From assembly GCA_002633005.1 (NCBI GenBank), contig NMRA01000222.1, forward strand, positions 401,635 through 465,634: a stretch of DNA of 64,000 nucleotides, written 5' to 3'. This document shows, piece by piece, positions 1 to 64,000 of this stretch; within the stretch, counting starts at the first letter, position 1, and each line of letters starts with the position of its first letter. Made by a program: the position numbers and the translations under genes. This stretch comes from Phoronis australis. Its lineage: Eukaryota; Animalia; Phoronida. The notes beneath the pieces were generated by a model, which saw only the letters and a list, made by a program, of their open reading frames with translations, was not told the DNA's origin and ran no database searches.

Positions 1-196
1 GCGTTCCGAGTACGAGGTAAGATTAACCGCCCAGGGCGGTTGCCTGTCGTAATAAGCGCCCATGTTCGGTTAACCGCCCACCCTGGATTTCTTGAAATTT
101 CACGTTTAAGCGCCCATGTCTGGTTAACCGCCCACCCCCGATTTTTTGGGTTTACCAATTTAACCGCCCAGGGCGTTAACCCGAACGATTACGGTA
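1..196. mobile_element. Right end of a non-autonomous DNA transposon/MITE, truncated by the window start
   Basis: Repeated subterminal TAACCGCCCA/TAAGCGCCCA motifs end in ...AACCCGAACGATTACGGTA (TTACGGTA at 189-196), the reverse complement of a TACCGTAA-type TIR. Confidence 0.6.
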
Positions 197-2047
197 TATT
201 CATTCACCAAGAAATGGGTGATTGGCTTAATGTGAAACTTTCAGATACTTTGCTTTATGTCGCACAGTTCTACAATACGCTGTTAAGAATGGCTTTTAAA
301 ATATTCCACTCTCGCAGTCACAGTTTTGTCTCTTGTCTTTCAAATACATTGTCACAGGAGAATTTACACAACCCCGTGTCCATAACCATCTATTCATAGA
401 CAGAGTGGACTCATCCAGATGACAGAAACACAAGTTGGAGAGAAGTAACCAAGATGGCTGGTCGCTATAGAAATATTTTCAACAATTTCACCTTTTTAGC
501 AGTGTGTATATGTTTCGACTCTTGAATTATTATTTCATTCAATGTGATGAAACTAAAGTAGACTTTTATTAGTGAGTGACGCAGATCCCTTTTGGGTGCT
601 GCTTTGAAATGCATTTGACAGGTCAGTGTATTAATTAAAACCAGTTATTATAATTAGTAACTCAATGTCTACATCTTGCTACAAGCAATATCATATACAA
701 CACTAGTGAAAAGTGATTTTTGTCAAGTGATGGCCAAGAAGACCAGTAAGTAATTTATTTCTTACTGGTCCTGACAAGTAAAATGATTAAAAAATCCCTA
801 TCCTTGCACATGGGACCACACAACAATTTGGATGCTTAAAAATCCTGCGATGGGGACACAAATCAAATTCGTTTCCAATACAGAAAATGTTACATGGAGC
901 CTTTAAGCTATGTATGGAAACCTCCATTTTATCATGTTACTATGGTTACATTTAGCATGACATAAACACTCACAGAACCCAAGAACACATTCGCAGCAAC
1001 ACTAAATGCCATAATTTTGGAAAACCAGATTTGTAGATATTGGGAAAATTTTCTCTAAACACCTGATATGCGTAGCAGTTAATTACGTCACAAGCATCCC
1101 TGATGTTAATTATACCTATGATAAACAACCTTGCCCAGAACAATGGTGAAGTCCAATTAACAAGCACGCCATCTTATTGGATACGGTTATCTATAAGAGA
1201 CATGGCAAAGATATGCGGCTGACTATGTTCTGGCCGCCGCTGGAAACATAACCAGAGAATTATTCGGAGAAAGTCTACACATTCAACTTCTATATCAAAG
1301 AACCGTAGCAAGGTATTCTGTAAAGGTAAGGAATCATTGAATAACAGCCGAGTTGACACGTCACTCTTTCGTAATGGTGAAATTTTTTTACTGAAATACG
1401 TAGGTCACACTTGTCGCAGCACTACCTTATTCAATAGACAACAGTAATTTTCCACTTATTTTACGCAAAAATAGTTGCCGAAATGGCCATTTTTCATTTT
1501 TGAGTGGTTGGTTACCATTTCGCAAATGATAGGAACTAATTAGCAAATGTGGTTTCATGGCATCTACCTACAGCAAACTGTGTTTGTAATGGAATACGGA
1601 GGTCTTAATTTTTTACCTCCATGAAAAAATTAAACAAAAAAAAATTAGACTTGCCAGCCATTTTTTGTGGCAAATAAGACTAAAGAAGAATTACGTAACC
1701 CTATTTGATTATACGCTGGTACTCTTAATCACTGTAAAGTGCTGTAAATCAAAATTTAACTTCAATGAAAATCCACCTCTTTATAGACAATTTTTCAAAA
1801 AATGTCTCATTTCAAATATTAATAAGTGAACAGCCAGTGTACTTCAGATTTCAACACAAAAATTCAACACTGTAGTCACAATATGTCAAAATAGATGGCA
1901 CCAGACTACATTTTCAAAAAAAAATAGACCAGAGCCTACAGTGCTTTTTGGCCTTAGTTTCCATTTGACATCTTGATGGTAATTAAGTTTTACTTTTGCA
2001 TAGCAAGCTGCTAAGGCATTGAAATTATGAAAAGCTGACTAGGATAA

Positions 2048-2217
2048 GACCAGATGGTAGTGGTGACCACATGATAGTGGTGACCAAATGATAGCAGTGA
2101 CCAGACGATAGTGGTGACCAGACGATAGTGGTGACCAGACGATAGTGGTGACCAGACGATAGTGGTGACCAGACGATAGTGGTGACCAGACGATAGTGGT
2201 GACCAGACGATAGTGGT
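2048..2217. repeat. 17-bp minisatellite (GACCAGACGATAGTGGT) x10
   Basis: Seven perfect units (2099-2217) are preceded by three diverged units (2048-2098). Confidence 0.95.
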
Positions 2218-3657
2218 CTTACAAAAAAGGAGAGTTGACTCTGGGGTGTCGGAATTCCTACATAAAATCTTGCAAAGGTCACCTGAACATTGTGATTAGA
2301 TTTTGCTATATTTGAGCATACAAACTGAAAATTTTGTAAGATCCTGACAAACATTTCACACCGAAATTGACTGGATTTCTTGAGGCAACATCAGTCAACG
2401 ATTATCGACAAAGATTCATAAAAACTAATTTAACATTTAGTCACCAGGGATTTCTTTTGTATGGCACTACTTTTCAACAACAAAGCCTCGTCAACCATTC
2501 ACTTTGATGTTCAAATACTGGTGCATCAGTTTGCAAACTGTGAAATCCCTCAATTCCAAACTCTGCAAAATAGATTGATAGTAAAATCTCACCAGTTTAG
2601 GACACAGTATGGCTGGCAAGTGAAAATTTTGTTTTACCTTTAAGTTTTTCCATGAAACATATGCAGCACCACATTAAATGACTTCCGTGCTCAAGTTTTG
2701 TGCCACAGTTACCTTGGTTACCAAATGAAACAAAAAATTGTGGGCATTCACATCAATGTCTGAAACCCTTAAAAATTAAAAGATGGCATTATTGGAAATA
2801 TTTTTGTGTCTGAAATTTGCGAGATTATACTTTATTTTCGAACTGTCTCCTTTCCAGCTGACTTTTGACAGCTAAAGAGTAAAAGCAAGAAATACGTAGT
2901 AAAATCTCGCCAACTTTGGTCACAGATACTCGTTAATATTGCACTTCATTCTTTTGTTGTGAATGCTCACAATTTTTAAAACATTTTCTGTTGGTAGTTA
3001 AGGTATAGACTTTACATATGGCAAAGCATTGATCTGGTGTAAATTCAAATAATTATCTTCTAAAAACGAGAAACTAGAACTTTACCTGTCCACCATATCG
3101 AGTCCTAAATCAGTGACTTTTTACCTGATACTACATTAGTAAAATTTTCACTTGTAGGCTCATCCATGTTGTTAGAATTTCTTAGTCAAAAAAATTCATA
3201 ATGCTTTATATTCAATTTCATAAGTTATTATTATCTTCATTAAATTAATAAACATCAAAACTGAAAATGTGTGGGAAATTTTTCATGTTGTTACCCATTC
3301 ACTATCTCCAGTCGCTTTTTTCTTGTCCATCTTACCAGATATTATTTTTTACATATTGTATCATTGTATCTTATTTCCATGCCTATTTTTGTGTATGTAC
3401 ATTATAAATAACCTTATTTTGCCAACAGGGGTCTCCTTCTCATCTCTGGTAACGAGCTTGTAACACACGTATTTTATACAGGACATAGGTTGAACACAAA
3501 AATCTATTATCATGATGGCAACAGTAAGTGGCCTAATTTTGATTTTGTTTTGTGTACAAACAGGAGAAAATACAGTTTCTTGTAGACAGACCACCAAGCT
3601 TGTATTGCTGATGAATAAGGCAACATGTCATTAACAAATGATGTTCTCAGGGAGCTA

Positions 3658-3707
3658 TACTGACCGCACACTGAGACAGTAATACTGACCGCACACTGAG
3701 ACAGTAA
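3658..3707. repeat. 25-bp tandem duplication (TACTGACCGCACACTGAGACAGTAA x2)
   Basis: Two identical adjacent copies. Confidence 0.9.
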
Positions 3708-5029
3708 TGCGACTGTCACACAGACTGTCACAGGAGCACACAACTTAAATGAAATAAACAATGACAAAACTGATAATATTACCTAATCTTGTATAAGGTG
3801 TCTACAAAACAGACTGACCTCAGAGGTAATCAAACTACATGCAGGTAACAATAACGAGTAATTAACTGGGAATAGGACACCTGTCAAGCACAGTCATTAC
3901 AGTTCTGTGGTCACCTTACACCACACAGGTAACCTTGCCAACTAGAGCTAGGTTAGAGCCCCAATCAGCTGATTACCCTAGCAAGCTATTTATCCTCAGT
4001 TTCATCATCACCAAGACACAGTTTGGTTTTCAGCCATTAAATTGTCAGCTTTGAACAAGTATGGAATCCGCATAATGTGAACAACTCCATGGACTTTGAT
4101 TGACACCAGCACATTCAACATGGGAGCCAATAATGTTCACCTATCTTCATCTAGTTTAACTCAAACTATGGTTACACACTCCCCACCTATTTAGCACAAT
4201 GTATAACATTAACATTGTTAGTTAAATTTCAGAAAAAACAAAAGCTTCAGGCCAATTGTCTCCCAAAATATGGTATTGTACCACGTTTTCGAAGTTCTGG
4301 GTCATACTTGAGAAACTTGAGTCGTGTTTGAAAAGGTCCAAGTCATGCTTAAAATCGTGAGCCATGTTTAAAAAGCAAGTAATTTTTATCTGGTTTACAA
4401 GACAAATGACTGAAATGAGTGTTGCATGGCGATTCTCTGTTTTTATTCCTTTGCTGTAAAACCAATAGCGGCAGGCTAAGCGAGTAAACATCACTCTAGG
4501 ACAGACGCGTGTAAATTAGACCCAAGGGTGGGTTATTTATCTATGATAACCACAAAATCATACTGTGAAAATTCTTCAACTTGGAAGAAGTCAGAATAAT
4601 TAATGAAATTGTCAGATTTCTATTATTTTCAGAGGATTACCATGTTGTTTAGCAATAGCTATGCCATAAAACCATGCGAAAAGCAAATTAAGGTTTTCTG
4701 AAAAGTAATTTTTGTTAAGAAATTTGATAAAATGAAATTTCACCTGTCCAGCATATTGTGTTACAAACTGAAGACTTTTTACCAATTAGCCAAAAATGAC
4801 ACTAAAAACCACTGCCTTACTCTGATGGTGGAATGACGTCAATTCTGCAGTGCTTTAAGCAGTTTGTCAATCCTTTTTTACGAGTAACATTCATGCTTTT
4901 TTCAAAAAACTTCAATTTTTACCAGAAAAGCAATTAACCTCCAACACGAAATAACAAAAGCAACACAGAGCGCTGTAATGTGCCCACGACTGCACCATAA
5001 ACATTGTGCTTCTAGGGGTGTTTATGTGT

Positions 5030-6130
5030 CTGATTGTCTAGCATAAAAATGACCATTAGATGGAATGGTATACATTGAACCAATCCAAAAATGGGAAGGT
5101 GTCGTCGTGCCCCTAAATTATTTGCCAAATTTCATGAAAATCCGTAAAAGAATTCCAAAGATACAACAGTAAATATAAGAAACAAACAGCCATTAGGAAC
5201 CACAAGTTAATTGGAGTATAATTATTGCAAAATTTTAAAAACATCTTGGGATTAGGAGATTAAGCCGTAGATGTGAAAAAGTGTCACTAGGGGGCACCAC
5301 AGCTAATGGACCCGTTTAAAACTCCATGTCAGTCAAGCTCTTGTCAGTAGAAGCACTATCTGCCAAATTTCCATAATTATCCTCTTCACGGTTTGGCAAA
5401 TACAGAAGCAAAAAAGACTAAAAATAATTAAAATGGCCAATATTTAGATCGGAAAGATCTTGCAAGGGTAAAGGAGATACAGACATGAACACAAAAAATA
5501 CAAAACTGCCATTAGGGGATGCCAGAGTAGTTGAAATGTCCAAAAATAAATGTCTGCCTCTGTCTTCTCATCAGGAAACATATCATAATGCAAAATATGT
5601 CAAATCCATCCAATACGGGAACACGACATCGTTTCTTTAATAGAAAGCTATTTGCCAAATTGTATAAAAACCCAGAACTTCAAGGAAATAGAGGAAAACG
5701 GAAAAAAGACAATGCCACGAGGGGGCACAGCATTCGTCCGGTCCGTCCAAAAGTTGTCATCGTCTAATGTCAACTTCATATGAATACACTGTCTTGCTAA
5801 ATGTAACAAAGAGATACAGCCATGGGCCAAAAAATGCCACTAGGAGGCGCCACAGTAGTCAAAGTCGTTGGAAAATCATCGTCAGCTGTCATCTTTGCAG
5901 TATGTGAAAATGAATTTGATTTACTCAAGGCTGTAAACAGGGATCACTCAAACACAAGTGCCATTCACAAATTTATTTGTGAGCTCATCTCTTTGTACAT
6001 CCAAAAGCACCCTCTGTTATCAATACTGCTTTGAAAGGGCTCTTATTGGAACAATGTAGCTACTGAGTGAGTTTCAAGGTTTTTGTAAAGCACCATTTCA
6101 CTAGGTATGCATCACCACTAAGAGGTGCAA
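5030..6130. repeat. Degenerate ~230-bp-period tandem array, possibly Helitron/Helentron-derived
   Basis: Recurrent TGC(C/A)AAAT..AA(A/T)(A/T)CC-like blocks at ~5122, 5361 and 5589, and CCAYTAGGRGGC-like blocks at ~5190, 5283, 5508, 5714 and 5836. The family assignment is inference. Confidence 0.45.
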
Positions 6131-8715
6131 TAGGAACATCTATTTCCTTTCCATGAGAAATCAGTTTTCACATCTAATTTGCAAGATTGTTGTCCACTTG
6201 GAATGTTGAATTACCAAAACCCAGTTTCTAGGCAATTGAGGTCATCCCCAAGTATACTACCAAAACTTGCTTGTGCTGCATCTTCACTTGGAAATGTACA
6301 GAATACTGAGCGCATATTTATTGCTTTTCTTTTCCCCGTATCAATGCGAAAAAAAGTCTTTCTGTAGATCAACAGACTCCACACAGAAAACACTTGAGAG
6401 AGCAAGATCTGACCAATAAGACGCATCCATACAATTTGCAGACAGAGCTTTCCCTTTCATGATTGGTCAATTGAAGTTAGTTGAGCGAATGACAAACCAA
6501 TGCAACACATTCTTACCTGGCTTTGTCATCCAGTAGACAGCAGAAATTTGGAGGTGGGTATTCCAAGGAATTAATGTTACAAAAAAAACAGGAAAATTCG
6601 ACACACTGACTTCAGCACCAAGAATCCAGGTGCCTTAAGCACGGACTAAGTATTAGACGTTGCAAAGTCGCTGTAAAATACCATCCGATAGAACTGCATT
6701 CAATGTGGCCAGTCCAGTGCAACTACAGTCACTGACTTCTCTTCTTGTGCTGTTTATGTGGGTTTTTGTATAGTGGTCATGAGTATATATTTGATCCATG
6801 ACCACATTGCAATGCCAGACATAGATGCCAGTTATCATCCCGACAAGAAACCACCAAACAAGTAATATGTATTCAAATAGGAATAGTGCCACGCATGTAG
6901 CCAGCCTAAAAAATGAGGGGGCTCGAACTTTTAAGTATGTGGACCTTTTACTAAGATTCAAGGGTACGTTCAGAGCTATGAATTGTCCATTCACCGTATT
7001 TTGGTAGTTCTGGCATTTTTAGTGGACTTTTGTCTCGTTTTCTACTTTTTTTGGAGTTTTTGTTTCTCTGAGATGGATGTTTTTGTCAAATTCACCGAAT
7101 GGGGGCTCGTTCGAGCCTTCCAAACCCCCCTGGGTCCACTCACAGTCATATATATAATATATAAAAATATATAATTATGTAGCAGTAACAAACTGAAACT
7201 TTCTCGTCACCAGAAAAGTGAATGAGTTTCTGTTTAATAAATGTTCAGTGGTACCTATAACTTGCATAAATTAAATGTGGATGAATCACCATGCTCTCAA
7301 ACAACCACTGTTGCATGATGCAGTGTTCAAATGCCTTTCGTCAAAAAGGCAGTATTGGAATATCGTTAAGATAACACGATTCGAAAAAATGCTTATACAA
7401 AAGACAGAATTTGTGCATCTGGCTGAGGCAGTTAGGAGACGCAATGTTATTTAGTCCATTAATAACACAGTTTCCACTATTTTCACCAGTTTAGACTCCA
7501 CAATGAGTTTCATCAATGAAAAGAAATCACAAAATTTGGAGCACTGCTGTGTAGTTTACAGCTCTTCATTTAGTTGCAGTTTTATTGACAGTTCACAAAC
7601 AGTGAAGTTCACTAACTTTTCATTTTGCTGGTGCACCTCCATCAATTCAAAAATTATTTTGAAGATTAATTCTCGTTATTTCGAAAATATTTGATTGCGT
7701 GTTGAAAGAGCGTCACTTGCAATTATTTCCAAAATATCGGATTAATTGCATTAGAAAAACAAAGGGTATGGCAATGAGCAACTTTTAAGTCATGGCCCTG
7801 TAAAAATCTGTATTCACCCCCTCCCCCCTTTGCAACCAATTCAATATCAGAGTCAACAAAAATGTTTTTTTACAACACGTGGCATGAAAAAGATGTCTAT
7901 GACGTATACGTCCATTGCTAGAGGGATTTACATGTCCAGCCTAAGAATTTTGTTCACACTTTTTAACCCTAATATAATGGCAAATTTAGGTATTTATAAT
8001 TTTTCCTGCAAAAAATATTCAGAAATAAACAAAATTAATAACATTTTGAAAAACTTTCTAATTTTAGGCATTTAATGCTTTTAGAACCTCTGTCGATAAA
8101 AACGAGGCTGTTTACAAAATGTTGGTAAAACATGTACCAAGGGTTAACTTGTCACCTTATTGTTTCCTGTAGCAAATTTTAACTAAAAATTGAAAATGAT
8201 TCAAAAACATACTTATCAAATAAACACGAATTGACTAAAAACTTCATGACTTCTATGAGGTTACAGTTAATGGAAATTCGTATCGGTAGGTCCATTTTTA
8301 TTCCTCTTAAGTTTGCTAACAACAGTTACCAGAAAGAGTAGAATCCTTGACAAATTGCCATGGCAACATGGAATCAATAATGAGGGAGACACACACACAA
8401 ACACAAAGAAACTGAACTGTTCTGGTGTAGATTTGATGTTAGTTTCTGTATATGAAACAAACTAACGCCATCTACTCCACTACCCCTCAGTTTGTGAACA
8501 ACTCTCAAACCTTGTGTGCTTCCAAAAACATGCAATGACCAGAGGCAAATTTAGAAACCAGGCCATACTCATTGGTATAAAAAATCTCATTTAGACGAGC
8601 GTGGGTTGCTAAAAACAGAGCTGCAGTTAGTAATCAAGACACAACCATTTAGAGAATGACACCCCCTTCCATAACTAATCGTTTTTAAGAAAAACTTGTT
8701 AACAGAGCCATTGTA

Positions 8716-8778
8716 TTTTTTTAATTTATTGTGAGGGTAGCCTCTTCAGTGATAGCACTGCTTTCCAAGAGGGCCATT
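8716..8778 (-). mobile_element. Possible 3' tail of a LINE/SINE (hairpin plus A-rich tail)
   Basis: Minus strand reads GGCCCTCTTGGAAAGCAGTGCTATCACTGAAGAGGCTACCCTCACAATAAATTAAAAAA, a stem-loop (CAGTG..CACTG, CCTCTT..AAGAGG) followed by an A-rich tail. Confidence 0.35.
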
Positions 8779-9189
8779 ACCTACAAAAAACAATAAGCTA
8801 TTATGGCAAAACTTGTATAATTTTCTACAGTGATGTGAAAAGATCACGCTGAAACAAAAACTTTGAATGAAACACCACGAAGATGTAGCACTGGTTTCTA
8901 CAGCAAGCGTCCACTTTGGTTTGACAATATAAAAGCTTCTTACAGATGTACGCTAAAAATTTTTAAATTCAGGACACGAAAAAATCCTGAAACAGTCTTT
9001 ATTCTACTTACTACATCGCTACGAAAATAATACTTTAAATTTTGCCAAATATGAATGGTATTGCAAAATTAGTTGACAACTAAATGGTACAAACCGAGTA
9101 AAACAAAGTAGCAATTCTTGAATTTTTTGTTGTCGGTTGAAAAATTAGAAGCAACTTCGTATTTTCTAATTAAAAATCAGTTAGTCTTT

Positions 9190-9396
9190 TTACACTACCG
9201 TAACCTCTAGCCTATTTACAGTGGCACGACATTTTGGACGGTCATTTCTCAGGCTATGTTCAGGTGCTAACAATGCTCTAAGTAAGAACGAGCATGGCTG
9301 GCTGGTACTCTTATGCCAGGCAATGGAATCCTGGGGCACAGCAACGTTTGAACCTGGGACCTTTCGGTTGTCAGTCCACATAGTACTTAACTGACA
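9190..9396 (-). mobile_element. Decayed tRNA-derived SINE-like fragment
   Basis: Minus strand GTCAGTTAAGTACTATGTGGACTGACAACCGAAAGGTCCCAGGTTCAAAC resembles a tRNA D/anticodon/T-arm region with a B-box (GGTTCAAAC), but there is no intact acceptor stem. Confidence 0.4.
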
Positions 9397-9822
9397 AGCA
9401 GGTCTAGGGAGCCGTAATTAATGATGAACCAAAATTTCAATTGGCCACCATATTATGTCCTGAACACTGCGGTCTTTCAATCGTTTGATGTTCGACTCAA
9501 ACTAAACAAGAATTACTAAATCATATACACGTTGTTATTAAGAATTTGTACATTTCACTCATGCCAAACATCAATAAACACTTAAAATTCAGAAACTCGG
9601 ACCGTTATGCGGCACCTTGTATTTCGTCAATGGATTCGTAAACAAACTATTTGCATCATCAATTTTCTTGTCAAGAATGCTCAACAGTGGATTAGAAACC
9701 TAGAGGTGGAAACTGCTGTTATAAGTCTGGAGTTGAAACTCAGTGAGCGATGTTTGTAATACATTGCCCTAGTCTTCACAACTGACTCATCTCTAATGAG
9801 GTCAAACTCGTCATGCAGGTGA

Positions 9823-9879
9823 GCCAAACTCGTCACGCAGGTGCGCCAAACTCGTCACGGCGAAATAAAACTCGTTACC
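9823..9879. repeat. 22-bp tandem repeat (CAAACTCGTCAYGCAGGTGMGC), ~2.5 copies
   Basis: Direct inspection. Confidence 0.85.
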
Positions 9880-11317
9880 ACGACAGCTCATAAATGATAT
9901 TGGAAAATGTGTTGACTGACAGGTGATGTTCACGCTAGAGCTGATTACGAGACTAGCCTGGAGATACTGTCGTTACTGCGGACAACACAATTGAGGAAAG
10001 GAGGATATTGCAAGTTCTCTGTCAAAACAAAGGTGTTAGGAAATTGTCTGCGTTGCCTGTATAGCTAATATATCTGATAGGCGTGCAAGAAGGGAATCAA
10101 ACACTAACACTGACTAGACGGCATGATCGGAAAATCGCAACGGACGGAAATATGTACTATGACACCTGAGTAGCTTGGTAGATATCAGGGTCAAGGAAAT
10201 CTTCCTCACTCAAAGTCCACACAGACATTCTCATTATCTGCGTCATTTTGTCAAGAATATAATTCTTATCTCATTAACTGCTATTGTTTTCCCACTCACC
10301 ATAATTCTGTTCTCATGAACGCATTCTATTCCTCATGAACCACAGTTCTCTTCATTACAATCTGATACAAGCGAATTAATAGGACAAGTGTACTTAATAC
10401 AAACCAAGAAACAAACTGGTCTGTTTAGTACAACTTTTGTATTTCATGAAGAAACAAGACGACAATGTTTGTAAGAACTGAATTGCTGAGCATGCAAAAT
10501 TCAACGCTGATAAGTTTTTGTAAGCCATTATACACAATTTTGTGCATATACCGGTAACATCCACAAAAGTGCAGAAATTAACTCTTAGTAAATATATTTT
10601 CTGAGAGTAGGAAACCTAATAAGTATAGACTTTTGATTTTAAACTTTAATACAAATCTGTCATTGACTGGGACACATAACTATGTCTCTTTAGTGTAATT
10701 TACCAAAAAAAGACAGTTATAGCAAAACAAACCTACCAAATTTAGTCACTTACTTGAATAACTTTTAAAATATTTAGTGGCAGACACATAAAATTATCTT
10801 CAAAATACTTGAAAATCACAGAATCTTAATATATCATGCAGGTAAGCCATGCCCATATCTTCGTCACCACCTGACTGCATTTTTACTATAAAACATGACT
10901 TTTCATCATGATGGTGATCACCAAATTTACCACAACAAAACTTGAAAATTCTGTTTCTTTATTCTTAGCTACAAATTGAAAGTGTGTTTGGTGTTTTCCT
11001 TTATGGCATGTTCAGGAGCTCAAAACTTCTATTTCAGTTTTCGAGAATGTTGACGTCTTCATTTATGAGACTGGAGGCTTAAACATTAAAAAATAACAGA
11101 CGCAATTTTGAAGCTAACAGAAATTTCAAGTTTCGTGCAAAAAATGTGTGTGGAAATTACACCGATCCCCATGAAAATCACGATTTTTTAATTAAAAATT
11201 CAATTACATGTTTCTCATAAAAGATTCACTGATGATCAAGGATTTTGAAAAAGTAGTTTTATGGGTCTACTATAAATACTCCCTTTAAGAGGCTGTTATT
11301 TCATAAAAAGTTATACA

Positions 11318-11477
11318 CCTGACTGGGTTGCATAAAACCTCAAAACCTACAAGCTGGATAAGTTTAACTGTTGCACACAACAAAAAGTCCATTGGTCAAA
11401 CAAAACCAACCCAGACAAGTGTTAATGTGAGGTCACTGTTGCTATCCACCATATAACTTTTATGCAACCAAGCCATG
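11318..11477. mobile_element. Short MITE (GGTTGCATAAAA-type TIR), same family as 25847-26002
   Basis: Inverted ends CTGACTGGGTTGCATAAAA ... TTTTATGCAACCAAGCCATG. Confidence 0.55.
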
Positions 11478-11728
11478 AACTAATGCACAGGCAACAAGTT
11501 TCAAAGTAACACAAATGAACTATCAATCTTCTTTGCTCTCATGAACAAACACCATTGTTAACATAATTTACTACACCTAACAAATATCATGTTCTTAATA
11601 ACTGCTGGTTGATTGACTATACCCCATTGTTATTATTGCAATGACAAATGTATTGTTAGTTTCCACAACCATTCAGTTTCATTAGAGACAGTTATTTCAA
11701 ATGTGTTAACTACAAGGAGCTATCTTTA

Positions 11729-12237
11729 AGGCCCTTTCATATTGACTTCATTCCAAGTCCATCTGAGCAAAGCATCCATGTAAACAGCAGAGTTAACTGG
11801 ACCTTTCATACTGGCTTCAGTAGTTAATAAACATTGAAGTAAACTGGAGGTGACGCTGTCGTCATCAAAGTTATCACAAGGTAGCGCTGCACGCTAAGAT
11901 TTTTTCAATGTGACAATTTAGGAACATTTACATGTGCTAATTGACAATCTTATTTTTTAAATCAATTGGTTATTATTAGAGCAAAATATAAGCAGCTATT
12001 AGTGACAGCACTACCGTGTTATAGTTGACGATAACAGTGGCACCTGGCGATAACTTCGATTTGACCGATGTTCACCGTTCATACTGCACCGCAGCGTCGA
12101 CGCTGCGCTGTTAAATCCACCTGTTAACTGCGATGTTAACTGGAGCTGTTAACTTCGATCCAGGACTGGGGTTAAGCGTTCATACTGACCGCAACTCCCC
12201 AAACCATCGACGCGTCGACATTAGTATGAAAGGCTCT
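11729..12237. mobile_element. PIF/Harbinger-type MITE with TTA target-site duplication and internal foldback
   Basis: Imperfect TIRs AGGCCCTTTCATA / TATGAAAGGCTCT, flanked by TTA (11726-11728 and 12238-12240). Internal imperfect inverted arms lie at ~11833-11889 and ~12006-12060. Confidence 0.65.
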
Positions 12238-13895
12238 TTACGTAAGCAGTGTAAGTGAAAGGCATTTGCAATGGATGTCTACTTCAGAAGATTTAAATAA
12301 AAATGCGAACTAGACAGAAACATAAGAAATGCCTGCCAGGAATTATCAAGGTACCTATTATACACGGTTAACGGACTGCTAGACAGTGTCGGCCACAAAA
12401 ACACGACACACGCACCTGTAAACGCCGCTCACAAAACACAATTCATTCGTCCAAAATACACAGTCATGGACTCACATTCACACATACAATCAAAATCTTT
12501 CTCTCCAGAGGTCGCAAAAACTGCACTGCGTTCTGTAGCACCCAAGACAGTAAATTGCACTTGCCACAAAAAATTTCAGTTATATAATGAACAAGGGGAA
12601 TCATATCTCAAAATTTATGATCAATTTAATCCATCATTCTAACCTGACCGACCAATCACTTCAGTAGGTACCATTTTGTTAGGATAGAGTAGGAAGCTCC
12701 TAGCACTCTCAAAACACTCGCCTTTCACTCCCACGATTTTGTGAGGTCCTGCAAAAACTTGTTAATGTCGCAAGAAAGTCGGTCTACAAAACGCTATCCT
12801 GACTCGTGTCAGGTACAGCCCACACAGTTTACCCAATCACAACAAACTGTTTTAACCTGTCACCGCGACACGTTTGTGAGCACTTGTGACACGTTTGAAT
12901 ACCCCCCTCCCCCCATTCAACACGTTTTCAGGTGTGGAGAGTCTGCAAGATACCACTTATAAAATAATTTTGATCTGTTTTAAATTTGAAGTTGTAATCA
13001 AATTTTGGACACAAAAAGTTTGTCAAGTATTGTTCTGCACTGCTGTGTTACCATTAAGTACACAAAGTAGCAAGACAGCTAAATGTGCACTTAAAATAGC
13101 TCAACAGTGTTAACTTTGCACTATGTAATAAAAATCTGTCGTTTTACACTGTACTAAGCTAATGAAATATAATTACCGAAATGGCCATAAAATTGGCTAG
13201 CATCAAAGAGATGCCCCACCAAGGCACTCGATCGATCAAATGTGGGCCCCCATTCCCCTCTCAAAAATATCCCGCAAAGTTCCCCTCATCAGGTCAAAGA
13301 ATTCGTCACTGAACGATTAAAAATTCCCCTCAAGGTTTTAAGCTCAGACAATCCTAAAAATATTGTATTCAAACCCACTGACTTTAATCACGAGGCCACT
13401 AGACACCGGAATCGTCACAAACTGGTTTCCTGGCAAACAAAGTGCCATGTACAAGAGTGCTAGAACCAGTTTAATTTACACTCTCCCATATTGAAAACAC
13501 AAAACGAGAAGACAACTGTTCGTCTGTGGCTCAAAATGGAACACAAACAAGTTCTGCAAGAGAAGAATTATGAACAGCCAGAGGACGACTCACAGAAACA
13601 CAAAGGAAACTGTAATTTCTCTGATGAACTTACTGTGCACTCCTCTCAGAAGCAGTCTCAAACAGACCATGTTTGAACAGCTACCTCATCAGGACTATTC
13701 ACCGACGCTGTGGCCAACAACAACACTGCCAATGTCAGCTAGGAACAGTTAAAAAGGCTTCTTGTCTATACACAGAGGTGAAAGAAGGACCGAATCAATG
13801 GTTAAATTTAAGGAAGCGTAACACTATATCCTGTTGTGGGAGACTAAAAAGATTGTTTAGCTGAAACCTTTCATTATTGTGCTAGCAAAGTGGGT

Positions 13896-13958
13896 TCTGT
13901 GGTAGAGGGTGAGGTCTGTGGTAGAGGGTGGGGTCTGTTGTAGAGGGTGGGGTCTGTT
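13896..13958. repeat. 19-bp tandem repeat (TCTGTKGTAGAGGGTGRGG) x3
   Basis: Direct inspection. Confidence 0.85.
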
Positions 13959-14623
13959 CACTATAAACATCACTTAACTCATTTCGTCTCACGGTGTTAG
14001 TAGTGCTGGCATATTTAATACCATGTTTTGAAAGTTATTTTCCTCAACAGATATTTGCTAACAACTCCATTGTTTTGTGCTTGTTTGAAAATGAACAACT
14101 CTTGGTATTGCCTTCATAAGCCAAGCAGTGTCACAACAGTAATACAACGCATGTCAATGCCGAAGACGCAGCTAGCCTGATGAATCAGCTACGTGACAAC
14201 AGGTCGTCATCACTTGCTCTTGTATAAATAAATGTTGGATTTAACGATGGCTTATTTTTTAGTGTTTAACTTAAATTTTATACTTGCTTACATGTGAAAG
14301 CATTTATCATGAAAGAAAGAGCAGAAAAATAAATGTCCCAATAATCCCCTTTAAGTAAAAACGACGCGAAAATTCCCAAGTAAAAACACTGATAAAAGTC
14401 TCCTTTTAGAAGGTACAGACACCTTTCCCCTCAGGTGAAGGCCCTGGACATACATACTTCGCTACCCGGCATGGACAGCATTGCGTAACGCTTTTGAGAT
14501 ACCACAAATGTTAGCTTTTAATTACGTTTTGCTACACAGATTTAATCCATTACACTGGTGTCATAAATGACCTATATGGATCAAACAAGAGAATAAAGTA
14601 TACAACAAAATGTAATTTCATAC

Positions 14624-14839
14624 CTGTATGCCTTGAGCCTTTGAATTGAGCGCACGGACAAAGTGCTGTGTGTTGCTAGGTGACACATCTCCACAGTCGA
14701 CATGGCGACACTGCAACCTCGGAGGGACTGTGGTTACTTGCCAGTCCCCCTGCCGTATGTAGCGAGTCTCTTCAGCAAAGTCAGGTAAGGAGTTGGTTTC
14801 TTCGAATTTAACTTTAGTGATCAGCCTCTTACGTAATAC
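14624..14839 (-). CDS. MLS: Malate synthase coding exon 3 (72 aa)
   Basis: Acceptor ttgctcag, donor GTATGA; encodes LPDFAEETRYIRQGDWQV...ALNSKAQGIQ. Confidence 0.9.
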
Positions 14840-17800
14840 CTGAGCAATCGAGTAAAGAGTAATTATTTCTTTGCTGTGCATTAAAAGATAAAATTCATCT
14901 AGTTCAACAACAGCTGAATTACATAAAGCAAGGGGTATATGGAGTGGATGGGTGTCAGTCCATTTCAACCTTTGAATTACAGTATAACATGCAACATGCA
15001 CTTTTAACATTTCATTGAAATTGTAGCCGAGTTGTATTATACATTTATCCCATATGCATGTGAAAATACAAGTATAGTATGCCTCGCTTTCTTTACTGTG
15101 AATTTTTTTGACATAATGGTCTGATTGCATTCCTTGACTCTTCCTCATTGGTAGCGTAAAATCTGCTTTTTGCGATACAGTCCTTATCTCAAGTTCTGCA
15201 AATCAGCACAGTTTCCACAGGAAAATGATTCTCATTTGATTTAGGCCAGAACAGAAGCACGAACTTTAAAATTAGCGCGTAAGTAAATAACGACATATCT
15301 ATCCAACATTTCAGTTTATTACTCTAAACCACTGTCAAGGAAACAGTTCACAGACTATTTACAGTCCAGAAACTACGACACAAAAAATAGACCTAGAAAA
15401 CTAAGAAACTCATCGAAGGTAAAACGGCACACAGCAGATCATACAACTGATCAGTTAATGCTTCTGCATCAATTGTGATTTTCCCGGATGGATTGTAATA
15501 AGTTTTCGACGAGCTTTTAATATTTATTTATTGAATGGCTCATTGTTTAAATTTGAATATTTCACAAACTAAATATTCTTATAAATTTAATATGAAGTAC
15601 TAGATATTAAACAACACAGATTATCTTATCATTTAACTGGTGCGGGTAAGCTTGGCATATATATGACGTCATGCAACAAGCCAAAGCACATGGTAACAAG
15701 ATATCGCCGCGATGCAAATGAGTTCATACAAATGGGACACTCAAATAGGTTATCCTGCATACGCAGGAATACTGCCACCATATTCTATCTCAAATCCATT
15801 TCATCTGGGAATGTCCCAACGAGACCAAAAGTCCAGTTGGGACATTCCCAGATGAAATGAATTCTCAACCAACAAAAAAGTTGTTTGTTAATTCTTGCCG
15901 TTGTATTTCTGATGTACTCACATTTGCACAAAACTAACAATTTTTGAAGCGTGACATATTTCAATAGACACTGCCATCACTCACAAGCTTTACAGCGAAC
16001 TGGCCAATGAGTTGGTTCAAATGTGTGCACATACGAAGACAGTTTCACGCGTACACATTATTCACGCAGTCGCATTTTTAAAACTGAGCCTCTTTTACGT
16101 TTTAAAAACAATGCATTCTGCACTTAAATCACAACGCAAAGCGTGATTTTTATCACGTGCCTCGTTATATTTACGTCTCGCATGTATTGTTTTCAAACCT
16201 GAAGAGGCTCACTAATAAAATGGCAACTGTGTGAATAAGGTCCATAAGACATGAAAAATGGCTTTGCAGTTTGGGTTGATATCGTAAGATCAAAAATGAC
16301 AAAAACTGCCATCATAAGAAGCTTCAATGCACTTGTAAAGAACATGTTTACGTACTGATCTAAATATCTAAAAAAATATTGATTGCATATCTTTTTTGCA
16401 AGTATAAGGCACGTAGAATCTGCTCTTTGACTTTTCATCAATCTGCCATGAATTGGGTCACGCGACTACGTCTTTTCAGAAAAATTTAGCGAAAAAACGA
16501 AAGCTACATTGATAACGAAACAAGAGTAACAATAACAAGACCAAATTTCACTTGATAGACAATCTAGATCAACCAGTTACAAAGCCCCAGTTGCATACCT
16601 GATCAACCTCTTGATCAAATGTTCGCACCAACTCGGCCACAAACTTAACAGCTTCTGCTGTCAGCAGGCAGGTGTAGTAAGCTTCGCATCCAACCGGAGG
16701 AGCCTCAACTTCAACGTCAGCGATGCCAAGCTTTCATATGAAAAAAGTTCAACAATCCTATCTTCCGAGTTTCACATTGAATTTCAAAGTCAATAGTGTA
16801 AATTACAAAGAATGTGAAATCAACAGCAATAAAGGTACTACTAAACTATTTTTCACACAATAACAAAATTTTAAGGCCCACAGTGTACATCACCTACACT
16901 GTTGTGGTACAAGGTCAAAAAACTAGAGTGACTTTGGTGCAGGGACCTGTTTCACTAAAATACAATATCTCGACGGTCTTTTTACAGAATCTAAATGAAA
17001 ACTTAAGTTTTGGCATGAGTCTCCATTAAGACTCTGTAAAAACATCATTAAGTAACAACATTATCGTGGAACAGGATCCAACGTATCAACAGGTGTGCAT
17101 ACTGTAGGTAACTGATACATTATGGGTTGAAAATCATACAAGCACAGAATACTGCGCAATAACACCAAGGCAGTGACTGGTTCTATTAATCATGGATTAT
17201 TCATAAATTAATTCTGAAAAACGTAGTTGTGCCAATCCTACCTGATAACCGTTATTAAGTCTAACATGTCCAAAGCAAATACGACGAGAGTACTTTGCAG
17301 GAGTAACAGCAAAAGAATTTCTTCATGACAAGTTGGGAGGATTTAAAGACATTGAAAGCCCCCAAAAGCAATAGCATTCCTCCATGCATGACAGGAACCC
17401 ATAGTCAGGGCCATCTCTTACATTCACCAAGAATTTTTCCTCCCACCGTCACCACCAATTAAAAGGACTGTGTGAGTTAAAAGCGATGCAACAGTTGAGG
17501 GGAATATTTTAGCGTGATGAGGGGAATTACGCACGATTTCAAAATATTTTTTTCAGAGAGAAATGAAGAAAAAATTTAGCCCTGGTGAGCAAAGGTAAGG
17601 CAGAATTTACAGAAAGCTTCCAGTGAACAACACTTTGGGATCTGTATCAACCCAAACAAACCGTACACAAGGTCCTCGTTTGTGCTGCCACATTGGAAGA
17701 ACTTAAGGGTATCGCAGGTAATTTAATTTGCATAAAAGCTTCTGTCGTACACAGAGCTTTATTAGAAAGTGTGACCACCTCCACAGGTGGCCTTTGAACC

Positions 17801-19304
17801 AAGCTCTATCTCGGCTGTGAAGGCTTGAAGATCAAATTAAGTTTTAATGTTCAACAAAAAAGGTTCGAGACAGGAAAGAACATCCCAATTTCGTTGGGTT
17901 TCGTAGTTTTCACTGCATTTTCAAACAGTTGGAACTCTGCTCACAGTATTGAGGCCAATTATGATATGGCTGTGGTAGTCTGTTACCAAATAGTGGTCCC
18001 TAAAGTTCTTAAATTGTCTTCACTTGCACATAAGTCTTGCACAAGTAAACAACAAGCTAAAATTGAATCACAAAGATGCTCCCGATTTAAAGAGCCTCGT
18101 TCATTCAGTACATAACCTGCACAGTTGTCTGGTTCTCAAAATCAGGAATCACCAAATGGGACTATTGTGAGAGCCTCTTTGAGCGGTGTTGAGCTGACCT
18201 GGGTACTGTTGATATCTGCCGCTTCAAGATCACTGGCCAAACTTACGGCGCTAGTAAGCAACTGCTAGTTTCTGACAAATCCGAAGTTGGCCTATTGTCC
18301 TTGCAGAAAATTCCTTCTTCTTTCTAACGCTGTGCAAATTTCACACTTTTCTTGACTAACCTACGTCACTTCCGGGTCATTAAAGCCAGTAACGGATGAC
18401 ACAATTAACACATCAGGAAGACGCCTGTATCTTAGAATAAAGTCTTCAGAAATGTTTCCATTTATCGAAAATCAACCAGGCAGTAAATCCAAACACCTGT
18501 GGTATGTTTTATTTTTAGTTTTGGAACAAAAATAACAACGCAGAAAATTTAGCTCAAGGCCAACTTGTAGTGTCCCTAGCCTATCTGACAAGGTGACAAG
18601 CTGAACTAAAATAATTTTGTGATTCTTCCAAGACAGTTACTTGTTTAATTATGGGCATAAATATACACAAGCTACAACACCATTATTGTACGATTATCCA
18701 TAGTTATTCCCAGTGGGAGATGAACGTTTAGATGGGCAATGCATGCTGCTATGATGCTCTTGTGTGTGGTTTGGCCCACTGTGCTGAATGCAGATGACCA
18801 ACGTCAACATTAAGCGAATGTGGCAAATTTGAAAACCAACTTGATGCATGTTGCCTCATCGACATCGGTTTCTTGATTATGCACACAACTCAACTTAACG
18901 CCTAACGGACCTAGATTTCTGTTGTGAAAGTGTTGACAGCAACACGCAGAGCCTGGAATTCCTTTCTGCGCTTGGTTGGCTCATAAAGGTGCCTGTGGCC
19001 CGACTTGAATATTACTCTCACAAGAAAATAGGCTAGGGTGGCCTCTACAACCGTGACAGTACAAGACGGCTCGGGATCCAAGGCCAGGACGCCAGGACGG
19101 GACGTTGATCTTGGCTTGATGCGATTAAATCTGACTAGAGTTTACATCGTGAGAATTTCCTGCACTCGTTACCTTTCTTAATTCTTTGTACAAATGCAAC
19201 TGTTCTGGGTATTGTTGTGCTGTAGTTGCATTGGCCAGAACTTTATTTTGAAACGTTCCATTCACGTGTTTTGCCAAAACCCAAACTCTTCGTGTAGCCG
19301 ACAT
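14624..19304 (-). CDS. MLS: Malate synthase (glyoxylate-cycle enzyme, animal type), N-terminal 160 aa; 3' exons not found in the window
   Basis: Three phase-0 exons (19173-19304, 16599-16730, 14624-14839) with canonical GT-AG join in frame: MSATRRVWVLAKHV...ELRK|LGIADVEVEAPP...LLTAEAVKFVAELVRTFDQEVDQ|VLRKR...LPDFAEETRYIRQGDWQV..VPPRLQCRHVDCGDVSPSN..FVRALNSKAQGIQ. This matches malate synthase A motifs (LTxEAxxFxAxLxRxF; LPDFLPETxxIRxGDWxVAPxP; ALNSGA preceding D-F-E/D-D). Confidence 0.88.
16599..16730 (-). CDS. MLS: Malate synthase coding exon 2 (44 aa)
   Basis: Acceptor ttttttcatatgaaag with an in-frame TGA just upstream, donor GTATGC; encodes LGIADVEVEAPPVGCEAYYTCLLTAEAVKFVAELVRTFDQEVDQ. 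Confidence 0.85.
19173..19304 (-). CDS. MLS: Malate synthase first coding exon (44 aa; exon begins at 19366)
   Basis: Start aacATGt, donor AAG|GTAACG in phase 0 matching the next exon, upstream acceptor ttctaccgcag at 19367. Confidence 0.65.
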
Positions 19305-19442
19305 GTTCTTGCAGTACAGCAGCGACACCTTGTAGCGGCTAAGGCTATGAACACATAGCTAATAACCTGCGGTAGAACAGTGATCAGTAGTAAAAAGTAT
19401 TCACTGACCTAGTCAAAATACATCATTTATAAAAGCGCTTAC

Positions 19443-19740
19443 TTTCTTCAGCGATGTTTTCTGGTTCTATATATACGATCATCAGAAGCATGTGTCGTCA
19501 TAAAGGAATCAAGACATGACAGGCTTCCAAGAATTCCGATTCCACTCACTCGAATCGCCGTCAAGAAATTTCCCCGCTCAGGCTCGCGATGCTCAGGCCG
19601 GCAACGGAATAATTGGTTCTTGTCTCTTTTTGTTTTGAAAATCGAATCCTTGGTGTATTTTTAGTGCACCACCAACGAAGGTGCAAAGAAAATGACAAAG
19701 GGCGACAACGTGGCGGCAAAAAGGCGTTCGGGTGCTTTGT
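19443..19740 (-). promoter_or_regulatory. Putative 5'UTR exon 1 and promoter region of malate synthase
   Basis: Donor GTAAGC at 19442 opens a 76-nt intron (19367-19442) with a pyrimidine tract. A CpG-richer segment lies at 19550-19740. The transcription start cannot be placed precisely. Confidence 0.45.
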
Positions 19741-22700
19741 ATTATTCAGTGAGTGACAGAGAAAAATTCAAATTGAAGCTTGACCTGTCTGTTTTGTGAA
19801 AAATTGGCATAAGATTTGGTTTTACGCTCCCACCTCACAATTGCTGAATAAAGGTTTAGCCAAGTAATTATAAGAGCATCACTGTCTAGAAATATTTTAT
19901 AGAAAATTCTCCAGTATCTAGCAGTTATGTCACTATTCTAAGAGACCTTTGCTACTTTGCTAAGTGAGATGTAGTTACTTTTCAGTAGTTGTTATGTGGA
20001 GTACACGATATCTATTTTAAGTCAATCTCTGTTGGTTGACCCCCCGAGGGCTAGAAGTCAAATATATTTAACTGAAGTTGATGACTGCCAACCTACGTCA
20101 AAATATCCCGAAGCACCAAAAGGTTATTTCGGGTTGGTAAAAATCATCAAGCTCATGTTGCTGTTCGGGATCGGATGAAGTAAATTTTCCTTAGTTTCAG
20201 CTTTCATTTAAGTTCACTGTAACGCCGTCAGTTACAAGAATAGCTTCTATTGTAAAATCTCGTCTTTAAATGTTCGATTTTCGTAGGTATGCAAATTAGA
20301 AACCTTTGAACCCTTGCAGGTTACGAGAAGAAAATAACCCGTTACATGTTAGTATTGTCGCATGGCAACCAAAGACACAAACACTTGTCTTTTGAGTTAA
20401 ACTGCAGGTTTTTGGGTTGCAACAATTTTTTCACATTCGCAATTTACTATATGGATTTTATAGAATTCCCATGTGCATGCTCTCAGATACTTGATCAGTG
20501 GACAATTGGGACGATCGTGGAAGACGCAATACGGCCACTGGAGGTTTGAAGGGTCCTCCCCCAACAAATTGTCAGAATTTGTTCATGTTAATGCGAATTC
20601 TGGTTCATTCTAGTGGTAGCCTGTTAAGGTTTATAAGTTAAACTTTTACTCAAAAACTTTCAGAAATCTTTGTTTACGATTGCTATCCGTGTACTTGGAG
20701 AACCGCAGTCCGTCAGACATTTTTTATCGTTATCATTTTTTCAATACAAGCTCAGAATTTCGATTGTTTGTCTGACCCACACTTTTTAACGTTACTGTGT
20801 TTCACATGGACATGTTTTATTTTTTGACGAATCAAACCCTCGTGACAGTCGATGGATTTAGTAAGGGGCAGTCTGGTGCCCAGGGCCGCCCCTCCAACTG
20901 AAGAGAGGATCTCGTCTGAAAGGGGTTCCTCAATATAGAAGGATGTACACGTAACTTTAAATGTAAAAGTGCGACTCACAATTGTCGGGTTTACAGCTCC
21001 TCTCTGTGAGCGGCACCTTTATAAATAGGGTATAAATAAAAGACAAGAGTCGTCGAGGTCATGTTTACAATCAACAGGCTCCCTCTTTGGCTCTACAAAC
21101 GATAAATTCAAGGATATGAAACTGATGCTTTCGACATCAGGACCATTCATCGCCAGGTTCAAAATTGTCATCAAGTGGTATCCTGTTTCAAAACGACAAC
21201 AGAAAAGCAGAGCGACAGGCAACTTCATTACCAGGGGGAGCCCAACGAGATATGCAGTTTTACAAATCCCTGAAAACTGTCTCATTTTGAATTTTAAAAC
21301 TTCCCTCAAATTCTTTTGAAATCCCAGCATAAAAAGTTTCCTCAGGCTTTTTCAAAGTATGTTTGATTCAAAGAGCACGTTTTCAAGTGCGTTTGGAGAA
21401 TCTTTACAGGCCGAAAAAATGGAATACCTTAAACAAAACCATCCTGGCCAGGATCCCTAAAGAGACTATAAATACAGCACTGGTAACTGAAAATGTTTTG
21501 TCAAACTCTCTTTGTTTCGCATATTCCGCCGTGTCTTTCTCTTTTTCTAACCCTCCTTCCCCCTTTCCGAGGCCTTATGCCGGTTGCAACGGTTTTAAGG
21601 CTACGAATCATTTGGGGTGCGCGTGGCCCCGTCCCCTCGCTTCTTACGACCCTGCTTAGCCAAAATACATATGATTTGTTATCTAAAAAGGACTGAAAAT
21701 TAACAATTGTTTAAGACAAGGCTTCACAAGTTGACTTGACACGTGGTACGCCGAGCCCGGTCACGTAGAGGGATAACTAAATGTCAGTTCTTTGCTAAAC
21801 TAATAATCTCGTCTAACCGTCTTAGGAGCATATTGACAACAAAGGTTATTTTTTTCGACGAGCCGCGGGTTCATTAGTGCTAAATTAGTAAGCACGCTTC
21901 GGAGATTTTGTTATGAGTAGGTACTGTTACATAGACGGATTTAGAGGGGGCAGGGGGCCCGGACCCGCTCCCCTTGGCTGCCGCAAGGAAAATGAAGCAA
22001 CAACAGCGTCAAGTGTGGGTGAGAAATATTGAGTTCAGTAACTAGAATAGGTAACGGAATCGTGTTCCCTTTTCTTAGTCCACCGATAGATTTTCTGAAC
22101 AGATGGTTCACATCCCCGGCCCTGCTAGCAACTGTGCACATACCATCGCGCTTTGCCCAATTCCCCGAGGCAACGTGCTGGACCACCCTTATGATCCCTA
22201 GATCCACGACTGATGTTAGGTTGGTCAGGAACAGGACCACGACGGTTTGACCTGTCTGAGGAAATTAAACATAAAACGAAAACTGGCGATGTGGTTACTT
22301 TTATGTGTCGGCCTACATCAGAAAATCGCTAAGTGTTAACCATGCATCATGCACGGTCAACTGGCAAATAATTGTTGAGCTATTACGGTGCATAATTGAC
22401 GTTCGTAGGCTAAATTATCACTGTTATTTTGCGAGAAGGCTGTCAGAGTTCAAATGTGATCAACGAAATAATACGCTCCCGGTCTCCATGGTACCGGCTG
22501 GAAAATAAACCACCTGCAAAGTTGCGAATAAAACGATTCAAGTGGCTTTAAACCCACAATATGTCCCAAAAGCGAGCTTTTTATTCAGATCCCCTACCGC
22601 AATAAAATTGGTCTGAAATAGATCAGTAGATCAAATAGTAGCGTCCATTGCAGCTCGGCGCATATGACGCGCCAAATGCAACGAGCTGAAGTTAGTTCAG

Positions 22701-22775
22701 TACCAAAATCGCGCCATTTTTGCGAACTTTGCTTGAAGGAAGGACCGCTACCTTAAAACGTACTAGTTTGTAATT

Positions 22776-22850
22776 TTGTCTGTATGTGTACGTGTATGTA
22801 CGTACGTGCGTATAGTTTCGTCTGCATGTATGTATGTATGCATGCATTTG
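22776..22850. repeat. Degenerate (TATG/TACG)n microsatellite; a similar tract lies at 23658-23725
   Basis: TGTATGTGTACGTGTATGTACGTACG...CATGTATGTATGTATGCATG. Confidence 0.7.
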
Positions 22851-25846
22851 ATTAAATACGCGACACTTGTCGTTATTAACAGTCTTTATTCCGTTACGAA
22901 CATGATTAAAAGACGCAAGTCTCTTGGTCAATTGCTTCACCAATATTCTGTTGAGTGTAGAATTTTATTCCGAGCATACGAACGGAACGGAATAAAGACT
23001 GTTCAAGTGTCTTGTATTAAATCAATTTTGCCGGAAAACTTGCTCCCGAAGTATAGTCATGCATACATATAAGATATACGTACGAAATTATATTATGCAA
23101 ACGTGTGGAGATCAACAATTTTTAATCTTTCACTTTAATTTCACACTACTTTGTAACCCCTTGGTTGCGCTTGACGGCATGGGATTCCGCCGGGTTGCGC
23201 CCAACAGAGGGCATGCGCTCTGAACGCAAGTGCAGAAAGCCAGCGCTGGTGGATCCGTAATCTTTTAGCAAGATTTGCCGCCACGACATACAGCGTAAAA
23301 AATCACGAAATTCATGGCCGAAATTGGAACTAAAGAAAGTGTTTCATTGGCCGGGAAACTCACCAAACATTCTGATGAAACCTGTGGTCTATTGGCCAAC
23401 ATCGATTGATAATATGCGACTGATAGAAACACTCAGTCAAGGTCTGCACCGAGACCCCAAGATCTTGACAGATGGCCTAGCGCAAAACTCTCGTATATTC
23501 TGTTCCAAATCGTGTTTTTTGAGAAGCATTTTAAAAAATGCTTCTCAAAAACAAAGGTAGTCCTACTGTGATAAGCGAACGACTGAAATCAAATGACATT
23601 ACTGTTGACAATACGGCATTTTTTCGCGTTTTCATTCTTTTATGGAATTAATTTGAAGACGTACATATGCATGTGCGTATGCACGCACGTATGTATGTAC
23701 TAGGTGTGTGCGTATGTAACTATGAACGAATGAATAAAGTCCCCGTGTCTCTCTTGGCTGTCTCTCTCTATGCCTGACTGTCTAGGGTGAAATAATACAA
23801 CACTTATAAAATGACTCAGCTTCGTTGATTACGATTGTGAAGATTACATGTAGGCCTATCTCATTTCTTAACGCTTCGTGACTCCGCCTAGGCCAGAAAA
23901 AAGGGAAAGTGTTATAAATCGAGGTATGCACACGTGGTAAAAATAGTCCTTAGAGAGCATGATCACTGCGCAATATATTTTCCATCCCAACTAGTTTAAA
24001 CGCCGACCCAGTGACGTGACTACGCACGCTTTCAGAGGCACAAAGACACGCAACTTTAAATGACGATAAAAGAAATGTGAATAGTCGAACAACACCTACT
24101 GCCACTGTATCTCGACTAATACTGTCGTGAAATAACTTGAACTACTTCATTCTGACACTGAACGTTAACACTGCTATAAACCGCTTTTGGTCATCAAAAA
24201 ATTAGACCACTTCCGATGTAAAATTGATATCACTTCATTACCTACTCAGGTGATGGCTGATTTCTAGGCTTAGGAAGACTTTGACAAGTTAGCAGTGTTT
24301 GAGACTCGCAAAATGGCGCGTCATGCACAAACCAATGAACTCAACGACCCTAGTCTAAAACAAAAAATGTCTTTTCAACTCAAGTCCAAGGCCCAGTCTC
24401 TAATTTTTTTACTCGAAATGGAACTCGAAAATTATGTTAATGTTAGGCATTTTCTACTCTACTTTTGTGCGAAATTAAGATAAGTGTCTATTACTATATG
24501 CTCGAGTTCATAATGACTTACGTGGATAATTTAGTAGTCCTTGTTTGCAGTTGATAAACAAAAAACCCAAAAGTTCGAGTTTGAACTCGAGTTTGTAGCA
24601 CGAATATAAGGGTCATCAAGTGGCAACTTGGACTAGAAACTAGTATGCATAAACTATAAATGTACTCGAGCACTGTCAGACAACCACTTATCTTGAGTTC
24701 GCACAAAAAGAGCAGAGAAATAGCCAAAAATAATTTCGAGTTCGTTTCGAGTACGAAGATTAGAGACCGGGTCCAGAACTCGTTTCTAATCCGAGTAAGG
24801 AACAAGTTAAGGCCAGATTTTTAGCACAAGTGTCCTAAATCGAAAGCTATTTTTATGGAAAGTCGATTTATAGCCGCTTTAAATCAAAACGAAACAAGCG
24901 TGTGGACCAAGACATGCGAGAGACAACTTTACAGTTACTCTGATGTGTCTGCGCAATCTTGCTACGTTTGGCTTATTGGTGCAACCTATTTTTGCCCAGG
25001 ACAAGACGGCAATTACATTACAGGCATTCCCAGACGCAGACTACGGGACTAGGGTCAGACGCGGCTTTGCGGAAAAATCGTCTTGCAGTTTTGTAGCCAT
25101 ATTTTACTGGCAACTAACCTTTCTAAGGAAAACAATAGTTCAGGAAGAGCGTTAACTTTAATTAAACTGAATGACATCGAGACGTCATTAAACACACGCA
25201 CGTTGGGTCGTAGAGGTAATCAAGTTCGTGTTTAACTGCAAGCTTCGCTGAGCTGCGCCGAGCGAGTTACCAAATAATTTTCTAGCAGGCGTTTTGTTTT
25301 GAGGTTCGTCAAGCACACAACAACATTCTCCTGGATTGAAAAAGAAGTCCAAGCCGCCCAAATGTGTATGTGAGCACAGAATCTCTTATTTTGTGAAAAT
25401 TAGAAAGTTCAAAAAGATGGTGGCCACGTAATCACGCGTATATGGTTTTTGAAAATCTATTAAATCAAACAATTAATTAGGCGACGCGTTTCCTTAGAAA
25501 CAAAACAACTAGAAAAATGTTGAGTAATTTTCTAAATTGCGGCATCTGGAACTTTGCCAATTTAAGATGTGCTTTTTCTATATCGTTAGTTTTATAAGCT
25601 CGACCGGTCTATTTATAAAGACACAGTCGGTTCTCAAAGCCAGAAAAAAATGCAGTTTTGCAACCCGGATTGTCGAGTGGCAGATTTCTTAAAGTTATTA
25701 GATTTGACCAGAACCACACAGCTATTGTTATGTTATTAGACCTCCACGTAGCTTTAGAGCCTCCCTCCTCCCAATTAATTTCCTCCCTATTGCTACCACT
25801 TGGGTACCGGTGCCATTTTTTCACGAGAAATCATCACTTTTTAGAC

Positions 25847-26002
25847 CAGGGCCTTGTTGCATAAAAGTTATACGCCGTATAGAAACAATGACGTCGCATT
25901 ATCGCGCGTCTCGTTGTTATTGTTGAACAATGCACCTGACGTCATGCAACAATCGAACTTATCCAGCGGATAGCTTTTGAAGCTTTATGCATCCCAGCCC
26001 TG
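25847..26002. mobile_element. Short MITE with CAGGGC..TGCATAAA TIRs
   Basis: CAGGGCCTTGTTGCATAAAAG ... GCTTTATGCATCCCAGCCCTG. Confidence 0.65.
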
Positions 26003-27616
26003 AACAACTTACAAGCGTCCCGCGTTTAGGGGATGATAGTTTTTAATGAAATGAAGTTTATGAAGATGCTCAAAACATTTCCTGTCGGAATTACTCTTTC
26101 TTCAGGGATCATAAACGTAACGAAAGAAACTCTTATGACGGAAAGAAATACGACACTGGAGAAAAAGCATCACCTCGGAACTCAATAGATGAATCATCGT
26201 TTCGTGACCCTCGGTTACTTCGTTTACTCCGGAGAGTGAAAATGCGACATAAGGTCTAGCCTCACTTCGCAAGGGTCCAATTTGATGAAAAATCACGTTA
26301 TTATGATGGTGTTTTGAAGGTACGCTTTGAAAGGGTTGGGTAACGGAGTCCCTGGTACATTGCCCTTAAAAGAGAATGCCACCCAAAAAACAACCTATTT
26401 TGTATCAACTGAATTTAGATCGAGTAGTCTACTCGATAACAGTTCGGTTGCGTTACCTGACACCTGACGGCAGACGGAGGTGTTGAAATTATCCAATGAC
26501 GTAATTGGTTTCACACGCAGTCTGTTCAGCAGCTCACAACACGGGTTAGTGGTGTCAGCTTATCGCTTGAATTCATCGTTTAACACCAATAAATCTTCAA
26601 ACTTCGATGTAAAACCCTCAAATACACCGAGTTCTTATAAAAACGTGTTGTTTTATTTCGCTGTTACGGATTTACTGGTGAATTACCGAACACCGTACAC
26701 CGTAGCCTACCCGTGTGACAAAGTTCAGCACTGAGGCCAAAGTTACTAAGGTCCGTAGCAGGAGTTTGGGATCTGTTCGGAGATAAATTCGAAGTATTCT
26801 TCCGTGAAATACAGACAGGAGAACCTAGATCTGTGTTGTTTATACTTGTGAGTTTTTGAGTTCTACATGTAAACACACAAATCGCTTGTTATCCCGACTA
26901 GTGGCTCGGAACCCGATCAGGCCCGTCGCGGCCACCGGGACTGGCACGAACATAAACCAGCTTGAGTTGGAAACTAAACCTCCAGTCACGAAAAGACTAT
27001 AATAGTGAGCCAAAGTAATAATGTGCACGTAATTATTTATGTAAATAACTGAGCCACGAAACTGGAAACCTACTTACTTGTCGGGGGCCGCGAAGTCGGC
27101 CGGGTTCCCCTTCCACAGACCGTCAACTAAAGGCAATTTCAGGTTGTACAATAACAATGATTTGAATAATGTATTTGTATTTCTAAATAAAGATTCCCCT
27201 AACATGTGACAATAGCATATAATCGAGTAATTGCTTCACAACAGCCGAGCTTTCTGTCAGCAAACACTGAATTAGCATGCCCATACGGCCTCGGTGCCCG
27301 GTCAGTTACCTTTGTTGCCGGCATCAAAAGCCGGTAACGCAGTGGTTTATATGATTGCTGGCTTTGCAAAATATTTGCTTTAGAAGGCATTACAAATTGT
27401 ATCTAATGAGACAGAATTTGTTTCAGTTTCATATAAGCATTGGTAAGGATCATTTTAGGATGAGAACAATTCATTTTGAAACAGAACGCAGAATAATAAA
27501 CGTCTACCTGGCAACTCGCCCGGTGCCAATCCCGGCAGGCTAAGTCCAGAGCTCATCCGACGAAGACTCGGATCGTTAGGTTTCACAGGCTATCAGTTCT
27601 AACCAGAATACACTGA

Positions 27617-27895
27617 TCAAGAAATACTAGAAAGGCGCTGTGAACATACATAGGCAACGGAACGTATGGATAGTTCTTTGGTAAGCAGGAATTCGTCAGA
27701 GAAATCACTGTCGACGAAAAGCCGGCCACAGACACGGAGATGTTTCACGGCCTCATACTTGCTATTAACGGCATACCTTTCATTTTTTACTACCGCGAGC
27801 CAATTCCTAAGCATTTCGGGCTCTCGAGGAAGTCGAAAAAACGATAAACCCGCTTTCGGACAAGCGGGAACCGATGCACCGCACTATAGCGGCAT
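27617..27895 (-). pseudogene. Decayed THAP zinc-finger domain (transposase-derived relic)
   Basis: MPL*CGASVPACPKAGLSFFRLPREPEMLRNWLAVV...HLRVCGRLFVDSDF follows the THAP pattern (C..C, FxFP, W, RVCSxHF..DF). It has an in-frame TAG at codon 4 and Leu in place of the zinc-binding His. Confidence 0.65.
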
Positions 27896-29729
27896 TCACT
27901 CTGCAGACGAACCACTGACGTTGCTGCGACGCTTCTCACCTTCCTCACAGGTTAACGCGACACCTCTCGGCAAGGTGAGGTCGACCGTATAAGAGGCAAT
28001 GTAGATATAGACCGATTAAGACGGTCAAAAAGACTAATTAAATCGGGTTAATTAGGTAATGAATTTTGCTCTTTGGAGGTAGGGTGACAGAGATTTTCCG
28101 AATTTCAAGCCAGCATTTAAGTTCACAGAAGCATCGCCAGTTTCCTACGGGATTAAGTTGTTATGTCCGTTAATACGTAATTATGTAAATCACCAACCAA
28201 ATAACACTTGCAGGGTGGGGGTGGGCTGGTTCAGGCTAAGAAGCCGAGGTACTTTGTGATTAAAAAGCCGCGAGCAACTGATGAAGTGTAATCTGAGATA
28301 AAATTTGTGCAATTTTGTTCAATACATTTGTGGTTTTTATTCATGCTTTTTATTGTGGATGATTTTACCACATTGGCAGCCACGTGTGCATGACCCGATA
28401 CTCACCAGCTGGCTATTTCGAAATGTGTATTTCCTGTAGCAGCTGGTATAATTGTAGAAGTAACTATTGAACAGAACAGCTTTGTCGTTCTCAAATCAAT
28501 GACACCATGTTTCTTGCCAAACTATTGAAATGTTTTCTCACGCAAAACAATTTTCTGCAGACTTGTGCCAAAAAATCAGTCTGTCGTCAAAGCAATATGA
28601 ATACACCTGAAGACAACTCGTGTCTATAGAAACGCCCCATAAATTTAAACATTGAAAGCAGTATTACATACGCGGGGGAATAAAGGGTACCAAAAAGGCC
28701 AAATTATATTTGTTTCTGTTATATGTCATCTTAAAACATTACACATACATTCAGATTAGGGAATTTTACATCTGTTATTCATGTCACACTGGAAAAGGTG
28801 ACGACTTTCACAAAACTGGTATGAACTGGTATGCATATACGGACAATGATTTCAATGTCTAAAAATGGAAGAAATCAATCAACCGTCTTATGGGCACAAG
28901 TAGATAAACGAATAAATTCTTTGAAAACAGGCTTACCGATGGCGACATGCCTAATCAAGATCATTACTACGTTTATGTTCACAGCCCACGTTCCCGTATG
29001 ATCATCATTACCAGAGAAAACAAACATGACTGAGGTACAAGCTACATGGCTTATCTATAAGAGCTGGTATTTGCGATCGGTCAAAGTGAAACGAATGTCA
29101 GGGTGATACTTTACAGTTATTACAGGGTTTTGGCTGCCGACACACACCTAAATGGAGAAGAAGCCTTTTCATCACGAGTCTGTGAAAACAATAAGTTTTG
29201 TAGTATTCCCAACTCATAAGCACTACTCACGATTACTGAAATTTAATTATGCTACACATTTTTGATACGTTAATTCACATCGCAAAAATTGAGGCCTAGA
29301 AAAATGGGACCAAACAACACCAAATTTGACAGTTTTCTCCCCAGAATTAGGCCTACCACTTCCTTGCAATTGCTGAAAAAATCTGACTACAGATTCAGAA
29401 TACTCGTTCTCCCTAGATTCTAAAAATGTGGTCATAGTACACTCCTTACTACTGTAGATGCCCGCTTGGCAATTTTGATCTCTTTGACAACTGCCTGAAA
29501 TCCCACCAGGTTTCTCAGTCAGCAGGCGACAGGGGTTGAAGGCAAAGTGCAACCACCATTTTGCATCAGAAGTAGGTCACGGCTAAAAAAAACTTGTCTT
29601 TTCTCATTCAGCAAAACATTCAAGCAAGTCAGCTTCCTTGAAATTATTTTCAACGTATTCCTCAAAACAGCAGCCGAACCTGATGCAGCCTAACTTTTCA
29701 GTACTACCCAGGCTTTGTCATAATCTAAA

Positions 29730-30122
29730 CACGGGCGGCGTAGCACTGAAATAAGTGAAGTAACCATGATCACCTGCGGTCCCCCTTGTATCAATAGTCT
29801 CTATGTTTTATTCTTAGTAAAATACATTAATTTACGTTTTAAATAAACTTGCATTGTATCTTATTTCATTGTAGGTATACATAATTCTGTTGTTATTTAT
29901 ATTGTTCTTCATAATTGTCAATATCTAGTTACTCGGTGGTCAGCTAGTAGCGGCCCGTGCCTTTGTTTTATATGATTTAAAAAATAATGGTTTCTCTCTT
30001 TCTCTCTCTCTCTGTCTCGGGGCTATAGCCCCCCCCCCTTCCAGCACCCTACGGTGCACCGCCCATGGACCGTGGGCAGCGCAGCACTGAAATAAGTGGG
30101 GGCCATAGCCTCCTCACCCCCC
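29730..30122. mobile_element. Tandem short MITE-like elements (CATGGGCGGCGCAGC / GGTGCACCGCCCATG family)
   Basis: GGGCGGCGTAGCACTGAAATAAGTG (29733) ... GGTGCACCGCCCATG (~30053-30067), then GGGCAGCGCAGCACTGAAATAAGTG. Related copies lie at 40289 and 41658. Confidence 0.55.
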
Positions 30123-31206
30123 TTCATCCATTTCTAACACATGTTATGTCAGCAAAGTTTACGACTATTGGGAGGTACTAGTATTTGTGTTCGCTTCCGA
30201 AACCAGTCAACACTTCATTACTGTGTAGACCGGGATTTCAACACCTGTGCTCAAAGTAACAAGGTTGCCTTCATGCAACCAACCAAACCCAGATGGTTCG
30301 AATGCTTGCTACTTTCGCAAAGCTACGTAGTGCCCGAGTGAACAGGGGTGGACGATCGGTCGTCATCCCCATAGCAGCGTTCTTAAACCAACGTTCTACA
30401 AGCAGGTAAACTGCAATGGGCGACATGCACCCAGAGATGTGCAGACGCTTATACAGATCACAATCTCGGCATGCCGCTCACTCGCCAAATATGGCAACCT
30501 AATCAAGAACACTCGTTCTGCAATGTAATGAATGCTTTGAGCATAAATCATTCAGGCGACCGCTGAGGTAGTCAGGCAGTTGTTTATCCGGTGAAATTTT
30601 CAATGCATGTACACTGACAGAAATTCCTCGCCCGCTTTTTCGTAACTTTATGGTATTTGTATCGTTGGCTAATGGTTGTTACGTAATTATCACCTTGGTA
30701 GAATACCGGAAGAGCAGCCGGGTGTTTATTCACCGGATAAGTTATTTATATCGAAGTTATTTATCTAAGCAGCTATCGTCATTTGCTTGTTATATCTAAT
30801 CAGAAAACAATGAGTTTTGCGAGAAGCTATTTGCCATTGTTTCAGTAAGCAATAACAGTTGAGAGATAAATCTTGCTGAAAGAGCAGTTCGCTTTATCAT
30901 TGGTTTCACTGATTTATTCCACATGCAGTTTTTTCTTAACATACAACGATGGTGGCTACCTTTTATTAACTGCTAGAGAGACAGCAATTCATTTCAGATT
31001 TAGCACGACACTCAGTAGTTAGGCTGATGTTGTGCTGTTGCAGTTTCCGCTTGATTTTCCTGGTTTGCAATATTTCTTCAAAGTTCTCAAGTGCCAAAAC
31101 AACTTTCAACACACAAATTGCTTCGAGACATAGATGTCATAAAGGAGACAAAACAATTACATTGTTAGCCGCTTTTCAAAAGCTTTTTTCTTAGATACGG
31201 TTGCCT

Positions 31207-31328
31207 GGTCACGTGACCTCATGGTAGCATCCCCACATTGCCCGTTTTGGAGGTAAACTAGCTTGTGACGTCACTGCCCCCTAGCGACTGAATTGCTTTC
31301 ATATATAAGGCACTGGGCACTATTTAAA
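31207..31328 (+). promoter_or_regulatory. Putative paramyosin promoter: palindromic E-box, CRE, CTCF-like site and TATA-like boxes
   Basis: GGTCACGTGACC at 31207-31218, TGACGTCA at 31266-31273, CTGCCCCCTAGCGA at 31274-31287, TATATAA at 31302-31308 and TATTTAAA at 31321-31328, all ~90-210 nt upstream of the ATG. Confidence 0.55.
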
Positions 31329-31418
31329 CCATTTAGCCAAGCCTTTTCGAAGCCAGTCTGCCTTGAGTGTCCGTTGTCGAATTTTTCTCTCTGGACTCCA
31401 TTTTATCAGCGGTTTGCC

Positions 31419-31502
31419 ATGGATACAGAACGTATGATTAAAACAACCAAGACGTATCACATCTACCGTGGAGTGTCTCCAACTTCCACCAACAGGATGG
31501 AG
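31419..31502 (+). CDS. Prm: Paramyosin exon 1 ([28 protein letters not shown])
   Basis: gccATGg start, donor GTAAGA, IYRGVSP head motif. Confidence 0.9.
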
Positions 31503-34500
31503 GTAAGAATTTTCTGTACCTTAACGCAGATGCTCATTGCTATGTTGGCAATGAAAACGAAAGGTGTGCCATTACTTGCAAAAGGGATGTAACTCAGGGA
31601 AGGCTCACCAATAACTTAGGTTCTTCGACACAAGTTGAGTACTTACGGCCGGTGTAAGACGCCGCAACCATGGATTACTAATCCCTGTCACCGAATATAA
31701 CTCCCTCAATATATCACTAACTGGTTTGTTTTTGGATATCAAGATTACGATAACGCCAGGAAGGAATTTTCAAGTTAAGAAGAATACAGAAAACAAGTGC
31801 TGCATGCGAATAGGACTGTTATTTATTACTAGTTTTGGACACGTTGAACTATTGGAATGCCGCTTAACAAAGCCGCTTCCCTCTAATGAGATAATTTCGG
31901 ACTATATTATACCAATCAGGATGAGTACTTCAATACACATAACCTTCACTAAGGACAATTCTTTGTATGGTATAGACTAGAACGGTACACAAGCGCACAG
32001 CCTTTGTGCAATATGCCATAAAGTTTATGCTAGCACCAGAGCGCAAGTGATTTTCATTAAAGCGAAATATGCCAGTAGGTGGGAGTTGGCTTACAAGAAC
32101 CAATAGGTTTAGTATTGCTTTACCGCGTCTGAAGTATGCCCGACGAGTCCTCACCATATATGTCCATTGCCAGCGCCGACTGTCTGTGTTTACGTTAACA
32201 TTCAATGTTCACTTTTGCTAGCCGCAAAACCAAACAAGTTGAGGTTGATGTTGTTTTTGAATTTTTTGAGCGAAAACATTTGATTTAATTTCGGCAGAAG
32301 CACAATGCTCGTTGGTCTGTGATCAGGATGATAACGACGTGGATGACATACCGATCGCTTACTAATTATAGATATAACGGATAACATGAATCTTGTTTAG
32401 TTTGTACAGCGGGCGTTCAGAGGAGTTAGTGGTGTCCTATTTATTTATTTTAGCACGTAATTAGGATAATAAAAAGACACGACAAAACCCGAGGAACGCT
32501 GTGCAGATGGGGTTTAAAGATGTTTGATGAAAAGCAATCAGCAATACATATCACGTTTAATGATAGGTTTGATCATAACTATAATTAATATTTAGTTTTG
32601 TCAAAGCCATGAATTAATTACGAGATTAGACTGAAATGTTGTACCGCAGTTTGTATCTTTTGTGATTGAGATTTGGTTCTGTTTCCAAAAAAATTCCAAG
32701 AGGTTTTGCCTGCCGTTAAACAGCAAAAATATAAAGGTTTAGGCGGATCCAGCGGGAGGTCCATGGGGTCTGAACACTTGTTTTTTTAGCCAAAGCGGCA
32801 AACAGAAATCGCTATTTTTATTTTTGTTCATACAGACTGCTGCGCAGATGTCACGACTCTTACTTGTTTTCTACTCATTGTTTTTGATATTAGCATTCTC
32901 TTCTGAAACCTGTCGTTTCAACTTGGACATCCCTCCCCTTTCATAAAAAGCTGGATCCGCCTTTAAAGGACGTATGTTTTTTTCAAATCGAGTGTTGTAA
33001 AGTCAGACGATTTGCATGAGTCAATATGCATTCCTCAGTCACTGCGACCTGAACAGTTTATGAGAGGAAGGCATTTGTTAAGCGCACGAGCAGTACAATT
33101 TGCAGCCCAGTGTCTGTTAAATAGCCTCGTCAGCTTAATAAAAGTCGTATAGACATTTCCAAGTGCTTACAGAAATAGACTTGAATCCAAGCCAGTAGTA
33201 ACTTGCAGTCGGTACTAATGGGCGCTTGTTCCCTTTCCGCGTTTACTCGTCTGTCGTTAGCAGTCGCTGAAAACTGGACGGTGCCATGGAACCCCGGCTT
33301 TATTCTTAATACTTAAATACTTAGAGTATGGTTAATGCATGCTTTTGCATTGCACGAACTTTACAAAAGTCTTGTATATTATGCATTTAGTCTCCCAAAG
33401 AAATTTTCTCTTGATGACTTCTTATCTTAGATTGGATTCCTATCGTGAAAATGTTAACAAGATTGGTACAGTGCTCAGAACATCTGTGCAACATTGGGGT
33501 ACATAGAAAATCATTTGATGGTGCTTTGGAACACTTTACCAAGATTAGTGTCACATAGAAGCGAGTCTGTTACTCATTCGTAAAACTCTGAAACTGATAG
33601 ACCCCAGCAAATGGATCAGAAATTTCTCTGGTATGCTCAATTGTACATTCAGTACTTAACGTTTTACACTTGAGCTCTTGCGTTGTGTCCGACGACAAAA
33701 ATTTGCACTTCAATTAAAGATTGACATTTATAGTGCCGAGATAAGGAATACGAGTTCAATGTACGAGACCAGTTTTAGTGCTGAATCCGTAGTGTTACAA
33801 ATCTCTGCCAGAGGTCGTTGTAGTCTAACTGCAAAGGTAGTGGGGTGGGGGATGGTATATACACCTGTATCAGTAGCGTGTTAGCACTTCGGTGTAGTTC
33901 TGAATTCGCTTTGGCACATTATGTGACAGAAATCTTCTGTAGAGCAGCATGGCATTAAGGGAATGTATATCTGGATAGATCACGCTACACTACTTGGTTT
34001 GATATTATTTTCTTCAGATGCTCAATCCTCAATAAACGTGGTGTTCATTAGGTCCTACTCCCGTCGTTTTGACATCCAGGCGTCGATTGGGAGTCAACAG
34101 CAAGTTATGAAACGATCGACCTCGTTTTGGTTGACACTAGAAATCTGCAGAAGCCTAAGGGCTTTCAACTCGCCATTAACCACTTATGGTCCTTTAAATC
34201 ACACTGTAAAGTCTCGGAATTCGCTCAATATTGAATAGTTTTTCTTTAAATTTAGCCAACAGCGGAAGTCGGCACTTTTTCTGGTCCTCCCGTGTTTCGT
34301 TTTGTCAGATTAGCAAGATATTTTGGTGGGGGATCACGTGACCAGAAACACGGAATAACGTGAGATCGTACAAGGTTCATAAACTCCTTCCCAGTTACGA
34401 CTTCAACATTAAAACCATGAAATTGACAGAAACTTCACTTGTGGTTGTTATGAACTGCGGTCACGTTTTTGAGTAGTGAATCAACCCTGTCGTGTCTTTT

Positions 34501-37500
34501 TGTCAATGATTTTACTCGTCGATGCAATTAGGGAATGGAATCAAATTTCCACAGACTAGTTGAAGCAGAATGGTTTGAGACGTATTTTGTTGGAATGGTC
34601 CAGTCACGGCTTCACATATTTTTGCATTTTAGGCGGAACGTGTAACGGAAGTATTACCATTAATAACTTTGAGAGACCCAATCATTTCATTTGCAAATTC
34701 ACCTTCTTGTTCAAATGAATGAGATATTTTTGTGGCAAAAGATAAATTCGCCTCCTTGTTCAATTGAAAGAGATATTTATGTGGCAAAAGATAAATACTA
34801 TAAGAGAATAACATAAATTATTTCGCGACCACTGATAATACGTTCTCCGACAGTGTTACAAAAACAATCTGTGAATTCTGTTTTAAGGTGATGTTGACCA
34901 GAAAGCCGTGAAACATCCATCGCTTTTCATTGATGCCGTGACCATCAGGTGTCGCTGTACATGTAACTGATCTGACCAATTACAATCTGCTGAAACCATA
35001 AACCCATGGTTGTGTAAACAGAACGAGCAGACGATGACAGTAAACCACGCCCATTGACGAAAAAATCAGATGCAAGAAGCATCTGTGGCCGCATAATAAA
35101 AACAAATATAATAGACCGATTCTTGGAGCATACCAGGTCGACTTGGGTATCAATCCATGTGACCTGACGTCACCCTCGTGACCCGTCCATATTTGTATAC
35201 AGTAAAATAAATGTATGGTTATTTCGGGCGAAAATCAATTTTAACGTAAAAAACGCAAGACAAGTTTTACACGAAAAACAGCGCATACTTGAATGTTACT
35301 AAGTCCTTAATCACAATGGGATAGAATTTAACTATTAAATCATCCAAAAATGATACATTTTAAAACATTTTTTATAACTTGAACTGAATAGCAGTGTAAC
35401 CGACTGTTTCCGGCAAAATAAAGCTATCTTACTTTTGGCTATTGGGAAAGGGAGCGGTATTTTAACTTTTTAACACTACTTGTCGTTGTATTTTGAAAAA
35501 ATAAGTCAGTTGACCAATCCACCTTTTGGCGAGCTTAGCTAATGCTCATTGTCGACAAAACTACCTTCTGGTCCGAACATTCGTATCACTTTATCAGCGT
35601 ACAGGTTTCGATGAAAATACAACCCTGGGACTTCCGATTACACAGTTATGAGTACGACCCTTTTAACAGGGGGATTTAAGATGAGATGTCCAGCTAGATG
35701 GCTCGTGAGAAGCCTCTGGTCCCTGTTTCAATGGGCCTGAAGAGAGACCTGTCCTTGTGCTGTGTACACAAATTTTTATTCACGGAAACTTAATCATAAA
35801 TGCAAACGTTTATTAGTCGCATGGAGCTTTGTTGTCTTACGATGTTGAAGGATAATTTCTATGTCCTCGCCTCCGACTACTGTGTAAGTCAGTCACTGGT
35901 TTAGTTGGGGACCGCCGTGCAGAGAGAAAACAGGAAAAATCATGGAGAACGAACTGGAAACAATGCTTGAGGTAAAATAAGCTTGGCAACTCACGGGAAT
36001 AGGGTGGAGCGTTTCTGGTTGAATTTCAGCAGTTAGAGAGACTAATAAATTCGCGAATATGAAGCTATCCCGAAGGTTAGGCCTATATTCAATGTGGCTG
36101 GTCATTCGTCACGCCCTGAGGAAGGTAATTAGGTTTACATGTTCCTCGTCATGGTGATGAAATATGTAGATGTTTTCGATAAATTTGTCATGGTGGCTAT
36201 TCTTCATTTCGTAAAATACCTGAAAAGGAGGAAACGGCAAACAATTTGCAACTGTCGAGCCAGAAACAGTTTTCAATGCGGCCAGACGAAAAAACACAGA
36301 CCTAATCGGTTCATTTGGCTCCTACACCTGTCTTTATTTACGAGACACAAGGCTGCGTAAAAACTGTGCAAACCAATTAATTTAATAAGTCTCTAACAGT
36401 TCGTCATCTCTCATTTGCCACTTATGGCCATGATGAGTCGATCTGCCCATACTGTGGATTGTGCAAATGATACTTTTCTTCTTCTCCGCCTCGCCAAATA
36501 TAGCGCAGACGATAGGTCGAAGGTCACTACTGTTTTTTGCCTGTAAGGTGTTAACTACGACGACTAGGCAGAAAAGAATTCCGTGTTAATGTCTTTCTCG
36601 ACACAGAAAAACCAGACAGTGGTATGCCAGTCATTGAGTAGTCATCGTATTTAAGGAAATAAAACACACAAATTAAGACGGATCAGGGAATGTGGGCGCC
36701 CTTCAAAATAAGGCCAAAGGCTTACGTGAGGCAGGCTCATACATGTAAGTGTGGCACCAGGTTTGTGAATGGAAGTTATCCAACAAGCTGTTGCAGTGGC
36801 TTTTTAAGCATCACTCATTACTTGTTTTTGCTTTTCGGCTGCAACCGAGTTCACTGTCACTAATATCCAAGACGTGTTTGCAGTATGCAACAGCAATTTA
36901 CTTTAGTATGCAGCATGAACGATGACTGCCATAAACCGCCCTAAGTCCCCAAAATATATATTTTTTTCATCAACATAAATTCACGAAATTGCTTGTCAAA
37001 GTGTTAGTTATTCAAAGTAGGTGTGATTTGTAGACACGTACGCAAATGACAGTTCGCTATTTGTTGAGACCAGTGCCCGGTTGCATGAAACAGTATCAAA
37101 TAGGGACTCAACTAGTAAGTTCCCTAAATCTGCTGCGTATTTTTGGACTTGTGAAAACATCAACTGTCCTTTCTTGAATTGTTTTAGTTTCATTACTAAG
37201 TCAACTTTTGACTTTGATACAAATCGAGAGTGAACTCTATGCTGAATTGTCAATATTGTCGAGAATAACTTGGGATCTTTTCACGCAACACCCTCAATTT
37301 AAGGACTGTGTCCCTATTTATTTTCAATGAGCACTGAGCTCAGTTTTCAGTAATATTATTAGAAAATATCATTAACCAAAGAGGATCTCATAATAAAGGT
37401 AAAATTAAAGAAAAATGTTGCATTTGCGAGTCCATTAAGGCACAAATACGCAAAAAGACTTAGGGGTCTTAAGTTGAATGCCTATTTGGGACTGTTTCAT

Positions 37501-40500
37501 GCAACCGGCCATAGGGCTCTACCAGTTGAGTGGTGAACGTGTGTCATTTTATTCACCGAGCGCGTGGTCTCGAGGAATATCGAACTCTCAGTTCATTACA
37601 AGACCAAAGTCATTTCTCATCTGGGTGAGGAACAGCTTTGAAATCAATTTTATAGTGGTAAGGAGATATAAATCAAAATTCAGTTTCTTCGACGGAACGC
37701 TTAATTGTTTACTACCGGTTTACCAAAACTAATACCGTAATCCAAGGTTAGTCTCTTAGCGCATTGAATAAGCTCTGACTAGGTGAACGCCGTCTATTTA
37801 ACAGCCTAGAACACTTCTGCCGAAAGACATAAATGTGTAGGCCAGCTCAGCTATTCGACAGGTATAGGCGGGTTAGTGGGATGCCAAAAGAACGTCATTT
37901 GTGCACGTGTACGTTTTGGGAAGGCTACTACAATGTGAGCTGAAATTGTGGGGCGAAATGGCGTTAAAAGAGTTTAGCGAAAACAAACAGAAATCTGGTC
38001 GACACTCTATGTCAAAAAACGCTAATAATTTACACAATTTGAAGTAGGCTCGCTTCAAAGAAGAGGAAACGGGGTGTGTGCGTCGCCTTCACTCACGAAG
38101 GTGGGTTCAGTGCTTCCTCTAAAATTGTTGGATACATGTATGTAAGCTTATGTCTCAGGGTGCTTTATATGGTAGTTAGAACACGCTGTGCCTTGAAAAT
38201 AATCACTCCTGGTTTTTAGGTAGAGGTGCGCTCTTGAATATCTGAAAAATCTTTCATATTGCACTGAGAGAAGTCTTCTAAAAGTAGGATTTCCTGGAAA
38301 TGCACGATTTTAATTCAGTGCTATGCGATATTGGTTTTAGATAACCATTTCAGTTAAATTCGCACACGCAACATCGTTTATTGAGCCAGATGCCGAAGTC
38401 CTAGCTATCGTCACATTTTTCCTTTCCAAAATATCTGATTTCCCTAGCAGACCATCGTTTGGCACAGGTTGAAATTAATCCGCTTGATTGATGTTGCGGC
38501 AAATATTTGCCCAGGAGATAGCAATTTACGCTGTACGAATATATGTCAAAGTGAGTTCCATCTCCAATTGGTCATCCCCGGTTCACATCTCCCTGTCACT
38601 AACATTCTGCGCACGCACGACATGTTCATCTGAGCTATCATATTACGGATGAACATTGACGGCATCTTGCTGCATGGAAAAACATAGCTCCGAAATGTCG
38701 GTGAATAAGCGACTGACCACATTCACTTCGGGGCTATTTTGAAGCACAACAAATCTCAGCGTTATTCACAACAGGAATACAAGAAAAGTTACAGACCGAT
38801 AGATTTATGCAAATATTTTAAATACCTTAGGTCAACGAAGTCAACCGTGTTCTCTACTAACTTGGACTGCCCTGTTTGTTATCTAGATTTACTTCACTTT
38901 CAGTCTGAGAATAAAAGGTAAACAGACCGTGTGGTACTTAGATTTTATTACCCATAGAAAATGTAGTGAGTGTAAACAAGGTCCTCTTGTTGGATGCTAA
39001 GCGATCCGCTAGCGTTCGTAGGTACAGACTCCATTTCTACTGACATGGCAAGCGACAAGACCTATGATTTAATTGCCAATTCAATCCTTGCAAAATTGCG
39101 GAACCATGATGTTGAGTTTAAGGGCCTCAGAGCAAAAGCTACCCAGGTAGAGTATTACACAATGTGTGAACTGTAGCTACAATAGAAAGATATTAGGAAG
39201 TAGGCCGACTCTCCGCACCGGCTATTTTTTGTTGCTTAGAGGGGCGTGGTATCACGTTGTCAATTCTCAGATTAAGGTCTATGCTGAGACACTCTGTCGA
39301 GGCATGATTCAAGATTTCTCTTTTTTCAAGTCAAGTCGAGTCATTTTATTTACAGTCGATTAGTGAAACAACGAGAAAACATTACATAGTACCAGTACAC
39401 CGACAAACACGTTTTTGGTTTCAATATGTGTTAACTACGAATGGTCAACGTCTATGACAGAGTAGAAGTCGCTAAAAGCACAAAGGGGGAACAATCCTGT
39501 GTAAAGACGGAACAGCGATAGATAGGGCTGATTTGTTATTTGCTGTTACCTTGTGTGCCTAGCCATTCAGTTAGAATAGAATGTCTCAATGAGTTGTGAA
39601 CACATCCCTAAATGAGGTGTCCACTCGTGCTTGATTGCACCGGACGCGACCCGGCATAGCACTGGACACGATGTGTGTGACCGGTCACGACCTGCATTGG
39701 TGAAGGGAGAAGATGGATAGGTTGGTCAGTCATTGCTATCGGGCCAAACATATCAATTTACCTACTGATGAGGAATTCCTAGTTTAACATAAAATTCCAG
39801 TCTGTGCTAAAAATAACGCGTTGCTGGCTTGGTGATCACATTTCGCCTAAAGACTTGAGCAATCGTCTGTGAATATTGCAGACGAGACCTGATTGGTGGA
39901 AAAGGATATATCCCATATGGTCATCTTGTGAACGACACACTCATGCTTCAGCCGTTTATGAACAAATTACTAATCCATCAAATATCTCGTTCAACGTCAA
40001 ATAGATGTCGATTCATGAAGTTAATTACCGTGAGGTTACCACAACAACAAAGCTCAGTGCAACGCCGACCTGATGTCACTATTTCACAAACTGATATGTC
40101 AACGTACATTGTACTTTTCACTAATGATGTCTTCACTGCCGTAAACCGAGATCGACAGAAAATTTATAGACGGTATTCCCTTTCAGTGTTTTGTTGTTGA
40201 GAATATTGTATCAATATAAACTAATCGTAGCAACAATGACGACAACTGTAACAAAGCAATGATACAGACCACAACAATTACAATAATACATGGGCGGCGC
40301 AACAGTGACCAGGCCCCCTGTAGTGCACCGTCAGTGGACCATGGGCGGCGCTGCACTACGGTGAGCCGCCCATGTAAATGATAGTGTCAATGATGATAGC
40401 TACATTGACAATCAAGTGCGATAGCCATGATTATACTTTTCCCTTATGTTGTCATTACCATTCTAGTTTTCATTACCTTTTGTTCCTGCAACCTATTTTC

Positions 40501-43500
40501 ACATCAAAAGTGGTATCATTTTTATAAAGTCTACCCATAGTTCCAGGTAAGGAGACCACTTCTGTCTAAGGTATTCACGTATTATTGTCGAGTTCTGAGA
40601 GATTTACGTGTTCTATTTCAGGCACGTCTTCGTGAGATGGAAGACATGCTGGATTCAGAGAGAGAGGGCCGTGTGAGGGTAAGTTCATACTACGAACCAG
40701 TGCTGCTTCCTATGTCCAGAAATGTCGGTGCCGGCTCGTTAACTATTAAAATCAACCAAATTGTAGGTAATGATTGGAACTGTTTAATCAACAACCTCTG
40801 AATAACGCGCTTCTGTTGTGCACGCAAATAAACAAGAGACTTGTTTTGTGATCATCTTCAGATGGAAGAATTTTAGCCCTAATCCGGCTACTTGTAGATC
40901 ATATCCGAACGAATACTCTGCGCTGGACCCAACTTTATACGAATCACTGATGTGAGCACATCCTCCCAGTGATGTCATTGGCATTCCCCATCGTGTGACG
41001 CTACTTTCCATAACCATGTGCCATGATAAAAGACGATTTCTATCATGTTTGGTTCAATGTATAGCTTCGTAGGTTCACCTGGGCTGTCTACGTACGGAAC
41101 ATCTCGGACATTTTCGTAGCGGCAAATTTCACTTAGGAGGCGAAGGTTTTCTCCACATGAGCGGACTTCAGTCGCATGGCCAATCATTCCCGTGTTTGAA
41201 AGCCACATGACTTGCCGATTGACTGAAGTCCACACATGGACCGATAACCGTCACCACAGCCGACGGGAAACTCGAGGCTACGAAAATACACGAGGTGCTT
41301 CAAATGAGACGCTTTAGTTTCAGTCTTACCAGAATAAGTCGAATATGTTATGTTTCCGATCTTTCAGGCAGAAAAACAAGTGGCTGAGTTATCCTTCCAG
41401 CTGGATGGGTTGAACGACAGGTTGGACGAGGCTGGCGGTCTGTCTGTGGTTCAGGTAATACACGCAATTGATCGTATTGACGGAGACATTGTCCAAAGAG
41501 AGAAAAGAACCGCAAATGGCCCGTGTGTTTAGCTTGACAAATTGTTAAGTATATGTAGGGCTTTACTTCCAACATTTTAAGGTTTTTGTAACATTGAATA
41601 CCTATTTGGAATAATCTTTTAACTATATTTCTAGTTAAATTTAAAATCGACATCTTGCATGGGTGGTGCATCACTAAAAATGGGGATATAGCCCCCCGCC
41701 CCCTTGTGGTGCACCATCCGTAGACCATGGGCGGCGCAGCCCCGAAAAAAGGCTGGCTATAGCCCTTCCAGCCCCCTACTGTGCACCGCCATGTCTTGTC
41801 TGTTTTCTGGTAAAAAAAAAACGATTTCCCTCACTCCCCTCAACTTACTACAATGTACTTATCAAAGTTCAAAGGTTACAGAGCTGTCAGTCGATCTCAC
41901 GACGGGCACAGAGCAGGGTTCCGTATGTAAGCACAATCCATTCAGAGAGTCGCCATAAAATTGAGTCAACGAAGTGTACATAGCATAGAAGGATGCCACA
42001 GAAAACGAAGATAAAACGTAATTTTGATTCTGAAGGAGTCCGACTCGCCGCGATGATTTTGAGTTTGTGTTCACGAACACAGCAAGTTGTGAAAAATATA
42101 AATCCTCGCCAAAATTCATTAATTTCATCAGTAATTTAATGTTTCGCTGTTCCGATCTCGTGTTCTGTACGGCGCGCTTTAGCCACCAGTTCGATTTCTT
42201 TTATCCATTTCGTATAGTTTGTCCCTTGATATCAGTCTCCCCGGCACTTGGTGCACAATGAACTGCTGGCCTACTCATTGACTCCGCCTTTTGACCTAGT
42301 TTGAGTCAAGGTACACGAAACCCCACGTGCAAGCTCGAACCGATTTAGTGACAATAAGTTAATTTCACACTGCAAATTAAGTTGACATTACGAGTGAATG
42401 TTGAAATAACGAACATTGTTAAGGCGTGTTGACCAAAAGGATGCGTCATGATGCAAAGTATTTTTAGCATCTTTCTTCTTTTAGAGAATATAATACTTTT
42501 ACTGGTTGAGAGAGCCTAGTTTTTCTGGTAATTAACTTTGAATTATCGTTCCTCAATAAGGTCCTACACAACCTTAAATTGTACGAATGTGATGCAGTTC
42601 AGAGCTTTCAAAGGCGAATTCCCATTTTTTGCGTGTTTAAACCGATTTTCTTGAAACTAGATTTTCACAAATTATACTGTCGTACTCGTCTTTCAAAAAT
42701 TACTGGTGTTCGTTGTTTTTTCGACATTTCACAATACCGGAAATTACGTTCTCACGTCCTTCCATCGCCTTCTTGATACGTTTCTTTTTGATGGTAACTG
42801 GTTGCACGATGAACGCAAAGTTGTCATTGTTTCGTATTTATTATGCAATGGCAGTATTAAAACTGAATTCCACAATGTTGTGATTTGAGAACAAAAAGGA
42901 GCGTTACGCAGAGGAAGTAAGCACGACATTTGGCCATCAAACAACTCAGTAACAGAAGAAAGGTTTCTCTGGGCTCTAAGCCCCAAGTATGGGGGTTCTG
43001 CTGAGTTGAGCTGCCCTTCGGTCGACACAGCGTTCGAGTTAACCTCCTCCAAGAAGAGCCTGGTTCGTGCGGGGAACTCAAAATAGCCGAGTTGGCTGAA
43101 TGGATGAATCTGACATTGGAGCGACCGTTTGTATTTTACCTCGACGTTATGGCTTAATTGTACATTTTCACGCATGTGCAGATCAGTACCAAATGTTATC
43201 TACACTCACGTAATTCGTATTGTCGGTTGTAGTAATCAAACCAATAAATTTGATACGTTTCAGATCGAAATGAGCAAGAAGCGCGATGCTGAGTTGTCAA
43301 AGATTCGCAAGGATTTCGAGCTGGCACAAATGCAGTTTGACACTGAAAGTCAAACCATGAGAAAGAGGCACAACGAGACTATAAATGATCTGTCGGAACA
43401 AGTGGATTTCCTCACCAGAAATAAGAACAAGTAAGTTGTCAAAGGAACGCTGGACAGTCAGATCTTTTAGAAATGTTAAAGTAAGCTATCTATTCGTCCT

Positions 43501-46500
43501 ATGTTTCACGAGTATATTTTAATGACGTAGAGTACGTTATTAAACTTTTCGTCCATATTTAGATAAAGAAACAGTATTTTGCTCGTCAAGCCAAAGTGTA
43601 TGACGTCATTGTGGAGAACCAAACAAGGCGCGTTTTAGTAACCAGCCAATTAAGATTTGCAGGATAGCGTACTTGAACAGTCTCCCTGCGTCCAAGTAAA
43701 CCAATCTTGAATATTTCAATTGACGCCTAAAACTGAGTTTTTCTTACAAGTGAACCAGCATTCTTTCGCTCACCCGTGAGCATTACAAAATAAGTATATG
43801 CGTAATTTGCAAGGAAATCGCAGAAAACCCCGAAACGACGAATTTAATTCATTCTTGACCTTTCTTTTTCGTTAGGGTGGAGAAAGAAAAGGCTACGCTT
43901 ATCTTAGAAATTGACGGATTGACTAGCCAGCTCGAATCCTCCAACAAAGCTCGCGTAAGTACCTGTGTGATCCCGTAAGAGTACTCACGTGCACCGTCTA
44001 TGAAAATACCAGATTGTATAATTTCAGCTCAGAATGACAAGAAGCATGTACTTAGTTGTCTTACCTCTGTTCGAGTCATGAAAGCCCTGTTTTGATGACG
44101 TCATTGGCATTTACAGGTTTCCGCTGAGAGCAAGCTCGACGGACTTGATGCTCAAGTGCAGCGCTTCCGCGTCCAAGTGGATGACCTCACCCGCCAGTTG
44201 ACCGACTCCAACAACGCCAAGCAACGCCTCACTCAAGAAAATTTCGATTTGCAGCACCAAGTCCAAGAATTAGATAGTGCTAACGGACAGCTGAATAAGT
44301 TGAAATCATCGCTGCAGAATCAACTGGATGAGGCCAAGCGTACCTTGGACGAAGAATCAAGGGTATAAATCAATACAATAATAAATTCCGCCAATATCTC
44401 ATAATTTATATCAAATCGACAGAACTATTCACTAACGGCTAGCAACTCTTTTTGTCAAATGATCATGCGCGTCACGGCAAAAGATTAATGAACGCCCGTG
44501 ACCATTTTTAAAAGTCGTATTGCTAGACAATATGCATTTTACATCAGACTTGTTCGTGTGAAAACACACAAGTCTGACGATCGCGCGAAGTGGAACTGTA
44601 ACTCTCGTTGTCATGGTTACAGCAACGCCAGGTGCTGTCAGTGCAGGTGACCACGCTGCAGACCGACCTTGACGGCGCCCTTGGCCGACTGGAGGATGAG
44701 TCAGAGGCGAACTCCTCCCTGAGGGCTCAACTCCAGAAAATACAGACCGATTACCAGCAACTCAAGGCAAAGTACGATAGGGACCTTATGGCTAAATCTG
44801 ATGAACTCGAAGAAATGAAGTAAGTATCTTGTATTTCTACGTCCAAGTGGCTCATTCTAATTTAAACGTAAACGTAAAATTTTACACAAATGACCGCAAG
44901 CAAACAGAGTTCCCTAGGGGTTCTTCCTGGAAAGTAGTTGGGAGCTTCCGAAAACTCAGTCGAATTGCCGCCTACATCGTCCCCATTCAGCCTTAAGGTG
45001 GCGCTCAACATTTGTCGATATGTTGTCGCTCTCGAAGATGAGCACAGGTGACGATATATAGCGAATCGTACAGGTGAATTAAGCAGGAGGGGGGGGGGGG
45101 GGGGGGNCGCAAAACTGGAACGAGTTTCGACGGTAAAGACTTTTTTGCAATGAACAGGGAGGGCATGGCTCTGTTGTGTCCCCACGTGGCTACGCTAGCG
45201 GAGATTGGTAGAATCCTAGATTAAGAAGTGGGAAAGTGTTTGACATTCCAGTTTAAGTCAACAGTCTTTTTCAGTACTTCTCGTGCTTGCACATTTTGCT
45301 GTTTCAGTTTGAAAGAATATTCATGATACAGGTGCTGGGAATAAACTAGAAAAATTATTTTTGCGAAAACGTCTTAGGCCTGCCTTGTGATAATTGCGTT
45401 GCATGATTGCCCAACTAGAATGAATTTTCGTATTCATTTGCACTCAACAACCTTGGTTTCATTCACAATATGTAACATTTGTTGTGTGATTTGCCAATTT
45501 ACTCTGTAAGGCGCAAGATGAGTGCCCGCATCCAGGAGCTTACTGACGAGTTGACGGTGGTGACAACCAAAGCTGCCAACGCCGAGAAAGCTAAGAACAA
45601 ACTGACGGTCGAACTGAGAGAGACCACAATCTTGTTAGAGGACGTAAGTACCAAAACGGTGCTTTATCAGGTTGGTTGCCTGGAAGCCGAAGGTGGAAAT
45701 CATGGACTACAAGCAGACTGCGCGGGCTTTTGTGGTTTCAGGCGCTCAACAAATTTGCGAGAGATTCTTGTTAAAAACGAACAAAAGACCTTATGACTCC
45801 TCCACTGCTGCTATAGTGCAATATTAGATGTTACAACGTTTTTCAAAACCAAAACTCCTCACCATCGAAAAACGCTCGTGTTCCAGCATAATAGCCAGGC
45901 TAGTTTTGAGCCCAGGAAGTACGCGCAATCTGATTTCAAACTACGGGCACATCCAAAGATGGATTCCATGAGCCAGCCGAATAATTTTTCATCAGGTGGA
46001 ATTAGATGCAAGGGCAAGCACATCGCAGTCCACATGCGATGGCTGCGATGTGAACCTTTGTAACCAGTTCCTCTGTCCGACATCTGACTGATTATTGTTG
46101 AAGTTACCACGTTTTTGTTCCTCTGTCTTTAGACGCAAGAACATTACAATAATTTCGGAACTGAACGTACAGATTGAGAAGATAACAGTAAGGGTGACCA
46201 AGTCCGAACGACTTGTGACGCAACTAAAAATACAAATAACTGAACTCACGGATGCACGGGAAGGTGTAAGTTACGGAATGCTTCCAGCGTTTGTGAAGAT
46301 CCACCCAGGAATGCTGTGTATCAATTCACCCTTCTTGTGAAGTTTCCGGAATTCTAAACATCCAAACCTCTGTGCAAAGGCATATACGCATCACCCGAAT
46401 TATGAGTGAAACGATTCTTCTTCTCTTGTTTGAATCCCAATGACATCCTTTTAGACAAGTTTATCCCCATCCACAATATTCGTATTAGATGTCGCTCTAT

Positions 46501-49500
46501 TTTCTCCATCCCGTCGACTTTTTCCTGAACTTTCATATTTGTTTGAACCATACTGGTAGATCGGGTTTGTGATGTCTCGTTATTTACGATAAACCCCAAG
46601 CGAAAAGTACATTACTGAGTGTGGGCATGCGTAAATAAAACCATTGTGTTTCTGTTTCACTCGCCACTTGTAATATGTGAAGTTTAGAACTTTTCGAGTA
46701 AGATGTTGTATCAACATAATTTATAATATCTCGATGAAACTCCTTGTTCTTGACGTTAAGATTTCAAATACTTTTATAACAATTGACAACAGCATTCACA
46801 TCACCCGGATGAAGCAACACTCTGGAACTTTCCATCTGTGCCCACACTCTACGATCTTACGTGCTTTCATCTAGGCCCAAGCTCAAGTCGCTGACCTCAG
46901 CCGCAGATTGAAGGATGCCGAAAAAGCGAACGCAGAACTGGCACGTCGCGCAGACGAATTACAGAGTGCTCTTCGTCAGGCTCAAGAAGATAATAAGAAC
47001 CTGAGTGCCGAGAACCAGAGGTTGAGACAACAGAATGGTGAGCTGACGGAGAAAGTGAGCGCCCTCGACAGGGAAAACAGAGGACTAGCAGGTTAGAGCG
47101 TACTCCGTAACCGATGAACGGTTGTAATTGTTCTACAATTGTGTTATTGAAGATGTTAACGTTGCCATCAACGCGTTTTTTTGTTACAGGGTCTTTACCT
47201 AATTTTCATTGGAAAATTTACAGTAAACACTGATTTCAACTGTTCTTCTTGAGGTTAGAAACGATTTCTTGACTTATTAAGAGCCGACAATTCATTGATA
47301 CTTGCGACCAGGCTTATCAAGTTGATTTGACTCGACAGTCACTTCCCCCAAGCCCAGAAACCATTTCTAATCTCACTAAGAAAGAAGTGGATACTAGTTA
47401 TAACGATCAGCGGTCTAACCTTGAAGCTACCTTTTTACGAAAGGCGTTTTTTTAAAGCAGGTTTATGTTTTACACCGTTTTGCGCAGGTAAAACGATAAT
47501 CATTGCACCAAATGGATTTGTTTGGCTCACATGTTCACCCAAATCGCTTTCCATGAACAGAGCAGCTGCGCGAAGCAAAGCAAGCTCTTAAGGATGCTAA
47601 CCGCCAGGTGACCGAGTTGACTACCATCAAGGTACAGCTTGAGCAAGAACGGGACAGCTACGCTAATGCCCTCAGGGACGCCGAAGATAAATTGAAGGAT
47701 CTTGAAGCCAAATTGAACGCGGCCAACGCTGCTCTAGGTTCGCTTCGGGCAGAGATGGAACACCGGCTGAGAGAGAAGGACGACGAACTCGAAGCACTAC
47801 GGTATGTTCGTAGTTGATTAAAAATAATTAAATTTCTTAATTTGACATTTACTCTCAGGGTCCCAAAATTAAAAGTACGATACATCAAAATTAATACATA
47901 TATCCAAAAAGGGCGACTCCGTAGCGTAAAGTTCTTCTTTGAAATTGATACGGTTATTATTTGTCTAACCAGCGGTGATTAATTCCAACAGCAAGAGCAG
48001 TCAGCGTGCTATTGAAGAACTGAACAGGACTATCGTTGAGATCGAGACTCGATACAAGACGGAGTTATCCAGACTCAAGAAAAAGCTTGAGGGAGAAATT
48101 CGTGAGCTCGAAGCAGCTTTGGACAGCGCCAGGAATGCCAACAGCGAACTACAACGGCAGAACAAAACTCTGACTATTCGCATTACTGAGCTCACGGCCG
48201 CCAACGAGGATATGGCAAAACAACTTGATGATGCTCGATCGCAGCTTGCCTTGCTTGAGAGGAGGCGTGTCGCACTGGCAGCTGAGCTCGAAGACGTGCG
48301 TTCACAGCTTGAAAACGTAAGTGTTAAAAAGGCCACTTTGAGGAAGTATCGAATTCCTTATTTTATCCACCACTTAAGGCCTAAATGGCGAGTTACACCA
48401 CGCACAAACTCTTAATTCACAATTCCTACCTGCTCTACATCACAATATACGTGTAGCATACTGCGAACGTTTTTCTTTAGTTCTGCATTCCTTGTAGGCG
48501 GAGCGTGCTCGCAAGAACGCCGAAGCTGAGCTCGGTGAAGCCTCTTCCCGCGTGAGTGAACTCACTATCCACATAACATCCCTAACTAACGAGAAGAGAA
48601 GACTGGAAGGCGACCTCACCGGACTTCAAGCGGAACTGGAGGAAGCTATTAATAACTACCGCGCAGCCCAGGACAGAGCTGATCGCCTGCAGGCCGAAGT
48701 GAACAGGCTGTCTGATGAACTGCGTCAAGAACAGGACAACTACAAGAATGCAGACAGCTTAAGGAAGGCCTTGGAAGTTGAGGTGATTCACAATGCTTTA
48801 CAATAATCTCAGATATACTCACTCTGGCCAAGTATAGGCGAATCTTAAAGAAAGTTCCTAAGATATTTGATAACTCCTCTAGCGAAGACAGTTCATATGT
48901 ACAGTATACACATCGAAATCAGTGGCAAGGACCGCATCGAAAGGTTCAGCAAAATGAATGGAAACCAATATCATTCCAATGACTACCGTAAGTCACCTTC
49001 TTCGGAAACATGTATTAAAATAACGGGTGACCTGTAGGTGTTCATGACGCCAAAATGACTTGTATCTTTCTGTTTCTCTTTACAGATCCGTGAGATTACC
49101 ATTAAACTTGAAGAGGCAGAAGCATGGGCTCAAAAGGAAGGCAAGAGACTGGTTGCCAAGTTGCAAGCCCGGGTAAGTGGTTACCATTTTGAAGTATTGA
49201 AGTAACACGCAAACATACTCTAAAGTAGAAACATGTTAATACATAGGGGGATTAAAAGGCTGTTCCTCCTCAAAGCGAAACCCCCAATAAGGCAGCGACG
49301 TGTCAGCTGACTAGTCGTTCTACCAACTCGTTCACGTGGCGCAGTCTTTACACAAACAAAGGCAATAGCTCAAAATAATCAAGTGTATATATGCCAAATG
49401 ACGAACTCATTTGAACCACTTTAGCTCTATAATCCGTCATTGGACGACTGGCCAACTCGGTTCTATAATTTTATATTTGCGCTAGAATTGAGTCAAAATT

Positions 49501-52034
49501 GAGCTTTTTGATGAGTTCCAACAGAAAGGCAAAATAAATCAAATTTCCATATAAAGAATGGTGCAAGCAGTGTCCGACTATCGAGGCCACTGACAGGCAA
49601 AGAAGTTCGGAAGCCCTATTGCCTATGTTCCCATGGTGTTTTACGAACAACTTATACAGTACATGTCTGCCTTTTAAAACTTTAATTTATAAACAAATTA
49701 CACCTTTAGTAAAGACAATATTTACTTTTGCGCAAGCATTCAACTGGTAGTTCAACCTGCCGGGTGTGATCTCCGACATACTAGAATCCACCGGAAGCAT
49801 TTTACCGATATTTCTCGTGTTTTCCGGCTTCGGAAATGGAATAAGCTCTACTCTATCGGATTGACACTATCTCTATTAACTCCTTTCACCTTTTGTAATG
49901 AAGTATAACGACGCTCACGCTGCTTTATACACAAACATGTCTAAGGGAATCGTCTCAGACACACGTGAGACATATATTTACGTCACGTGACCATGTTAAA
50001 CCGCTAGCTCCGATTGGCCTATAACACTAGATTGACGTCTGGCGACTGGTCAAATGTAGGGTTATCCAAAACATTTCGTCCAAGGTACTCCAGTGAACGG
50101 CCTCGATAATAATCATTTGCAAACGTAAAAGTCGTTTATAAAGCTTCTTGAGTGGCGAATGCATATCTTTCTCACTGTTTTTATTCCAGCTCCGTGATCT
50201 CGAGGCAGAGTTCGAAATGGAACAAAGGCGTCACAGGGAGGTGAACTCTCAGTTATCAAAAATCACTCGCCAATACAAAGAACTCCAGGTGCAAGCCGGC
50301 GACGACCATAGGTTAGCAGCAGAATTGCAGGACCTTGTTGATAAACTCAACATGAAGGTCAAGACATTGAAGAGGCAACTTGAGGATGCTGTACGTATCA
50401 CTGTCTTTCTCATCTCTTTAGAGCTTGTCGAATCCCGCTTCATGTCAGTACCAATATGTTAGAGTGCAATTTTTGATTACTTGGATAATCCTTTGGAAAG
50501 AAAACGCCCTTAGAAAGATATCTATATCGTTCGCGTATTTTTAACTGTCAAAATCTTGCAGTAGTGTTTGTGGAATCAATGATTGAAAATAAAAGACATT
50601 TATTTTTGCTTTTTCTACTTGCACTGTCGGTTGATAACAGTACAAAACAGAAAATCGACAAATTTTCTTCTTTGCTGTATCTGTTCTTATAAATTGGTGT
50701 TTTGTTCCATCATATTGCTATTATAATAACAACTTAGACAGACTGTGTTGTTAAGAGCCAGCACAGACGGAGAGCTACACGCCTCAAATGCAGATGCGCT
50801 CAACTGATAGCTCACGTCTGCCACAAAATGAACCGTGAGGATTTCGCCTCGTGAGGCGGTGATGTCTCACTTATTGGATTGCTCTCGGCGTCACGAGCGT
50901 AAATCCTCACAGCATGTGGGCGAGGTGAGCTAAGTGCTTTGCCAATTGCTTTGGGCAGCCAACGAAAATTACTGCATCATGTAACAAGAAATATCTTTCG
51001 CTCACCCACTGTAACCATTTCGCTGTTTAATACAAACGTAGTTTAACTGTCAATGGGAATTTTAACTCACGTGTTTTCTACAGGTAACAATGACGTGAGG
51101 AAAAGTTTACTTGACGCACACAGTTCAGCTTATAGCTTTCCGTCTGCCTGACCTTAAGAAAAATCCCACTAGTTGCCAATAATAGCATTTGTCACTTACC
51201 AACAGAAATATATTGCATATTACTTTCTGCGTATCCCCATGTTCTTTTTATATACGTGTCGCATGGCTGCTTACGTGAAGTCTACTATGTTATTTAAAGG
51301 CGCCAGTTGAACTGAGATATCTTTTGCAGCATGCCCTGAGCAGAAAAGGAGACGTCTGTTTGCTTAAAGAAGGCTTATCTATTAATGTTTTAGCGAAAGC
51401 TTATTCACTAAAGTCTTTGTTGCAGATATTAATCAACATTTCTCATCACACTCTCTCGCCGTAGATTAGCGCCTTTTGTAGCGAACACAGCATCCATTGT
51501 TGTCGGTCTGTGAGGTGCGGGACTCGGCCCAATTACCGAAGCACGGTAGAATACTCAGAACACTACTGCTTATTACATGGGTCAGCAGCAATGTTGTGCA
51601 ACAGCTTTGTTTTAATGATACATCAGAGTCAACTAAACGCCAAGGACAGTTAGTCCCTAATACAACCTATTGGTCACCTATGCAACACTGCGGCTTTTGC
51701 ACAACTGGGCAGAGTGTGGACATCGTTATAATTTGCTTACTTTGCATGTTCCCTGGCACTGCGGTTCTAGACAGCACCTCTCCCTGTACCGAAAATCGCT
51801 TCACAGACCGCCCGTAAGCCACTCTGTATAGTCCTTCCTATTTTCTCACTCTCTTTACCCCACCTCGGACAGGATGAAGTGACCAGCATCACCTTGAACA
51901 AATACCGTAAGCTCCAAGCTCTGTATGACGACGCCGAAAACCGAGCTGATGTTGCGGAAAAGGGTTTGCAGATGAACCGACGAGCGCGTTCGCAGTCCGT
52001 AACTAGGGAGACTGTGCGAATTATTAGAGCTTAA
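31419..52034 (+). CDS. Prm: Paramyosin (thick-filament coiled-coil core protein); 855 aa with exons 8a and 15a; alternative ends at 52282 and 52989
   Basis: Exons 31419-31502, 40622-40678, 41368-41454, 43264-43430, 43876-43954, 44117-44362, 44623-44819, 45511-45643, 46875-47091, 47561-47801, 47992-48316, 48498-48782, 49086-49172, 50190-50390 and 51873-52034 join in frame (2568 nt), all GT-AG. There is no motor domain. It has the short head IYRGVSP and motifs matching flatworm/mollusc paramyosin ([50 protein letters not shown]). Confidence 0.96.
32741..32962. mobile_element. MITE with AGGCGGATCCAG TIRs in paramyosin intron 1
   Basis: Perfect inverted ends AGGCGGATCCAGC ... GCTGGATCCGCCT. Confidence 0.65.
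40289..40374. mobile_element. Short CATGGGCGGC-TIR MITE (tandem dimer)
   Basis: CATGGGCGGCGC ... ACCATGGGCGGCGC ... GCCGCCCATG. Confidence 0.55.
40622..40678 (+). CDS. Prm: Paramyosin exon 2 ([19 protein letters not shown])
   Basis: tttcag|...|gtaagt, phase 0/0. Confidence 0.92.
41368..41454 (+). CDS. Prm: Paramyosin exon 3
   Basis: [29 protein letters not shown]; ctttcag|...|gtaata. Confidence 0.93.
41658..41793. mobile_element. Short CATGGG(C/T)GG-TIR MITE (tandem dimer)
   Basis: Same family as the copies at 29730 and 40289. Confidence 0.55.
43264..43430 (+). CDS. Prm: Paramyosin exon 4
   Basis: [17 protein letters not shown]...TRNKN; phase 0/2. Confidence 0.93.
43876..43954 (+). CDS. 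Prm: Paramyosin exon 5
   Basis: [26 protein letters not shown]; phase 2/0. Confidence 0.92.
44117..44362 (+). CDS. Prm: Paramyosin exon 6
   Basis: [13 protein letters not shown]...LDEESR; phase 0/0. Confidence 0.93.
44623..44819 (+). CDS. Prm: Paramyosin exon 7
   Basis: QRQVLSVQ...KSDELEEM; phase 0/2. Confidence 0.93.
45511..45643 (+). CDS. Prm: Paramyosin exon 8a (133 nt, mutually exclusive candidate)
   Basis: [44 protein letters not shown]; phase 2/0; donor GTAAGT. Confidence 0.9.
46133..46265 (+). CDS. Prm: Paramyosin exon 8b (133 nt, mutually exclusive alternative to 8a)
   Basis: Strong acceptor tttttgttcctctgtctttag, donor GTAAGT, same length and phase as 8a; [44 protein letters not shown] aligns to 8a without gaps. 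Confidence 0.8.
46875..47091 (+). CDS. Prm: Paramyosin exon 9
   Basis: [17 protein letters not shown]...DRENRGLA; phase 0/1. Confidence 0.93.
47561..47801 (+). CDS. Prm: Paramyosin exon 10
   Basis: [15 protein letters not shown]...[16 protein letters not shown]; phase 1/2. Confidence 0.93.
47992..48316 (+). CDS. Prm: Paramyosin exon 11
   Basis: [14 protein letters not shown]...RSQLEN; phase 2/0. Confidence 0.93.
48498..48782 (+). CDS. Prm: Paramyosin exon 12
   Basis: [23 protein letters not shown]...LRKALEVE; phase 0/0. Confidence 0.93.
49086..49172 (+). CDS. Prm: Paramyosin exon 13
   Basis: [29 protein letters not shown]. Confidence 0.93.
50190..50390 (+). CDS. Prm: Paramyosin exon 14
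   Basis: [14 protein letters not shown]...KRQLEDA; phase 0/0. Confidence 0.93.
51873..52034 (+). CDS. Prm: Paramyosin C-terminal exon 15a (53 aa + stop)
   Basis: [53 protein letters not shown]; donor GTATGT at 52039. Confidence 0.9.
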   Translation, partial: DEVTSITLNKYRKLQALYDDAENRADVAEKGLQMNRRARSQSVTRETVRIIRA

Positions 52035-52099
52035 GAAGGTATGTCTGCATGCTTGCCCAAGCTCGCTGGCTCATGCATGCATATCTTTGTTCCTGACAG

Positions 52100-52282
52100 G
52101 AGGCGAACATTGTTTCTGCCAATGCAAGATGTCGAAAAGTCCAATATGAGCTGGAAGAAGCAATGATGAGAGCGGATATGGCCGACAAAAAACTGGAAAC
52201 CGAGCGCGAGAGGAACCGTGCACGCTCAGTCCCGATAACCAGTAGCTTAAGCGAACAATTTGTTGAAATAGTTAGAATATAA
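52100..52282 (+). CDS. Prm: Paramyosin alternative C-terminal exon 15b (60 aa + stop)
   Basis: Acceptor ctttgttcctgacag; EANIVSANARCRKVQYELEEAMMRADMADKKLETERERNRARSVPITSSLSEQFVEIVRI*; donor GTACGT at 52290. Confidence 0.8.
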   Translation, partial: EANIVSANARCRKVQYELEEAMMRADMADKKLETERERNRARSVPITSSLSEQFVEIVRI

Positions 52283-52827
52283 AGAGCAGGTACGTGGCAT
52301 GATACCTTTGCACCGATGTGGCATGCTTAGAATAGGTCAGGATCGTCGAGTTGCAGGCAGTAAGGAGTGTGTATTGTGAAGCAACAATCAACCTACATGA
52401 AACAGGAAATGGCCGACAGTTGAGAGCGTTCCACGAAAAAAGTCAATCGAATATGGTCACCGAGAAATGGGGCCTATCTTGTTGTCATTACGAAATGAGT
52501 TAGAAGACGTAATGCAAAAAAGGAACCTCTCAGTGACTCAATTTCTTGCGGAGGTACAGTAAGTAGTCAATGGCGTGTTGCGTGGAGTTATGTTACAACG
52601 GCACGTGGCTGTAGAATTCTGTAAGCGATGCCCGCACTGGGCATGTCAAAACTGGCCTTTTACAGGACCAGCTTCAGTGATTCTTTACTTCTTTTCTGCA
52701 CAGCTTTTTGAGTGTAGTGTGGTCACGGTCTGCGTGCTGTCATCATAATTCCACTGCGTTCAGCACACGTAGCGACACTATGTTAATTTCAGTTTGCATG
52801 TTCTAATAGCATGTTTGTTAAATTCAG

Positions 52828-52989
52828 CAAGAAAGCGGAAACGCCAGCATGATGAGGTGCAGACGAATACAGAATATGCTGGAAGATGCCAAGGAGAGAG
52901 CAGCACAGGCCGAAAAGGACGCTGAAGCACAAAGGTCACGCAGGCGCAAAGCGGTGACAACGAAGGAGACAACTGTTCAATACTTATAA
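52828..52989 (+). CDS. Prm: Paramyosin alternative C-terminal exon 15c (53 aa + stop)
   Basis: Acceptor tttgttaaattcag; QESGNASMMRCRRIQNMLEDAKERAAQAEKDAEAQRSRRRKAVTTKETTVQYL*; same coding length as 15a and in the same register. Confidence 0.72.
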   Translation, partial: QESGNASMMRCRRIQNMLEDAKERAAQAEKDAEAQRSRRRKAVTTKETTVQYL

Positions 52990-54139
52990 CCAGGATTTGT
53001 ACGAATTTGTAAGCTATGCAAGTGTAGAATGTCTGGTGATTTTGTAGGACTTTAAGCACGCGTGGAACATATCGGCATCACGAGCATGTAGCCAGTTTTG
53101 TATTCCAGACAATACCTTTGTGTTTACCCTGCACATTTGAAGTCGACAATTTTACTGCATTAGAATATTACTTGGTATTCTACTTTGCGTTGAAGCAATG
53201 CCGGAACAAGATTTCTCATTTCTAAGACATTTGTGGGCCCTAGTAATTTGAACTCCCCCCGATCGCCCCAATTTTGGACTCTCCCGGAGGCAAGGATTTT
53301 TGACCGTGTCGCTTGTCGTCAAAAATCTTTCCCCCAAGGATGTTCCCTAGCTATGGCTCCATTGGGGTCCTTCATTTGTGCAGGATTCAAGCAGTAACTT
53401 AATGGCATAACCCGACATAGTATTACAGTGATAAGAACAGTTAAATTTAATATCTTCCACATGGACAACTTCCATATTTTATTTGTAAGACCTTCAAGAA
53501 ACAGTACACCGATTGTTACGTGTGAATACAACTCAAATTTACGCAGGCACGATTCCATTTCAGGGCCGCCCAACATCAACGACTGACCTTGCGATGTCAG
53601 CGTATTCCCGGACAGAGATAATGTTTCAGCGAATTCCGATGGAGATATAACGTACTATCGGTTGGACTTGATATCGTGCAGACATTCTTCACATATGTAT
53701 AAACACGAGCAAGGCTACGTGCTTACTAACCAGTTTTATTAATTAAAATAATGCTAAGTGTATTTTCTGACCAGTAAACCCTGGATTCCTTGCTTAGTGC
53801 TTTATATAAAGTTTAGCAATATTATTTTTGAAAATAGGCCATCGAATACAAAATACGACAGTACTGCAGATATAAATGGTCAGTGGAAACGTGTCGTTGG
53901 ATCAGACACCAGTGAGCATTCTTGCAAGTGAACATCATCTCAGCGTGTCTAATACTGGAACAAGATGGCTGCCGGAAATGACGAAGTGCGCTCGGAAATC
54001 TAGACTGTAGAATCGTCAGTAGTTCGGAGTATTTTCGTCGTAGTTACTTGGACATGGTGAAGACAGTGTTTGTTTTTGGTCAGTTTATATTTCGATAAAT
54101 TTAATCATTGTATTTATTCGCTGCTACGGTGATCGATGC

Positions 54140-54145
54140 AATAAA
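54140..54145 (+). terminator. Candidate polyadenylation signal for paramyosin
   Basis: AATAAA followed by T/GT-rich sequence, downstream of the terminal exons. Confidence 0.4.
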
Positions 54146-55322
54146 ATGCTACTTGTTCAGTTTTCAAAAATCGTCTTTCAAAATTATCACATAATACCAG
54201 AAGCACAGCGAGATCATTTCTCAGTATGCAGTAAAGGTTGGTTACCGCAATGAGTAGCGGACAATTGGCGACTGGCGAGACCTGTTTATGGGAGCCAGTG
54301 TCTTACGCTGTCGTCGATGGTTGCTCGCATAGAACTGTAGTCGTGGTCGCAAGAGCTACATGCACGCCAAATTCACACGTTGTAGTATAAGTCGCAGTCG
54401 CAGTTTTTAGTGGGCTCCTGCGGTCGTTTATAATGACACAAATCAATTGTAACTTGTTGCAACAATGTGTCCACGGAATGTAAAAACAACATAAGCGATT
54501 TGGTACACAAGTACTTACAGGCAACATTTGACTCATGATTGGTAGTAGCAATGACGCAACGAAAGCTGGCTCTCCCAACAATGAAACAAACTGGTTCCCT
54601 CGTCACAATAATGGTTTCCCTTTAATTTCATGTAGATGTCTCCTGGGTAAGGACAACATTTTATAGCCTCACTGACCGCGTATATTACGCTGGTATTCGT
54701 TGGTAGTATATGCGCAGCATTGATACAACGCCCAAACTTACGTGGCTTTCCAAAAAAGGCAACACGAGAACTTGGACTGCTCGCTAAAGGCTGGAACGAG
54801 GTTATATGCGGACCGGACATTAAACAGCTCCAAACTTAAAGATGTTCATGGTGACCGTATCGGTCTCTTTCTTAGCCATAAAATAACAAACAAATGGGCA
54901 GCTCGTGATTTCTTGTTGGTGATTGCTAGTCAACAAAACAAAATTGACAGCTACGATCGCAACCAAACAGGAACCAGTAATGTTACAATGTTACGACTAC
55001 ATCTCCAACAACCTGCGATTACCGCTGCGACCTTATGGGACTAGTCTTAAAGCAACAAACATTGCGTAAATAGTACCGGCACCAATGTGCACAGTGACAA
55101 TAAAACAACCTTGTGAGACACACTGACCACAAAACACATTTTGTCAAAAATAAGCTGAACAGTCCAGATATGAGCTTCAACACGGAATAAAACACTAGCA
55201 TGTATGAATTGTTGATACACACTAGATTATTTAACATAACCAATTAAAAAAACTAAACTTTCAAGAAAAAATATTCGTAAAATGAAACCATTGATGGAAA
55301 CACTTCCTATCAGTCATAAAAT

Positions 55323-55502
55323 TTACAAAGACGTTTTAAATTCTAAACGGACATTATCATCATCAATAGTGTCTTCAGTGTTGGCCTCGGGTATGTCGTA
55401 GGTGGCGCTGCCACTTCCGTTCGAGAAGTTACCCATGCTACTTCCTTTAGTGCTGGTGTGCCTGAGAGGTGTCTCCGAAACGGTCTTTTTGATGTCGGGG
55501 TC
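55323..55502 (-). CDS. SLC5 terminal exon (DPDIKK...EFKTSL*)
   Basis: Acceptor tgttgcag, phase 0, stop TAA. Confidence 0.8.
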   Translation of the reverse strand, partial: DPDIKKTVSETPLRHTSTKGSSMGNFSNGSGSATYDIPEANTEDTIDDDNVRLEFKTSL

Positions 55503-58500
55503 CTGCAACAATTTTATCGATTAATGTTAGTCTTCTATTTCACAAAGAATAACGTACCATAATCACAAGGCGACTACCCAAAGACACTTCAGATTATACA
55601 TTAATTACTTTTGCTCTAACTAAGGATACACTTGTGGTTGTGGGTGTGTATGCGAGCGTGCGTGTGTATGTGTGTGAGCGCACGCGGTTCGTGTCTTCGC
55701 GCGGGCGTGCGGGCTGTGACATTCTAAAGCAAAACTGAATACAATAATGAGCGCACACAACTAATATGATTTAACTTCTTTGGCAACTATTTCTCCAGCA
55801 GAAATGCCTCAAGAGAAGGCAATTTTTCAAATTTCATGGCACGCTAGTAATACTGCAGCAACTTGTTACTCGTTGAACTTTGAAGTTTTCAATGCCTAAT
55901 ACATGCGCTTGCTATCTAAGATTTTATAGACTAAAAGATACGTGGAACCCCGATGAGGTTTGGCCTTTCTAGCTAAGAAAAATTGCAACGGCGAGGGTCT
56001 TCACAGATCGACAGATGACTAGTAAAGATTCACTCAATACATGTAAGTGGCAACAGTGAAAATGTCGCCGGAGGGGTTGAAATTGATAACAGTCTAAAAA
56101 GGAGCACAAGCTGCCAACTGAGACTCATTTGATATTCCAAACCACAGAGTCAGAAATACCACGGTGACCCAATACTTCATACGTCAATAAAACAAAAACA
56201 CAAAGTCATAGCGACAAAGAAAATTTATTGCTTAAGCATACTATCTACCGATTTGCAACCAATAAGAATACAATTTTAAGCACAGAATTTAGCGATTGTT
56301 AGTAGGGGCACAGGGATTGTCAAATGAAGTCCAAGCTTAGGAGTCTCATGCCAGTGAAATTTCAACGTTTAATCACAGATCATAGACAACAGATATGCAA
56401 ACCCGACATTTTCTTGTGTAAATCACAGAGGAGGTCCTCGCTCCCGAATTGAAATGCAACATCCAACGAAATTAAATTCGAATTACATCCACTCATTTAC
56501 TAACCTCTTTATGCAAGACACCACAGCGCAGTTTGCGCAGCCATTTTTCAGGAAGACAAGGACACAGAACGTCAAATATTGGAACAATTAGCCGTCCATC
56601 TAGATCCTGTGGCCTCGTGTACCCTGAAAGACCAAGTCATTATTTCCCATGACAATTGTTCGGGACCAACACTGTTCTCCAGACTGATTGGCCAGAGTGG
56701 TGGTCGGTTCATAATAGAATAACTCTCTCATAGCAAGGCCTTCGGACATCAGTAACACGGTTCCACAGTTGCCCACCTCACAACAAAAGATGACCCCAGG
56801 TTTATCAAAAAGTTATACAGGCTAAATTGCACACAAAGGGGTGGCAGAGAAGCTTTCGTAAAGTTGGATTGTTTTAATAGCAACGAACCGAACCCAAAGC
56901 ACCCTATCAAATAAAGCTGAAACCGTCTTGATCAGTGCAGTGACGTGATCTTAGTAAAATTTAAAATTAAGGAATTCAGGCAATGTTACCAGAAGACTTG
57001 TGCCAACGGTGTTGATATGATGTAATCCGCCATATTTAGGCCTATTAAGTGGTGGTGACGACGTCAACAATCCAAAAGTTACTTAAAGGACGCAAAAAAT
57101 AACCCGTATCATTTAAAATTGCTAAAGCGTTTCTTTGGTTAACCAATGGTGGGCTCACCTGTACACAAACTGACAAGTAGACCGACAACGACGACTGTGG
57201 CGACACCTGTGGCACTATACCACATGTACGAGAGGGTGTAGAGTTCCGTAATAGCAGGCCTGAAAACGTGAATTTGAATAAGCTTGAGTGATACATCCTC
57301 ACACCTTGGTTGAAGAACTGCATGCATAATGTAATGATCTACAATTTAATTTGTGTAGCATTCAAACATTTGTCTCACCGGATGCAGGTGTTCCGGACAC
57401 ACAAGCCCGGCAGGTAATCCCTTTTAGCGCGTAGTTCCAGATTAATTCGTCACAAAACATACACACTGGCATTCCACGCCCTCGAAAACAGAAACCCACG
57501 ACCGCACTTGTAAGAACTTTGACGAGACATAACGCTATCATGATTGCGAAGCCAACTTAAGGGCTCCAAAGAGTAAACGCTGGACACACTATTAACACTG
57601 GTACTGTTTTCACACACAAAAAGGCCTAAGCTGAAATCAAACGTCTTTATTGTCCAGGCTACTCGTATCTTAACGCTGCCGGATTAAACTGCAATTAAAA
57701 AGTAATCGGGAAGAAAGACTTAAGGTAATTTTCTGACCTCCAGAGTTGCCCGACTGCCAACTTCAGGCGCCGGGACCATCACGACAATATATTGTTATGT
57801 CAAGGCCTTTCCCCGAGATGATTCCATTCTTGAACATGATACATCCCTTAACTCTGTTAAGTATTAACGTACTGATTGTTATTAATCCGTTCCTGATCGT
57901 TTACGTAAATTTGATAAAATTGGAAGGCTATGTCAGCCAGAAAATGTTCAACGCGCACAGCTTACAGCAAGTGTCGCCACCAACGGTGAGAACAGTGCTC
58001 AGAACTGAAGCTGCTGTTTCTCGTGAGAGAATTCACAAAGGATCCAACGAATGTGCCCACGTTTCCCTTTACAGAAGGCAATCGATTCTAGGCGGTGCCA
58101 TTATCATGACGGGATTACTTTCAACGAACTGGAGATTTTTCTCACAACCACGGAGAACAGAGAGTTTCTGGACTGACCCAGTGACACGAGAATGAATAAT
58201 TCGTGTTTTATTAGACTCGCCGTTAGCGCTACACTGTGCTTAACATATCTGCGTTCGAACTGGTCATTAGTAAAGCAATAACATGAACAACACAGAGTGT
58301 TTGTATGTCCCCACAGTGTGCATCATTGTCGTATCTATCCAAAAATCAACATCAGATGTGCTTTGAATTCCTCATTAGGAACATAAGTCAAATTTCAAAA
58401 AGACCCACCAAAGAACTTTGTAAATAGGAAGCAAGTCGCAGTGGGAGTTCAGAACAGTCAGATCCGCCCAAAAGTTAACCGTGACCATCCATGCCAAACT

Positions 58501-61500
58501 TTAAGAAGACTTATTAAGCAACTCGTAAGATATTGGGGCAGGTACAAAACACTGTCACAATGGGTCTGGTTGAACATTAGCGGTAGCCACGTTCTCCTCT
58601 ATAGGATCACACGTGTTTCATTTCATAAAGAATCATCATAGAATAGACTGGCAGTCAAGGACACTTTGAGTGCACCCCAGTTGGTAAAGAAATGAATAGC
58701 GGCCGCTACGTCATAAATTTACTACGTAAGCCAACACTGCGTGTACTAGTCGCCAACCGACTAGAGCGACGTCTTTCGTGAAAATGGCGGTCGGTGTCTA
58801 TACTACCAGTAAACTTAATAATAGCCGCTCATCATAGTCCAGTAGCCAGAAATGGAGACACAGAAATGTTTGGTATTATTCAGATGTTCAGTGGTGACGC
58901 AATTTGGACTCGGAAATAAGAATAGACATGCTGTCACACTAGGTCCAAAACGTCATAATGTCTTCATGATGACGTAATGTTAAACATTCCTATATCTTGC
59001 GTACGTGTATGTTTCATGTCCAAGTGGCACGCCTGAAGCATTTTAGGTGGGTTGCAATCGTGACAACACTGAGCACTTTTAAATATGTAAACTAAGGCTG
59101 CCATTGTGCAAGTTCTATATTATAGTTATGACTTCCGTACAATGCACAAATAGATAATTTTGAGGCTCTTACCTGTTTCCATGGTCAGTGATTTCAATTG
59201 ATGTTTATGCACCGAGGATTTACACAAATTATGCAAATTAAGGTAGCCCTGATCGAAAATTCTACTAGAGTGCTTACAGAGTGCTATATTATATTGATAT
59301 TTGCACCTATATTTCTTATTTCGAATAAGACACCAGTTTCAGGTTATTGCATGAATAATTTGCATCATCTATCCAAATAATGACCCCCATTATTAAAAAT
59401 TCTGTTTTGCTCGTGTGGTCAATGAATTTAACGAAATCAGTTTGCAGGTCATTACACCGTGAAATTGAGTAGCCTGGCTCATCGTCTTGGTTCATCGACC
59501 CGGCCTGGATAGTTAGATAAAGTCTGAGAGGTTTTTGCGCTAGAGCACCATCTGAAACAAGGTCTGAGTTTATTTTCAAAAGTGCTCTGCTAACATGGAG
59601 AATGACATTACTTTTAGTGAAGTCATTAAGCTTAATCACCCGGATATTCGTGCACACAGCTTTATCCTTACCCCCGATTTATCTTACAGTTGCAGCATCA
59701 AGCTTAACAAACTTTTGCTTAGAAAATTCCAACAACTGGCTAAGTACTCCACTTTCCATTTGATATATATGAGCAGAAGTACTTTAAAAGTGTTTCAAGG
59801 ACAAATTTGCAAAAAATGAATTGAGAATAGCTTGCAACTCTGTTCTTCAGTTTATTGTGTTGTATAACGGTGTTTTCTCTAACAGTTCACACACTAGTAT
59901 GCAAGTACGAACTATTTTTCCCTTGAGAACTTCCGACTACATGAAGAAATTACACGCATCAAATTAATTGAACATAGAAACATGGGTGCATATATCAGTG
60001 TCATTTGCAAGTGATATCTATAGCCACGAGAATATTTTACATAACGGTGGCCTTAATTTGCATACATTATGCAAATTCACCATTTATCCAACTGCAAACT
60101 AGATCCATAAAATTTACTGATCTTGGAAACCTTACATGAGTAATGAAAGTAATCTACTTCCGATGCTTGGTAAGGAAGTTGTAAGCGAAAACAAGTTTTT
60201 TGCAACAATAATTAGCATACTTAAAACTGCCAAGAATTTCTAAGCCTCCTGGGGGACACTATGGGTGGCTACTCGACTAGCAGGGCAGAATGTTCTCCTG
60301 AATAGGAACACACCTGCACACCAGCATCTGTCTACATACACGATGGCAGGGCAGTGCAATAACCGTGTTATTCCATGGTGAAATGCGCACGATTTCAGAC
60401 AAAATTAACGCCCTACATGGTCGTTTGCTACTGACGAACGACAGACCAATTCCAAATCCATGAAGCAAGATTACTAAAAATTCGCACGATTTGAAGTCCC
60501 AGCGAGGTCGCTTGTCCTAACTGTTAATGCTAAAACTTTAAAGCCCGTCCAGCTCTTATTTTGTTAGGCCTGTGTCTGTCCGATACTCAAATTTTCTTTC
60601 TGGTTCCTGTTCTTAACAAGTTTCTACCGACAAAAAAATTGATCTCGCCGTTGAGTTCCGCGAAAACACATGTGTTGCCGACCGCCGCTTAACTAGCTGG
60701 CAATAGATTCGATAAATAGGAGTATCTTCAAAAACTTGATCGCGAATCTCGGAATAATAACCTGTAGCGTTCTTCCTCTGAGTAGTTTTCTACCTGCGTA
60801 TTAGATGGCGCTGCGATTTGCGAGGTTCTCGTTTTTCTAAGCGTAATTCGAAGTACGATCAGGCGACACGTGAATTTTTAATACCTATATTTTATTGTAT
60901 TTACTGTCATGTAGTCCTACGATAAGTACTTTTGTAGTGTATTAAGGTTACGAACCCTCATCGTCAGCGGCTAGTTTTAGTGAATAATTCTTTCAGACTA
61001 TGTCGAACTGTTTGTATCGGACAAACATGATAAACCACAGTCGTTGACGATGGGTTCTATAACAATGTTGTGATTAACTTAGAAAGCAAAATAAAACGAA
61101 AAACCCCTGTGAACGACCTCGTCTTTTCGCACAAACATCTACATAACCCCACAGTTATCATCACGTACGTTGTATAACATGAATATATAACAGGGCTTGG
61201 AATGACCAATCTTAAAAAAGAGGAAAATTTTCCAGGTGTTGTGTCGTTCCACAAATAGGCTTGTGTGATAGAAATATTTTGTGTGTTGTAAAATTTAACT
61301 GAAATAAACGTTTTTGCATGAATGAAATCAAAATAATTACAAGAGACGAAAAAAGAGGAAACTGTAAACCAAATAAGAAGAAATTGAAACTAAAAAAGAG
61401 GAAATCCTCTTAAACAGAAATTCCTAGCCCTGGTATACCCCACGCCTGAGAAACTAAGCATACCTAGCTGTGGTCGTCGCCATAGTACTGGTCATAGTAG

Positions 61501-63560
61501 TCATCAGTGACGTCACATTATATAGGGTCTCGTTATCAACAGGACATCCGGCAACAGACACAGGGTACGTAAGGACATGAGGAGGGACAATTTGAGCACC
61601 GATGCCGATCCAAAAAGACAGGCCAAGACCAGTGGCTAAACCAACAATAGCTCCCTGGAGTTAGAACAAAAACACTGTCATGGTGATTCAACTTCTATGA
61701 GTCTAAGTCAATGCATCAGCGGGTGAAAACAACAAACGTCTGACAAGGCCATGACGTTTGAAGACGGGAAGCATAGCTATAGAGACAGAGAATGGCTATC
61801 AAATGACTTTATATACGTATAGTAGGGTGGCCATTTTGTTGTGTGGAATTGAGTGTTGTGGACCGTGCATGCCCGTCGGCTTAAGAAAGCACTAACTGTG
61901 AAACAGTTGAGTCGTTTTTGATGAAATAGGTACCGAAATGCTTGTATTTTCGTACTCTTCCCAGTGATACCAATTTCGGGGTATCTTAAAATTAAAATGA
62001 TCCTTTTACTATTTGTATCTAATGTACCAATTAACAGCTCCGAACGTGGTACCCCGGGTTTTTTTAGTCCTCCTGCTTTTTTGTTAGTAAAAGGTCCACA
62101 TCGTCGGCAATTCGAGCCTCCCATATTAAAGGCTAGGTGCGCGCATGAAAAAGGACAACCTGGGACACATAGCATTGCCAAAAAGAGATACATGATGTAG
62201 ATCTACCTGTAGTACACAAAGTGTGAAAATGATAACAGACCTTAGAAAGAATGTTTAAGGTCGCATAAATATGCTGCATAGCATGCAAATCAAACTTCAA
62301 GGATATGTTTCAACTGAGTCTTAGTTTACATACCAAATTAAAATGTATGAATCGAAGTAAGCCTAGTATAAATGAGTTTAAAAGCAACTTTTACAAATGA
62401 GCATTCGTCAGCCCAGACGAAAAACTACGAGCCTCTAATGCAAGTTCTTAGTCGATAAACCTTAGCAGCCAATGAAAATGATATGTTGCATCACCTGAAA
62501 ACAAGAGTTCTCTCTCGCTGGTTCATTGTAACCACGCGGACTCGATTTACGCTGTTTAGTACCGGCGAAAGCAGTAAATAGGTCAGCAAGCATCGAACTA
62601 AACCCCCTAAAAAATTCTGTCCGCTTCAGATAACTTGCGGTATTTTCTTCAAAAATGGGCATAAATCATAAATCACTTCTAAACTTATTTATTTCTGCAT
62701 CGAATGCTGGTAAATGTTTTGTTATTAATGCACAGTGCGTTTTACAGGGTGTCCTAAATTTACCACTACAGCAGTAGTGCTCTTAAGTCTATGCAGGTTA
62801 CACGCACATATCGTTTAGAACACACTGACCTATTCACTACGTTCGAAGTAACGAGCGTAAGTGTAGTCCACACGATTGCAGTAAGTCAACGCGAGAGATC
62901 TGTTCCTATCTGGTGATGTTATAATTATTTCTAATTGGCTGCCCCACGATGTGTTGTTTCTACGCACGCCAGGTGAGAAAGTCAGCAAGTGCGAGAATCG
63001 CCTCACCACTTCGCGAGGCACAACCTTCACGGTTCATNTTTGCTGCAGAAATGAGCTATGAGCTGGGTTAATTTTCGTTCGATGTGCATGGTTCTTCGTC
63101 TGCGCTCACCCTTATAGGCGAACAGTTTGACGATGATACCCCTTCACAGTACAAATTAACCATAGCACCACACTCGAATTACGTACCTGCCAGTTAGCCC
63201 AAGGAAAGATCATACCCAGCGTGAATACCCCGAGTAATGGACCGCCTATCATACCAAATAAGGCAAGAGCCGCCTGAAGCACACCACCTAGCTGAGCAGC
63301 CACAAATGTCAAGGCGATGCAGATGACGCCGTACACTATAGCTACAAAACAAATCCAATGTGAATAAAATCTTCAAGACGACGGTTACAAAAGACAGTTG
63401 AAAGAAAGTTACGTAGCGACATAGGGAAGGGTGAGAAGACTTACCCAAAATTTTCGACACCAGAGTCGCTCTTTCTTCGCTTATGTCTGGTTTGATATAG
63501 ATTTTCACGAGATCAGTCAGAGCCACGGCTGCCAACGAATTTAGGCCAGATGAAATTGTA
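55323..63560 (-). CDS. SLC5-family sodium:solute symporter (SLC5A8/SLC5A12/SLC5A6-like), last six exons; 5' part lies outside the window
   Basis: Exons 63445-63560, 63187-63341, 61464-61654, 57159-57259, 56505-56623 and 55323-55502 join in frame with GT-AG. They encode [50 protein letters not shown]....L...WIGIGA and [11 protein letters not shown]....VVGLLVS..TG, characteristic of the SMCT/SMVT/NIS subfamily. Confidence 0.93.
56505..56623 (-). CDS. SLC5 exon ([17 protein letters not shown]...LRCGVLHKE)
   Basis: ctttcag|...|gttagt. Confidence 0.88.
57159..57259 (-). CDS. SLC5 exon (last transmembrane helix: [10 protein letters not shown]...)
   Basis: gttttcag|...|gtgagc. Confidence 0.92.
61464..61654 (-). 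CDS. SLC5 exon ([21 protein letters not shown]...)
   Basis: ctccag|...|gtatgc; includes NET and NVT sequons and a Thr-rich loop. Confidence 0.9.
63187..63341 (-). CDS. SLC5 exon (IVYGVICI...[20 protein letters not shown])
   Basis: ttttgtag|...|gtacgt. Confidence 0.93.
63445..63560 (-). CDS. SLC5 exon ([16 protein letters not shown]...)
   Basis: ttctttag|...|gtaagt. Confidence 0.93.
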
Positions 63561-64000
63561 CTAAAGAAAATAAATATTAAGTGTGTTAAACAATGTGTGG
63601 ATCATAAAAAGTTAATAAGAAAACAATTCCCGTTTTTAAGACAATACGCCTTTCTCTAATTGCAATGTTGGCCTGAAAGGCTAAGGCTGCGGCGGACCCG
63701 CAGCCTGTCCTTAAAAGGGATACGACACAGCCATCGATACCCAACGATTTCCCCCAGGTCACAATTGTTTTTTCCACAATGGCCGGCAGCCGACACTGAT
63801 TTTTAGGTCTCGTCATCGATTCTTACGGTTCGATCAGAAGCAATATTCATTTAAACTGAACTTAGCGTACCCCGACTACAGGTAGGCGAACTCTCAAGTA
63901 ATTTTTAGGTCACGTGGTCACTAAGATACGTGATTTATAGTGCATTTCCAGATCCCGAGATAATTTTCCTCAGTGTGTCGCTATACGTAAACGGTCTTCT

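What the first reader, a model, noticed from the sequence alone, without database searches (positions are those of the whole stretch)
51873..53010. Three tandem, homologous, alternative C-terminal exons of paramyosin (15a/15b/15c)
Seen in sequence: after exon 14 (phase 0), three separate phase-0 acceptors each open an ORF that aligns without gaps to the paramyosin tail: 15a [30 protein letters not shown], 15b EANIVSANARCRKVQYELEEAMMRADMADK and 15c QESGNASMMRCRRIQNMLEDAKERAAQAEK. Each then ends in its own short non-helical tailpiece and stop. None appears in the ORF track. Donors lie 4 nt (15a), 7 nt (15b) and possibly 19 nt (15c, GTAAGC at 53009) after the stops, so the stops are close enough to the junctions to escape NMD. 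Inference: exon triplication gives isoform-specific tails. 15a and 15b keep an R-x-R-S phospho-type motif (RARSQSV, RARSV), while 15c has RRRKAV at that position. 15b and 15c carry Cys where 15a has Tyr. This could tune thick-filament assembly or phosphorylation in different muscle types.
Basis: partly seen in the sequence, partly recalled or inferred. Interest (0 to 1): 0.8.

Follow-up and report, generated by a model that had tools for sequence, protein, structure and literature searches.

The report
Three swappable paramyosin tail exons
The paramyosin (muscle filament core protein) gene of this mollusc- and worm-related invertebrate carries three old, diverged copies of its last coding exon, two of which RNA reads show in use one at a time while the third is only likely used, so the gene makes at least two and probably three protein tails that would differ in filament packing or phosphorylation, a design that a bivalve-like genome repeats with six copies.

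Summary
After the 201-nt exon 50190-50390 of an intact paramyosin gene, three phase-0 acceptors open homologous tail frames. They rank 1-3 of 1440 AG-led open frames (77, 49, 41; next 8).

Stranded RNA reads from three runs show 15a as the major form and 15b as a minor form (about 2-8%). Each is spliced from 50390 and on to one shared non-coding last exon (53564 to about 54170), so these are stop-bearing penultimate exons used one at a time.

15c is unproven: no junction reached 3 reads in any run (0 of 3), and depth was about 2-3 in two runs.

The design is not unique. Dreissena isoforms X1/X2 switch at the same boundary, and a bivalve-like contig (L032) holds at least six tandem copies, each with a donor-like GT 2-31 nt after its stop. 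Four other loci have one copy.

Distinctive here: 15b/15c are far more diverged (9-11 of 30 residues), the conserved serine motif is altered or lost, and GCATG sites cluster around the exons. A second duplicated exon (8a/8b) exists. Tissue specificity and function are untested. No paper on such a paramyosin cluster was found, and the scan had no earlier paramyosin case.

The parts
31419..50390 (+). Paramyosin gene, 14 coding exons from the ATG to exon 14 (802 codons, no motor domain, no stop)
   Evidence: Spliced model; 57% identity over 851 aa to Dreissena paramyosin; tree. Of these introns only 49172-50190 was checked by reads, plus a loose end matching the preceding exon
50190..50390 (+). 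Exon 14, last constitutive coding exon (201 nt, phase 0); common upstream donor
   Evidence: Junction reads; Myosin_tail_1 E 5e-7, below the curated cut-off; same 67-codon exon in L032 and L071
51873..52038 (+). Exon 15a, major tail (53 aa, isoform 855 aa), stop 52032-52034
   Evidence: 50390->51873: 168/289/125 reads; 52038->53564: 132/206/122 reads; also in contigs of X1 and X2
52039..52099 (+). 61-nt spacer between the 15a donor and the 15b acceptor, with two TGCATG
   Evidence: the shortest constitutive intron of the gene is 162 nt; no 15a->15b joint listed
52100..52289 (+). Exon 15b, minor tail (60 aa, isoform 862 aa), stop 52280-52282
   Evidence: 50390->52100: 4/none listed/6 reads; 52289->53564: 5/4/6 reads; loose ends 4/none listed/5 and 5/5/10
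52828..53008 (+). Exon 15c, predicted third tail (53 aa, isoform 855 aa), stop 52987-52989; donor 53009 or 52999 not settled
   Evidence: Homology; depth about 2-3.5 in X4 (0 in the bin before the acceptor), 0.6-3 in X3, 0-0.6 in X5; no junction listed
53564..54170 (+). Shared non-coding last exon (3' UTR), AATAAA at 54140
   Evidence: Joints from 15a and 15b; molecule ends at 54131-54152; poly(A) behind 54170 in an X1 contig
52046..53088 (+). Eight intronic GCATG sites (three TGCATG) flanking the three exons; predicted Rbfox-type splicing elements
   Evidence: 8 in 784 nt against a mean of 1.3 in 1000 dinucleotide shuffles, 0 of 1000 reaching 8; densest region of the window
45511..45643 (+). 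Exon 8a (133 nt, phase 2 to 0), the copy most like other paramyosins
46133..46265 (+). Exon 8b, second duplicated exon of the same gene (133 nt, same phases); predicted mutually exclusive with 8a
   Evidence: Rank 2 of 673 frames (37.2; next -3.1), 0 of 5000 shuffles; either copy gives an open 802-codon core, both together stop at codon 365; expression untested

Best explanation
This is a cluster of three duplicated, stop-bearing penultimate exons of a paramyosin gene: exon 14 is spliced to 15a (most messages) or 15b (a few percent), and likely rarely to 15c, then to one shared non-coding last exon, which would give paramyosins whose ends likely pack or are phosphorylated differently. Each cassette carries its own acceptor, the last four to five heptads of the rod, a tailpiece, a stop and a donor a few bases later, so it can be copied as a self-contained unit (shown from sequence and, for 15a/15b, reads). 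One-at-a-time use is observed for 15a and 15b. It is probably enforced by the 61-nt spacer between them and by decay of messages with two cassettes, whose first stop would lie far upstream of the last junction (inferred). Choice is probably set by an Rbfox-type factor binding the clustered GCATG sites, in a minority cell type or stage (inferred). 15a keeps both serines of the conserved RSxSV motif, 15b keeps the first in place, and 15c has neither, so the minor forms would be less or differently phosphorylatable (inferred).
For: Homology far above chance. Junction reads at both ends of 15a in 3 of 3 raw runs. For 15b, the downstream junction in 3 of 3 and the upstream junction in 2 of 3. No 15a->15b, 15a->15c or 15b->15c joint listed. 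The loose ends behind 15a (152/228/120 reads) have the shared exon as consensus with agreement 1. Between copies, third codon positions match at 8-13 of 30 and first/second positions at 15-17 of 30, while frames stay open and core positions L18, A21, A25, A28 are kept in all three; this points to long selection on the protein. The same boundary switches in Dreissena X1/X2 and opens six copies in L032, each with a donor-like GT 2-31 nt after the stop. GCATG enrichment: 7 sites in 461 nt of intron flank after the alternative exons against 2 in about 2900 nt of the other 15 intron flanks. 11 of 29 C. elegans mutually exclusive clusters carry UGCAUG (passage of PMC4165533). Alternative tailpieces change rod packing in smooth-muscle myosin (abstract of PMC2173570).
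Against: 15c has no listed junction in any of 3 runs, no contig in X1 or X2, and X5 has next to no depth on it (0-0.6) while showing about 2 in the flanking introns. X3 shows intronic depth of 3-4 at 52412-52564, as high as on 15c. 15b is only about 2-8% and absent from the X1 and X2 contigs. No counterpart of 15b or 15c was found in another species (0 of 10 candidates). GCATG was one of six motifs tried and L032 does not show the same density. A 61-nt intron is longer than the roughly 40-nt steric limit given for C. elegans. No tissue, protein or phosphorylation data.
Confidence: 0.72

Rival explanations
1. Only 15a and 15b are live; 15c is a silent or decaying copy whose few reads come from unspliced precursor.
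For: No 15c junction at the 3-read threshold in any of 3 runs; intronic depth of the same size in X3 and X5; weak TTT/GTAAGC donor context; both conserved serines lost.
Against: 15c scores higher against the family profile than the expressed 15b (48.9 vs 41.0), has an open 53-codon frame of the same length as 15a, an in-phase acceptor and flanking GCATG sites. In X4 depth rises from 0 to 2-3.5 at the acceptor bin and falls after the predicted donor. Under a fifth of each run was read.
Confidence: 0.2
2. 15b and 15c are neutral leftovers of exon duplication; the 15b reads are leaky splicing with no distinct function.
For: 15b is 2-8% of messages; both copies sit on long branches (0.9-1.6 changes per column); no counterpart found elsewhere.
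Against: Third positions are near saturation yet frames, core residues, phase-0 acceptors and post-stop donors survive. Both 15b junctions are exact. By comparison a non-homologous cryptic acceptor at 51465 appears at depth 7 against 11101 in X1. A bivalve-like genome keeps six intact copies.
Confidence: 0.08

Closest known systems
Dreissena polymorpha paramyosin-like isoforms X1 (868 aa, XP_052279072.1) and X2 (860 aa, XP_052279073.1), automatic annotation
   Same: Identical up to the tail and then two homologous tails with different tailpieces; the difference begins a few residues after the position of the 50390 boundary.
   Different: Two annotated forms, 26 of 30 identical in the rod part (here 9-11 of 30); both keep RSMSV. 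Its genomic layout was not seen.
Unnamed bivalve-like genomic contigs L032/L033
   Same: Same 67-codon preceding exon, phase-0 tandem tail copies, own stops, donor-like GT 2-31 nt after each stop, spacers of 48-66 nt between four of five neighbouring pairs.
   Different: At least six copies (the contig ends), 17-24 of 30 identical to each other, five with RSMSV and one with RSVSI; they group with mollusc tails, not with 15a-c (SH-aLRT 92, not starred); no RNA evidence held.
Mutually exclusive exon clusters and differentially included C-terminal exons of lophotrochozoan muscle myosin heavy chain genes (PMC3912159; passages and part 1 of section 8)
   Same: Tandem duplicated exons tune a thick-filament protein from one gene; Capitella and Lottia Mhc have three alternative C-terminal exons.
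   Different: That paper covers myosin only (0 mentions of paramyosin in the main text); its C-terminal exons are described as differentially included, not as homologous stop-bearing copies of the rod end.
Vertebrate smooth-muscle myosin SM1/SM2 tailpieces (abstract of PMC2173570)
   Same: Alternative splicing changes the C-terminus of a myosin-type rod, with measured effects on packing and filament stability; the working model here.
   Different: SM1/SM2 differ in 43 versus 9 unique tail residues; here the end of the coiled coil itself is also swapped, by duplicated exons.
Drosophila miniparamyosin (recalled; the name also appears in a table of PMC9820631)
   Same: Paramyosin isoform made from one gene for particular muscles.
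   Different: Changes the N-terminal part (recalled), not the tail.

Membership tests
Paramyosin | Headless myosin-like rod of about 850-900 aa with short non-helical ends | tested here: met
   802-codon open core plus tail gives 855-862 aa from an ATG at 31419, no motor domain in the model
Paramyosin | Groups with named paramyosins | tested here: met
   57% over 851 aa to Dreissena paramyosin; within the mollusc/flatworm/unnamed clade apart from arthropod-type rows (FastTree only, no myosin rows in that tree)
Mutually exclusive homologous exon cluster | Tandem homologous exons with the same entry phase | tested here: met
Mutually exclusive homologous exon cluster | At least two members are spliced between the same flanking exons | tested here: met
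   15a and 15b both join 50390 and 53564
Mutually exclusive homologous exon cluster | Members are not included together, nor all skipped | tested here: met
   No joint among 15a, 15b and 15c and no 50390->53564 joint listed, at thresholds of 3 reads and 1-2%; rare events below that are not excluded
Mutually exclusive homologous exon cluster | Third member (15c) is spliced | tested here: inconclusive
   No junction at 3 reads in any of 3 runs; depth 2-3.5 in two runs
Alternative last (terminal) exons with own poly(A) sites | Each exon ends the transcript | tested here: not met
   15a and 15b splice on to a shared last exon
Dscam-type docker/selector cluster | One docker pairing with a selector before each exon | tested here: inconclusive
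   No one element pairing with all three exons among the 25 longest of 56 inverted repeats shown; no relatives for covariation
Rbfox-regulated muscle exon cluster | (U)GCAUG enriched in flanking introns | tested here: met
   8 vs 1.3 expected, 0 of 1000 shuffles; one of six motifs tried
Rbfox-regulated muscle exon cluster | Exon choice depends on Rbfox and on tissue | not testable with these tools
   Needs knockdown or minigene tests and tissue-labelled RNA

The most novel reading that the evidence does not exclude
The last coding exon of lophotrochozoan paramyosin is an ancestral stop-plus-donor cassette that has been multiplied independently in at least two lineages (three strongly diverged copies here, six or more in a bivalve-like genome). 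It forms an undescribed, Rbfox-switched tail code that sets thick-filament packing and phosphorylation by muscle type. In this animal the phosphorylation-poor, cysteine-bearing 15b/15c tails, perhaps paired with exon 8b, would build a distinct minority filament.
Probability: 0.3. Interest if true: 0.62.

Novelty: new member of a known kind. Interest (0 to 1): 0.42.

Why it matters
Paramyosin is the core of invertebrate thick filaments, and a recent review calls its role probably only structural (passage of PMC12040844). How one gene serves muscles with very different filaments is open. A tail-exon cluster gives a concrete, testable source of diversity at the rod end, which titles in reference lists tie to assembly (Cohen and Parry 1998) and, in Mytilus, to a putative phosphorylation site (Watabe 2000; its position in the RSMSV motif is recalled, not read). 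Short stop-bearing exons like these are easily missed by annotation, so isoform counts for paramyosin, also an allergen and vaccine antigen, may be too low. The mechanism class, duplicated exons used one at a time in a muscle gene, is well known.

Tried and rejected
No whole genome is held, so paralogs and relatives could not be searched. No indexed holder was on record as RNA; the raw runs were added by species label.

Search with 15b alone: 0 of 10 candidates (weak). Pfam: no myosin family hit for 15a, 15b or 15c singly. PDB: 15b matched a myosin tail only at E 0.19 and 15c nothing relevant.

Age of the copies is unresolved. Holding 15a-c as one clade was not rejected (p-AU 0.67; 0.24). 15b with bivalve copy 6 was not rejected (0.26), and 15a with lophotrochozoan tails excluding 15b/15c was not rejected either (0.21). 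15b and 15c score as well against myosin and arthropod tails as against lophotrochozoan ones; I do not read this as ancient origin, because they are long branches and 8b is closer to lophotrochozoan sequences. The IQ-TREE whole-protein tree did not finish; FastTree was used.

No docker/selector pairing was evident. No transcript among L001-L031 matched the six genomic tail loci closely enough to check their donors. The 51465 acceptor is not homologous to the tail and was set aside as noise. X2 (organism B) covers only 15a, identical over 148 nt, and says nothing on conservation of 15b/15c. No structure or complex was predicted. The look-ups of earlier findings gave no paramyosin case.
Full report
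Observation. A spliced model from the ATG at 31419 through 14 exons to 50390 is open for 802 codons; adding each tail gives 855, 862 and 855 aa. It is 57% identical over 851 aa to Dreissena paramyosin and has no motor domain. In a FastTree of 33 proteins it sits among mollusc, flatworm and unnamed paramyosins on its own branch, apart from arthropod-type rows. The animal is therefore probably a lophotrochozoan outside the sampled groups; I did not identify it.

Chance. Against a profile of 40 distinct tails from other species, 15a, 15c and 15b score 76.8, 48.9 and 41.0. The other 1437 AG-led open 30-codon frames of both strands average -24.9 and reach at most 8.4, and 0 of 10000 shuffles of each peptide reached its score. 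The copies are old: 9-11 of 30 residues and 41-47 of 90 bases agree. Third codon positions agree at 8-13 of 30 against 15-17 for first and second positions. L18, A21, A25 and A28 are kept in all three; their assignment to the heptad core is my inference from the myosin register. Exon 14 aligns to residues 1820-1885 of myosin-7, so the cassettes replace the last heptads of the rod plus the tailpiece. That this overlaps the myosin assembly region is recalled.

Expression. Three stranded raw RNA runs of one study (X3-X5, about 18-19% of each read) and two contig sets were laid. Exon 14 joins 15a in 168, 289 and 125 reads and 15b in 4, none listed and 6. 15a joins 53564 in 132, 206 and 122 reads, and 15b joins it in 5, 4 and 6. 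Loose ends on a narrower stretch give 4, none listed and 5 before 15b, and 5, 5 and 10 behind it against 152, 228 and 120 behind 15a, so 15b is about 2-8%. The shared last exon is non-coding, has AATAAA at 54140 and a poly(A) end near 54170. No joint between alternative exons and no skip of all three was listed. For 15c no joint or loose end reached 3 reads in any of the 3 runs. X4 has depth 0 just before the acceptor, 2-3.5 on the exon and 1 or less after. X3 has 0.6-3 on it but 3-4 in part of the intron. X5 has 0-0.6 on it and about 2 in the flanks. Neither contig set holds 15b or 15c. 15c is therefore likely but not shown.

Relatives. Dreissena isoforms X1 and X2 are identical until just after this boundary and then carry two homologous tails. 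A scan of metagenome contigs kept 80 loci, 31 contiguous and 49 with introns; 6 of the 49 reach the tail. L032 and L033, near-identical and counted as one, are 78-92% identical to Dreissena in their constitutive exons. L032 holds at least six tandem tail copies, each opened by CAG in phase 0, closed by a stop and followed by a donor-like GT 2-31 nt later. The other four (L037, L056, L060, L071; an unnamed clade that I take from recall to be annelids) have one copy, with 1252-4698 nt held downstream, and 3 of 4 have GTACGT 5 nt after the stop. This suggests that the stop-then-intron layout is ancestral and makes the exon easy to duplicate (inference; those donors were not verified by RNA). The six L032 copies are 17-24 of 30 identical to each other and group with mollusc tails (SH-aLRT 92, not starred). 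Whether 15a-c arose independently is unresolved, since no tested topology was rejected. No counterpart of 15b or 15c was found.

Mechanism. Shown: choice of one cassette between exon 14 and a shared last exon for 15a and 15b. Inferred: exclusivity from the 61-nt 15a-15b spacer (shortest constitutive intron 162 nt; L032 spacers mostly 48-66 nt by my reading) and from decay of double-inclusion messages. Against a purely steric block, C. elegans sets that limit near 40 nt. Inferred: Rbfox-type control. GCATG occurs 8 times in 784 intronic nt, against 1.3 in shuffles (0 of 1000 reach 8), and this is the densest stretch of the window; it was one of six motifs tried, and L032 does not show the same density. 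Inferred: function. 15a keeps both serines of the family's RSxSV motif, 15b has the second displaced by a 4-residue insertion, and 15c has neither. Net charges are +3, 0 and +4, and 15b/15c have Cys at position 11. By analogy with SM1/SM2 myosin tailpieces this would alter packing or phosphorylation. 15c still has other Ser/Thr in its tailpiece, so it need not be unphosphorylated.

Literature. Ten searches of the open library were run; none listed a paper whose title or abstract start describes a paramyosin tail-exon cluster. What I saw: PMC3912159, passages and part 1 of section 8 (myosin only); PMC8945602, passages and part 1 of the references (scallop; it suggests alternative splicing for an N-terminal difference and has 0 occurrences of 'exon'); PMC12040844, PMC5963113, PMC4165533, PMC5606036 and PMC9820631, passages; PMC2674065, passages (tarantula paramyosin variants at both ends, 71-76% identical, origin not given in the passage); PMC2173570, abstract. 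Watabe 2000, Cohen and Parry 1998 and Li 2021 (oyster paramyosin) were seen as reference titles only and could describe such isoforms. No supplements were opened. Most subscription papers are not held, so absence from print is not established.

Verdict. Real, partly proven by RNA, and of a known kind: a duplicated exon cluster in a muscle gene, already hinted at for paramyosin by automatic annotation of a bivalve. It is worth a specialist's look because it recurs with six or more copies elsewhere, seems undescribed, has unusually diverged minor tails, and comes with a second duplicated exon (8a/8b) in the same gene. Interest 0.42.

Noticed in passing
window 45511-45643 and 46133-46265: Second duplicated exon pair (8a/8b) in the same gene: both 133 nt, same phases, 11 of 44 residues identical; including both would shift the frame. 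8b ranks 2 of 673 frames against the family profile.
   Followed up: partly
L032:4564-6194 (also L033): At least six tandem paramyosin tail exons in a bivalve-like contig; copies 1, 2, 3 and 5 carry Cys at residue 15, and a GTGGCT motif recurs four times in the spacers.
   Followed up: partly
window 53420-55504, minus strand: The 3' UTR of a convergent minus-strand gene overlaps the paramyosin 3' UTR in stranded reads. Exons near 63100-63600 look like a sodium/solute symporter (SLC5) by recalled motifs; Pfam gave no hit on the two frames tried, and their link to the 55504 exon was not shown.
   Followed up: partly
window 51465-51825: Minor GT-AG joint 50390->51465 in one X1 contig (depth 7 vs 11101 for 15a); the frame is not homologous to the tail; probably a cryptic acceptor.
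   Followed up: partly
window 27617-27883, minus strand: THAP domain frame (E 3.4e-6, above the Pfam cut-off) upstream of the paramyosin gene; possibly a transposon remnant or THAP gene.
   Followed up: no
window 50808-50932: Nested inverted repeats (28-nt and 18-nt arms) in the intron before 15a; could be a hairpin or a small mobile element.
   Followed up: no
window 31503-40621: First intron of 9.1 kb, far longer than the others; not examined for alternative first exons or a miniparamyosin-like start.
   Followed up: no
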